From Elusimicrobiota bacterium (GTDB taxonomy: Bacteria; Elusimicrobiota; Elusimicrobia; F11), in assembly GCA_046153645.1 (NCBI GenBank), contig JBJXGI010000044.1, positions 513-64,512 of the forward strand: 64,000 nt of DNA, read 5' to 3'. The position numbers were made by a program, and so were the translations under genes. Shown here piece after piece: positions 1 through 64,000 of this stretch (the stretch's first letter is position 1; every line of letters starts with the position of its first letter). The notes under the pieces were generated by a model. It worked only from the letters and a program-made list of their open reading frames with translations, did no database searches and was not told the DNA's origin.

Positions 1-1
1 A

Positions 2-487
2 ATAAATTTTGAAAGCACCAAAGAAACAGGAACAACCTTCAAAATTTATTTTCCATCCACAGAAGAATCTATTCACAACAAAACAAAAAACCATGAACTT
101 CTTATTAAAAAACACAATGGGACAGCAATGATTGTTGAAGATGAAGATTCTGTTCGTCGTCTTGCGGGGAGAGCCCTTATTGAAAAAGGGTATAAGGTCA
201 TTGAAGCCAAAAATGGAATTCAAGCTCTCCAACTTTGCAAAAAAAATATCGGAGCCATTGATTTATTATTAACAGATGTTGTCATGCCAAAAATAAATGG
301 CCGAGAAGTGGCCGAAAAATTTCTATTAAGCTACAAAGATATTAAAGTTTTATACATGTCTGGTTATACTGAGGATAATTCATTTTTAAAAGAAATTTTA
401 GAAGAGGGCGCTCATTTTTTACCTAAACCATTCTCGCCGCAAACACTCACCACTAAAGTTCAACAATTATTAAATTCAAACAACTAA
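2..487 (+). CDS. C-terminal part of a hybrid sensor histidine kinase/response regulator (5' end outside window)
   Basis: Frame open from base 2 reads ...ESTKETGTTFKIYFP (end of HATPase_c), then a receiver domain (IVEDED, LLLTDVVMP, YMSGY, FLPKPF). Confidence 0.85.
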   Translation: MNFESTKETGTTFKIYFPSTEESIHNKTKNHELLIKKHNGTAMIVEDEDSVRRLAGRALIEKGYKVIEAKNGIQALQLCKKNIGAIDLLLTDVVMPKINGREVAEKFLLSYKDIKVLYMSGYTEDNSFLKEILEEGAHFLPKPFSPQTLTTKVQQLLNSNN

Positions 488-498
488 TAAACGGCGCT

Positions 499-1197
499 TC
501 AAAAGTGCACGTTAAGACCAAAACGACAAATAAAACCACACAAAAAGGCAATGCTATTTCCTAAAGTCACACTCGTGGAACTGAAATCAACTTGGCGAGT
601 AACAACATGGCGGCAAAACATAGTCACCACAAAAATGAGAACAAATATCCACCAAGGATGAGGTAGAAAAAAACAAAGCCAAACAATCAGTCGGTATAAG
701 ATAGAAATATATTTTTCTTCCGTTTCAGGGTAATCACGACCAAAAATATCTTTTTCAATAAACCAAATCGTAACCGTAGAAAAATGAGTAACAATAACGA
801 ATAAAAGACCAACATACGGCCAAGTATTCTGAACAGCTTGCGTGCTATGGGGAGATATAAACCACAAGACAGCCAAATGAACAGCTTGATCCCATATATA
901 AAACACAGTGCTATCTTCCCAGCCCTGATTGATTTGTTTTACCCGAAACCAATCTTCAACAAAATGTAAAAAACCCGCTATAGAGATACCAACCCACCCA
1001 TTAAAATTCATCCCACCAATAGAAAACCAAGTCTGATTTAAAAAGGGCCAGCATAAAACAATGTAGCTAATGGGATGAAGGAGGACATGGACCAATAACC
1101 CCATAAAACTGCGTCGTTTCCACTCCGCAATGAAGTTCGTTTGAAAAGTAAAATCGGCCAAAAAGTGACCGAATAATAAGCGAATAAACACTTCCAT
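499..1197 (-). CDS. DUF3307-family membrane protein
   Basis: GHFLADFTFQT, H...H, HFVED and DQAVH motifs; several hydrophobic helices. Confidence 0.7.
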   Translation of the reverse strand: MEVFIRLLFGHFLADFTFQTNFIAEWKRRSFMGLLVHVLLHPISYIVLCWPFLNQTWFSIGGMNFNGWVGISIAGFLHFVEDWFRVKQINQGWEDSTVFYIWDQAVHLAVLWFISPHSTQAVQNTWPYVGLLFVIVTHFSTVTIWFIEKDIFGRDYPETEEKYISILYRLIVWLCFFLPHPWWIFVLIFVVTMFCRHVVTRQVDFSSTSVTLGNSIAFLCGFICRFGLNVHF

Positions 1198-1293
1198 ATT
1201 AATGAATGAAGGATACTAGAAGAGATATTTGAAAACAAGAGGCTAACCCTGTGACTTTTAACACGTGGTTTGTATTGATTTAACAGGTCGTTT

Positions 1294-2292
1294 TTAACAT
1301 TTACAACGCCGAAGGGGCAACGAATAGGGAATAAACCCATTATTTGACCCTCTAAAAAGAAGCTCAAAAGGGCAGTGCGCCTGATCACCAGAGATAAATA
1401 AATCATCAAAACCATCTCGATCAAAATCAAAAACCCCATTTATTTTTAGATGTCCCGTTCCCTCTTTAAGAGAAACTTTTGTTTGAAGAAGAGTCTCAAG
1501 CCTCTGATCAGACCAGGAAAGAAGAACTTCAGAGCTCAGCCCTTCATCGTCTGGGGTTAAATTTTTTCGTTTTAACCAAATAAGTGTTGTAGAAGACGAG
1601 TGACTCAATTCATAGGACTCAGTTGAAAATTCATCCAAAAAAGGGATTTGTTTTTTCATAACAATTCTCAGATTGTCTCCCAATGGTATTTTCTTTAAAG
1701 ACTCAACAGAATAAAACTGAACAGTGCCGCTGGAGAGCTTGAGATCGGTTGTAAAAAAAATAGGATTTTCTATAAGAGGTTCGTCTAACACAGCTTCTAA
1801 AGTAAAGGGTCGATCCGTTTCGCATTGATTTAACGATCGTCGTATTTGAAAACCGGCAATGGTAACGTGAGAAATGTTTGTTTTTCCTACCGCTGTCATC
1901 ATATCATCGGGACGCACCAAACAATGATCAATAAAATACTGTCTTAATTTCAAATTTGAAAAATCAAGAGTCAAAATATTTCCGTGGAATTGATCGGTTG
2001 CTATATCTAGAAACTCATCTAATTCAAGGCCCGTGCACAAAGGAAGGGTGGCCAGTTCCATTCGATCAGAAAAAATTTCTACGGTTTGTTTATCTCCACT
2101 TAAAGTCGTTTCGGGTAAATCTCCATCACGATCTTTCCAGAGTTCATCCTCTTGTTGTTTTGCCACTATCAGATTTTCAATTTGATCATCATCGGTGGAG
2201 GCAAAAAGAAGAGAAGGATGGGATGCCATAAAAAACAACATCATGACCCGAGGCAATATCAACAGAAAAAACTTTATTCTTCTGACCAACAA
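1294..2292 (-). CDS. Hypothetical exported protein
   Basis: 332-aa ORF abutting the dusB stop; hydrophobic N-terminus; DFDRDGFDD Ca-binding-like loop near the C-terminus. Confidence 0.6.
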   Translation of the reverse strand: MLVRRIKFFLLILPRVMMLFFMASHPSLLFASTDDDQIENLIVAKQQEDELWKDRDGDLPETTLSGDKQTVEIFSDRMELATLPLCTGLELDEFLDIATDQFHGNILTLDFSNLKLRQYFIDHCLVRPDDMMTAVGKTNISHVTIAGFQIRRSLNQCETDRPFTLEAVLDEPLIENPIFFTTDLKLSSGTVQFYSVESLKKIPLGDNLRIVMKKQIPFLDEFSTESYELSHSSSTTLIWLKRKNLTPDDEGLSSEVLLSWSDQRLETLLQTKVSLKEGTGHLKINGVFDFDRDGFDDLFISGDQAHCPFELLFRGSNNGFIPYSLPLRRCKC

Positions 2293-3306
2293 TTACTGCC
2301 CTTCCGTCATTGTGGATTTAACAACTTTAAAATCTTTGCTTTCTAGCATGGCCCGTGTCATGATGTCTCTGACTTGAATTAAGTTTTTGCTTCTCACCAG
2401 TTGATCTCTCCAATAAGCGGCATTGGTCACACCTGCAATATACCACGCACCAATACGTCTCATATGAAAAACAGCTTTTTGCTCACCTTCATACAAGGCT
2501 TCAAGTTCCATATGTTCGAGAACGGTTTGTAAGCGTTCTTCTCTTGTTGGAAGAATTGGCTTTTTTCCTTCAAAAAGTTCATCATGAATTTGAGAAAAAA
2601 TCCAAGGGTTGCCAAGACCGCCACGACCAATCATCACCCCGTCGCATCCACTGATTTCTTGCATACGTTTGGCATCAGCCGCGGTTACCACGTCCCCATT
2701 TCCAATCACGGGAATTTTAACAGCGCGTTTTACTTTTCCAATAGCTTCCCAATCAGCAACACCACTGTATCCTTGGGCTTTGGTTCGACCATGCACAGTA
2801 ACAGCAGACACCCCGCAATCTTCCGCCACTTTTGCCATTCGAACAGCTTCGTCACCAGAAGGATCATCAAAACCTTTGCGAATTTTAATGGTCAGTGGAA
2901 TTTTTTTTAACACTTTTACAACTTTGGTAAAAATATGAGCTGCTTTTTGAGGTTCTTTTAATAACGCTGACCCCGAACCAATAGCAGTAATTTTCCTGAC
3001 CGGACAACCCAAATTCAAATCGAGCAAATCAAAACCCTTCTCTTCAATTCTTTCAGCGGCAGCGGCCATAATATCGGCATCACACCCAACCAACTGCGCC
3101 CCTAAAGGAGAATCTGCCTCTATGGTTTTTAATAAGTTATGAGACTTACCACTATCATGCATGAAACCATTGGCTGAAATCATTTCCACAAAACAAAAAC
3201 CCATCCCACGTTTACGCGCTACCATGCGGTAAGCAAGGTCGGTACAACCAGCCATCGGAGATTGAATGATAGGGGATTTAATTTTAAGAGATTTTAATTG
3301 GAACAT
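2293..3306 (-). CDS. dusB: tRNA dihydrouridine synthase DusB
   Basis: SPMAG, DLNLGCP, VHGRT, IGNGDV, GVMIGRG motifs. Confidence 0.92.
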   Translation of the reverse strand: MFQLKSLKIKSPIIQSPMAGCTDLAYRMVARKRGMGFCFVEMISANGFMHDSGKSHNLLKTIEADSPLGAQLVGCDADIMAAAAERIEEKGFDLLDLNLGCPVRKITAIGSGSALLKEPQKAAHIFTKVVKVLKKIPLTIKIRKGFDDPSGDEAVRMAKVAEDCGVSAVTVHGRTKAQGYSGVADWEAIGKVKRAVKIPVIGNGDVVTAADAKRMQEISGCDGVMIGRGGLGNPWIFSQIHDELFEGKKPILPTREERLQTVLEHMELEALYEGEQKAVFHMRRIGAWYIAGVTNAAYWRDQLVRSKNLIQVRDIMTRAMLESKDFKVVKSTMTEGQ

Positions 3307-3312
3307 AAAAAG

Positions 3313-3385
3313 TAGCGGGGGCCGGAATCGAACCGACGACCCAGGGCTTATGAGTCCCTTGCTCTACCAACTGAGCTACCCCGCC
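3313..3385 (-). tRNA. tRNA with CAT anticodon, most likely elongator tRNA-Met; CCA not encoded
   Basis: Reverse complement GGCGGGGTAGCTCAGTTGGTAGAGCAAGGGACTCATAAGCCCTGGGTCGTCGGTTCGATTCCGGCCCCCGCTA folds as a cloverleaf with GGTTCGA T-loop; lacks the C1:A72 mismatch of initiator tRNA. Confidence 0.92.
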
Positions 3386-3462
3386 AAAATTAAGAACGTA
3401 GGCGGAATTTTACTTTTTTCGAGGATGTTTTGTATGTAAAAAAGAATTCCGCTCTAGTCAAC

Positions 3463-4632
3463 TTAAGGCATACGCAATTCTTTGCAGAAAGTAGCAAAAG
3501 GGAGAACACGTATTCCTGTCGTGCTATGGATAAAATCTTTTTCTCCAAGATGCACCTGATAAAAAACGGGAATGGGTGTACGCTCTTGGAAATAAATAGC
3601 CGACGCACTCACCGATCGTTCACCAGTTTTGCATTCCACAGCAAATTCAGGCTTATTATCTCGAAGCACCACAAAATCAACTTCCCGCCTATCTGTATCT
3701 CGAAGAAAACGTAACTCCATTCGGTATCCCTCCGTATCTTCAATCCAATGACAATATTTAAGAAGCTGAGAAGCCACCAGATTCTCAAAACGAGGCCCGT
3801 CTTCGGTTATATGCGACCAATCCCAAAAATACAGTTTCTGTTCTTTGCGCACGGCGCGAATCCGTGAAGCGCCATAAGGAGGAATTCGAAAACAGACAAA
3901 CAATCGCTCCAAAATTGAGATCCACCTCTCTACTGATTCATGAGAAACTTGGAGTAGGTTTCTTAAATTCCCTACCGAAAGAGGGGACCCCACACAAACA
4001 GGCAAATGAGCCACAAGCGCTTCTACCAGCGAAATCTCTCTTACTTGTTCAAGATCACGTAAATCTTCCCTTAAAATGCGATCGGTATGCTCTCGAAGCC
4101 AACGACGGTGATGTGTTTCATCCGCGCGAAAAAGAGGTTCTGGAAATCCGCCAAACTTGAGCAAGAGAGGGAGGCCTTTGGGGTCTACTGTAGGGTCAAA
4201 TTCTCGTAGAGAAAAAGGATGAAGTCGAATAAAATGATAGCGCCCTGCTAAAGAATCTCCTCCCTTGCGGTAGAAATCTAAACGCGCTGAGCCTGTTACC
4301 AAAATAGAGAGTCGGGACTTATTTTTATCATAAAGGCCTTTTACCAGATTGCGCCATTTTTGATATTTGTGAATTTCATCAAGAACTAAAAGTGATTCGT
4401 GAGAAGGCAATTGGTGATTCAATAATCGATGACGATCCTCTAAATCATCCCAATTGAGATAAGCCGAGTGGGTCTCATTAGCGCCAATACCCAGAAGCCC
4501 CAGCGCCAACGTGGTTTTTCCAACCTGCCTTGGCCCTCCTAAAAAAACCATCTTTTGTTTTAAATCAGAACGTAAGGAGGCGTTGATATAACGGGAATAA
4601 GCAGATTTGGAGTTATTAGTTTTTTCAGACAT
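3463..4632 (-). CDS. AAA_14 ATPase with DUF4143 domain
   Basis: GPRQVGKT Walker A, LVLDEIH Walker B, TGSA, SLAGR, GGFP, KLYFWD, FENLV, REVDFV...VECK. Confidence 0.88.
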   Translation of the reverse strand: MSEKTNNSKSAYSRYINASLRSDLKQKMVFLGGPRQVGKTTLALGLLGIGANETHSAYLNWDDLEDRHRLLNHQLPSHESLLVLDEIHKYQKWRNLVKGLYDKNKSRLSILVTGSARLDFYRKGGDSLAGRYHFIRLHPFSLREFDPTVDPKGLPLLLKFGGFPEPLFRADETHHRRWLREHTDRILREDLRDLEQVREISLVEALVAHLPVCVGSPLSVGNLRNLLQVSHESVERWISILERLFVCFRIPPYGASRIRAVRKEQKLYFWDWSHITEDGPRFENLVASQLLKYCHWIEDTEGYRMELRFLRDTDRREVDFVVLRDNKPEFAVECKTGERSVSASAIYFQERTPIPVFYQVHLGEKDFIHSTTGIRVLPFATFCKELRMP

Positions 4633-4637
4633 ACCCT

Positions 4638-4665
4638 ATTTTACTCATGAGTAAAATCGTGTCAA
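4638..4665 (-). promoter_or_regulatory. sigma70-type promoter overlapped by a perfect 20-bp palindrome (candidate operator)
   Basis: TTGACA (4660-4665), 16 bp, TAAAAT (4638-4643), 5 nt before the ATG; ATTTTACTCATGAGTAAAAT at 4638-4657. Confidence 0.65.
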
Positions 4666-4689
4666 TATGATTTTTAACATGAGCCCCTG

Positions 4690-5727
4690 CTAAACAGGAA
4701 AAACGTGGAAAGCGGTGATTCCCACAAAAACCTCACGCCCTTGATCAAACCCACTGGCAATAGATACACCCTTGGGGACATCAGCGATAATTTCTTTATC
4801 TCCCCCCACATGAAGCGATAATTCCATGGAGGCCCCTCTGAATCTTAGTTTGGTAATTTTTCCCGGCACCTGAAGAGTTTCAGGTACAGAACTAACATAC
4901 ACATCATGCGGACGAAAGTAAATTCGCACTTTTTGGCCCACGGGAAGACCGGGAACGGTAAACCGAAACGGGCCCCAGGTCACCAAATCAGGACCAGTGA
5001 CATTGGATTCAATAAAATTCGTTTCACCAACGAATTCCGCGACAAATTGACTCGCCGGGCGATCGAAAATATCTAAGGGTGAACCTGTTTGCTCTATGCG
5101 GCCCTGATTCATCACAAAAATGGTGTTTGCAATTTCCATCGCCTCTTGTTGATCATGCGTGACAAAAATGGTGGTCACGTGTGTCTGCTCATGCAACCGA
5201 ACAATCCATTCTCGCAGTTCTTCGCGCACTTTTGCATCCAGAGCGCCAAAAGGTTCATCTAAAAGTAAAACACTTGGATGTGGAGCCAAGGCGCGCGCTA
5301 AAGCCACACGCTGCCTTTGCCCTCCCGACAATTGATTGGGATAGCGGTGCCCCAATCCATCTAATGACACCAAACCAATAAGCTCTGAAACACGCTCTTG
5401 AATTTCAACTTTGGTGAAATTTCGAACTTGTAAACCAAAAGCGATATTTTCAGCCACAGTCATGTGCCTAAAAAGGGCATAGTGCTGAAATACAAACCCA
5501 ATATTTCTTTCTCTGGCAGTTCGAGCTGTGGCTTCTTTCCCTGTAATTAAAATCTCCCCCGAATCGGGAATTTCAAGGCCTGCAATCATACGAAGAAGTG
5601 TACTTTTTCCAGAACCGCTGGGCCCCAACAAAGCAACCAATGAACCCGACTGCACATTGAAACTGACATTTTCAACAGCAGCCAAACGACCAAATTTTTT
5701 ACTTAAGTTTTGAACTTGAATACTCAT
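4690..5727 (-). CDS. cysA: Sulfate/thiosulfate ABC transporter ATP-binding subunit
   Basis: GPSGSGKS, FVFQHYALF, LSGGQRQR, LLLDEPFGALDAKVR; TOBE-like tail; operon with cysW and cysT. Confidence 0.92.
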   Translation of the reverse strand: MSIQVQNLSKKFGRLAAVENVSFNVQSGSLVALLGPSGSGKSTLLRMIAGLEIPDSGEILITGKEATARTARERNIGFVFQHYALFRHMTVAENIAFGLQVRNFTKVEIQERVSELIGLVSLDGLGHRYPNQLSGGQRQRVALARALAPHPSVLLLDEPFGALDAKVREELREWIVRLHEQTHVTTIFVTHDQQEAMEIANTIFVMNQGRIEQTGSPLDIFDRPASQFVAEFVGETNFIESNVTGPDLVTWGPFRFTVPGLPVGQKVRIYFRPHDVYVSSVPETLQVPGKITKLRFRGASMELSLHVGGDKEIIADVPKGVSIASGFDQGREVFVGITAFHVFPV

Positions 5728-6584
5728 ATGTGCGCTCTTTTTTCAATAATAACTTTAACGATAAGGGTAATAATTGATAAAAACGCCAGCAAAGAGGCCA
5801 CTGCAAAAGAGGCCACAAAGCTGTATTCATTGTAAAGAATCTCCACATGCAATGGGATGGTATTGGTTAATCCTCGAATATGCCCCGATACCACCGACAC
5901 CGCGCCAAATTCACCCATCGCGCGAGCATTACACAGAATAATTCCGTATAAAAGCCCCCATTTGATATTGGGAAGTGTCACTTTTTTAAATATTTGCCAC
6001 CCATTGGCTCCCAACACCCAGGCCGCCAGTTCTTCATCTGTCCCTTGGGCCTGCATGAGTGGAATAAGTTCTCTGGCCACAAAAGGAAAGGTAATAAACC
6101 AAGTGGCGAGCACAATACCTGGCCAAGAAAAAATAATTTTTATTCCATGATCTACAAACCAAGGGCCCACATATCCGTGGGCGCCAAAAACAAGAACAAA
6201 AATCATCCCAGCAATAACAGGCGAAACAGAAAAAGGTAAATCAATCAAAGTGATAAGAAATGTTTTCCCCTTAAAATGAAACCTTGTTATCGCCCAAGAC
6301 GCGCACAAACCAAATAAAATATTAAGTGGCAAAACAATTATTGTTGTTAACAGCGTTAATTGAATAGCCGACCATGCCATGGGCTCTGAAATGGCTTCAA
6401 TGTAGAATGAAAAACCTTTTCGTAAACCCTCAAAAAAAACAGAAAAAAGTGGCAACAAAAGAAACGCGGCAAAGTAAAACAATGTAATTCCGATGAGAAT
6501 TTTCTGAACAATTTTTGGTTCAGTTAATTCTTTTGAAACCGCTGAAACTTTTTGCCCTCGCAATCGAGAGATGGTACTGGCCAT
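5724..6584 (-). CDS. cysW: Sulfate ABC transporter permease CysW
   Basis: LIDLPFSVSPVIAG, FPFVARELIP, ARAMGEFGAVSVVSGHI. Confidence 0.93.
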   Translation of the reverse strand: MASTISRLRGQKVSAVSKELTEPKIVQKILIGITLFYFAAFLLLPLFSVFFEGLRKGFSFYIEAISEPMAWSAIQLTLLTTIIVLPLNILFGLCASWAITRFHFKGKTFLITLIDLPFSVSPVIAGMIFVLVFGAHGYVGPWFVDHGIKIIFSWPGIVLATWFITFPFVARELIPLMQAQGTDEELAAWVLGANGWQIFKKVTLPNIKWGLLYGIILCNARAMGEFGAVSVVSGHIRGLTNTIPLHVEILYNEYSFVASFAVASLLAFLSIITLIVKVIIEKRAHI

Positions 6585-6599
6585 ATTAATACAGCTCCT

Positions 6600-7439
6600 T
6601 TAGTTTTGACCCTGGCGGGAACGACTCCACCACTGGAGAAAATTAATGAAAAGAATTAACAAAAATGAGGTGAGTAACATCACAACCGCAATCGCCGTCG
6701 CCCCGGGGTAATCAAATTGTTCTAGTTTGGTCATAATTAAAAGAGGAGTGATTTCCGTTTTCATTGGCATATTTCCTGAGATAAAAACAACTGATCCATA
6801 TTCCCCCAACGCACGCGCAAAAGCCAGCGAAAAACCCGTCATTAATGAGGGTAACAATACCGGAAACACCACATGTCGAATGGTTTGCCAACGATTGGCC
6901 CCCAACGTGGCGGCCGCTTCTTCCATATCTCGATCTAAATCTTCTAACACAGGCTGCACAGTTCTTACAACAAAAGGAAGCCCAATAAAGGTAAGAGCAA
7001 TCCAAATTCCAATGGGAGAATAGGCAGATTCAATCCCAAGTGGAAATAAAAATTTTCCTATCCAACCATCTTTCGAATATAAAGTGGTTAATGTAATACC
7101 GGCAACAGCGGTGGGAAGGGCAAAAGGCAAATCAACAATGCCATCAATTATCTTTTTCCCTGGGAATGAATATCGAACGAGTACCCAAGCAGCAATAAGC
7201 CCAAAGAAAGCGTTCACCAGAGCTCCCAAAAAAGAAACAGTGTAAGTTAGCTTGAGAGCCGCAATAACGCGAGGCGCCGTTACCACTCCCCAAAAACCAG
7301 ACCACCCTAGAGTGGATGTTTTGAAAAATAATGTCGATAACGGCAAAAGAATAACCAAACTTAAAAACAAAATGGTCATCCCCATGGTAAAACCGAAACC
7401 GGGGAGAACCCCTCGGTTTCGGTTTGAAAAAAACAACAT
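6600..7439 (-). CDS. cysT: Sulfate ABC transporter permease CysT (CysU)
   Basis: VLPGFG, DLPFALPTAVAG, LPFVVRTVQP, ARALGEYGSV. Confidence 0.93.
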   Translation of the reverse strand: MLFFSNRNRGVLPGFGFTMGMTILFLSLVILLPLSTLFFKTSTLGWSGFWGVVTAPRVIAALKLTYTVSFLGALVNAFFGLIAAWVLVRYSFPGKKIIDGIVDLPFALPTAVAGITLTTLYSKDGWIGKFLFPLGIESAYSPIGIWIALTFIGLPFVVRTVQPVLEDLDRDMEEAAATLGANRWQTIRHVVFPVLLPSLMTGFSLAFARALGEYGSVVFISGNMPMKTEITPLLIMTKLEQFDYPGATAIAVVMLLTSFLLILFINFLQWWSRSRQGQN

Positions 7440-7455
7440 GAACCTATCTGCCTTC

Positions 7456-8097
7456 CTAATTAAGTCCGGGCTGAGGAGTGACTCTCAAATAAGGTTTTAT
7501 GGCTTTATACCCTTTTGGAAAAAGACGCTTAATTTCTTCTTCATCTTTGAGCGCTGGGACAATAATGACATCTTCCCCTTGTTTCCAATTGACGGGCGTG
7601 GCCACTTTGAAATTATCCGTCAGTTGCAGCGAATCAATAACCCGAAGAATCTCTTCAAAATTACGCCCTGTGCTGGCCGGGTAAGTAATAATTAAACGAG
7701 CTTTTCTATTGGGATCAATAACAACAACAGAACGCACCGTAAAAGTATCGCTGGCATTGGGGTGAATGAAATCATAAAGAAGAGATACTTTTTTGTCCGC
7801 GTCTGCCAGAAGCGGAAAGTTAAGCGCTGTTCCTTGAGTTTCTTCAATATCTTTAGACCAAGCGTTGTGATCTTTTAAAGGGTCGACACTCAAACCAATC
7901 ACTTTCACCCCTCTTTTTTCAAACTGCGGTTTTAGTCTTGCGACTGCGCCTAATTCAGTGGTACAAACAGGCGTAAAATCTCTCGGATGAGAAAACAAAA
8001 CCACCCAACTGCTATCCGCCCACTGGTAAAAATCAATAGGTCCATCGGTAGAATCTTGTGTGAAGTTTGGAACAACATCTCCTAATTTAATACTCAT
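7456..8097 (-). CDS. 1-Cys peroxiredoxin (Prx6/LsfA-like)
   Basis: FSHPRDFTPVCTTE active site, YPASTGRNF, VATPVNW, YLR; AGGAGG SD at 8105-8110. Confidence 0.93.
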   Translation of the reverse strand: MSIKLGDVVPNFTQDSTDGPIDFYQWADSSWVVLFSHPRDFTPVCTTELGAVARLKPQFEKRGVKVIGLSVDPLKDHNAWSKDIEETQGTALNFPLLADADKKVSLLYDFIHPNASDTFTVRSVVVIDPNRKARLIITYPASTGRNFEEILRVIDSLQLTDNFKVATPVNWKQGEDVIIVPALKDEEEIKRLFPKGYKAIKPYLRVTPQPGLN

Positions 8098-8135
8098 AAT
8101 ACAGCCTCCTCATAATACACCGCTCGCATGGGCAT

Positions 8136-8171
8136 AAAAAAACCCATGCCAACGATTCGCTGACACGGGTT
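8136..8171 (-). terminator. Intrinsic terminator in the 5' leader of the peroxiredoxin-cysTWA operon
   Basis: AACCCGUGUCAGCG-AAU-CGUUGGCAUGGGUU then a U run; all 14 pairs form only on the minus strand (G-U wobbles). Confidence 0.8.
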
Positions 8172-8197
8172 AGAAAAATAGGTTCTATCTCCGCCGC

Positions 8198-8328
8198 TTT
8201 AGCTCCTGTTTAGGAAACTTCTATTTTCTACTCTCTATTTTCTAATTTCATTTTTGAAATTAGCACTTAGAAATTTGATATTAGAAGTGACACTCGGCCG
8301 GTGCAAGTTGGACTTTAAATTTCCGCCG
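8198..8328 (-). ncRNA. Candidate SAM-II-type riboswitch aptamer with a long inserted loop
   Basis: CGGCGG-AAAUUU...CUUGCA-CCGGCCG...[~80 nt insert]...UAAACAGGAGCUAAA follows SAM-II motif order; lies between a TTGACT-16-TAACAT promoter (8345-8372) and a terminator, upstream of sulfur genes. Confidence 0.6.
8218..8287. repeat. Inverted heptamer-repeat hairpin (TA[A/T]TTTC-type)
   Basis: tattttc tactctc tattttc taatttc - attttt - gaaatta gcactta gaaattt gatatta. Confidence 0.7.
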
Positions 8329-8404
8329 TTTGAAACTGAAAATAATGTTACTACATTTCTTATTTAAGTCAAGAAAAGTTTCAGTGGATAAATATACACT
8401 TAAT

Positions 8405-8447
8405 TAGCATAGTAAGTCGACAAAATGACGACATACTATGCTATAAT
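8405..8447 (+). promoter_or_regulatory. Inverted-repeat operator and extended -10 of the AbiE operon
   Basis: TAGCATAGTAAGTCG...CGACATACTATGCTA (15 bp, 1 mismatch) overlapping TGcTATAAT; AbiEi antitoxins are known to autorepress via promoter inverted repeats. Confidence 0.7.
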
Positions 8448-8458
8448 AGACATATTAT

Positions 8459-9121
8459 ATGGACAGCATCAACCTTCTCAGAAAATGCATTCCTCACGAA
8501 GAGTTTGACTACCAGACTGTCGTTGCCATTTTAGGGAATTATCAACATCCGCGGGATAAAATCACTTCTTTACTACGAAAAAAAGAAATCATCCGCATCA
8601 AAAAAGGAATTTATATTTTTGGAGAAAACAATGCCCGTGAGTCTTTTTCCAGAGAGGTTCTTGGGAATATGCTCTATGGCCCGTCTTATATTTCATTAGA
8701 CTACGCGCTCCATTATCATGGCCTTATCCCTGAACGGACAGAGGCTATCACTTCGGTGACAACAGGCCGCAAACGCCGATTTTCAACACCAGTGGGTTTA
8801 TTCTTCTACCAAACCATTCCTCTCAAAGCCTATCCTTGGGGAATAAAACGTATTGAGTTGTCTGACAACCGATCCTTTTTTATCGCCAGCGCTGAAAAAG
8901 CCATCGCTGACAAAATATACACAGACCGTGGCACCGCAATTCGAAGTCAAATTGAAATAAAACAATATATTCTAAAACATCTGAGAATAGACGGTCATAA
9001 ACTCAAAGAGTTAAACACATCTTTACTCCTCAACATCGCCAAACAATATCGATCACAAAAAATATTTTTATTAAGTAAATGGATTGAACATTTCAACAAA
9101 GGATCTGAAAAGCATGAATGA
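8459..9121 (+). CDS. Type IV TA antitoxin, AbiEi-like
   Basis: N-terminal wHTH (IIRIKKGIY), PSYISLDYALHYHGLIPE, ASAEKAIADK; coupled to the AbiEii gene. Confidence 0.82.
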   Translation: MDSINLLRKCIPHEEFDYQTVVAILGNYQHPRDKITSLLRKKEIIRIKKGIYIFGENNARESFSREVLGNMLYGPSYISLDYALHYHGLIPERTEAITSVTTGRKRRFSTPVGLFFYQTIPLKAYPWGIKRIELSDNRSFFIASAEKAIADKIYTDRGTAIRSQIEIKQYILKHLRIDGHKLKELNTSLLLNIAKQYRSQKIFLLSKWIEHFNKGSEKHE

Positions 9122-9980
9122 CGTTATTAAACAGATGTTGGAACGTTACGATTATCGTCGATTAGAAGATGCTAACCAAGCATTAAGGGAAATCTTGCAA
9201 GAAATTGCTCTCTTGGGTTTGTGGCGGGCAAAATTTTTTGAAAAAGCGGCTTTTTATGGTGGAACCGCTCTGCGAATCCTATATAACCTTGACCGCTACT
9301 CCGAAGATCTCGATTTTTCTCTTATGCAGCCGGATTTGGAATTTGATCTTTCTCAATACCTAAACGCTTTAGAACGAGAAATAAGATCTTTTGGATTTGA
9401 TGTGACCGTCACAAAAAAAGAAAAAACTAAAACAAGTCAAATTCAATCAGCCTTTATGAAAGCAGATACTCAAAAACACCTTATTTTAATTGAGTCTTCT
9501 GAAAAAATAGGTCGACAAATACCTGCGGGACAAGCTCTCAAAATAAAAATTGAAGTTGATACCAACCCCCCTTTGGGTTTTAAAACAGAACCAAAATTTC
9601 TTTTACGACCCATTCCATTTTCAGTAAAAGTTTTTACCTTACCAGACCTCTTTGCTGGAAAAATGCATGAGGTCTTATGTCGACGTTGGAAAAACAGAGT
9701 GAAAGGCCGCGATTGGTATGACTTGGTTTGGTACGCCGCAAATCATCCGCAACTTCATTTGGCACATTTAGAAAAAAGAATGCTTCAAAGTGGCCATTTA
9801 AAACAGTCAGAAAAACTCACGTCAAAACGTTTCTTCTCAATGACATCTAAAGCCATTGATTCTCTTAACGTAGAACAAGCGCGGCAAGAGGTTGAACCCT
9901 TTGTTAAAAACGCAGATTCCCTCCAAATATGGTCAAAGGTTTTTTTTCGAGATGTTGTTAGCCGAATTCGACCGCAATAA
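9114..9980 (+). CDS. Type IV TA toxin, AbiEii/AbiGii nucleotidyltransferase
   Basis: FYGGTAL, RYSEDLDF, KIEVD, AGK...KGRDWYD; ATG at 9114 overlaps the end of the antitoxin gene. Confidence 0.9.
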   Translation: MNDVIKQMLERYDYRRLEDANQALREILQEIALLGLWRAKFFEKAAFYGGTALRILYNLDRYSEDLDFSLMQPDLEFDLSQYLNALEREIRSFGFDVTVTKKEKTKTSQIQSAFMKADTQKHLILIESSEKIGRQIPAGQALKIKIEVDTNPPLGFKTEPKFLLRPIPFSVKVFTLPDLFAGKMHEVLCRRWKNRVKGRDWYDLVWYAANHPQLHLAHLEKRMLQSGHLKQSEKLTSKRFFSMTSKAIDSLNVEQARQEVEPFVKNADSLQIWSKVFFRDVVSRIRPQ

Positions 9981-10118
9981 AGGTACAACTACGCTTGTGC
10001 CAAAATCTTTCTCATCAATTTATCTAAATCTTCTAACTTTTGGATTTGCTCGTGCTCAAACTCGATCACCAAAGGATTCGGCGTATCCGTTAACATGAGG
10101 TAGATTCTAAAACGGTCT
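9925..10118. repeat. Direct repeat copy 1 (~194 bp)
   Basis: Matches 10737-10929 with about 11 substitutions and one T-run indel. Confidence 0.95.
9989..10118 (-). pseudogene. Orphan copy of the last ~42 codons of the giant gene
   Basis: DRFRIYLMLTDTPNPLVIEFEHEQIQKLEDLDKLMRKILAQA* versus DRFRTYLMLTDTPNPLVIEFDHEQIQKLEDLDKLVRKILMQA*. Confidence 0.85.
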
Positions 10119-10181
10119 CCTGACTTTGACAGTGGGGCACTCTTAAAAATCAAATGAGGATTTCGACATTTTTCAATAAGC

Positions 10182-10691
10182 AAATTCCTCCCCATGAAAT
10201 GGGGAGGATGAAGGTGGGGAATGAATTGATATTTCCTTATAAGAACTTTCGAACCACTTCTAAAACGCCTGCCATGTTGCTTAATACCTGATTGTTCCAA
10301 AAGCGAAGAACAGTAAACCCTTTCGATTTTAAATACCGCGTTCGAATATCATCATAGTTGGTTTGTAAAGCATACTATCCCCCGTCGACTTCAATAATGA
10401 GCTTCTTTTCAATACAAATGAAATCAACGATATAAGGTTTAATCACATGTTATCTTCGAAACTTATATTGGTTTTGTTGTTTGTTTCGCAGGTGATACCA
10501 ATGAAGCTTTTCAGATTTGGAAGAATTATTTCTCAGAGAACGTACATTATCGTAGATCATATTTTCCTTTCATAGTTAAGTTTAGGAAGGGAAAATTTGA
10601 GAATGTTAACGGTGAGATTTTAGGTTATTTTAAAAAGGAAAAATCTATTTATTCCCCACCTTTATCCTCCCCATTTCATGAGGAGGAATTT
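10182..10691. mobile_element. DUF559 unit bounded by 41-bp inverted repeats that are themselves palindromic
   Basis: 10182-10222 and 10651-10691 are reverse complements with 2 mismatches; each contains the CCTCCCCAT-N3-ATGGGGAGG hairpin (one mismatch in the right copy). Confidence 0.7.
10237..10560 (-). pseudogene. DUF559 (Vsr-like) endonuclease pseudogene with two in-frame stops; absent from the ORF track
   Basis: Manual translation MIYDNVRSLRNNSSKSEKLHWYHLRNKQQNQYKFRR*HVIKPYIVDFICIEKKLIIEVDGG*YALQTNYDDIRTRYLKSKGFTVLRFWNNQV...; stops sit at the Q of the family motifs FRRQH and DGGQH. Confidence 0.9.
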
Positions 10692-10736
10692 ATCTATCGA
10701 AAGCCATGAGAATTCTAGAGATTTGCCAAGGTCAGG

Positions 10737-10929
10737 AAATATGGTCAAAGGTTTTTTTCGAGATGTTGTTAGCCGAATTCGACCGCAATAAAGGAATGAC
10801 TACGCTTGCATCAAAATCTTTCTCACCAATTTATCTAAATCTTCTAACTTTTGGATTTGCTCGTGATCAAACTCGATCACCAAAGGATTTGGCGTATCCG
10901 TTAACATGAGGTAGGTTCGAAAACGGTCT
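10737..10929. repeat. Direct repeat copy 2 (AbiEii 3'-end relic plus true 3' end of the giant gene)
   Basis: Matches 9925-10118. Confidence 0.95.
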
Positions 10930-13900
10930 TTTTCTCTCTTGAAATCGATTTGAGGAATGTTTGAAAAATCTAAAAAGGCTCTGAATTCTTTTTTCATAGA
11001 TGCAGGGGCAATAAAACGAAAGAGACTATATTGTAATTCATCTTCTGAAATGACCCCCTTTTTAAATGCGACCGATAAATTCATAGCCTGCTTTTCATCA
11101 TAAATCTCAATACTGACATTGGCAGGTGCAGACGCTTTTAACTTTTCCAACTCAGAACGTATTTGGGAGTTTTTACTCACCAAACGGAAAATAACAGGCA
11201 TGTTCTTTTTTCCTGCTTCTTTAATTTCATTTCGAGCCAATTCAATTGATTCTTTAACATTCGTTTCACCAATAAACTGAACAACAATTTGGGGACGACT
11301 GAGATTTTGAGCTATTTCTGACCTTGGATTTTGAATTTCTCGCATGAGCCCGTGGAGTGACCCACCAAAATAAGCGCGGCCTGATTTCTTTTCTCCTGTT
11401 AATACAAACCGCACCAAATCACCAAATTGATGCAGCTCTTCCGGATGATCAACCAAATGACGAGATACCAATTCTGCGATGTTGCCAATGCGAGTGCCGG
11501 TGTTTTCGCTTGAGGTTAACTGCCCTATTTCTAAATTGAGCGGAGTGCCCTCTACCACCTGAAGCAATAGGTTTCGTAATTGAATTTGATCATCCCGGTC
11601 ATAAAGTAAAGGAGAAACTTGAGTCAAAACTTCGTTTTTCTTTCCACCAGATATGAAACCGATGAAAGTAGCTGCAGTTTGCTTAACCCATCCCAGTACG
11701 GTGCCATCGTCTGCGCCTGGAGCGGGTCGTTGTGAAGCTTTGCTCTTCTCAACTAAAGCAGCTATTACCCCCCAGAAAGTGTCATTGGCAACTTGTGGCG
11801 ATTTATCTTCACCTATATCTCGAAGGTAATAATTCCTTGCAATAATCAGTGCTTGAGCCAATTGAGAGAAAATAATTTCATTCTTTGCTGCCTGTTGAAT
11901 CATTTCGTAAATGTCTTCGAATTTTATTTGGAGATCAGGGTTATTATTAAATACCTGTTCGAAAAGAGCACTGATCATCGAATCTGCCATCATCTTTGCA
12001 TCATTCGATGGCGCATTTTCTTTAAATAACAATAATACGGAGCCTAATCTTTCAGGGTTATTTACTAATGATGCATTAAGCGGTGTTGCCAAAATAAATA
12101 ATCGTAAATTCTCTAAGGTTAAAAGAGAAGAGTCCGCGACCAGAACATGCCGGAGAACAAAGGAATATAAATCAGGATGCGAAGCCAGCCATGGTGCCAG
12201 TTTCCCTGTAAAGGTCGTAAATATTTCACCAAAAACAACTTTATCACTCACTTTGAAATATCCGGCAGGGACAGTTTTAAAAACATCCACTAAAAGAATA
12301 ACAACCTTTCCTTGAGTATCCTTACTAGCAGGATCATTTTCGGAATGGTTTTTTATTACAGAAATTAAAAACTTTAAGACGTTATTAGATAAAACCAGGT
12401 TGTTTTCATCAAAAATATCTGCAGATAATAATGGGAAAAATTCCCTTAACATTAATAACCCATCCGAGTCAATAGGCCACCGGATAAGAGTGTTCATTGT
12501 TCTTGAAATAAATTCATTATCATCTTTTCCAAAATATTCTCTGGGAATTGTTGGCATTAAGCAAAGCAGGAAAAAAACAATTTTAGTTCTGTTATTCGAA
12601 ACAGATTTTTCAAGCAAATATTTAATAGTTTTCTTCAATAAATCTTTATCATTTTCATTAAAAAAGTTCCCTTGCACAAAATTAGAAACCCAGTCATCCA
12701 AAATCGATAATATTATATTGAAATCATCCCCTGTTGTTTTTTGAAGTCTATTCATCAAGCTAGAGACAATCATTTTTTGCAAGACAAGGTTGGCCCTCGA
12801 GAACTTAATACCACTAAAGATTTCAATATTTCTCTTCTCGTTCCCTGATTTAATAATCGTTATCACTGATAATAAAGCAGCCACACTGAAGAGAAGAATA
12901 AGAACCATCCCACTTGAGAACCAGGGAATAACAGCCGGAAGGCCAAGCACGAACCCCCCTAGGATAATCCAGCTTATCGATTGCCATAAATAGACCTTCA
13001 ATTCATTTTTTATTCCGTATTGATGTAATTTTTCATGTAATGGCACCAATAACAGGTTAAGTACAACAAGAATGTATAACCGAACAAACCAATGGCCAAC
13101 TTTTTTAAATGAAGAAGCGTTTTGAGGAAGGGGACTTAAGAAATAGTAAAAAATGGGATTAACTTGGAAAACTTTAACTTTAGGATCATATTGAATAAAA
13201 TTTGTTCCTGACACTGGAAAAACAGGCACTCCCCACAACGTGAGTATCGACGAAGGCCCCCTGGGTAAATATTTCTCAAATAATTTACCAGAAACAGAAA
13301 AACCAAAGACCACTCCCAAAAGAACAAAGAAACATAAAGCTGGCATCACGAGAAGCACAAGTAACCCTTTTATGACAGGTTCAGCATGCCAACCGTACAC
13401 ACTCCACGCAATCAAAACAGCCACCAACGCAATAACAATAGAAACACCAAAAGCGGCAAGCGAATTTTTTAAGTTGATGGGGTTTACAGCCCGTTGAGAA
13501 GCTTTGTGCCTTTCAACTAAAGTACTGATCGCGTACCAAAAAGAATTACTCGCTGCCACGGATGATGTTTTGACATCAACAAGGAAACCATTGCGCAGCA
13601 TAATAAGCGCTTGAGCCAATTGACTGAAATTAATTTTGCTTTCCGCGTACTTCCATATCATTGCGGCAACCTCTTCAAAATTAATACTTAATTTCTCTTC
13701 TCCTGGTGAGGGCTCTGGCAAGGGAATCGGAAGGGTGTTCAGATTTTCATATAAAGCTCCCTTTATCGCATCCGCCACTGACTTGACTTCCTCAGAAGGA
13801 GAATGGAGGTAAAAAGACACCAATATATTCGCCAAATTTGATCTTCCAACACCACGACTATTCCAACCGGTCAATGGAATTGAAACAATAAACAAGCGTA

Positions 13901-16900
13901 AATTCTCTAAAGTTAAAAGAGAGGGGCATACTCTGAATAAAGTTCCTAGTCCCTTAACTTCTAGTGATACCGGACTACTGAAGTTCCCAGGCATTTTAGT
14001 CATCAAATGGCTCAATAGATCTCCAAAAATAATTTGATCATCAACATCAAAAAAACCATTGGGGAGCTTACCAAGCAGTAAGTCCAAAGCATTACTTGAT
14101 TGGTTCAAAAGGTTTCGACTGAGAAGAGTTTCTTCCGACTGAGCCTTCATGGCGTCACTTAAAAAAACTACAATTTTTTTGATCAGATCTTTATTACTCG
14201 GAACAAAAAAATCTTTGTCTACTAATTTAAAAAAATCTTTTAAAAGGACAACCTGGGGATCATCATTTAGATTTAAAATTACACTCTCCGTTACTTTTAA
14301 AATAAATTCTTTATCTTCTCGTGTAAAATATTTAGCGGGAATTTTTTCAAATAGCCTCATTAAAAATAAGTTTATACCCTTCCTATATTCTGAATTTGAT
14401 CTATTGAGCAAATTCTCAATGACAATTTTCAGAAAACCTTTATCGTCTTTATCAAAATAATTATTATTTATGTTAGAAAGAATAACTGACGTGAGGCGCA
14501 TGTTCTCCTCAAGAACGGATTCATCGGCCTGTTGAAAATTATTCATCAAAGTTTTAATAATGGCTTTTGTTAAAGACTTATTATCATGAAAAAACCTGGT
14601 CAAATCAATAATCTTAAAAATTCTCGCATTTCTCTTTTGCCGCCCTGATTGAATCATCGTTACCACCGATAATAAAGCGGCCATACCTAATAGTCCCATG
14701 AAAACGCTCGAACTGGTTAGCCATGAAACCTGTGCTGGCAGCCCAATAATCGAGCCGGCCAAAATAATCCACAACATAAATTGTAAGAGATAAACAGTCC
14801 ATTCACTTTGTTCGCCTTTGACATGTGATTTTTCATGAAATGGCACGAGCAATAAATTGAGCAGCACAAGAATAAAAAATCCTATCAAGCGATGGATTAT
14901 TCGTTTGAGTAAAAATGTATTTTTTGATGGTGGGCTTAAGAAATAGTGAAGAATTGGGTTGAGCTGGAAAACCTTTATGGCAGGGTCATATTGAATCAAG
15001 TGGGTGCCTGACACCGGGAATGCAGGCACACCCCATAAAGAAATGAGGGGTGAAGGCCCTCTCGGCAAATACTTTTCAAAAAGTCGACCAGAAACGAAGA
15101 AACCAAGTACCACACCAAAAAGAATTGAGAAAAAAACAGCTGGTAGTAACATAAGAGTAAACAACCCTATTTCCATTCCTCCCAAACGCCAACCATTGAC
15201 TCCCCACGCCAAACCAACCGCCACCATCGCCAGTGCAAGAGAAATCCCAAAAGCTGCGGCTGAATTTCTTAAGTTGATGGGATTGGGTTTTGTAGCATCA
15301 CTGGAATTTTGAGAAGCTTTATGGGCAGCAATCAATTTAGACACCACATCCCAAAAGAAACCTTCCGCTGCTTCTTCTGAGGATTTTTTTTGATCTATGT
15401 AACCACGCCATGTCGTCGAAAGGGTTTGAATTAATAAATCGAAACTATTGACGTCTTTAGAAAGGTCGATTAACATTTCGATGAAATCTTTATTATTTAC
15501 CAAAGAGGATTGGTTATTTAATACTTGATTAATGGCATTTGCGAAAGGTGAGACCGGGTTCTCATCGGACTGCGATCCCATGAAACGAATGAAATCTCTT
15601 TGCCAAGGACGAAAATGGTGATCCAGGTTTTGGGCGAAAGAACTGACAAACAACCGCACATTTTCTCTATTAAATATTTTATCTAAAGCTTCCTGAATTT
15701 CCCTTTTTAATTTTTCTTTGACGATTTTAGTTTGGAGACGAGTGAGCATCTCGACTTGTGGATGATTTTCATAACTTATTGTGTTTGAATCAAACGCAGT
15801 GATATCTTTTATTGTTTCATCATCTAATCCATCAAAATACCCAGGAGGAGTTTTTTCTATAAGTAGTAGTAAATTATCTCTGGTCCTAGCATCGAACTTG
15901 AAGAAGTATTTAAAATTATCGTTGAAAAATATTTTCAACTTCTCATCTGGTGAAATATCAATAGTTTTAAGGAATGAATGTATCAAGGGAATTCCCAGAT
16001 TTTCGATTGAATTATATCGCCAATTTTTTTCAAAGTATTGAACCCATAAACCAAATATTTCTTGGATGAAATCAACATCCTCATCACTTTCACCATTGAA
16101 AATATTTTCAGAAACTTTAGGCATAAACGCGCTTAAGAGTTCAAGTTCCATTTGAACCGTACCGTCAAATTCTTTATCTACCAATAGCACACTGAATCTT
16201 TTTACAATTTCCCTAAGAAGATCCTTATTAATGTCGTCAAATGAATTTGATTCTATTATCTGCTTTAAAATATTGTACGGCCGAAAATCGTTATTTTTTC
16301 GTTTATCCAAATTCCGAGTTAAATCGCCCATTACTTTTCTAAGAAAATCTTCATTATTTTTATTAAAAAAAGAATCATTTAATTTCTTAGAAAAAGACTC
16401 CAAAATACTCATTGCTCGAGTTTGAATAAGAGGATCGGGATTTTCCAAATCTTCCAATACCGTTGCCATCAACTCTTCAATAAATTTTTGATCGTTTTTG
16501 TCGAATAATTTGTCTGGTAAAGATGAAAGAAATTTAAAAAACAAATCGTAACCCAGATCGTATCCTTGCACCATCGGTCCATTCTTTAAATGCGTTATCC
16601 AATTCCAAAGGAGTTCTTTTATAAGTTCTTTATCATTAAAATTAAATAAAGTATGGGAAATAACATTCTGATTGAAGCGTAGCACTTGCAAACTTTCCAA
16701 TTGAACTTTTTCATTTTTGTCAGATAAATTTGAGACTAAAACCCGAATCATTTCTTTTCGAAGAATTGGGGATGTGCCCCTTAATCCCATATATTTTCTA
16801 AGAATTTCTAAATCGTCTTTTTTTATATTTCTATATATCAACATGAACAAAATAATGATTGAAGGAAAGATAATAAACAGTGTTGCTATATCTGGACAGA

Positions 16901-19900
16901 CATAAACCATCCCACTCAACATTCCCATTAACATAAGAACTTGAAACCCAAAAGCAAAGAATTCATCTTCCCAATAATCCGAATGAAAGAATCCATGAAA
17001 ACGTTCATGTAGCGGAACCGCCAATGCAAAAAGAATAAAATGAAGAGTCAATCTTATAGCAAAGTGGATAAGCCTTCTGAAAGAAGAAGCATCTTTAGGA
17101 GCGTCACTTAGAAAATAGTGTAACACAGGATTAAGCTGAAAAACTTTACCATCTGAAACATATTGAATAAAACTGGTGCCGGGGACAGAGCGAGCGGGGT
17201 AACCCCATAAAATAAAGATAGGGGGCCCTGTTGGAAGAAAGCTTTTCCCTACTTTGGTCGCTATCATAAAACCAATGACCAAAAACATCTGCATTAAGAA
17301 AAAGAGGGGCACCACCAATAAAAGAACCAACCCTCGCCCACTTGGATTCCAATCCAATAAACCCACACCAATACCCCAAACAGCAAACGCCAGAGCAGAG
17401 ATCACCCCAAAAGCTGCGGCTGAATTTTTTAAGTTGATGGGGTTTGAGTTATCTTCTGAAGAAGCCTCTTGAGAAGCTTGGCCCATCTTGACTAAAGCAG
17501 CTATTACCCGCCAGAAAGCGTCATTGGCAACTTGTCGCGATTTACCTTTATCTATATCTTCAAGGTAAGCATTTCTTGCGATGATCAGCAGTTGGGCCAA
17601 TTGAGAAAAAGTATCTTTATTCTTTGACGCCGTTTGTATCATTTCGTAAACGTCTTCGAATTTTATTTGGAGACGAGGATCATCATTAAACGACTGCTCC
17701 CAAAGAGCACCGATCATTGAATCTGCCAACATCTTTACATCATCAGATGACGCAATGACTTTAAATAACACCAATACTGAACCTAACCTTTCAGTGCTAT
17801 ATAATAATGACGTGTTAAGTGGTGTTACCAAAATAAATAATCGTAAATTTTCCATAGTTAAAAGAGAAGGGTCTGCGGTTAAAGTATTTCGGATGACAGA
17901 GAAATACAAGTCAGAATCTGAAGCCAATATTGGTGCCATCTCCCCTGTAAAATAAGCAAATATTTCACCAAAAACAACTTTATCACTCACTTTGAAATAC
18001 CCGGCAGGGGCAGTTTCAAAAACACTCGCTAAACAAATAAAAGCCCGTTCATGAGTAAGCTTATCACTATCATTGTTTCCGGTATTTTTTTTCATTACAG
18101 AAATTAAAAATTTTAAGACACCATGAAATAGATCCTCGTTGTCTTTATCAAAAACATCTGGGGATAATAAAGGTAAAAAGTCCTCTAACATTAATGATCC
18201 ATCTAAATCAATAGGCCACTGAACCATAACGTTTATTATTCTAGAAATAAAATCGTTATCATCTTTTCCAAAATATTCTATGGGAATTTTTGGCATTAAC
18301 GAACTCAGGAAAGAAACAATTGTAATTCTGTTATTCGAATCGGAGTTTTCAAGCAAATATTCAATCGTTTTTTTCAGCAAATCTTTATCGTTCTGATTAA
18401 AATAATTTTCTGCGTCAGAGTTATAAGCCCATGCACTCAAACCTGTAAGAGCTCTTTTCAAATCATCTCCTTTTGTTTTCTGAAGGCTATTCATATATAC
18501 AGTGATAATGACTTTTTGTAACGAAAAGTTGGCATGCTGGAGCCCAATACCACTCAAGATTTCGCCATTTTTTTTCTCATTACCTGAATTAATAATCGTT
18601 ATAACGGATAATAAAGATGCCAAACCAAAGAAGAGGGCAAGAACGGTAATACTTGAAAACCATGGAATAATATTCGGAAGATAAAGCACGGATCCCACCA
18701 AAACAAGCCAAAGTAAAAATTGTACCGTATAAACAGTAAATTCATTACCCTCACCTATGACATGTGCCTTTTCGTGAATCGGGACCAATAATAAATTAAG
18801 TACAACAAGAATGGAAAAACCAATAAACCGGTGGCCAACTTTTATAAATGGAGAAGCGTTTTGAGGAAGTGGACTTAAAAAATAATAAAAAATCGGATTG
18901 ACTTGGAAAACTTTAACCGCAGAGTCGTATTGAATGAAAGTCGTTTTTGAGACAGGGAAAACAGGTACCCCCCACAACGTGAGCAGTTGCGAAGGCCCCC
19001 GGGGTAAATATTTCTCAAAAAATTTACCCGTTATAGAAAAACCAGATACCACTCCAAATAACATGAAGAATAATATTGCTGGCATCAACAAGATTTTAAA
19101 TAACATCTCTGTTTCTGGTGCAGCGCGCCAACCATACACACCCCACGCCATCAAAACCGCCACAGCCGCAATCGCAGCAGAAACACCAAAAGCGGCAAAC
19201 GAATTTTTTAGGTTGATGGGGTTTGGTTTTGTAGGATCCTCAGAAAGCCCAGGAGATTTATACCTAGCTATTAATTGAGACACAACATCCCAAAAGAAAT
19301 CCTCTGCTGCTTTTTCTGAAGATATTTTTCCCTGTTCATACCCCCGCCAGAACATTGACAACGACTGAACTAGGGCATCAAATTGCTCAGGATCTTTAGA
19401 AAGGGCAACTAGCATTTCCAAGAAGTCTTTGTAATTTACTAAAGAGGTTTGGCTCTCTAATACTTTAATAATGGCTTTGGCGAAAGGAGGAATAGAATTA
19501 TCATCAGGCTGTAACCCGATTAGACGAATGAAATCTCGTTGCCAAGCTTGAATGCCACCATCCACGTTTTGACTAAGATGATCAACAATAAACAAACGAA
19601 CGTTTTCTTTAGTGAATAATTTATCCAAAGCTTTTTTAATTTCTTTTTTTAATTTTTCGTTGGTGATTTTAGATTGGAGAAGCGTGAGCACACTGGCCTG
19701 AGGAAAATTCTCATAACTTATCGTGTTTGAATGAAACGTGGCAAGCTCTTTTATTGTTTCCTCATCTAATTCATCAAGATACCCTTGAGGTGCTTTTTTT
19801 AGCAGCAACCGTAAATTATCCATTGTACGACTGTCAAACTTAAAGAAATATTTAAAATTATTGTTAAAAAATTCTTTTAACTTTTCATCTGGCAAAATAT

Positions 19901-22900
19901 TAATAGCTTTAATGAATGAATATATTAAAGGAATTCCATCATTTTTAATTGAATTAAAAGTCCAATTTTTTTCAAAGTATTGAACCCATAGTCCAAATAT
20001 TTCCTCAATAAAAGAAACATCTTCTCCATTAAAAACATTTTTAGGGACTTTTGACAAAAATTTTCCTAGAAATGTGAGTTCAAATTGAATTGATCCATTA
20101 AATTGTTGCGGCGCTAATACGGAACTCATTTTCCTCAAAACCTTCTTAACAAAATCTTTATCATTTCTTTCATATGTATATTCTGATAATAAACTCATTA
20201 ACTCAGAAATTGCTTTAAAATCCCCTCCTTTTTCGATATCCCAAATTAGAGCATCCACGATTTTTTCCAATAAATTTTTATTCTGATTAAAAAAAGAAAC
20301 GCTCAATTTCTGGAAAAAGTTACTCCATATTTCTAACGCTTGATAACGAACTGCTTTATCAGGATTCTTAAAGTCCGCTAAAAGCGGCAGGATTAGATCT
20401 TCAACGAATTTTTGATCATCGATTGTAAACAACCTATTTGGCAGAAATAAAATAAGTCGAGACAGTATATTGTAACTGAGACGACGTTCTTCTCCTGATA
20501 TTCCGCTTATTCGATTGTAATATGCGGCACAATTCCAAAGCAGTTCTTTTATAAGCATTTTAGCATCAGGATCAAAACGAGAACCAGAAATAGGATTTAC
20601 ATATCTAGAACTAAGCTCTAATATTTTTAATCTATTTTTTTCATCTAGATCATCCAAGTTTGAAATCCAGATTCGAATGATTTCCATTAAAAGTAGTTTT
20701 GAAATGATCGGAGATTTCAGATATTTAATATGAATATTTAAATCATCTTCTTTAAATTTTTTATATATCAACATGCTTAAAAGAACGATACTGGGAAAAA
20801 CAATGAACAAGGTCGTTATGTTAGGGAATGTATAAATTATTCCCGTAAACACGCCAACCAACACAAGGGCTTGGGCGCCAAAAGCAACCAATTCATTTTT
20901 TATACCAGCTGCATGAAGCCGTTCATGCAACGGAACCGCTAACGAAAAAAGAATAAATCGAAGAGTAAACCCAATAGAAGCATGAATAACCTTTCTAACA
21001 CGAGAAGAATTTTTTGGAGCGGCACTAAGAAAATAATGGAGCATAGGGTTCAGCTGAAAAACTTTAATGGAAGGATCATATTCAATGAAATGAGTTCCCG
21101 GAATAGAACGAGCAGGGTAACCCCATAAAACAAAAATGGGTGGACCTGTGGGCAAACGATCTTTCCCTATCTTCGCCCCCACTTGAAGAAATATCGTAAA
21201 AAACATCTGGATCAAAAAGAAAACAGGAATACCTATTAATAGTGCTGTCGCTTCCCGAGAGGGGTTCAACCCAAAACCAACTCCTAGACCATAAAGTAAT
21301 AATGCCAGTGCCAACGTTACACCAAAAGCTGATGCCGCATTTTTCATATTGATGGGATTTGTGGAATTTTCATTTGAACTAAGTTGGGAAGACCGATGCA
21401 ATTCGATTAATGAAGATACCGAATTCCAAAAAAAATCTTCTGCCGCTACTTTTGAGCTCTTCTTTTCTTCTTCATAACCACGCCAGGCCATTGAGAGGGC
21501 CCGAACCATCACATCAAACTCTCCAGGATTTTTAGAAACGTTTATCAACATCTCCATAAAATCTTTATGCCTTATAACGGAATCTTGATCCTCTGAAACT
21601 TTAAGAATTGTCTTTATCAATAGTGGCGCGTCATCTTCATCAGATTGTGATTCCATTAAAAGCATGAGATCCTTTTGCCAAGGCTGAAGGGCAAGATCTA
21701 CGTTTTCTGAAAAAGTATCCATAAATAATCGAATGTTTTCTCTAGTGAATAACTTATCAAAAACATTTTGAATTTCTTTTTTTATTTTTTCATTTGTAAC
21801 TTTGGTCCGAAGACGAGCAAGCATCATGATTTGAGAATAATTCTTATACTTTATTTCTATGAAATTAAACGCGGCAAGCTCTTTTATAGTTTCTTCATCT
21901 AATTCATCAAAATACCCCTGAGGAGCTTTTTCAACAAGCACCCCTGAATTGTTGTTTGTCATCCAACTATCAAACCTAGAAAAATATTTCAAGTTTTTAT
22001 TGAAAAATGTTTTTAATTTATCACCCGATGAAATATCGATAATTCGAATGAAATCAGATCGAATTTTATTATTCCGAATTAAAACATCATTCTTGTTTTT
22101 CTCAAAGTACTGCACCCACAAATCAAATATTTCCCGAATAAAAGAGGCATCTTCTTCATTAAAAACATTCGTTGAAATTTTTGACATAAACTTCCCTAAA
22201 AACTCAAGTTCGATCTTAGATGAAAACTTAAATTCTCTAGACACCATCATGACGCTGATTGTTTTTAAAATAGTTTTAATAAAGTTTTTATCATTACCTC
22301 CATATGAGTATTTACTTACTATATTAATTAAAGTAGTCAACGATACAGCAGCAATCTCTGGCTCTTTATCTAAATTCCAAATTAAACCATCTATTACTTT
22401 TTTAAAAAAGTTTTTACTATCTTCTCCAAAAAAAGGCGATCCTAATGAAAAATAAAAATGCCCCCACATTTCTATTATATGAGAACGGATTTCCGTATTG
22501 GGATTCTTTAAATCTTCAATAAACGGCGCCATGAGTTTTTCAACATTTTTCTGATCAGTATCTTGAAATAATCCATTGGGTATGCCGGCAACAAATTGAG
22601 ACAACAATTCATAGCTTAAGCGATATTTTGGTTTTTCTATGCCGTCAATCTGACTGATATGAACTCCCCAATTTCGGAGGATTTCTTTTAATAACTTCAT
22701 ATCTGAGGAATTCCATAGCCCACGAGAAAAAATATTCTTATTTGCACGCAACACTTCTAAACTTTCCAACTGAATCTTTTCATTACCTTCCGCCAACTTC
22801 GAAACTAAAATCAGAGTTGCTTCTTTTCGAAGTTTTGGGGCTATGGTTAGCCATAAATATTTACCAAGAATTTTAATATCGTTATTTTTTAATTTTTTAT

Positions 22901-25900
22901 ATATCAACATAGCTAACAAAACGATGACGGGAAAGATAATAAACAAAGTAGATATACCAGGAAAAGCATAAACTATACCGCTAAACACGCCTACCATTAC
23001 AAGGGCTTGAGCCCCAAAAGTAACTAACTCATTTCTTAAACCAGCCGCGTGAAGGCGTTCATGTAACGGAACTGCTAACGCAAAAAGAACAAAACGAAGG
23101 GTGAACCCAACGGCAAAGTGAATCAATTTTTCAATTGTAGAAGCGTCTTTAGGAACAGGGCCAAGGAAATAGTGTAAAACAGGATTAAGCTGAAAAACTT
23201 TGTGATATGGATCATATTCAATGAAATTGGTTCCCGGAAAAGAACGAGCCGGGTAACCCCACAAAACAAAAATGGGTGGCCCTGTCGGCAAAACGTTTTT
23301 CCCTACTTTGGCTGCCACTTGAAGAAAAACAGTGAGGAGCATCTGAATTAAAAAGAACACAGGAACGACCAGTAATAGCGTTGTTCCTTCTCGAGAAGGG
23401 TTTATTCCAAAACCAACTCCGATGCCATAAACCAATAACACCAACGCTAACGTTACGCCAAAAGCTGTTGCCGCATTTCTTATATTAATAGGATCTGCTG
23501 AATTCGTCTTAGCGGAAAGTTGAGAAGATCTATATCTTTCGATTAATGAAGATACCACATTCCAAAAGAAATCCTCTGCTGTTATTTCTGAAGATATTTT
23601 TTGCGTTATGTAGGCACGCCAAGTCATCCCAAGAACTTGAGATAGTTCATCAAAACTATCGTCATCCTGAGAAAAAGCTTTCATCATTTCAAAAAATTCT
23701 ATTTTATCTTCAACAGAGGATTGACTTCTTAATACTTTAACAATGACATTGGCAAAAGGCGGAATATTACTTTCATCGGGCTGAGATGCAAATAATTGAA
23801 ATGGCTCTAACTGAGAAGAGGTAATATTATCCTCGGGATCAAATTGGAAAAACGAACTGGAAGTAATAAAAAAATGGAAAATTTCCTTGGAAAAGAACTT
23901 ATCTTGGAATTGCTTAATTTCTTGTTTTATTTCTTTTTTGGTCACCTTAGACTGCAAAAGCATAAGCATTTTATACTGATCTAAGTTATCATAGGGAGAA
24001 TTCTCATACCATTTAGTCATCCCAGTAATTGTTTCTTTATTTAAATCATCAAAATATCCAGTTAACTGAAATAACAAGTCACCTAACAAATCAATGGTTT
24101 TTCGGCGAATAAACACATTTTCATATTTTAAATTTTCTGCTACTGCTGTGATTATTTCCTCAGCGAACTTTGTATCGCTTTCAACAAAAAAACCTTCAGG
24201 CAACAAGGATAAAATATTGGACACCTGATTAGAATTAGGATCTTTTGATCGAATAAAATGGGCAACTAGATTACGAAGTAGTTCCTTAACGAGTTCTTTA
24301 TCATTTTCATTAAATAAAGATTCGCCACTTTCACGTAAATAAGTGCGTAAAATTATAAAACTAGCTAAACGCAATTCTTTATCGTCATTATTGAGGATTA
24401 ATACCAAAAACCGAATTATTTCTTTCCGAAGTGATGAGGCATTAGTTAGAGACGTATATTCTTGAGGCGTATATTTTTTAAGAATTTCTAAATCGTCTTC
24501 GGCCATATCTCTAAACACAATAATAATTAAAATTATTACAGGGAAAATAACAAATAACATTGGCGCATAAAGATAAGCATAAACCACACCGCCGAACATC
24601 CCAAAAAGAAAAAGGGGCTGTACACCAAAAACAACCAACTCATTTCTCCAACCAGCTGCATGAAGGCGCTCATGGAAGCGAACAGCTAATACGAAAATAA
24701 GAAATCGAAAAGAAAACCCTACAACAGCATGTATTATTATTTTTGGAAAAGAAGCAGTTTTGGGGGCGGGACCAAGAAAATAATGAAGAACAGGATTAAG
24801 CTGAAAAACTTTGTGATATGGGTCATATTGAATGAAATTGGTTCCCGGAAAAGAACGAGCCGGGTAACCCCACAAAACAAAAATAGGTGGCCCTGTCGGC
24901 AAAACGTTTTTCCCTACTTTGGCTGCCACTTGAAGAAAAACAGTGAGAAGCATCTGAATTAAAAAGAACACAGGAACGACCAGTAATAGCGTTGTTCCTT
25001 CTCGAGAAGGGTTTACTCCAAAACCAACTCCGATGCCATAAACCAATAACACCAGCGCCGACGTCACCCCAAAAGCCGCTGCCGCATTTCTTATATTTAT
25101 GGGGTTTGCATTATTATTTTTATCTTGGGATGTCCGATTTGCATACACCAGATGAGCAATTGTAATCCAAAAAGAATTTTCTGCCGCTGTGGGAGAAGCC
25201 TCCCGTGGATTATTTTTGGCATTCCATGCTAACTGGAGGGTTTGGAATACAAGATCAAAATCACGATCGTTTTGAGCGCTCTTCCATAACATGGCGCTGA
25301 TCTTAGGAAAGTCAAAATATAGAGACTTTGTTTCTCCGTTTAAATCTGTAATATTTACGTGAAAAACGTCCGGTATATTTAACGCTTCGATGATGGCGCC
25401 AGCAGCAGAGCGTACTTCTTCTGAAGGGGCTAAATCTTTAAAAGGTTGGATTAGTTCAATATGTTCAGGTGAAAATTGAAACACCCTTTCATATTCTTTA
25501 ACCGTCCGGATAATCGATTGAAGATTCTTTTTGGTGAGCAATGAAGGGCGCGCTTTCAAAAGATAAATTAACGGATTGATATGAGCTGTCATTGGATATG
25601 ATGATTTGAACTTTAATTCGTTCATCAGCAAATCAAAAACTTGAACAAAAAGTGCACTTTTTTTCGGGTCATCAGTTTTAAAAAATTCAGGTGGAACCCT
25701 TGATAAAAGATATTCAAATATGGCTTCACGTTCAGACCCCGGATTGAAAAGATCTAAATTTTTGGCTACAAATTGAATAACAGTTTCAACTAACAAATCA
25801 TCACTTATTGCAAATAGATCCGCTGGAGCGTCGTATAAAAATCTTTGAACGATATAAAGTCTCGCGAAAAGAATCTCGTTTGAATCATCATCTAAACCTG

Positions 25901-28900
25901 GAACCAAATATTGAATTTTCTCTTTGATAAAATTACTATCACTATTAAGGTAAAAAGGCCCAGAAATCTTTGACAATATTCTTTCTAAAACGCTCAAACT
26001 TCCAAAACGTAAGTGAGCATTCTTGTTTTTTGAATTGATGGCTAAAGTACCTAGCCACTCTTTGACCACTTCAGGATCCTTTGAATAAAAGTCGGCAGGG
26101 AAACTATCAAATAAGGTACTTAATACTTCAAGTTCTTTATCACTCAATTCCTTTTTATCTCTCAGCTTTAGCATCAAAGTTACAACAGCTCCCTCTATTA
26201 ATTCATGAGCTATCCCAGGTTGTGAAAGCGTTTCTATAAATTGATGCAACTTATTGCTATTTATATCCTTTTCTCTAATCATGGCCATGAGCGTTAATAC
26301 GGTTGAAATAACCACAAAAAGAGCCCCGATCATAAACCCTGAAGTCCATGATAACCCTTGGGAGATAAAAAGAATGAAGGCAATTCCAGATATCCACAAT
26401 CCCATTTGAATCCCATACGAAGTCCATTCACTTCCGTTATTTTTGGCGTGGATTCTTTCGTGAAGAGAGATGAGTAATATGTGAAGAAGGGTTCGAATTA
26501 CGAAACTGAGAAAATAATGTTTTGCTTTATTAAAAATTGATAAGTCTTTTGCAGGCGGAGCAAGAAAATAATAAAGAGCAGGGTTTAATTGATAGGCTTT
26601 CGATTCTGGATCATATTGCACAAAATCAGCTTCTCGAAATGAATATGCTGCTGTTCCCCACAACATCATAAGAGGCGGCGCATTGGGGAGATTTTTTTTA
26701 TTGATATCGTCATAAACACGAATAAAAAGAACCAGCGCCATTTGCAAAATCAACAAAACAGGCACCGCTGCCAACATCACTATCGTATTCCAACCAAATG
26801 CCCCACTCGACGAATACATAAAATACCCAATCAACCCTGAAATCAATAACGTGGCAAACAAGACAACAAATGAATTAGATAAATTAATGGGCTTAGGTTC
26901 TCCAGAAGAATTTTCATTGGAAGAAAGTTGCAACCGTTCCCCCAAGTTTTTTTCGAGTGGGAGTTTGCCATCTCTTCGTCTGGCTTTGAGCTCAGCAATG
27001 CTTAAAAGAACTTTAAGCATCCCTTGTGCGTCTGTGCCTTTGGGAAGGTTAAGACTTTTGGGAAATTTGATAACCTCAGGCGTGTTGTAACCGACAATAA
27101 CAATATCAATTCCTTTTTGATGCGCTTCTTCCAATAAGCTTTCGCTGCAGTCCACTTGCCCATCGGTGATGACAATTTCCAAAATCGGAAGGCCGTCTCT
27201 TTTTTTATGTTTGTCGATAATAGATCGAATCACACTTTCAAAATTATTCTCTTCAGCGGCTGGATACTGATCTAAAATTCTTAAGGCTTCTTTTACTTTA
27301 CCTGCCTTATGAGAATCTTTGGGATCAAGTAAAGACCTATAACTATCACCATGAACAGCGAGTCCTGTTTTTACTTCTTGGTTTTTGACCGCTGCTCGGT
27401 GGAAAAGGCTCACAAATTGACTGGCCATATCCACAAAAGTGCGGTTGAGATCACCATGGGTACTTCCACTCACATCGACGGTCACCGCAAAATGGCCGCG
27501 GGTTCGCCCGCGCGTTGATTCAACCCGAATAAAAATATCGGAATTGCCTCGAGTGGCAGCCAATTCATCTAAATCAATTTCATCGCCATCACCACTTAAA
27601 AACCGCACTTCGGAGGGTGCGCCAGCAAAAAGTTTTAAGAATTTTTCCAAAAGTCCCGCTGGAATTTTTGAAATATCAAGCAATGAGTCGCCTGTTTTAA
27701 CATCAGGTGAGTCACTTGGTTTTTCTGGGCCTGTTTGAGGGCCTTTTTCTTTTTCGCCTTTTCCATCACCGCGATCTTTTTTCGGGCCCGGAGTAAACCG
27801 AGGACGATCTTTTTTATTTTTAGAATCGACCGTAACTTTTTTCTCCACTTTACCAACTACTCTTTGTTGATATCCCTTATCGACACCTGCGGTAAAGTCT
27901 CTCTCCCAACCGTCGCCACTTCCTTGAGTTACTTCTTGCGAACCCGGTTTTGCGGTATTTAAATAAACAGATCTTTTTTGGTAAATTTCCGCCGCTAATT
28001 TATTAACTTTGGTAGGGGGTAATTTTTTTAACATATCAATCACACGGTCCACTTTTTCGCTTTCAAAAGCGTCTGTAATCCATTCGTCCCCGGCACCGGG
28101 CTCAAGGGTCTCTGATCCATCTTCATTTCTTTCTAAACATATTTTACGAAGCCCATTTAAAATACCTTTCATGGCTTGCCCATAGACATGTTCAGGGTCC
28201 CTTATTTTTTTCAGCCATTTACGTATAAATTCTAAATAATTATTCGGTGAAACAAATATAAGTGGAAATAACATCGGATTAAGTTCAATATTGTCTGGAA
28301 TAGGGAACGCCTCTGCGCGGTAACGACGCTGATCTATCATATGCCCTGTTTCATGAAAAACAGTCCAGGCCAATGCTTCGTCCAAAGGAACAGTTTCGGG
28401 GATGGCCGCTCGTGTGTCATTTTGGAAAGCCACGGCAAATTCACCTTCCCAATAACCTAACAACCCAGGTGAAGGTGCATTTTCTAGAACGAGTGCCTGA
28501 GGAAGTGGCTGAGTTCTCAAAGGACTATCAGCAGCGATTCCAATCACATCATAATGCTCCGGTGTCCACTGACTAAAATGGTTGATAATTTTTTCAGCTT
28601 TGATAAATAAATAAGGCATTTCGTATTGATCTCTGGATTCGCCCACTAACTTAAGAAGAAGGAAAATATCTCGCCCGGGTTGAGCCAAAATTCTCCGGAT
28701 AATCATGATATTTTCATTAAACTCAACTATGCTTCCTTTTTCTGAGTTGTAAATATTTGCAATGGAACGAAACGCATTTTCAAGGGCCCCGTCAATTTGA
28801 CCAGCAATGTTAAAAATACTTTGTGCAATATGGAAATTTTCCGGTTTCTCATTTGTAAATTGAAAATCAGAAATCGCTTGTAAAAATGGCGCGACAATAC

Positions 28901-31900
28901 GATTACCAAATTCAACAAAGTCAATGCTTCCACTCCTAAAAGTAGCCGCCGCTAATTTCAAAGCATCTAAATCATAATTCGTCTTAAAATTCTCAATAAC
29001 TGCGGGTTGACTTGGAGCTTCCATGGGAGAGGTGGGCTTGTCATCTTTCTTAGGTTCTTCTTTTTCAGCGGATGACGCTGCGCGCTGTAATTGTTCTCGA
29101 ATCGCGCGAAGCCATTCGTCATTGATATCCGGGTTGGGATATCGTTTTAAACCTTTAAGAAATTCGCTTTCGTCTTCACTGCTCATATCTTTTGTATCGG
29201 GATGTGAACTTGGGATCACTTGCCGTGACACAGGCACATAACCTTCTTGCTCGGGCGTTTCTGTGGAACCCGTTGTTCGTCTCTCAAGAGCTTCCTGCAC
29301 ACTTCTCACACCACGACGAGTGAGTTCAGTTAGAATTGTTTTTAATTGAGGATCTGGATAACGTGCTGGATTGGCTGGCCAAAATTTATGGGCGTATCCG
29401 GCGATTTCTGATGGAAAAGCTTGGCGACTGTCATAAGTTTCGGCAGGGTTAAATGTGAGAGCCAAGAGAACATCTTCTTCAATTTCAACTTCCCATGTTT
29501 CTCCCATATAATAAAAATCAAACCGTTTTTCCCCTCGGAATAAAGGGGCCAATGGATGGGTCAGCGCGGTAGCCACATTGGCTTCGTCCCAAACGACCAG
29601 AGCCCTTGAAGAAGTTGTTTTTCCAGGCACTCGAATTTTCTGCCAACTTCTATCAGAACCTTTTGGGCGAATTTGGCCGATACGCGCCAAAAGCTCTTTT
29701 ATGTTGAGTTGAATTTTTCCTTGTTCTATTCCCATACTCATAAAAACATCAGCAATACGCATATCTTCATAAGAATTAAGAACATAAAGCGGAGTGCCCG
29801 TAATGAGAGCGGCATTAACCATTCCGGCCGTTTTTGCAACTCCGGTTTCTCCATTGACCATCACCACTCGAGGAGAGCGAGCTTCACTCGGACTTTGAGT
29901 TTTATCCGATCTGGGTTGCCACGCATTAATAATTTCAGCTAAGAAAATGGTGTGCTCTGGCGTCATTTCCATAAAAGCGCGAGTGGGAGTTTCGTGGACG
30001 GGCAAGGCTCGGTCATTATTCCAAGGATCTTGAGGTAAATCGAAAGCGCCTATTCTTTTTAAGATTTTATATTCAACAACAATCGAATCTCCACTATCAT
30101 TAAGATAGGCTGTTATTTCATCGGTCACTTTTAATTTGTTTCGAAGCGCATTCATATTGAGGTTGTAAGAGCGCGCGGGTGTTGTTAATGTTATTTTTCC
30201 TTCTGACTTATTGCTGTAGCGGAAACGAAATCCATTGGGAAGAGGTAAATCTTGGCCTTCTTTTAAGTCACTTAATTGAACCTCTTTCCTTACGGTTTGA
30301 GTTTGTAGATTAGAAAAATCTTCAAATACTTCCTGCTTTAAAAGTCGGTAATATCTCGACAATTCGGAAACGCTGATTAACTCCTCTTGAATTGGTTTTT
30401 TAAAAATGTCGCGGAGTAAATTAAACACAACGTCTCGTTCAAACTTTTTTAAATCATCATCTTTGAGAGCGCCCAAATAAATAAGTTGAACCGCACGAAG
30501 CACATAATAAAGCGGGTCGTATTTAAGTGGCCGCCAAGACCGGCGTTTTAATTCTTGTATAGCTGAGGCCAATTTAAAAATATCTTCTGGGGAAAAATAA
30601 TAACGCACGTCAAAACCGCCACTTGTATCTAATTCCACCGCTTTTTCTTTTATCTGCCAAAGCCAATCAAATTCTCGGTCATCGATGTAAGGGTACCGTT
30701 TGAGTAACAAACGGCGAGTTTCATCTTTAGAAAACGGTTCCACTCGAACGGGTAAAAAACGATTCATAAAAGGAGACGAAAAACGGTGATTCACGGGCGC
30801 CGAAACAACCAATCCCACCCAAGGAGGGAGAATATATTCGACAGGGCGGCCCTCCGCATCACCAATAGTCAATGTTCTATTTTCTCCCATTCGCGAAAGG
30901 AAGAGATTAAGAATGACTCGTTGGCGTTCGGGAATTGCGTCCATCATATGGAAAAAAAGGATTTTTTCAGGGTGCTGGGGTTCACGGGAAAGGCGATTAT
31001 ATTCATCCTGTGTTAACATATGACTGGCTAAAAAACCCAGCGCCTGTTTAAATTCACGACCAACACTTTGTTCGCGAACACCATAATCGTTGAAATTCGC
31101 ATTAAAAAGAGGGACGAGCGCTTCTACCAAATGAGAGCGCTTCATTTCTCCATGGGACCAAAGAATTTCTAACTCACGGTTGGTTTGATGAGCAAATTTG
31201 CGAACCAAATCCAACGCGTCAGCCCCCACCTCTTCTTGGAGCGCCACCGGCATTCCCAAAGAAAGCCCATAAGCAAGCGACCATAGCGCTCCATTTTGAC
31301 TTTCCATTTCTTCGGTGAAACGAATTTCTTTTTTGTCCACATTCGTCTTACCAGAAGATTCTGCGATTTGAACCCCACCAAAGTTATTCGGTTGAATAGT
31401 GAGGGGCCCCTTCCATTCTGTTGAAAATTCTTCGACCAAATCATTAAAACTTTTTGTTGCGGTATCTTTTTTTGCCAACACCGTCTTTCTCTCTTGAAGA
31501 GAAAGGCGTTCGAAATAAGCCACCATAGCTCCACGGAATACAGCACGTTTTAGTTCAGCTGCACTGGTTTTATTTTGGCTGATGGCATCTTTGAGTCCTA
31601 ACGACATGAGAATTAATTGTCGAGGAGATAGATCGTCTTTATTGGGGTGGTGCGCCAGAAAACCAAGATGAATATTGGCCATCAATTCTTTCATCGGTTG
31701 AAGATCGGGCGTTGAAATTTGAGCTTTAACAATTCCAAGATGGTGGTTAATAATTAACAGCGCGTCTTCAAAAGAAAGAGTATTTTCAGCCCAAATTTTG
31801 TGAGCTCTCGAATCGGCTTCATAGGGAATGGGCAAACGATCCTGAGTGATACCAGCCGGGTTTTGCGTAATAAACAAACGAAAGTTTTTATGCCGCTTAA

Positions 31901-34900
31901 TGGGTGGGCCGGGATAACCAGGATGATAATGAGACAAATCAATGGAAGGAAGGGCCGCCAAAGAACAAAGAAATTCGATTACTTTTTGAGATGAGGTTCC
32001 CACCGCTCCTTCATCTAAGTTAACGGCTCCCCCATTTTGATAAGCGCGTAAAAAATCAAGCAGGTATTTCCCATCATCGTCTGTTTGCGCGGTTAAAATG
32101 AGTTCTCCTTTTTTAGTCGAAAGGCGCCCTAAAAACCCACCCAAATCAATTCCATCAAACATGAGTTGATCATAATGAGGCACACCCATTCGTTGGGCCA
32201 TGGTTTGAACCAAGGCTGATTTTCCGCCTCCCTGATATCCTTCAATAACGCTCCAACGCTGATGCCGCCAAGCGATGATGGAACTTGCCATTTGTCTCAC
32301 GTGGTTTTCTGTGGGAGCTAAAAACCCTGTTGGTTCAGGTTCTGAAACAGGATAAAGTGTTTCAATAGAAATGCCGTCAGCAAAAAAGATCCAATGGTCA
32401 CGGCCCGCTTCTTTTCGGTATCCAATATTTTTTTCAGGATGGTCCATTTTTTCTTTTGCTAGATCAAATTTTTTCCGAATTGAAGGAGGTAAACCGATAC
32501 TAAGCGTGTAATAAGAAATCTTATCGAGATCCTTTTTAAAATCGGTTTCATTTTTTTCATGAGCTTTCTGTTCTAAAAACAGTTCGGAAAAAAGTGTTTC
32601 TAGATCATTAATACTGAGTCGAAGATTTTCATACATAGCTTCGCCACCGCTAGCCGCATCACGATAAGCTTGGAGAATATGAGAAACCTTTTCTATGAGC
32701 GTCTCTTTATACTTTGGATTTATTCCCCCAAGGTTTAATTTTTCTAACCATCCCTCAACACTTTTTTCTACCCATTCTTTTCCTTGTTTTTCAGAAATAT
32801 TAACTGCGGCGAAACGGTCTAACTCTGGGCCGCCAATTTTAATTTCTTCTTGGGAAGAAGCAGTGGCAACCCATTTCAAATTTTTGGGTTGATGGGTATA
32901 AAACCAACGTGCAAAAGCAAGGCGCATAGTTGGGTCACTCTTTAAATCGTCAACAGAAATGGGGCCAGGGTAACCTTCTGTTAATTTTTCGAAATTAACA
33001 CTTCGATCTTTTATCTCTTTTACTATGAGTTCGAATAATTCATCGGCGTTGTCTTGGGTTAGACGAGTGGAGAGTGCTTCTAACTCACCTGTTTGAAGAA
33101 ATTCATTTAAAAGTGGCATTATTTTTTTATTAAGACGAGCGTAATTTTCTAACACAACGTAAACACGTTCAGAACTTAAGCGGGCTTGCAAAATAAAGGT
33201 CCCAATCAAACCGATTTCATAATCCAGTTTTTGAAATCTCATTCCCCCTAGTTTTTGTAATAGTTGAGCCAATGCGTTTTGGTTGGATCCGCGTGGCATC
33301 CAGGTTCCCACCCATTGTTTGTTATCGTGGTAAAAACTAAGCGGTACACGAACTTTTTCTGCCTTCGAATCAATTTTTCCAATTAAATCCATCACAACAT
33401 CGCCACCGGAAGAGCCTGAGGCATCTTGAAACACCATGGTGGGAGAATCTTCTAATAAAGCCAATTGCAGTGTGGCCTCACCATTTTCTTTTATATTTGG
33501 CATACCATGACGCACCAAAACATCATTCACAATTTTTAAAACGGTATTTTTTTCATTTAAATCTCTCCAGGAAGAACAATAAATATCTCCGACCGCGCGA
33601 ATAAAAATATCTTGTAGGGTTAATGAACTTTCTTTCTTTTTAATCGATTTCATGCGCTCAATCACACGAAATAAAAAACGCCGCGTGACCGGTTGGGTTG
33701 TTTCAATTGAATTCAACTCATTTTGAGCACTCCAAACGGCGCGGTGAACCTCTGCCAAAATAGGCGCATAAGTGGAAGCGTGGGGCGCAACATCTGAATC
33801 ACTTTCAAAAAATTGGCGGGCAAGACCAGGTAAAGCATTTGGGTCAAAACCAAGTCGATAACGGGGAACGGTGGCCGCCACACGCCGGGGCCGAGGCTCG
33901 CGACCAGCGGTTCCTTCAGAATTAACAGTGAAAAATCGCATGTTGTTTTCACTTGGTTTCACTTTTCTTACAGAACTTCCGGCACTTTCTTGAGCGGCGA
34001 ATTCAGGCAATGTTTTAACAGCTTGTCGTGCGGTCTCCGGATAAAGCCATTGGTAAACCCGGCTTTCAGGGCTGGTATTAATTTCATTAAAAATATGAGC
34101 ATACCCGCCTTCTTCTAATTCACTCACATAAGCGGCTTCTTCAAATTGAATGCCTCCATTTCGATCTGAAACAAACCGCCCACGTAAATCACCAAGATCG
34201 GTGGCTGCATTAATGGTTCTTTCTGAAATTTTCAAATTAATTATTTTTGAGAACACGCGACTGATTTCAGTTTTCCCTTCGCCCGAAGGTCCTTCAATTT
34301 CAACGGAACGAATTCCATACTTCCAATCACGCGCCAGTTGACTTAGAATTCGATTTTCCATTTCGGTGAGGGCAAAACCATATAAATGGTTGAGCGCTTT
34401 TTCGACACTGTCACTCGGAAAATTTTGGTGATGTTGTTTTATCTGATCATTTGAAACAATCTCCACTCCATCAAAAACAATGTTACCTTCAGCTGAAAAC
34501 GTAAGCGCCGGAATAGAGCCATTTCTTTTTATTCCTAATTCATTAAGCATTTGACTTAAAGTTAACCAATCTTTTCGGTTGGATAAATTTAATTTCAAAT
34601 AAGCTTCCACTTCTTGAGAAAAAATAGCCGCTGGATCAAGACCCGCCTTATCTTTTAAGCGACCAGCCACACGCCAACCGATATGCACCAAATCAGAAAA
34701 ATTCCAATCAGGCGCGTCTTGCCAAGACGTTTTTTTCAAAGAATGGTAAAGTTGAAAAAGTTGCGCTTCTACTTCAGCCGTGACCCCCGTTTTTTGAACC
34801 AAATATCCAGCCTTAGATAAATTGAAAGACGAAGTAAATTGCATGAGAACACGGTTAAGAAAAGAATCATCTCGAACCACAGAATCTTGGTCCATCGTAA

Positions 34901-37900
34901 AAATAAATTGGACATTGGGCGGAATTTGAACTTTTTCACGACGATCAGGAATATCCGCTTGTTTTTCCCACAGCACCGGATTAAGCAACACGCGAACTCG
35001 TCCGGGAAGAGCTTCCGCGTTATCGATAATAATGGTGTGCTGCATATCTAAATCCCGAGCGGCCTGGCGAGCCATTTCAACCAAAAAACCATCCCGCCAC
35101 GACATGGTGTCTTGCCACGCTTCTGGATTGGCCAAATAAACAGCCAAGCTGGAACGAACGGCATCATCTTTTATTATTTCTCCTAGATGACTGTTCATTT
35201 CATCAATTAAGTTTTTTGCATCATCAGAAACATCGAAAATCACTTTAAGCGCTTGTAAAATTTTCCCGTTTTCTGTTTGAGCCTGTAAAACAAGTCTTTC
35301 TCTTTCAGAGACACTCATCTGTTTATTGGGCATGAGCATGCCAAACAAATCTTTTCTTTTGGCAAAAGCGCTGGCGGAAAAACGAACCGTACGACCATCT
35401 TGTTTATCTAAAGTCGCCAAACGGTCTTCAACGATCATGACATCATCAGAACCTGTGACGAGTAATAAAGGGCGAGAGCTTTGGCGCGATCGAAGGATTC
35501 TCGCATCAATGGCTCTTTCAAACGGGGATAAATTGTCTTGACGCTCGGGCTCTGTATTTTCGTAATCCGAAAAATTCATTATATTTGCGATTGTTTGAGC
35601 GGCGTTTTCACTTGAAAACTGTTTGAGCTGCTGAGCGCGAAAAATAACAGTGGCTCCTTTAGATGTGGTCCTCAACATTTCGAATAGTTTATTGGTGAAC
35701 TCAGCCCGTGCCTGGGGTGATACTAAAACACGACCGTAAATATTTTCAGCGGTTAAAATAAATTGGCGGATCACATCGCCCAAATTGTGAGCGCCTTGAT
35801 TCGCATTACGAAGATAATAATTACTAAAGTCCACATAAAAACGAATGAGTTCTCGAATGGTAACGGCATTTTCACTCAAATTTCCAGATTGGGCGGCCAA
35901 TTTTTCTGCGGCACGGAACAATTCCACACTCATATCCTGAATCGCCTCAATATCTTTGGGACTCAATTCCGAAGGGGCCACACCTTCAAAAAAAGTGGAT
36001 AAATAAATAGAAACCACACCGTGAAAATGACTCTCACCTTCAACAATATCACCCTTTACAATTCCACGAAAAGTGTCAAAAAGAAGGCCTAATGTTTGCA
36101 AGTTTGGAGTTTCATTAAGGAGGACATACATTATTCCAATCATCGCATCACTGGATTGATACTCACCAAATTTAACCAGGCTTTTTAACTTAACCGGGTC
36201 ATTCCAAATATTTTTATCACCTGAGGCCATTTGTTCAACAGCAGCACGGATCGAAGATCCAAGACCCAAGGCGGCAATGGCAGTTCTCGTCTCACCTCCT
36301 TCTGCTTGAAGGGCCGCTAATTCTGCTGCTTCAGAAGGAGTTAAGGTTGATTTTGCACGTAAAGCGGCAATTCGGCTTTTTCGAGCTGCCTCTCTGGATT
36401 TTCTTATTAACTCAACAGGATCTAAACCACCCATTCCGCCAATTGTTAAAAAAGGCAACCAACCTGTCAGAGGTTTTATAAAAGGAATAACAATTGAAAG
36501 TTTTTTTAATAAACCAACCGTTAGGTTGTATAACAGTTGAAGTCCCATCAAAACTAAAATTCCAGATAAACCCACCACTGATATTACCCCCGGCAAAAAT
36601 AAGCTTGCGCCAAAGATGAACGCAACAGTTCCGATAAATATTTTTTGTTTTGTGGTGTTTGGTTTTCCATCTCGCCCCAAGGTGTGGGCGCGACCAAAAA
36701 GGAAGGACATAAAAGCATGCGCGAAGAGCCCTATTAATATTGTTGTATCCGACGGCCAAGCGGAACTGGCCAACGCGAGTAAATAAACCGGCATAAAATA
36801 TGGCGCTTCTTTAAAAACTATTTTTAGTTCGAGGTATAAAAATGAAAAAAAGGCATTGCGATAAAAGATAAAAGATCCTAAAAGATCAGCGAAACTCCTC
36901 GAGTTACCTCTTCTATACTTTTGAACTAATTCATCTACCCCGGGGACGTTTACACTCGAAGATCCCGAATTATTATGAGCTAATCCCAAATTCAAACCCA
37001 GACCATCACTTCCTGATACAAGCAAAGAATCGGAACTCTCATCCTGATCAATGAGCATGGCCCAAACTTGCCAAAAAGCGTCCTCCGCCATTTCAGGATG
37101 CTTTTCGTGATCTCGTTCATAAGCTCCCCAAGCCATGACGAGACTCCGCATGAGCAAATCGTATTTATCTTCACGTTCTGAAGAGCGCTTTAAAAGGTCT
37201 ACGATCTTTTGCGAAGATATCGAAATCACTTTTAGAGAACCATCTTCTTTCGAAATGACAACTTCTTTGGTTGAATGAATACCTACTATAGCTTCATGAA
37301 TGATCTTAGAAACCGCTTGAACATCATTTGACGTAGACCAAAATCCAAGAAGTTCAACGTTATATTTGGGCAACGCTTTTATTAAAACTCGAAAATTTTC
37401 CATGGTTAAAAAAATTTTTCTTTGCTCATACAAATCGAAAGAATTTTCAAGAGTTAAAATAACCTCTTTTTTTATTTCCTTGGACATTAAGCGATCATCG
37501 ATGCCTTTTGTCAGTTCTATAGTGACAGTTTTAATCAGTTGCCTTTCATTAAAATCACTAAAATTGATAACGCTCAGTAGACTATGCCAGCAAAGCATTA
37601 ATACATCTAAAGTAAACTTTCGATTTACTTCATATTTTGCCTCTTTAAAAAATAAATCCAAGGCCTTAGCAAAGGATAAACATATTGTTTTTAAAAAAAT
37701 CTGATCTTCAGAATCGTTTAAGTCAAAAACATAATTATCAACATATTGACTAATCTGCCCTAATGCAAATGCCCCGAACGAACCAATGTCCTCATTTTTA
37801 TTTTTTAATATAATATTTATGGCCTCTCTAACTATTCTTTGATTTTCAAGTTTTTCTATGCCAAAAAAATCTTTAGGAATAGCCGAAAAATAAGAAACAA

Positions 37901-40900
37901 AATCAAGCACCAATTTTTTATACGCAGCCGTATCATCTTCAGAACTAAAACTTTTAACAAATTGCCTCAGTTTATTCCGAATATGTTCATGCAAATCATC
38001 GGCATCCTTAGGAGTAGAGGAGGGGAGTGGAGATGAAGAATTAAGACGGGCCTGTAAAACATCTAAGTTTAAACTTGTATTTTGGGACCCAGGGTCAGTC
38101 GTGGAATTAGGATTTTGGTCAGAATCAATGAGCCGTGCCCACACATCCCAAAACACGTCTTCTGCCATCGCGGGAGAAACAGATAACCTCTCTTCATAAC
38201 TACCCCAAGAAACAACAATAATTCCAACAAGAGTCTCAAAATCTTTTTCATTTTCTGAAACCCGCTTTAAGTATTTCAGAATCGTTGAACGAAATATCTT
38301 CACTTTTTTTTGGGAACCATCATCTTGTTCAATAACGACTACTTTCGGATACTGTAATTCATCAAACAGTTTGACAATGGCACTAGCAAATGACCTTACA
38401 TCCCCGGAGGATGACCAATTTTTAAAAACACTAATATTTATATTTGGAAATAGTTCTATAAGGATTCTAAGGTTTTCTAATGTGAGAAAAACGGAGTTCT
38501 CTTCTTTTAAATTATTTTCTTCAAAAAAGGTATTAAGATGTTTAATAAGTGTTTCTACGTTGAAACGAGAAGTGGTTCCATTATTTTTGACCAAAAAACC
38601 AAGAAGTTTAGTAACAACACGTTTGTCATTCGCATCCGTGGTATTAAAAATATGTGGCCACAAATTAAAATTCATACGCAATATAGATCCTATTTGGGAA
38701 CCCGCTCCATTCTTGTCATCCGGATCTAAGGCATTAACCAACGAGGAAAGAATTATTTTTAAAAAATCTTTTTGATCTGGGTCTGTTATATCGAGGACAT
38801 AAGGCTCTAGTTGACGAAAAATTCTATGCAACAGTGCTGCACCCAATAACCGAACTTCTTCAACTTCATTTTCTAAAACGATTTTTATTACTTCTCTAAC
38901 AAGTCTCTTATTCTCGGATTTTGTCCGATCAAAAAAAGAATTATGAATTCCAGTAAAATAATGAATGAACTCAGTTAGCAGTGCTTTGTTTGATGTTTTA
39001 TTGGAACTAAAATTTTTAATATATTCTTCAAGTTTAGATTGAATTTCCTTCTCTTCTTCTTTAGAAATTGTAGCGAAGGGAAACCAATTGGCAACAGGCT
39101 TAATCCATGGAATATTTTGCGCTAATCGTTTAATGGCCCAAACCACTTGGTTATAAATGAAATGAATCCCCATCGACAAAACAAAGGACCAAATTCCTAA
39201 AGTATTGATCACACCTGGAATTAAGAAGACTCCACCAAAAACGAAACCAAGCCCCATTAAAAAATATTGTTGATTTCGACTGTAACCTGTGTGATCTTTT
39301 CCGAATTGATAGGCCATCGCAAGATTGAGAATGATTCCTAACGTCATCACAACAGGAGATGAAAACAATAATGGCCCCAAAATAACCATGAGATAAACGG
39401 GGAGTTGATAAATAAATTCTTTAACAACGACCCACAATTCACGCTTGAGTTTATATTGATCGTTCGCCGGGTCATCAGCTTTTTGAACCACCAGGTTAAC
39501 CAAAATCTTTTGATGAACAATTCGAACGGGCGCTATCAAAATATTTTTAAGAGTGCCCAATCTTGAGAGAACACTGGCCATGGCTTCAACATAAGCGCTT
39601 GGGCTTGTTATGTTTTGTTTTTTAGGATTGATAAAAAGTTTTTCACCTAAAAAAAGACGATCCAGCGGTGTTTTTTCTCTAGCGAAGGCACTAAGATAAG
39701 CGCTAGCGCCAGCTTCATCAACTTTGGTTAATTTGGGAGTGACAACAATATAAGGGATATTTTTCTTTTTAAAGAGCGCTGTGATGTGGGGCGTGTGGAA
39801 GCCGCCAACAATAACGGCAGTTCCTGGATTTTGCCCTCTCCCTAACCCTCTCCCGTAAAACGGGAGAGGGGAGGGTGAGGGGTTTTTAAGGAGTTTCCCC
39901 ACCATCTTCTCACTGCGAATATCCGCTTCCACATAAAACCGCTCAAAAGAGGTGAGGTTTGCAACACCCTCCTCACCCTGACCCTCTCCTCCCTTTCGGG
40001 AGGAGAGGGGAATTAATTTTTTGTATTTTTCCCATTCGCTGGCTGTCAGGGAGAAATGAATCAGTTTTTCAACCAAGAGAAGATATTCACTTTTAGCGAC
40101 GATTTTTTTTTCTAAATCTGTTTTTGCTAATTTTTCAACAATAAAACTCTCTAGTTTTTCTAAGGCCTCAAATAATTTATCGGCTTTTATTCCATCGGCA
40201 AGACCGACATAACGAATGTAGGCATCGAATGCGGGGGTCTGAGAAAGATGAATTTCTTTTCTCTGGCAAAGATTTTTTAATTCTTGATAATAATCTCCAA
40301 AACCTATTTGGCCGGCGCGGTAAGAGACACTTTGTGCTAAAAATAAATTCATTTCTTCTTGGTTTAAAGTTTTAGCTAAACGTTCAACAACTTGGCGGCG
40401 CTCTATTTCTACTTGTTTAAAACGAAGCGCTGCTTCCATTTCATAAGCGGATAAAAACTGTTCTAAGGTGGGATCAAAAAAATCATCTGCCAAGGCACTT
40501 ATTTTCTGGGTATAAAAACCCAAACTTATTTTCCCTGAGTGGTAATTTTCTCGCAACGCATCAAACTCATTAAGGCTCTTTGGAAAAACCTTTCTTTTTT
40601 CTTCATTTAATTTATTTTTTTGTAATTGTAGATCTCGTTTTGTTTTTTCTTTCAATTTTTGTGAGGAAAGATAGGCATTCACATTAAGATCATAATGCGC
40701 TTCATCATCAATTCCAACAAAAGCGGGTGGTTCCACTTGACTCATAATGCCCACATAAGAGGGCGCAGCCAGACGATTGTTTTTAAAAAAAGAAGCCATC
40801 ACAAAGGACACCACTTTTTTGTCTTCTATTGAACGAAAAGCGGAGAAATCAAATTTTTCAAAAGCCCCCTCTACGCCCACCATGTTCAATTGGCCCTGAT

Positions 40901-41339
40901 CAATCAAGGTCTGCAAAATTTCAGTCATATTCGTTTGAGCTTCGGAATTAAGATGGATATCTTGTAAAAGGACAACAGGGGCAGAGTTTTTGTTATTTTC
41001 TTTTATGGGCGAGGGAGAATAAACTTCTTGAATTATTCCCGCTGTTAAAGGAATTTTCTCTAAAATATGTTGAAGCGGTTTGGAAATTTTCCCATTCCAT
41101 TTTTTTACAGCGGACATTTTTTGAGATGAAAGAGCTAAATCTTTACTCAGAGATGGAAGCTGGGTGAGCACATTGGAAACAGAGGAAGGAACAGACGCAA
41201 ATTGCTGAGAAGAAGCGGACGCTTTTTTTCTTTCACTCCATAAATCACTTTCTCTTTTAGACGCGAAAGCCACCTGTGTAGTGAAATAAACAAGACATAA
41301 AAAACCTGAAAAGACCCTCTTCCCAAACATGATTTGCAT
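10800..41339 (-). CDS. Giant 10,179-aa multi-pass membrane protein: signal peptide, conserved N-domain, two CPBP-like TM modules, six AAA+ modules, HExxH domain, vWA, eight TM-HExxH/helical repeats
   Basis: Uninterrupted 30.5-kb ORF; GPSGEGKT, GYQGGGKS, GETGVAKT Walker A motifs; HETGH; DVSGS...ITDG MIDAS; repeated PINxxN/GP/HExxH units. Confidence 0.9.
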   Translation of the reverse strand: MQIMFGKRVFSGFLCLVYFTTQVAFASKRESDLWSERKKASASSQQFASVPSSVSNVLTQLPSLSKDLALSSQKMSAVKKWNGKISKPLQHILEKIPLTAGIIQEVYSPSPIKENNKNSAPVVLLQDIHLNSEAQTNMTEILQTLIDQGQLNMVGVEGAFEKFDFSAFRSIEDKKVVSFVMASFFKNNRLAAPSYVGIMSQVEPPAFVGIDDEAHYDLNVNAYLSSQKLKEKTKRDLQLQKNKLNEEKRKVFPKSLNEFDALRENYHSGKISLGFYTQKISALADDFFDPTLEQFLSAYEMEAALRFKQVEIERRQVVERLAKTLNQEEMNLFLAQSVSYRAGQIGFGDYYQELKNLCQRKEIHLSQTPAFDAYIRYVGLADGIKADKLFEALEKLESFIVEKLAKTDLEKKIVAKSEYLLLVEKLIHFSLTASEWEKYKKLIPLSSRKGGEGQGEEGVANLTSFERFYVEADIRSEKMVGKLLKNPSPSPLPFYGRGLGRGQNPGTAVIVGGFHTPHITALFKKKNIPYIVVTPKLTKVDEAGASAYLSAFAREKTPLDRLFLGEKLFINPKKQNITSPSAYVEAMASVLSRLGTLKNILIAPVRIVHQKILVNLVVQKADDPANDQYKLKRELWVVVKEFIYQLPVYLMVILGPLLFSSPVVMTLGIILNLAMAYQFGKDHTGYSRNQQYFLMGLGFVFGGVFLIPGVINTLGIWSFVLSMGIHFIYNQVVWAIKRLAQNIPWIKPVANWFPFATISKEEEKEIQSKLEEYIKNFSSNKTSNKALLTEFIHYFTGIHNSFFDRTKSENKRLVREVIKIVLENEVEEVRLLGAALLHRIFRQLEPYVLDITDPDQKDFLKIILSSLVNALDPDDKNGAGSQIGSILRMNFNLWPHIFNTTDANDKRVVTKLLGFLVKNNGTTSRFNVETLIKHLNTFFEENNLKEENSVFLTLENLRILIELFPNINISVFKNWSSSGDVRSFASAIVKLFDELQYPKVVVIEQDDGSQKKVKIFRSTILKYLKRVSENEKDFETLVGIIVVSWGSYEERLSVSPAMAEDVFWDVWARLIDSDQNPNSTTDPGSQNTSLNLDVLQARLNSSSPLPSSTPKDADDLHEHIRNKLRQFVKSFSSEDDTAAYKKLVLDFVSYFSAIPKDFFGIEKLENQRIVREAINIILKNKNEDIGSFGAFALGQISQYVDNYVFDLNDSEDQIFLKTICLSFAKALDLFFKEAKYEVNRKFTLDVLMLCWHSLLSVINFSDFNERQLIKTVTIELTKGIDDRLMSKEIKKEVILTLENSFDLYEQRKIFLTMENFRVLIKALPKYNVELLGFWSTSNDVQAVSKIIHEAIVGIHSTKEVVISKEDGSLKVISISSQKIVDLLKRSSEREDKYDLLMRSLVMAWGAYERDHEKHPEMAEDAFWQVWAMLIDQDESSDSLLVSGSDGLGLNLGLAHNNSGSSSVNVPGVDELVQKYRRGNSRSFADLLGSFIFYRNAFFSFLYLELKIVFKEAPYFMPVYLLALASSAWPSDTTILIGLFAHAFMSFLFGRAHTLGRDGKPNTTKQKIFIGTVAFIFGASLFLPGVISVVGLSGILVLMGLQLLYNLTVGLLKKLSIVIPFIKPLTGWLPFLTIGGMGGLDPVELIRKSREAARKSRIAALRAKSTLTPSEAAELAALQAEGGETRTAIAALGLGSSIRAAVEQMASGDKNIWNDPVKLKSLVKFGEYQSSDAMIGIMYVLLNETPNLQTLGLLFDTFRGIVKGDIVEGESHFHGVVSIYLSTFFEGVAPSELSPKDIEAIQDMSVELFRAAEKLAAQSGNLSENAVTIRELIRFYVDFSNYYLRNANQGAHNLGDVIRQFILTAENIYGRVLVSPQARAEFTNKLFEMLRTTSKGATVIFRAQQLKQFSSENAAQTIANIMNFSDYENTEPERQDNLSPFERAIDARILRSRQSSRPLLLVTGSDDVMIVEDRLATLDKQDGRTVRFSASAFAKRKDLFGMLMPNKQMSVSERERLVLQAQTENGKILQALKVIFDVSDDAKNLIDEMNSHLGEIIKDDAVRSSLAVYLANPEAWQDTMSWRDGFLVEMARQAARDLDMQHTIIIDNAEALPGRVRVLLNPVLWEKQADIPDRREKVQIPPNVQFIFTMDQDSVVRDDSFLNRVLMQFTSSFNLSKAGYLVQKTGVTAEVEAQLFQLYHSLKKTSWQDAPDWNFSDLVHIGWRVAGRLKDKAGLDPAAIFSQEVEAYLKLNLSNRKDWLTLSQMLNELGIKRNGSIPALTFSAEGNIVFDGVEIVSNDQIKQHHQNFPSDSVEKALNHLYGFALTEMENRILSQLARDWKYGIRSVEIEGPSGEGKTEISRVFSKIINLKISERTINAATDLGDLRGRFVSDRNGGIQFEEAAYVSELEEGGYAHIFNEINTSPESRVYQWLYPETARQAVKTLPEFAAQESAGSSVRKVKPSENNMRFFTVNSEGTAGREPRPRRVAATVPRYRLGFDPNALPGLARQFFESDSDVAPHASTYAPILAEVHRAVWSAQNELNSIETTQPVTRRFLFRVIERMKSIKKKESSLTLQDIFIRAVGDIYCSSWRDLNEKNTVLKIVNDVLVRHGMPNIKENGEATLQLALLEDSPTMVFQDASGSSGGDVVMDLIGKIDSKAEKVRVPLSFYHDNKQWVGTWMPRGSNQNALAQLLQKLGGMRFQKLDYEIGLIGTFILQARLSSERVYVVLENYARLNKKIMPLLNEFLQTGELEALSTRLTQDNADELFELIVKEIKDRSVNFEKLTEGYPGPISVDDLKSDPTMRLAFARWFYTHQPKNLKWVATASSQEEIKIGGPELDRFAAVNISEKQGKEWVEKSVEGWLEKLNLGGINPKYKETLIEKVSHILQAYRDAASGGEAMYENLRLSINDLETLFSELFLEQKAHEKNETDFKKDLDKISYYTLSIGLPPSIRKKFDLAKEKMDHPEKNIGYRKEAGRDHWIFFADGISIETLYPVSEPEPTGFLAPTENHVRQMASSIIAWRHQRWSVIEGYQGGGKSALVQTMAQRMGVPHYDQLMFDGIDLGGFLGRLSTKKGELILTAQTDDDGKYLLDFLRAYQNGGAVNLDEGAVGTSSQKVIEFLCSLAALPSIDLSHYHPGYPGPPIKRHKNFRLFITQNPAGITQDRLPIPYEADSRAHKIWAENTLSFEDALLIINHHLGIVKAQISTPDLQPMKELMANIHLGFLAHHPNKDDLSPRQLILMSLGLKDAISQNKTSAAELKRAVFRGAMVAYFERLSLQERKTVLAKKDTATKSFNDLVEEFSTEWKGPLTIQPNNFGGVQIAESSGKTNVDKKEIRFTEEMESQNGALWSLAYGLSLGMPVALQEEVGADALDLVRKFAHQTNRELEILWSHGEMKRSHLVEALVPLFNANFNDYGVREQSVGREFKQALGFLASHMLTQDEYNRLSREPQHPEKILFFHMMDAIPERQRVILNLFLSRMGENRTLTIGDAEGRPVEYILPPWVGLVVSAPVNHRFSSPFMNRFLPVRVEPFSKDETRRLLLKRYPYIDDREFDWLWQIKEKAVELDTSGGFDVRYYFSPEDIFKLASAIQELKRRSWRPLKYDPLYYVLRAVQLIYLGALKDDDLKKFERDVVFNLLRDIFKKPIQEELISVSELSRYYRLLKQEVFEDFSNLQTQTVRKEVQLSDLKEGQDLPLPNGFRFRYSNKSEGKITLTTPARSYNLNMNALRNKLKVTDEITAYLNDSGDSIVVEYKILKRIGAFDLPQDPWNNDRALPVHETPTRAFMEMTPEHTIFLAEIINAWQPRSDKTQSPSEARSPRVVMVNGETGVAKTAGMVNAALITGTPLYVLNSYEDMRIADVFMSMGIEQGKIQLNIKELLARIGQIRPKGSDRSWQKIRVPGKTTSSRALVVWDEANVATALTHPLAPLFRGEKRFDFYYMGETWEVEIEEDVLLALTFNPAETYDSRQAFPSEIAGYAHKFWPANPARYPDPQLKTILTELTRRGVRSVQEALERRTTGSTETPEQEGYVPVSRQVIPSSHPDTKDMSSEDESEFLKGLKRYPNPDINDEWLRAIREQLQRAASSAEKEEPKKDDKPTSPMEAPSQPAVIENFKTNYDLDALKLAAATFRSGSIDFVEFGNRIVAPFLQAISDFQFTNEKPENFHIAQSIFNIAGQIDGALENAFRSIANIYNSEKGSIVEFNENIMIIRRILAQPGRDIFLLLKLVGESRDQYEMPYLFIKAEKIINHFSQWTPEHYDVIGIAADSPLRTQPLPQALVLENAPSPGLLGYWEGEFAVAFQNDTRAAIPETVPLDEALAWTVFHETGHMIDQRRYRAEAFPIPDNIELNPMLFPLIFVSPNNYLEFIRKWLKKIRDPEHVYGQAMKGILNGLRKICLERNEDGSETLEPGAGDEWITDAFESEKVDRVIDMLKKLPPTKVNKLAAEIYQKRSVYLNTAKPGSQEVTQGSGDGWERDFTAGVDKGYQQRVVGKVEKKVTVDSKNKKDRPRFTPGPKKDRGDGKGEKEKGPQTGPEKPSDSPDVKTGDSLLDISKIPAGLLEKFLKLFAGAPSEVRFLSGDGDEIDLDELAATRGNSDIFIRVESTRGRTRGHFAVTVDVSGSTHGDLNRTFVDMASQFVSLFHRAAVKNQEVKTGLAVHGDSYRSLLDPKDSHKAGKVKEALRILDQYPAAEENNFESVIRSIIDKHKKRDGLPILEIVITDGQVDCSESLLEEAHQKGIDIVIVGYNTPEVIKFPKSLNLPKGTDAQGMLKVLLSIAELKARRRDGKLPLEKNLGERLQLSSNENSSGEPKPINLSNSFVVLFATLLISGLIGYFMYSSSGAFGWNTIVMLAAVPVLLILQMALVLFIRVYDDINKKNLPNAPPLMMLWGTAAYSFREADFVQYDPESKAYQLNPALYYFLAPPAKDLSIFNKAKHYFLSFVIRTLLHILLISLHERIHAKNNGSEWTSYGIQMGLWISGIAFILFISQGLSWTSGFMIGALFVVISTVLTLMAMIREKDINSNKLHQFIETLSQPGIAHELIEGAVVTLMLKLRDKKELSDKELEVLSTLFDSFPADFYSKDPEVVKEWLGTLAINSKNKNAHLRFGSLSVLERILSKISGPFYLNSDSNFIKEKIQYLVPGLDDDSNEILFARLYIVQRFLYDAPADLFAISDDLLVETVIQFVAKNLDLFNPGSEREAIFEYLLSRVPPEFFKTDDPKKSALFVQVFDLLMNELKFKSSYPMTAHINPLIYLLKARPSLLTKKNLQSIIRTVKEYERVFQFSPEHIELIQPFKDLAPSEEVRSAAGAIIEALNIPDVFHVNITDLNGETKSLYFDFPKISAMLWKSAQNDRDFDLVFQTLQLAWNAKNNPREASPTAAENSFWITIAHLVYANRTSQDKNNNANPINIRNAAAAFGVTSALVLLVYGIGVGFGVNPSREGTTLLLVVPVFFLIQMLLTVFLQVAAKVGKNVLPTGPPIFVLWGYPARSFPGTNFIQYDPYHKVFQLNPVLHYFLGPAPKTASFPKIIIHAVVGFSFRFLIFVLAVRFHERLHAAGWRNELVVFGVQPLFLFGMFGGVVYAYLYAPMLFVIFPVIILIIIVFRDMAEDDLEILKKYTPQEYTSLTNASSLRKEIIRFLVLILNNDDKELRLASFIILRTYLRESGESLFNENDKELVKELLRNLVAHFIRSKDPNSNQVSNILSLLPEGFFVESDTKFAEEIITAVAENLKYENVFIRRKTIDLLGDLLFQLTGYFDDLNKETITGMTKWYENSPYDNLDQYKMLMLLQSKVTKKEIKQEIKQFQDKFFSKEIFHFFITSSSFFQFDPEDNITSSQLEPFQLFASQPDESNIPPFANVIVKVLRSQSSVEDKIEFFEMMKAFSQDDDSFDELSQVLGMTWRAYITQKISSEITAEDFFWNVVSSLIERYRSSQLSAKTNSADPINIRNAATAFGVTLALVLLVYGIGVGFGINPSREGTTLLLVVPVFFLIQMLLTVFLQVAAKVGKNVLPTGPPIFVLWGYPARSFPGTNFIEYDPYHKVFQLNPVLHYFLGPVPKDASTIEKLIHFAVGFTLRFVLFALAVPLHERLHAAGLRNELVTFGAQALVMVGVFSGIVYAFPGISTLFIIFPVIVLLAMLIYKKLKNNDIKILGKYLWLTIAPKLRKEATLILVSKLAEGNEKIQLESLEVLRANKNIFSRGLWNSSDMKLLKEILRNWGVHISQIDGIEKPKYRLSYELLSQFVAGIPNGLFQDTDQKNVEKLMAPFIEDLKNPNTEIRSHIIEMWGHFYFSLGSPFFGEDSKNFFKKVIDGLIWNLDKEPEIAAVSLTTLINIVSKYSYGGNDKNFIKTILKTISVMMVSREFKFSSKIELEFLGKFMSKISTNVFNEEDASFIREIFDLWVQYFEKNKNDVLIRNNKIRSDFIRIIDISSGDKLKTFFNKNLKYFSRFDSWMTNNNSGVLVEKAPQGYFDELDEETIKELAAFNFIEIKYKNYSQIMMLARLRTKVTNEKIKKEIQNVFDKLFTRENIRLFMDTFSENVDLALQPWQKDLMLLMESQSDEDDAPLLIKTILKVSEDQDSVIRHKDFMEMLINVSKNPGEFDVMVRALSMAWRGYEEEKKSSKVAAEDFFWNSVSSLIELHRSSQLSSNENSTNPINMKNAASAFGVTLALALLLYGLGVGFGLNPSREATALLIGIPVFFLIQMFFTIFLQVGAKIGKDRLPTGPPIFVLWGYPARSIPGTHFIEYDPSIKVFQLNPMLHYFLSAAPKNSSRVRKVIHASIGFTLRFILFSLAVPLHERLHAAGIKNELVAFGAQALVLVGVFTGIIYTFPNITTLFIVFPSIVLLSMLIYKKFKEDDLNIHIKYLKSPIISKLLLMEIIRIWISNLDDLDEKNRLKILELSSRYVNPISGSRFDPDAKMLIKELLWNCAAYYNRISGISGEERRLSYNILSRLILFLPNRLFTIDDQKFVEDLILPLLADFKNPDKAVRYQALEIWSNFFQKLSVSFFNQNKNLLEKIVDALIWDIEKGGDFKAISELMSLLSEYTYERNDKDFVKKVLRKMSSVLAPQQFNGSIQFELTFLGKFLSKVPKNVFNGEDVSFIEEIFGLWVQYFEKNWTFNSIKNDGIPLIYSFIKAINILPDEKLKEFFNNNFKYFFKFDSRTMDNLRLLLKKAPQGYLDELDEETIKELATFHSNTISYENFPQASVLTLLQSKITNEKLKKEIKKALDKLFTKENVRLFIVDHLSQNVDGGIQAWQRDFIRLIGLQPDDNSIPPFAKAIIKVLESQTSLVNYKDFLEMLVALSKDPEQFDALVQSLSMFWRGYEQGKISSEKAAEDFFWDVVSQLIARYKSPGLSEDPTKPNPINLKNSFAAFGVSAAIAAVAVLMAWGVYGWRAAPETEMLFKILLMPAILFFMLFGVVSGFSITGKFFEKYLPRGPSQLLTLWGVPVFPVSKTTFIQYDSAVKVFQVNPIFYYFLSPLPQNASPFIKVGHRFIGFSILVVLNLLLVPIHEKAHVIGEGNEFTVYTVQFLLWLVLVGSVLYLPNIIPWFSSITVLALFFGLASLLSVITIINSGNEKKNGEILSGIGLQHANFSLQKVIITVYMNSLQKTKGDDLKRALTGLSAWAYNSDAENYFNQNDKDLLKKTIEYLLENSDSNNRITIVSFLSSLMPKIPIEYFGKDDNDFISRIINVMVQWPIDLDGSLMLEDFLPLLSPDVFDKDNEDLFHGVLKFLISVMKKNTGNNDSDKLTHERAFICLASVFETAPAGYFKVSDKVVFGEIFAYFTGEMAPILASDSDLYFSVIRNTLTADPSLLTMENLRLFILVTPLNTSLLYSTERLGSVLVLFKVIASSDDVKMLADSMIGALWEQSFNDDPRLQIKFEDVYEMIQTASKNKDTFSQLAQLLIIARNAYLEDIDKGKSRQVANDAFWRVIAALVKMGQASQEASSEDNSNPINLKNSAAAFGVISALAFAVWGIGVGLLDWNPSGRGLVLLLVVPLFFLMQMFLVIGFMIATKVGKSFLPTGPPIFILWGYPARSVPGTSFIQYVSDGKVFQLNPVLHYFLSDAPKDASSFRRLIHFAIRLTLHFILFALAVPLHERFHGFFHSDYWEDEFFAFGFQVLMLMGMLSGMVYVCPDIATLFIIFPSIIILFMLIYRNIKKDDLEILRKYMGLRGTSPILRKEMIRVLVSNLSDKNEKVQLESLQVLRFNQNVISHTLFNFNDKELIKELLWNWITHLKNGPMVQGYDLGYDLFFKFLSSLPDKLFDKNDQKFIEELMATVLEDLENPDPLIQTRAMSILESFSKKLNDSFFNKNNEDFLRKVMGDLTRNLDKRKNNDFRPYNILKQIIESNSFDDINKDLLREIVKRFSVLLVDKEFDGTVQMELELLSAFMPKVSENIFNGESDEDVDFIQEIFGLWVQYFEKNWRYNSIENLGIPLIHSFLKTIDISPDEKLKIFFNDNFKYFFKFDARTRDNLLLLIEKTPPGYFDGLDDETIKDITAFDSNTISYENHPQVEMLTRLQTKIVKEKLKREIQEALDKIFNRENVRLFVSSFAQNLDHHFRPWQRDFIRFMGSQSDENPVSPFANAINQVLNNQSSLVNNKDFIEMLIDLSKDVNSFDLLIQTLSTTWRGYIDQKKSSEEAAEGFFWDVVSKLIAAHKASQNSSDATKPNPINLRNSAAAFGISLALAMVAVGLAWGVNGWRLGGMEIGLFTLMLLPAVFFSILFGVVLGFFVSGRLFEKYLPRGPSPLISLWGVPAFPVSGTHLIQYDPAIKVFQLNPILHYFLSPPSKNTFLLKRIIHRLIGFFILVLLNLLLVPFHEKSHVKGEQSEWTVYLLQFMLWIILAGSIIGLPAQVSWLTSSSVFMGLLGMAALLSVVTMIQSGRQKRNARIFKIIDLTRFFHDNKSLTKAIIKTLMNNFQQADESVLEENMRLTSVILSNINNNYFDKDDKGFLKIVIENLLNRSNSEYRKGINLFLMRLFEKIPAKYFTREDKEFILKVTESVILNLNDDPQVVLLKDFFKLVDKDFFVPSNKDLIKKIVVFLSDAMKAQSEETLLSRNLLNQSSNALDLLLGKLPNGFFDVDDQIIFGDLLSHLMTKMPGNFSSPVSLEVKGLGTLFRVCPSLLTLENLRLFIVSIPLTGWNSRGVGRSNLANILVSFYLHSPSEEVKSVADAIKGALYENLNTLPIPLPEPSPGEEKLSINFEEVAAMIWKYAESKINFSQLAQALIMLRNGFLVDVKTSSVAASNSFWYAISTLVERHKASQRAVNPINLKNSLAAFGVSIVIALVAVLIAWSVYGWHAEPVIKGLLVLLVMPALCFFVLLGVVFGFSVSGKLFEKYLPRGPSSILTLWGVPVFPVSGTNFIQYDPKVKVFQVNPIFYYFLSPLPQNASSFKKVGHWFVRLYILVVLNLLLVPLHEKLHQYGIKNELKVYLWQSISWIILGGFVLGLPAVIPWFSSGMVLILLFSVAALLSVITIIKSGNEKRNIEIFSGIKFSRANLVLQKMIVSSLMNRLQKTTGDDFNIILSILDDWVSNFVQGNFFNENDKDLLKKTIKYLLEKSVSNNRTKIVFFLLCLMPTIPREYFGKDDNEFISRTMNTLIRWPIDSDGLLMLREFFPLLSADIFDENNLVLSNNVLKFLISVIKNHSENDPASKDTQGKVVILLVDVFKTVPAGYFKVSDKVVFGEIFTTFTGKLAPWLASHPDLYSFVLRHVLVADSSLLTLENLRLFILATPLNASLVNNPERLGSVLLLFKENAPSNDAKMMADSMISALFEQVFNNNPDLQIKFEDIYEMIQQAAKNEIIFSQLAQALIIARNYYLRDIGEDKSPQVANDTFWGVIAALVEKSKASQRPAPGADDGTVLGWVKQTAATFIGFISGGKKNEVLTQVSPLLYDRDDQIQLRNLLLQVVEGTPLNLEIGQLTSSENTGTRIGNIAELVSRHLVDHPEELHQFGDLVRFVLTGEKKSGRAYFGGSLHGLMREIQNPRSEIAQNLSRPQIVVQFIGETNVKESIELARNEIKEAGKKNMPVIFRLVSKNSQIRSELEKLKASAPANVSIEIYDEKQAMNLSVAFKKGVISEDELQYSLFRFIAPASMKKEFRAFLDFSNIPQIDFKREKDRFRTYLMLTDTPNPLVIEFDHEQIQKLEDLDKLVRKILMQA
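11730..26891 (-). repeat. Eight intragenic tandem units of ~540-720 aa
   Basis: Units begin with PIN[LIM]xN at 26891, 25103, 23492, 21356, 19220, 17441, 15281 and 13481. Confidence 0.92.
39834..39882. repeat. In-frame palindromic element (CCCTCTCCC family)
   Basis: CCCTCTCCCGT-AAA-ACGGGAGAGGG at 39846-39870; encodes PSPSPLPFYGRGLGRG. Confidence 0.85.
39967..40010. repeat. In-frame palindromic element (CCCTCTCC family)
   Basis: CCCTCTCCTCCC-TTTC-GGGAGGAGAGGG at 39982-40009; encodes PLSSRKGGEGQGEEG. Confidence 0.85.
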
Positions 41340-41474
41340 GCCTAAATATACAGGAAAAGGCCGAAAAATTCACCTCAAAATCGGTTAAATTTCGATGAAT
41401 TTTTAAACCAGCCATCGATATAAAAACGCCTTGAAAAGAAGAGGTGAATTTCTTATGAAATCTTATAATTAAGT

Positions 41475-41744
41475 CTACAAACTACGCAGTAGCCGATCAT
41501 ATTCTGCATGGGCTCCCACCCAAATCCAAATAATCTCATCTTTTTCAATAATCCCTATTGCACGATATGTGATATTTATTCGAACAGAATAAATTGGTTG
41601 CGTAGAATGAATCCTTTTGAAATGAAGACTTGGATGATAGGGGTCTATCTTGAATAAAAAATAAGCCTCTTTTGCCTGTTTTCGAATTTTCAAAGGAAGT
41701 TTGGATAAAACTTTTCGAAATCGAGCAGAAGTACGTGATTTCAC
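41475..41744 (-). CDS. RelE/ParE-superfamily toxin
   Basis: 89 aa, basic; DPYHPSLHFK, YSVRI, YRAIG, WIWVGAHAEYD. Confidence 0.85.
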   Translation of the reverse strand: MKSRTSARFRKVLSKLPLKIRKQAKEAYFLFKIDPYHPSLHFKRIHSTQPIYSVRINITYRAIGIIEKDEIIWIWVGAHAEYDRLLRSL

Positions 41745-41959
41745 AATTTTTCTAGATTAAGAAGTTTTGTTTTTCCGCGATGATGTTCACTTAAAGCTTC
41801 TGCAGCCAGCCTTTCTAATACTTTTTCAGATTCAGAAAAGGATTTTTCCCAACGTCTTTCAGATTCAAGCTCAGCTAAGACTAACCGAGCAAGAGCATTT
41901 TGCTCCAACACAGGCAATTTTGAAGCCTTCGCAAAAGCTTCTTCTAACAAATGCGTCAT
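41741..41959 (-). CDS. Cognate type II antitoxin
   Basis: 72 aa, MTHLLEEAF...LPVLEQNALA...WEKSF; 4-bp overlap with the toxin start. Confidence 0.8.
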   Translation of the reverse strand: MTHLLEEAFAKASKLPVLEQNALARLVLAELESERRWEKSFSESEKVLERLAAEALSEHHRGKTKLLNLEKL

Positions 41960-42122
41960 AATTTCACCTCTTAACGAGATTTGAGAATGAAAGAATACTT
42001 CATTTCAAAAAACTTTTGTAGAGATTAAGTATCTTGAGAACCCAAACTGTGATGTAGAAGAAGTCAGAGATTCCAGTTTTTTTTGCCGATAAATCACTCA
42101 ATTTGCTAATTTCATTGTCCTT

Positions 42123-42863
42123 ATGGTTTTGGCTCAAATTTTACTGGCAACATTATGTGTGGGAATGGTTTCTTTTGTAGGGGTTTTTTTTATGGCCTCG
42201 AATCTAGATTCTAAAAAACTAACCTTTTATTTGATCAGCCTGGCTTCCGGCACTATGTTGGGCTCGGCTTTCCTTCATTTAATTCCTGAGGCACTATCGG
42301 TAGATTCTCATTTTTCTTTAATTCTCATTGCGGTGGGTATTTTTTTCTTTTTTATGCTTGAGAAATTTCTCATTTGGCGACATTGCCACACTCATGAACA
42401 TTTACCCAGCGAAAATAAACCCACCACTGCAAGTTTGGTTGTTATTACTGATGCCATTCACAATTTTATCGATGGAGCCATTATTGCCAGTTCTTTTTTG
42501 GTTTCCCCTGCTATTGGGTGGTCAACAACAACCGCTATCATCATGCATGAAATCCCTCAGGAAATTGGGGATTTTGGTGTTCTACTCCACTCAGGGTATT
42601 CCAAGAAAAAAGCGTTATTGGTTAATGGGTTAAGCGCGTCGGTGGCTCTCTTGGGAGCTGTGGTTACTTTCGTTTTTGTTGGAATAAGCCCTGTTATTCA
42701 GTCGCAATTCATTGCTATCACCGCGGGCGGATTTTTGTATATTGCTTTAGCGGATTTAATCCCCCAATTACACGAAAGAACGAAAATAAAAGAAACCATA
42801 CTTCAAATTATTTTACTCGCACTGGGGTTTTTAATCATGTTCCTCTTTGCACATAAAGGTTAA
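42123..42863 (+). CDS. ZIP-family metal transporter
   Basis: HLIPEA, His-rich loop HCHTHEH, DAIHNFIDG, HEIPQEIGDF, GGFLYIA. Confidence 0.92.
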   Translation: MVLAQILLATLCVGMVSFVGVFFMASNLDSKKLTFYLISLASGTMLGSAFLHLIPEALSVDSHFSLILIAVGIFFFFMLEKFLIWRHCHTHEHLPSENKPTTASLVVITDAIHNFIDGAIIASSFLVSPAIGWSTTTAIIMHEIPQEIGDFGVLLHSGYSKKKALLVNGLSASVALLGAVVTFVFVGISPVIQSQFIAITAGGFLYIALADLIPQLHERTKIKETILQIILLALGFLIMFLFAHKG

Positions 42864-42867
42864 ATTT

Positions 42868-44562
42868 ATGTCTTACGTTGTCCTGGCCAGAAAATATAGA
42901 CCGCAAAATTTTGATGATGTGGTGGGTCAAAACCCTGTATCACAAACGCTTTTAAATGCGCTTGAATCAGGCCGTGTGGCTCACGCCTATATTTTTTCCG
43001 GACCCAGAGGTGTTGGTAAAACCACGACCGCTCGAATTTTGGCCAAATGTTTAAACTGCGAAAAAGGCCCCACAAAAAACCCTTGCCAAAAATGCGCTTC
43101 ATGCCAATCTATCACTGATAACAATTCTGTAGATGATGTTCTAGAAATTGATGGCGCCTCTAACCGTGGTATCGAACAAATAAGAGAACTGAGAGAAAAT
43201 GCCAAATACGCTCCGGCCCGTAGCCGCTACCGAATTTATATTATCGACGAAGCTCACCAAATCACCAAAGACGCCTTTGGCGCACTCTTAAAAACACTAG
43301 AAGAACCGCCATCCCATGTGGTTTTTATGATGGCAACAACAGAAGTTCAAAAAATTCCAGCCCCTATTCTTTCCCGATGCCAAAGATTTTCTTTACGACC
43401 TATTTCATCAGAATTGGTTCTTAAACACTTAAAGAATATATGTGTTCAAGAAAAAATTAATGTGGAAGAAGAAGCGCTGGCCAATATTATTCGATTTGTA
43501 GAAGGGTCTATGAGAGACGCACTTTCCCTTTTAGATCAAGCCATTGTTTTTTCTCCAGAAAAAATTACTCTTCAAGCGGTACGGGATTTATTGGGTTTAC
43601 TCCCACTAGAAACAATTCGTAAAACAGCCCTGGCTATTCAAGCCGGAGATCCGACCGCGATTCTTCAACAAATTGATGAGTGTGCGAAAAATGGAATTGA
43701 CCTCACCCAACTCGGAAAAGACCTTCAACACCATTTTCATAATTTACTTCTGGCTAAAGCCGGGGTTCCGGATCCTTTTGATGTGAACAGACAAGAAACA
43801 GAAAAAGAAGCAACGCAGCACGACTTTGCGCAACTGGAGCGTTATATTCGACTGCTATCAAAAGCACTTGAAGACATGCGTTATTCTGAAACACCACGCG
43901 CAGTATTTGAAATTTACATTCTCCGTATGGGACAAAAAGTATGGGACGTAAGAGAAATATTAAACCGATTAGAACAATTGGAAAAATCGGGGCCCGCTAC
44001 TCCCGCTATCACGCCCACTACTACCATTACAAATTCATTCATGGGTGCGAAGGTGGGAATTCAGACCATTAAACCGAAGGAAATAACTCAATCTCAGGCC
44101 CCGGTCGCCAAGGCTCCTAAAACACTAGCGGATGACGGCATTAAAACAAAACCACCTGCTTCAGATTTTAACTGGACTGAATTTTTAGATGAAGTTCTCA
44201 AAGTTAAAATGACTTTGGGGTCCACTCTGCAAGAAGCAAAATATGAAATGACTCAACAAGGAGTCCAATTATCCGTTCAAAGCTCATTTCATCAAGATTT
44301 ATTAACACGATCTATGGATATTTTAAAATCAACGGCCATGAAATTATTTGGGTCTACACCAACTTTTATTATCACTGTGGATAAAACCACATCCAAAGAC
44401 ACCAAACCGAAAAACTCCCTCACAAATCCTGGGACAAGTTCACTTGCCAAACTGCCTGAAGCCGATGATTTAGAAGAAGTATCTTCTACTGACATCGATC
44501 CTGAATTACAGAAAGCGTTGAAACATTTCCCCGGCACATTGAAACGCGAAAAATCTTCATGA
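42868..44562 (+). CDS. dnaX: DNA polymerase III subunit gamma/tau
   Basis: MSYVVLARKYRPQ, GPRGVGKTT, Cys4 zinc module, IIDEAH, LLKTLEEPP, SRC. Confidence 0.96.
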   Translation: MSYVVLARKYRPQNFDDVVGQNPVSQTLLNALESGRVAHAYIFSGPRGVGKTTTARILAKCLNCEKGPTKNPCQKCASCQSITDNNSVDDVLEIDGASNRGIEQIRELRENAKYAPARSRYRIYIIDEAHQITKDAFGALLKTLEEPPSHVVFMMATTEVQKIPAPILSRCQRFSLRPISSELVLKHLKNICVQEKINVEEEALANIIRFVEGSMRDALSLLDQAIVFSPEKITLQAVRDLLGLLPLETIRKTALAIQAGDPTAILQQIDECAKNGIDLTQLGKDLQHHFHNLLLAKAGVPDPFDVNRQETEKEATQHDFAQLERYIRLLSKALEDMRYSETPRAVFEIYILRMGQKVWDVREILNRLEQLEKSGPATPAITPTTTITNSFMGAKVGIQTIKPKEITQSQAPVAKAPKTLADDGIKTKPPASDFNWTEFLDEVLKVKMTLGSTLQEAKYEMTQQGVQLSVQSSFHQDLLTRSMDILKSTAMKLFGSTPTFIITVDKTTSKDTKPKNSLTNPGTSSLAKLPEADDLEEVSSTDIDPELQKALKHFPGTLKREKSS

Positions 44563-45155
44563 TTTCTAGACGGTGGCAGAACTTAGTCACAGCCGTTCGT
44601 AAATTGCCAGGAGTGGGCCCCCGCATGGCAGAACGTATGGCACTTTATCTTTTGAAATCAAATGAAACAGGAAACTTACTTCGAACGATTCAAGAGGCGA
44701 AAAACCACCTCAATCCCTGCTCTTTGTGTGGCGTTTTTACTGAAGAAGACCCTTGTCTGAGATGCACAGACTCAAAACGCGACTCTCATCTTATTTGTGT
44801 TCTAGAAGAAATGGCCGATTTGGAAGCGATGGAGAGATCAGGAATTTATCGAGGGCATTACCATATTCTCGGCGGCGTTTTGTCCCCCCTCGACGGTATT
44901 GGTCCAAAAGAATTACGCATTGAACCTCTGATAAAACGAATTCAAGCGACGAACTCACCATTCGAAGAAATTATTGTTGCAACCAACCCCACTGTAGAAG
45001 GAGAAGCCACCGCAACTTATTTAGCTCAACTTATCGAACCCACAGGAAAAAAAATGACCCGCCTTGCTTATGGATTACCTGCCGGCGCCTCCATTGAATA
45101 TGCCGATGAACTAACCATCGCACGCGCCTATGAAGGGCGTAAACCCTTGTGCTAA
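44559..45155 (+). CDS. recR: Recombination mediator RecR
   Basis: LPGVGPR HhH, C4 zinc finger, Toprim ATNPTVEGEATA, EYAD. Confidence 0.96.
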   Translation: MISRRWQNLVTAVRKLPGVGPRMAERMALYLLKSNETGNLLRTIQEAKNHLNPCSLCGVFTEEDPCLRCTDSKRDSHLICVLEEMADLEAMERSGIYRGHYHILGGVLSPLDGIGPKELRIEPLIKRIQATNSPFEEIIVATNPTVEGEATATYLAQLIEPTGKKMTRLAYGLPAGASIEYADELTIARAYEGRKPLC

Positions 45156-46084
45156 ATAACTCTAGCTCATTAAAACCGTCATTCCCGAATGCCTTAGTCG
45201 GGAATCTAAATTATTTAAAGCAAGATCCCCGATTGAAACGCTCGGGGATGACGGGAATTTTTCTGTTCGTCATGATTTTATTGTCAACCTCAACATGCCT
45301 CTTCGCCTCCTACTCAGATCTCTCCCCAGAAGAGGCCACTGTTAAAATAGATGAGGTTGTCGCTAGCAAAAAAGCGACCAAAGAATTTCTAAATTATCTT
45401 AATCAATCACTTAAAAATCCAGAAACCCCAATCAAAATAAAAGAAAGTGCCGCATGGGCACTGGGAGAACTGAATGCCAAACAATTTTCGCCTACTCTTT
45501 TAAGTGCTGCTCAAGACAAAGGTCTCTTGGTTCGCTCAGCGGCCATGGATTCACTGATTAAGTTAAGAGATTCAAATGCCCTCACGCTTATTATGAAAAG
45601 TGCGAAAACAGACCCCATCTTAGCTCTTCGGCTTAAAGCAACTTTGGGCTTGGGACTTTTAAAGTCCGATAAAGGAATACAAACAATTGTTGATCTATCC
45701 AGTGATGAAAGAGAAGAAATAAGAGCGGCATCAGTCCTTAGCATGGGCGCTTTGCATTCCAAGAAAAATGATTTTTCAGAAATCCTCAAAGAAATGACTC
45801 AAGATAAAAGTGAATTTGTTCAAGAAAGAGCCAAACAAACCTTGGCACTTATCAAAAAAACAAAACAAGCTGCGCAAAACCAATTAACTTCATCAGATGA
45901 AGACATCCGTCTTTTTGCCGCTTTGTATTTGAAAAGTAATGGTGCCTCAAAAGATATTTCTTACATGAAAGAAGCGTTAAATGGAGAATCGAATGATTCA
46001 GTAAGAAGAGAACTAGAACAAGCCATCCAAGCCATCAAAAAAAGAAATAAACCCTCAAAACCCGCCCCAAAGAAGAAAAAATAA
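45149..46084 (+). CDS. Exported HEAT-repeat protein (start uncertain: 45149 or 45248)
   Basis: AAWALG, VRSAA, IRAAS, IRLFAA HEAT-like units after a hydrophobic signal segment. Confidence 0.75.
   Translation: MLNNSSSLKPSFPNALVGNLNYLKQDPRLKRSGMTGIFLFVMILLSTSTCLFASYSDLSPEEATVKIDEVVASKKATKEFLNYLNQSLKNPETPIKIKESAAWALGELNAKQFSPTLLSAAQDKGLLVRSAAMDSLIKLRDSNALTLIMKSAKTDPILALRLKATLGLGLLKSDKGIQTIVDLSSDEREEIRAASVLSMGALHSKKNDFSEILKEMTQDKSEFVQERAKQTLALIKKTKQAAQNQLTSSDEDIRLFAALYLKSNGASKDISYMKEALNGESNDSVRRELEQAIQAIKKRNKPSKPAPKKKK
45176..45254. repeat. Nested palindromic element (GTCATTCCCG...CGGGAATC type, RPE-4/dRS3-like)
   Basis: CCGTCATTCCCGA...TCGGGAATC...GATCCCCGA...TCGGGGATGACGG. Confidence 0.8.
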
Positions 46085-46095
46085 ATACTCGAGTC

Positions 46096-46815
46096 TTAGA
46101 GTGAATCACCCTTATCAAAGGCCATCTGCACATCTCTTATCCAGGTGTCGGTTGGAAATTTAGACCAAATGGGTTTTGTGTTTTCTAAGAGCTGTTGGAA
46201 CAGGGCTTTGTTTTTTACAACTCGAGCCAATGAAGGGTGCGCGAACAATAAATAATATTCAAAGGTAGGATTTTTGGCGCCCTTACAAAAATCCAGAAAA
46301 TGCAATTGCGCATCAAGTTCTGGTTTTTGATTCCATCTCGAAATAAACTCTGCAAATCGCCCAGGTTCGTGTTCAGTCACGGGCGCAAAAAATTCGGCGA
46401 TCAATTGATCTCTTTCTTTCGAAAACAAAACAACATCTTTATATTCAGTGGCCCATTCCATTTTTTCACATTGTTCTTTATTAAAGTGATCAATCATAAA
46501 CAATGATATCTTCTGATCAAAAATCTTTAACATGGCTTGATATAACTCTTCAAACACTTCTTTATCTTTTAATAAATTTCTGTTGGAATTTATGAACTGA
46601 GAAACGAGCCCGATTTGAGGAGCATCATTGGAAGGAGCCAAATAAATTTTATTGAGAAGCTGAGGTAAAAAACGTGCGTCTTCGAGCAATTTTAACTTTG
46701 AAGGTGTTTTTCCCACTTCACCGGGAAAAACTTTTTTAAAAACCGCCTCTAAATGCGGGAATACAGCCTCATCATCAAGAACTTCTGTTCCAAACGGAGA
46801 AACGGAACGTCTCAT
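46096..46815 (-). CDS. Hypothetical protein
   Basis: 239-aa ORF with 4-bp overlap to the upstream TPR gene; no motif recognised. Confidence 0.65.
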   Translation of the reverse strand: MRRSVSPFGTEVLDDEAVFPHLEAVFKKVFPGEVGKTPSKLKLLEDARFLPQLLNKIYLAPSNDAPQIGLVSQFINSNRNLLKDKEVFEELYQAMLKIFDQKISLFMIDHFNKEQCEKMEWATEYKDVVLFSKERDQLIAEFFAPVTEHEPGRFAEFISRWNQKPELDAQLHFLDFCKGAKNPTFEYYLLFAHPSLARVVKNKALFQQLLENTKPIWSKFPTDTWIRDVQMAFDKGDSL

Positions 46816-48425
46816 AGAGGAGAAATAATTGAATTGATTATCATCTTGTTATTTTTATCAAACCCTTTTTTGTTTTTAAAGAGAATTATTTTTTCTTTTA
46901 ATCGTCTTGAATTGGACGCTTTGATTGTTTTCTCTACTTTAGCTAAATCTCTATATTCTGCCTCATCACTGTACAAATATAACAGCAAGGCCGCCTCTGC
47001 TTTTTTCGTCGAATAACGAGGAAATTCTGACTTACTAAAAGCAAGTTTCCAATTTTCTAACGCAAAATCAGTTTGCCCTGTCATCCACAAAGAAAACCCT
47101 AACTCTAAATAATATTCAGGTTCCAATTCATCTTGAAAATGCGTAGATTTTTCGATGGCTAACATAGATTCAACCAAAGACGTATTATTTGACAATAACG
47201 CAGCCCGCAATTGAAATTTTTTCTGATAGGGATCATTTGGGTTGAGTGAACCCACCTCTCCTGTCCATTGATTTGAAATCATTTGCATCAAGGCTTTAAT
47301 AGTTGATAAATGGGTTATCCAATAGGTTAGTTTTAAGTCGTGAGCGATCTTGATTGCTTTGTCTAAAGACTCATGGGCATACATGATTTCATTGAGTTCA
47401 AATTGAACAAAAGCAATTTCCCGAAAATCAAACATTAAATCTAAAAGTTGTGAATTATCGGTATGAAAACGAACCGCGATTCTTAAGTCTTCCCAGGCTT
47501 TTAAAGGTTCACCTATTTTTCTAAAAAAACCAGCTCTTTGATAATAAGCAAAAGCGGCTCCATTTGAATCTCTAAGCGCTCTAAAAGAAATAAGTGTTCG
47601 ATTACAACTTGTTAACGCCTGTTTTTCATTTTTATGGAATAAAATCTCTGCTTTTCTTAAATCAATCCAAGCCAATTTATCTTTCACATCTTGTTCTTGG
47701 AACCCTTCTTTTGCTTGATCGAGTAAAGAAAGAGCTGATTCAAATTTTTCTTGAAGAATTTCTATTTCAGCACTGGCGAGTAAACACTCAGCTTTCCCAA
47801 GAGAGTCTGGAGCTGAAGTTGAAAAACATTTCAACGCCTTATTTAAATGTTCTTCAGCTTGATCTATGATTCTTTGTGTTTTAAAAATTTTACCCATCAG
47901 GAAAAATGACCAAGCAACACCAAATCTATTTTGAAATTCAGAAAAAATAGCCTGCGCTCTTTTCAAATGGTTTAAGCTATCAATATATTCGTTCCTATCA
48001 AGCAAGGCCATGGCCAAATGTAAATGCGACCATCCCAATTCTTGCGGTTGTTTTAATGTTTGCAACAACGAAAACGCCTTATTCGCATAATCAAAAAACA
48101 TGCTATGCCGCTTCATTTCTCGATAAACAACAGCATATTCCTGATAAACCATAGCCAAACCAAACTTTTCATCTAACAGTTCAAAGATAGCCTTGGCTTC
48201 ATCTAATGCTTGGATGGACCCTTCCAATCTATTTTGAATTCTTTGGATGGCCGCCATATCCAGCAAGTTCCAAGCCAGTGATAAACGATCGCGCGCTTTT
48301 TGAGATTGGCGTAAATTGAAACGTGTTTTTTGAAAAACAACTTTGGCCCGTTCAGGTAGCAGCGGCTGTCCTAAAGGAAAATGGTGCAAATCGATATTGT
48401 AAATTGAGTTGTTCATAAAGTACAT
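46812..48425 (-). CDS. TPR-repeat protein (MalT-like TPR)
   Basis: ~40-aa helical repeats such as GLAMVY...A.S and GVAWSF.LMG...A.E.L.KAL. Confidence 0.8.
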   Translation of the reverse strand: MYFMNNSIYNIDLHHFPLGQPLLPERAKVVFQKTRFNLRQSQKARDRLSLAWNLLDMAAIQRIQNRLEGSIQALDEAKAIFELLDEKFGLAMVYQEYAVVYREMKRHSMFFDYANKAFSLLQTLKQPQELGWSHLHLAMALLDRNEYIDSLNHLKRAQAIFSEFQNRFGVAWSFFLMGKIFKTQRIIDQAEEHLNKALKCFSTSAPDSLGKAECLLASAEIEILQEKFESALSLLDQAKEGFQEQDVKDKLAWIDLRKAEILFHKNEKQALTSCNRTLISFRALRDSNGAAFAYYQRAGFFRKIGEPLKAWEDLRIAVRFHTDNSQLLDLMFDFREIAFVQFELNEIMYAHESLDKAIKIAHDLKLTYWITHLSTIKALMQMISNQWTGEVGSLNPNDPYQKKFQLRAALLSNNTSLVESMLAIEKSTHFQDELEPEYYLELGFSLWMTGQTDFALENWKLAFSKSEFPRYSTKKAEAALLLYLYSDEAEYRDLAKVEKTIKASNSRRLKEKIILFKNKKGFDKNNKMIINSIISPL

Positions 48426-48526
48426 TTATTCTACAAGCAGAAGATTAATTCCCCATGAATTCTGTGTTAATTAGTTGAAACAATTAAAAACGCGAAAAAT
48501 ATTGATAATCATATATTTTTAAAAAA

Positions 48527-51500
48527 TCAAGCTTGCTGAGAGCCCTTTTCATGACCGCCTATTTTCTTATCCAATAAAGGCCCTCCCACTTTTGGTGCTG
48601 CGTCAATAATGTGTGGTGGCAAAATATCAACTTGCACACCAAAATTTGATTCAAGGGATTTTTTAAGTTCATCCAGGGTCTGAAGGGCTGTATTATTGGG
48701 CTGAGCACTGATGAGAACCTCTATTGTATCGGTATCATCCTCAGGAATTTTAATAGAGTCTTTATCTTGATAAAAAACTTTATATCCTGCTTTGTAGATA
48801 TCAACAAAAGTTCTTTGAACCATTTGGAGCAATCGCTCTCCGGCATTTAAATTTAAACCACTTGTCTCCATATCTTGAGAATGATCTAAAAGCGCTTTAC
48901 GGTTTAATACAACTTTAGCCACTGCGTGCGTTGATGTCTCTTGACCAGGGAGAGGGTCCCAATAAGATTTTCCATTCATTAAACTATGAGCAATAAAAAG
49001 AACATGGGTCCACTCCGCGGCTAATAAGTACGGAGGAAGTAAAGATAAGTCAACCTCTGGTGATTTTTCTTTTAATCGAGCCAACACTGTCTCTAACATC
49101 CGAGATATTCCCTCAAATTGTTTTTTAAGCGTGTCCGACTCTTTTAATGCAAAATATCCACCTGGAGTTTTTACCCCTTCTCGGTCAACAACAGCATAAA
49201 CAACATCTAAATCCGCTCTTAAAAGAGCCGCTAAAATCCAAGCCAATTGATGCCCTTTAATACGAGGGTCGAGTCTAAATTTTTGAGTGTCTACACTCGG
49301 GGGAACATTTTTGTAGCGATCCCAAATCTTTTCTAATACCTCGTCTTGAATGGGAGGATGAGCCCAATCATTTTGTGAAAAACCCAGTGCTTCTAAAAGC
49401 CAAGGCAAGTGAACCAGCATTTCACCAGAATTAAGAACGCGATTTTCCAGTTTCAAACGATCAACTTCGGCACTTTTTTCAAGCTCATGGTCGTCACGTA
49501 TATCGTTTTGGAATGGGGTACCGCCTTTCTCAAACACAATTTCTTTGATCTTAATTCGTGTATTGGGCACTTCTTTCCATCCCTCTTCTGTTTTTTCTTC
49601 TATGAAGGGTATAGGTTTTCGTTGTGTTGATTCATAAGACACTGTAAAAACAACATCTTGCCTATCAGCGGTAGCCAGTGTGACATCAACAAGAGGGATA
49701 TCAGAAAGAGTAGATGAAAGAAATTGTAATTTAGGAGATAAAACATCATTGTTATCCAAATGCATTTCAACGGCGCCCTGTTTATCTTTTTTAATGCTGA
49801 CCCCTTCAGGCAACTGAGTTTTACTTTCATCAATGAAATATTTTTTACCGTCTTTTCGTAAAATAATCTTCCCCTCGCCTTTTTCCTCATCTTTAAATTT
49901 AATGGATGAATAAACAAAACTTCTTCCTTCTCGAACTCTTACAGTTTCTGACAAACCTTGACTCGATATCACTTTTTTATTTCCTAATGTTTTAATACTG
50001 ACAGGCTGCCCATCGATATCCAAATTAAACATAAGCTCACGGTCTACTAAAATGACCATGATCGGTTTTCCAGAATCGCGGAGTATCTTTATGGCATTCC
50101 CATCAGGAACGGTAATATTATCTCCGGCTTTCACACTGGCAACCTCAACCCCTTGGTGGGCCCATTTGAAGAAATCCCCATTAATGACATGTGTAAAAAT
50201 GGCGTCTAATGCCCCCAGTGGGCGAACCCATAATTTCTCTCCTGAATCTCCAGGGACATATAAAACTCCCCCAAAACGATTTAAAAAGGGAAGCGCGCTT
50301 TGGGCTGTTGTTAAACTTAAATTAACCTGGTCTTTAAACCCTAATATCTGAATTAAAGGATCATGGTTTATATCAGCTTGAACGTAAGATTTATTATCAC
50401 GCGTCACAAGAAAACTGACAAATGATTTGGCGGCTCTCACTGGGACAAAACCCGCCCACAAAATTAAATTAAGAGCCGCAACAGAAGAAAAAATACGGGC
50501 GTTTTTAAAAGTTATCTGCAATACACCTAAGACAGCTTTAGTCAAAAATTCTGGAACCCATGGCTTACTGTCAGAAAACCGCGCCCCTGCGCCAGAATTC
50601 ATTTGAATAGAAGCCACTTTTCCTTCCGCAAAAGCTCGCTCTAATAAAACTTGTCCAGCCTCTCGCTCAGCGGGAGACAAGCCAGTTAAATCAACAATCT
50701 TTTCAGGACCATCGGCTAACTTAACAGGAATTAATTTTCCTGGCTTGTCTGGAATGCTTCCAACTAACTCATCATCTTTTATTATTTGGTTGTTACGGTG
50801 CGTTAAAATAATGCTGTTAAACTGACGCGCTGTCATTCCTAACACGGGTGGCACAGCGCGGGTAATGGCCTTTAATGCCAAATCCCATTTAAACTCAGAA
50901 ATCAATGTGGCCACCGTCACTGGTTTTTTGGTTTGAGGATCAACAATGGTGAGATCTAACAAATGAACAATTTGATGGGCTTGCGGATCTTGATGTCCCA
51001 ATAAATCAGTCTCTTCTTTTAAGAGAGGGTGAACAACTTCCGGGTTTCCATTAAAAAATTCCAAATCTTTTTCGGTGTAATGTCCGCCGGTATCAGGGTT
51101 AATGTATTTTTTTAATCGATATCTTAAATCAGGGGCCAATCGATCATGCTCTAAACCTCGTTGTTGATAAAGCACGTCTACAAAAATAGGAATGCTGGCC
51201 AAAGAACTCCCCACAAAAGCGATTGCTTCATTAAGAAGATTAATTATCCAATGAAGCGGAAGGAAAACCGTATATTTACGAACATAAAAAATTCTAAAAA
51301 GCATAAACTCGTGAGGGGCGGCTATCACTTGAGAAAGAGGGTCCGCTTTTTTCTCATTTATTAAAATGACTTTTTTATTGGGAAGAGACGGATGTAGTTC
51401 ATTTAAGAAAACGGTGTGCGATAAGCTGATTTTACGGTAGAGAGATTGCGGGTTTTTTAAATCAAGAAGCGCAAAAAGTTCAGGGTGAGATTGTGGTGTT

Positions 51501-54500
51501 GCCCCTGTTGGAAAATAATCTTGAATCCAACTAATTTTAATAGCTCCACGATATCCCAAATACCGTATTAAACGGTATTCCCCTTGAGGACCCGCGCGAA
51601 TAAAACCAATAGAGCGAAGAACCGCCAATATCATCAATCCCAATGCTTGAAAAATAAAATAAGAAACAACAAATATAATTGGGAAAATAATCGCGGAAAC
51701 CAAAATAGTTGGCGTGAAATAATACAGTAAACCCAATAACCCAACACTTGAAAATAAAGCCCCAACTGAGTTAGAAAGGCTCAAATTATTTCCAAATCTC
51801 GGCTTGGGATTTAACGCGGATATATCGTTTAAGATCGGAGAATTATTTAATCCATAAAAATCTCTATCATTTCTAAAATTCCGATACTTTGGGTCTAAAT
51901 CACGATAACCAGGGATATTTTTTTCTATAAATTTTTCTAATCTCGAACGAATTTGATCTTGAAAAATAATAAGAAAATCAATAATGAGGTGGAATGCAAC
52001 AGCTGGCCAGTAAGAGCCAAAAAAATGTTGCGCGAAAGGGTAAAACCCAAAAATCAAACCAAACTGAAGCCACGCGAATATTAAAACTTTATAACTTGCT
52101 TCCCCTCCGTTTTGCTTGTAAATGGTGTAGGCTAATTCTGCGTGCAAGAATATTATCGTCAGCAAAATCCAAAAAACATATATACCGTCAAGAGGCAAAA
52201 GATATTGCGTGATAACATAGGCTTCAAGCATCGCCCCAACCAAACCAATCCACTTAAACAATGTTGAAAATTTTCTTGTGAATTTTTGAAGCCAATCGGG
52301 AGCTTCGTCAGATATTCCATAGAGATATATGAGAGAAGCGGGGGCAACAGAGGATATATCAGAAGTCCCAGACTTTTCCTCAACAAACTTATTCAAATTA
52401 TTTTTTAGTTCTGAACGGAAAATTTTTCCGCCGCCTCTAGAATAAGTTATCGAAGGATCACGAAATATAAACTCATCTAATTGTCTGTTGTTATGGGGTC
52501 TAACTCGGCGAATAATTTTTTTCAACTCAAGAATCCATTTACTTTTTAATTCCGCTGATATTTCACTTGTTCCCATCGCATCTGAGAATAAATGATCTTC
52601 AAAAGCGATTTTTTTAAATTCGGGGTAAAGCAACGAGGTAACAGCCATCAAATTCATGACGTCTGATGAGAAAAATAAAAATAAAGAAGCAGGGTCATAA
52701 GCATCTTCGCTCTCACTATTTCCATCTTCAGCTTCAAGCTGTATTGAGAGTTGGGGTGCGGCTGTTTCTAGAAAATTAAAAACATTATCAATAAGCACAT
52801 CATATTTTTTTGCCTGATCTGCGCTCAGAGAATGCGGTTCAGAAATAATTTTTCGATCTTCATCTATTAAATCTTTGAGCCGTTTCAACCCTTCTTTGTT
52901 CAAGAGAAGATCGGAATCAGAAGAAAAAATATTTAACAAGATACGCCCCATCTCTTTTTTCCGAATTCCTGAAGTAGATAAATATTCTTTTAATAACGAA
53001 TTTAAATAAAGCATGAGCAGAACAAAATCAATTTTATTCTCTTTCTCATGGCGACTTTTAGATGTTGGCATTAGTTTAACAATGAGCGAATAAAAAATTG
53101 CTCGCAAGTGTCGAGCTATTTCAAGAGCCGATAACATCGCATGATTTGGAAATTTTTCTATTGCACGGTCTTCAATATCTAAATACTCCATAGCCTCCAT
53201 TGAATATCCTGAACCAGCCAAGGTGACAAGTGAACTACTATCTCTTACAAAAACATGCCCGCTAGAATTGTCATCAAATTGAAGCTTTTTAAGAAGAGTC
53301 TCAACTCTTGTTGTGTAACCATCACCCCACTTCTCCCATTTCCCTGCCATCGAGACCACCAATAAAGAAAAAATATAATAATCCAGAAGGCTCTTCCCCA
53401 TATTCACCAAACTTTCGCGATCTTTAGGAATTTTGTCGAAAAAACGAACAGTTTTTAACACGCCTTCAAAGGTAACTGAAGTATCTTGACGATGAGCAAT
53501 AGGCCGTCCTTTTCCACCAGCGACTAAGAAAGTCCTTAAATTTATTTCTAATTGTTCGTTGGTTTTTCTCAGTATCTTATCAGGACCATAATTCTTAAAA
53601 AAATCCAAAACATCTATAAAGTCCTGTTTATTGGGCATAGGGCTATCAGATATAACTCCATCTATCTCTTTGTGTATTTCAGGTCGAAGCGCAATAAGTT
53701 CTTCAATGGCTTTTAAACCTTCTTCAAAAATTACTTGTTGTGGATCAGGAATGGGCGCTGGCTTTTGTATTAATTTGTTTTCAAGCTCAGCAATGACTGG
53801 TAAAACAGGCGATAAGTTTCGCGAAACAAGAAATCTACCCCCTTGCTCTTTGGCCTCTGGATGAGTGGAATTTTCTTTTAATTCAAATTCAAAGAAATGT
53901 TTAAAAATATCAGCAGAATAGTCTTGCGGCCCTACCATGAGGCTTTCCATTGAGGCGCCATGATTCCATGGGGGCAAGTTCATAAAAAAATGAACCATGA
54001 CAACCCAACGCTGACTAAGCCAGGATTGACCATCTGGAACATCTTGAACTTCTTTTTTTAGAGCTGTAAGAGACGATTTTATTTCAGCTTGATGTGTATA
54101 AATAAGATCGTAGAATTCCTTTTTCATGGCGACCCAATCGCTGTTACTCTCTAACTTATTTCCTTCTAATTCATTTTGACGATAAGGAATATCCCACAAA
54201 AAAGGCTTTGCATCTAAATCTATTTCAATTAATTTGTCGTCTTTATAAGCCAAGCCAAAAAGATAGGTACCAATGGCCAGCTCCCACTCTAAAGCATTCT
54301 TCACATCACTCGCGCCTTTCTCAAGAGCCTCTTTCAGTCTTTCCAAGGCATATTTAAAAGAAACAAGGCTTGATTTAAAATCAGTGACCTCACGTGGATA
54401 AATATTCGGTTGAAGATGTGTTCCTGTAATAAAAAGAGACAATTTCTCTACTCGGTCACGATAAAGAGGGGGAAGATTGACATAACTAAAACTCAGTTCA

Positions 54501-64000: not shown

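Follow-up and report, generated by a model that had tools for sequence, protein, structure and literature searches.

Alternating dead and live AAA+ modules in a giant Elusimicrobiota protein are consistent with a single-chain ring of composite nucleotide sites

An open reading frame on contig JBJXGI010000044.1 of an Elusimicrobiota bacterium encodes a 10,179-residue protein whose ATPase part probably forms a single-chain AAA+ ring of the MoxR/midasin/dynein (AAA_5) clade, made of three dead–live module pairs with composite nucleotide sites and derived by triplication of a two-module unit. The frame occupies positions 10800..41339 (minus strand) of the 64,000-nucleotide stretch analysed here (the window), runs from ATG to stop with no internal stop codon and encloses every part listed below. 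Six tandem MoxR/midasin-type AAA+ modules (window 29220–35537, minus strand) are followed along the chain by an HExxH domain, a disordered tether and a VWA/MIDAS domain, and 5,400 further residues lie C-terminal of the VWA domain. The parts discussed in the text are as follows.

34800..35492, minus strand: module 1 (residues 1950–2180), dead; pseudo-P-loop TGSDDVM, D-N at the Walker B position, arginine finger R2163 kept (window 34851–34853)
33825..34328, minus strand: module 2 (residues 2338–2505), live P-loop GPSGEGKT (K2356); atypical Walker B IFNE; T2490 in the finger column
32766..33461, minus strand: module 3 (residues 2627–2858), dead; pseudo-P-loop DASGSSG, E-N at the Walker B position, arginine finger R2842 kept
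31755..32276, minus strand: module 4 (residues 3022–3195), live; GYQGGGKS (K3040), Walker B NLDE; unconserved R3178 in the finger column
30705..31271, minus strand: module 5 (residues 3357–3545), dead; acidic pseudo-P-loop EEVGADA, arginine finger R3527 kept
30051..30308, minus strand: beta-rich insert (residues 3678–3763) joining the module 5 lid to module 6; strands at residues 339–424 of model m3929c61ee8a4
29346..29888, minus strand: module 6 (residues 3818–3998), live; GETGVAKT (K3836), Walker B VWDE; Y3982 in the finger column
27963..28970, minus strand: post-ring domain (residues 4124–4459), with HETGH at residues 4329–4333 (window 28341–28355)
27510..27938, minus strand: low-complexity tether rich in K, E, G and P (residues 4468–4610), seen in the sequence, with pLDDT below 50 from model residue 1129 onward
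26970..27494, minus strand: VWA domain with MIDAS motif, DVSGST at residues 4622–4627 and TDG later
26709..26882, minus strand: hydrophobic segments (residues 4820–4877) C-terminal of the VWA domain, from a Kyte–Doolittle scan

The N-terminal part as a whole matches Pfam family AAA_5 with an E value of 3.6e-15 (56.6 bits, cut-off 22). Individually, module 1 (E 3.7e-5, 24.2 bits, on its C-terminal half) and module 2 (E 3.7e-6, 27.4 bits) score above the cut-off, module 6 (E 0.012, 16.1 bits) and module 4 (11.6 bits) fall under it, and modules 3 and 5 have no Pfam match. Profile–profile comparison using hhalign links module 1 to midasin AAA1 (E 2.1e-12), and the solved structure closest in sequence to module 4 is Mdn1 6or5 (E 8.1e-9), aligned with AAA5. 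The modelled module 5 superposes on whole MoxR protomers, specifically on cso-CbbQ (5c3c_A; Z 16.4, 2.8 Å, 223 aligned residues of a 231-residue chain) and NorQ (Z 15.5), and this dead module thus models as a complete MoxR protomer with a large and a lid domain. Module 3 has no significant hhalign match among the midasin modules (best E 0.0053), and its predicted AAA identity is transitive and model-based, resting on hhalign matches to modules 1 and 5 and on a four-module model that superposes on dynein and Rea1.

The register of the motifs was checked in three independent ways: by a MAFFT alignment, in an AlphaFold2 model and across 70 representative relatives. All 15 motif strings quoted in an earlier note on this DNA are found in the minus-strand translation of the frame (window 29391–35456). 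The alignment, which comprises 88 module sequences, bears out the loss of the P-loop lysine that the note had read in modules 1, 3 and 5, as TGSDDVM, DASGSSG and EEVGADA fall in the Walker A column. It also places FLNRV, ELDRF and FMNRF of the same modules in one column with the arginine of midasin RNRF, as expected if these modules keep the arginine finger, and aligns VAATV of module 2 and IAGYA of module 6 to this column with T2490 and Y3982 in place of arginine, again as the note had it. Intact Walker A and Walker B motifs had been assigned to modules 2, 4 and 6; Walker A holds for all three, but the Walker B motif of module 2 (IFNE) is N-E rather than D-E. Modules 4 and 6 additionally carry a sensor-1-type asparagine (QNPA and FNPA). 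The note was silent on R3178 (ADSRAH), which occupies the finger column of module 4, where arginine is found in 6 of 60 relatives. In the AlphaFold2 model of modules 2–5, every P-loop or pseudo-P-loop lies between strand β1 and helix α1, and the finger columns (model residues 156, 508, 844 and 1193) lie between helix α4 and strand β5, which is their canonical place.

To count these residues across the family, we used 70 representatives of 152 fetched proteins (ring-HMM E ≤ 1e-51), mostly metagenome proteins with a few from Omnitrophota and one from Chlamydiota; the HMM was built from the 10,179-residue protein and ten close relatives, so the alignment of distant members leans on those sequences. 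The Walker A lysine is present in all relatives covering the column in module 2 (59/59), module 4 (61/61) and module 6 (55/55), and in 0 of 36, 4 of 55 and 1 of 54 for modules 1, 3 and 5. Arginine in the finger column shows the reverse: it is invariant in modules 1 (56/56), 3 (37/37) and 5 (60/60), whereas modules 2 (2/60), 4 (6/60) and 6 (4/46) have at least eight different residues there. This opposition between an invariant odd and a variable even finger column places the alternating motif pattern far beyond chance. The 70 sequences share ancestry, and the pattern represents six ancestral states retained, not 70 independent events. Walker B is D-E throughout in module 4 (62/62) and module 6 (55/55); in module 2 the 59 relatives have S-E (33), N-E (23) or D-E (2), and its Walker B is therefore a conserved non-canonical motif. 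Mean pairwise identity among 14 proteins (13 relatives and the window's own) is 32–40% for the dead modules versus 39–46% for the live ones, by which measure the dead modules are well conserved and under constraint.

The six modules fall into two kinds. Odd modules match one another in hhalign with E values of 2.6e-17 (modules 1 and 3), 1.6e-22 (1 and 5) and 1.3e-12 (3 and 5), and even modules match one another at 1e-24 to 1e-26 (1.1e-26 for modules 4 and 6), whereas the best odd–even pair reaches only 1.8e-7 and most exceed 1e-3. Maximum-likelihood trees agree, uniting modules 1, 3 and 5 in one clade and modules 2, 4 and 6 in another with SH-aLRT values of 99–100, and both clades persist in trees built without the Walker A, Walker B, sensor-1 and finger columns. 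Separate clustering of odd and even modules is what the earlier note had looked to for its suggestion of a triplicated two-module unit, and the six-module pattern fits triplication of a dead–live pair.

Alternatively, modules 1, 3 and 5 might have decayed separately in a protein whose six modules were once all live, with no triplication of a dead–live pair. Some six-module relatives that are live throughout do show an alternating A/B pattern, one being a Thermoproteota archaeon protein (P0062) that has six P-loops and six fingers, so decay could postdate the six-module stage. We nonetheless regard separate decay as unlikely, as the dead modules share more than lost motifs (hhalign E of 1e-12 to 1e-22 over 160 or more columns), have in common an asparagine in the second place of the Walker B position (x-N) and form one clade distinct from the archaeal odd modules (support 99). 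Copying of one dead module type is the simplest reading, which gene conversion between modules could mimic.

In single-chain rings of this clade a module lends its finger to the site of the module before it (n+1 to n), as stated for Mdn1, in which AAA1 is described as lacking a finger and adjoining the inactive AAA6 (PMC6920918). Applied here, this rule would pair the intact sites of modules 2, 4 and 6 with the invariant arginines of modules 3, 5 and 1, respectively, an assignment supported by sequence that for module 6 presumes closure of the ring onto module 1. The lysine and arginine counts across the 70 relatives show that every intact site precedes a dead module with its finger kept, and family-wide each dead site precedes a module in which the arginine is lost. 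From homology and this covariation, we infer that the fingers act in trans.

The arginines could instead be kept for folding or packing at the junction of helix α4 and strand β5, with odd modules serving as structural spacers only and contributing nothing to a neighbour's ATP site. Dynein offers a precedent, as its dead modules AAA5 and AAA6 are usually regarded as structural. A structural arginine should, however, persist in even modules of the same fold, yet it is found there in only 2 of 60, 6 of 60 and 4 of 46 relatives, and its retention exactly tracks the presence of a P-loop in the preceding module. A pure spacer role is thus improbable, and trans-acting fingers remain the favoured reading.

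Predicted models built from 24-row alignments suggest an arc-like arrangement of modules 2–5 and of modules 5 and 6. The model of modules 2–5 (pLDDT 83.2, pTM 0.84) finds its best structural match in dynein AAA1–4 (Z 19.5, 920 residues, 4.6 Å) and also superposes on Rea1 residues 1068–2283 (Z 18.4, 882 residues, 6.8 Å); that of modules 5 and 6 superposes on Rea1 1722–2299 (445 residues, 3.7 Å). Hydrophobic segments at residues 652–711, 1580–1598 and 4820–4877, located by a crude Kyte–Doolittle scan, flank the part from the ring to the VWA domain. Instead of closing into a monomeric ring, the six modules might form an open spiral or be swapped between two or more chains, leaving the module 1 finger to act on module 6 in a different chain or on no site at all. 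Membrane tethering on both sides of the ring could favour arrays. We give such open or swapped arrangements little credence: the module count is that of dynein, midasin and MoxR hexamers, both models trace the same curvature as the dynein and Rea1 rings, and the module 1 finger is invariant (56/56) with no AAA module N-terminal of it. That the whole ring is a pseudo-enzyme scaffold, binding nucleotide without hydrolysis or not binding it, would suit the atypical Walker B of module 2 but is very improbable given that modules 4 and 6 keep the Walker A lysine, Walker B D-E and sensor-1-type asparagine, the lysine and D-E being invariant in relatives that cover those columns, as are the trans arginines.

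Under the favoured model of a closed ring, modules 2, 4 and 6 would bind ATP through their own Walker motifs, with the arginine finger of modules 3, 5 and, on ring closure, 1 reaching across the interface to complete each site. Modules 1, 3 and 5 no longer have a P-loop or catalytic glutamate of their own, yet are well conserved; modules 2, 4 and 6, whose fingers would have only dead pockets to serve, have lost them. Live sites and donated neighbouring fingers would therefore give three composite nucleotide sites per ring. Of the three active sites claimed in the earlier note, those at the module 4–5 and 6–1 interfaces are canonical by their motifs, Walker A, Walker B, sensor 1 and finger being complete once both modules are counted together; the site between modules 2 and 3 has N-E in place of D-E. 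As a consequence, ‘three active sites’ may mean two canonical and one atypical. Indeed, module 2 may not hydrolyse ATP, as the Mg-binding aspartate is absent from Walker B in 57 of 59 relatives, and its N/S-E site may bind ATP with slow turnover. By analogy with midasin and MoxR–VWA pairs, movement of the pairs relative to one another, driven by ATP, could be passed on to the VWA/MIDAS domain on its tether and perhaps to the HExxH domain, so that a protein ligand is pulled or remodelled, possibly on the cytoplasmic side of the membrane. The VWA domain is matched by Pfam at residues 4621–4752 (E 6.9e-7, 30.1 bits, cut-off 23.8), and the roughly 620 residues from module 6 to this domain consist of the HExxH domain and the K/E/G/P-rich tether. 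Triplication of a two-module unit would have given the six-module arrangement.

Midasin (Rea1/Mdn1/MDN1), which remodels pre-60S particles in eukaryotes, likewise carries its six AAA_5-type modules on a single polypeptide, with a tethered VWA/MIDAS domain after them. In midasin, too, the dead site AAA6 precedes a module that has lost its finger (AAA1), and the working sites are given as AAA2–5 (PMC6920918). Its ring and MIDAS domain are separated by a long linker of helical structure and a region rich in D and E. This linker is reported to span about 1,700 residues (PMC11603028), whereas the bacterial protein appears to have in its place the HExxH domain of about 340 residues and a short K/E/P-rich tether. 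Midasin's own odd and even modules also group by parity. However, most of 22 midasin-length representatives have six P-loops, whereas those of modules 1, 3 and 5 are lost in the bacterial protein, where live and dead sites strictly alternate. Modules of the two proteins do not correspond one to one, as the best hhalign partners are not collinear, and in trees the bacterial even and odd clades both stand apart from all midasin modules. Midasin lid profiles gave no Pfam match in the bacterial protein at E ≤ 0.01, a missing match being no proof of absence. The bacterial protein further differs in its flanking hydrophobic segments and in being part of a 10,179-residue chain.

Torsin itself is not known to have an arginine finger. 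With LAP1 or LULL1 it is the closest match in logic to the bacterial protein, an apparent analogue that works alike and not a family member: a live AAA+ protein depends on a dead partner of AAA+ fold, which has no nucleotide motifs but keeps the finger, and an alternating (LAP1–Torsin)3 ring has been proposed (PMC4358337). By the census counts, the bacterial family has the same trait, namely dead modules with a finger and live modules without one. Torsin and its partners differ in being separate polypeptides of another AAA+ clade that reside in the ER lumen of eukaryotes and carry no VWA domain.

The MoxR–VWA pairs NorQ–NorD, CbbQ–CbbO and RavA–ViaA and the chelatase motors ChlI/ChlD and CobS/CobT belong to the same AAA+ clade as the bacterial ring. 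ChlD also bears a VWA domain. These systems couple an AAA motor to a VWA/MIDAS adaptor, both of which lie in one chain here, where a functional link between them is likely by analogy; they assemble as homohexamers from single-module protomers and have the VWA domain on a separate chain, unlike the six different modules of one chain in the bacterial protein. The AAA module of ChlD is described as not an essential ATPase, and Synechocystis ChlD retains Walker motifs (PMC3789969).

The dynein heavy chain and RNF213 share the single-chain six-module ring and a mixture of live and dead modules, and differ in being eukaryotic and in having no VWA domain. Their dead modules come in blocks (dynein AAA5–6; four of six in RNF213) rather than alternating. 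In F1-ATPase (α3β3) and, through delta-prime, in the clamp loader, a non-catalytic subunit donates an arginine to the site of a catalytic neighbour. Both use separate chains, and F1 lies outside the AAA+ proteins and has an α subunit that still binds nucleotide. We found no published description of an alternating dead/live bacterial six-module ring in the literature.

Single-chain AAA+ rings such as dynein, midasin and RNF213 are treated as eukaryotic, and the six-module protein is said to have arisen ‘early in eukaryotic evolution’ from MoxR (PMC3495828). The bacterial family has the same chain architecture with VWA/MIDAS and a clean division of labour between three ATP-binding and three putative arginine-donor modules, which would make it a three-cylinder form of the motor design familiar chiefly from eukaryotic midasin and dynein. 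As a natural system whose layout is genetically fixed, it lends itself to asking how many sites a ring motor requires and in what way fingers acting in trans couple one module to the next, and it provides a first functional handle on some giant Omnitrophota proteins. An A-B-A-B-A-B pattern with which the dead–live alternation is in register recurs in eukaryotic midasin and in MIDAS-bearing prokaryotic proteins whose six modules are all live, namely P0062 and its relatives, among them a protein from Omnitrophota. If parity is ancestral, a possible but tentative scenario is that prokaryotic single-chain six-module MIDAS motors arose from a two-module unit and that midasin, and via it dynein, descended from them rather than being an early eukaryotic invention; the dead/live family would then be a branch whose A module turned into a pure arginine donor, a single-chain analogue of α3β3. 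Taken with its all-live prokaryotic cousins, the family opens the question of where midasin and dynein came from to phylogenetic and structural tests.

The post-ring domain matches no Pfam family at E ≤ 1 and no named Atlas cluster. In its predicted model, strands span model residues 886–966 and HExxH lies within a helix at model residues 980–1004, and the domain is judged zincin-like by this motif together with the predicted sheet and long helix. The consensus of the relatives shows HELGH here, and a crude motif count finds HExxH in 35 of 45 long relatives.

An uninterrupted ORF of 10,179 residues (window 10800..41339, minus strand) encloses the flagged stretch. The genome that carries it is 2.6 Mb in size and 99.7% complete, and the genes flanking the ORF are ordinary bacterial ones, encoding a ZIP transporter, DnaX, RecR, an ABC transporter and AbiEii. 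Pfam recognizes AAA_5 (dynein-related AAA, E 3.6e-15) and, downstream of it, a VWA domain (aa 4621-4752, E 6.9e-7) in which DVSGST is the MIDAS motif. The remaining features, all on the minus strand, are as follows.

aa 652-711 and aa 1580-1598: hydrophobic segments upstream of the ring
window 29220-35537: the ring, six tandem AAA+ modules (M1 to M6)
aa 4124-4459: HETGH domain, modelled with HETGH inside a long helix behind a beta-sheet, a zincin-like arrangement
between the HETGH and VWA/MIDAS domains: disordered tether rich in K, E, G and P
aa 4820-4877: hydrophobic segment downstream of the VWA domain

Within the ring, odd modules are called dead (P-loop lysine lost, arginine finger kept) and even modules live. 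Taken individually, M1 and M2 pass the Pfam AAA_5 cut-off, M4 and M6 are weak matches, and M3 and M5 have no Pfam match. The closest solved structure to M4 by sequence is Schizosaccharomyces pombe Mdn1 (6or5, E 8.1e-9, on its AAA5), followed by NorQ and CobS; a phmmer search with the whole ring (2,333 aa) returned no PDB sequence at E≤0.01. In profile–profile comparisons, M1 and M5 match midasin modules at E 1e-9 to 1e-12, and M3, for which no midasin module is a significant match, matches M1 (E 2.6e-17) and M5 (E 1.3e-12).

An AlphaFold2 model of aa 2335-3534 (M2 to M5), built from a 24-row alignment, contains four beta-alpha-beta modules with lids (pLDDT 83.2, pTM 0.84). A second model (aa 3340-4539; pLDDT 77.1, pTM 0.60) takes in M5, M6 and what follows the ring, and its dead M5 fits the complete MoxR protomer cso-CbbQ (Z 16.4, 2.8 Å over 223 residues, chain of 231) as well as that of NorQ (Z 15.5). 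A confidently modelled beta-rich domain of about 85 residues lies between the M5 lid and M6 (window 30051-30308, aa 3678-3763).

Relatives were collected with HMMER, in an exhaustive search that had aa 2320-3519 as its query and gave, at E≤0.001, 269 representatives (50% clusters), the best 150 being listed. We aligned 152 fetched proteins to a ring HMM built from the window's protein and 10 close relatives, on which the census alignment leans; 149 of the 152 match at E≤1e-10. The family is defined as the 70 of these proteins at E≤1e-51, of which 51 have at least 2,500 residues; the window's own protein stands outside the 70.

Table. Motif census across the family. Counts are of members with a residue in the column; the last entry is the finger-column residue of the window's protein.
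Module; Walker A Lys; Walker B; Arg at finger column; residue here
M1; 0/36; mostly x-N or x-D; 56/56; R2163
M2; 59/59; S-E 33, N-E 23, D-E 2, A-R 1 (n = 59); 2/60; T2490
M3; 4/55; mostly x-N or x-D; 37/37; R2842
M4; 61/61; D-E 62/62; 6/60; R3178
M5; 1/54; mostly x-N or x-D; 60/60; R3527
M6; 55/55; D-E 55/55; 4/46; Y3982

The motif strings from which an earlier note had proposed alternating dead and live modules are all present in the translated ORF (window 29391-35456). Its central observations extend across the family: the P-loop lysine is lost in M1, M3 and M5 and kept in M2, M4 and M6, and the arginine finger is kept in the odd modules and missing from M2 and M6. This protein's own M4 departs from that account by carrying R3178, and IFNE of M2, which had been listed as a Walker B motif, is better described as a conserved departure from D-E, namely N-E. 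The next-best proteins beyond E≤1e-51 have a midasin-type pattern, and the remaining 79 matched proteins are mostly midasin-like, with D-E and arginine where they align to live modules (for example, arginine in 56 of 71 at the M4 column). Judged by the census over family members, the alternating pattern is a family character. Because the sequences are related, the counts are read as six ancestral states retained under 32-46% identity and not as independent events.

The pseudo-P-loops of dead modules are acid-rich, with a mean of 1.1-1.9 D/E per 8 residues versus 0.3-0.8 in live P-loops, and at that of M5 (window 31215-31235, aa 3369-3375) close relatives have a conserved EE[DE]GAD. Such acidic loops may occupy the pocket where phosphate would otherwise sit.

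Odd and even modules are separately related. When alignments of the individual modules, with 28-60 rows apiece, are compared by hhalign, odd–odd pairs score E 2.6e-17, 1.6e-22 and 1.3e-12 and even–even pairs 1.3e-24, 6.4e-25 and 1.1e-26, versus 1.8e-7 (M5-M6) and 6.5e-5 (M4-M5) for the best odd–even pairs and 0.001 or worse for the others. The first of the IQ-TREE runs took 88 module sequences from ten family proteins, hand-picked for span, and six midasins; coverage was sufficient in seven of the ten family proteins for M1 and in five for M3. Each module forms one clade across the family in this tree, which like its repeat without motif columns is a quick search with support by SH-aLRT only, and the M2+M4+M6 and M1+M3+M5 clades have supports of 100 and 99. 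Both have 99 when the columns of the Walker A and B motifs, sensor 1 and the finger are taken out, leaving 147 columns, so the odd versus even clustering that the earlier note had proposed looking for appears with and without the motifs. Gene conversion between modules may also lie behind this kinship. The separate odd and even clades support triplication of a dead–live pair, or the joining of three such pairs by fusion.

Most of the 22 midasin-length representatives (4,700-5,100 aa) have six P-loops, whereas the bacterial family has lost the P-loop in M1, M3 and M5. Midasin modules also cluster by parity (hhalign scores for midasin representatives such as P0097: D2-D4 333, D2-D6 258, D4-D6 249, D3-D5 235), and the high-scoring group, AAA2/4/6, carries long inserts. 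A one-to-one pairing of bacterial with midasin modules is rejected on profile comparison and tree.

Another protein from the relative searches, P0062 (4,005 aa, named as a Thermoproteota archaeon), has six P-loops that are alternately GETAxGKT and GPTASGKT, with a D-E Walker B motif and a finger in every module, and ends in a C-terminal region with DxSxS. Its nearest relatives include an Omnitrophota 'HEAT repeat' protein, with eukaryotic midasins next at E of about 1e-150. Bacterial even modules favour its even modules and bacterial odd modules its odd ones; a tree of 94 rows makes the even groups sisters with a support of 91 and gives the joining of the odd groups weaker support (74 and 57). 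The split of A-type (odd) from B-type (even) superclades across bacteria, archaea and eukaryotes has a support of 68 and is treated as a lead only, one that suggests an A-B unit predating all three lineages. P0158-P0161 and P0166 are, like P0062, prokaryotic six-module proteins, all live, with alternating GETAxGKT/GPTASGKT and a C-terminal DxSxS. These six proteins are closer to eukaryotic midasin than is the family studied here, and are possible prokaryotic kin of midasin.

In the MoxR/midasin clade, each module's finger extends to the site of the module before it (finger n+1, site n). Around the ring, the intact sites of M2, M4 and M6 have as their next modules M3, M5 and M1, all with an invariant arginine, and after the dead sites of M1, M3 and M5 the finger column of the next module is free to vary. 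Because an invariant arginine follows each intact site under the n+1 rule, we infer that the ATP sites of M2, M4 and M6 would be completed in trans by the fingers of M3, M5 and M1. If the arginine had a purely structural role, there would be no reason for it to be lost just at those positions whose neighbouring pocket is dead. In each of the four modules of the M2-M5 model, the finger column falls between helix alpha4 and strand beta5; the pseudo-P-loops occupy the stretch between beta1 and alpha1. Conservation of dead modules comes close to that of live ones (mean pairwise identities of 32-40% versus 39-46% in 14 proteins covering all six modules, 13 relatives and the window's own).

A conserved lysine three residues past the finger column was considered as a stand-in finger of even modules and rejected, being equally common in dead M5 (M5 33/60, M4 35/59, M6 25/46).

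As a single body, the M2-M5 model overlays four consecutive dynein modules (Foldseek E 1.5e-27, TM 0.55-0.61). It aligns to yeast dynein 1779-2918 (VIA Z 19.5, 920 residues at 4.6 Å) and to Rea1 (6hyp residues 1068-2283; Z 18.4, 882 residues, 6.8 Å), and the M5+M6 model aligns to Rea1 1722-2299 (445 residues, 3.7 Å). Predicted from shallow alignments, these models curve as a ring would. From the module count and the invariant M1 finger, M6 would close onto M1; a co-fold of M6 (aa 3795-4111), M1 (aa 1940-2215) and ATP, run without alignments, scored 0.01 (mark, 0.34) and speaks neither for nor against closure.

Downstream of M6, the second model has a long helix and then a disordered stretch. 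At the HETGH site, the consensus of relatives is HELGH. The region (aa 4041-4600) has no Pfam family at E≤1, and in ESM Atlas its domain falls in unnamed clusters only (top score 0.93, recognition 1949; most known families reach 2300). In a crude motif count over 45 long relatives, HExxH and DxSxS each occur in 35, and 27 have both. By analogy with midasin and MoxR-VWA pairs, the ring would act on the MIDAS domain, and perhaps on the HExxH domain, moving or loading it on a protein ligand at the membrane.

Few of the genomes searched carry the family, and its distribution among them is patchy. Named relatives are proteins of Candidatus Omnitrophota MAGs and one Chlamydiota MAG, annotated only as 'AAA family ATPase'. 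Counting the window's own genome, matches occur in 4 of 41 related genomes (E≤0.001) and in 4 of 401 genomes of an even sample of the phylum (E≤1e-10), in open frames of 3,435-5,723 residues; none of 11 same-family genomes has a match at E≤0.001.

Dead partners that donate a finger are also known from clamp-loader delta-prime and F1 alpha3beta3. In LAP1-Torsin, according to PMC4358337, a dead AAA+ partner keeps its finger for the live partner and an alternating (LAP1-Torsin)3 ring is proposed. What is new, as read from the sequences, is dead-donor logic hard-wired three times in one bacterial MoxR/midasin-clade chain and conserved across a family. In Mdn1, AAA1 lacks the finger for sensing AAA6 nucleotide and AAA6 lacks a working Walker B (a review, PMC6920918). 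ChlD was considered as a precedent for a dead finger donor and is weakened as such by the Synechocystis protein, which keeps its Walker motifs and, as a finger mutant, retains >50% activity (PMC3789969). In the conventional account (PMC3495828), the six-module chain originated in early eukaryotes. A preprint on giant genes of Omnitrophota names AAA_5 as one of the frequent domains, and its main text nowhere mentions 'dynein', 'midasin' or 'MoxR'; these three terms and 'AAA' are all absent from the main text of a 2026 preprint about long proteins of Omnitrophota. A full-text literature search returned no occurrence of 'prokaryotic midasin', 'bacterial midasin' or 'archaeal midasin'.

The N-terminal part of the ORF (window 39400-41339, aa 1-640) is common to relatives and has a start resembling a signal peptide; P0002, also from the relative searches, opens with a similar segment (…DAHCNYSAQ… / …GGFH…). 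This conserved head domain is probably extracytoplasmic. Between it and the ring lie two alike units of ~500 residues (window 36540-39062, aa ~760-1600), starting near SKLEEYIKNFSS... and HIRNKLRQFVKSFSS... and each followed by a hydrophobic cluster, an internal duplication. The C-terminal half (window 10803-26702, aa 4880-10179), in which Pfam finds only sub-threshold HEAT/TPR-like matches, has eight additional HExxH motifs at aa 4960-9435 (HERIH, HERLH three times, HEKAH, HERFH, HEKSH and HEKLH). Each sits amid clusters of strongly hydrophobic segments, at a spacing of about 540-720 residues, and the half looks like repeated membrane-embedded zincin-like units with soluble stretches between them.

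Elsewhere in the window, a second very long ORF (3,165 aa, window 48527-58024, minus strand) has no Pfam family at E≤0.001. A 220-aa ORF without a Pfam match overlaps the start of the AbiEii nucleotidyltransferase toxin gene (E 8.8e-33; window 8459-9980, plus strand), and the two probably form an AbiE-type toxin–antitoxin pair.
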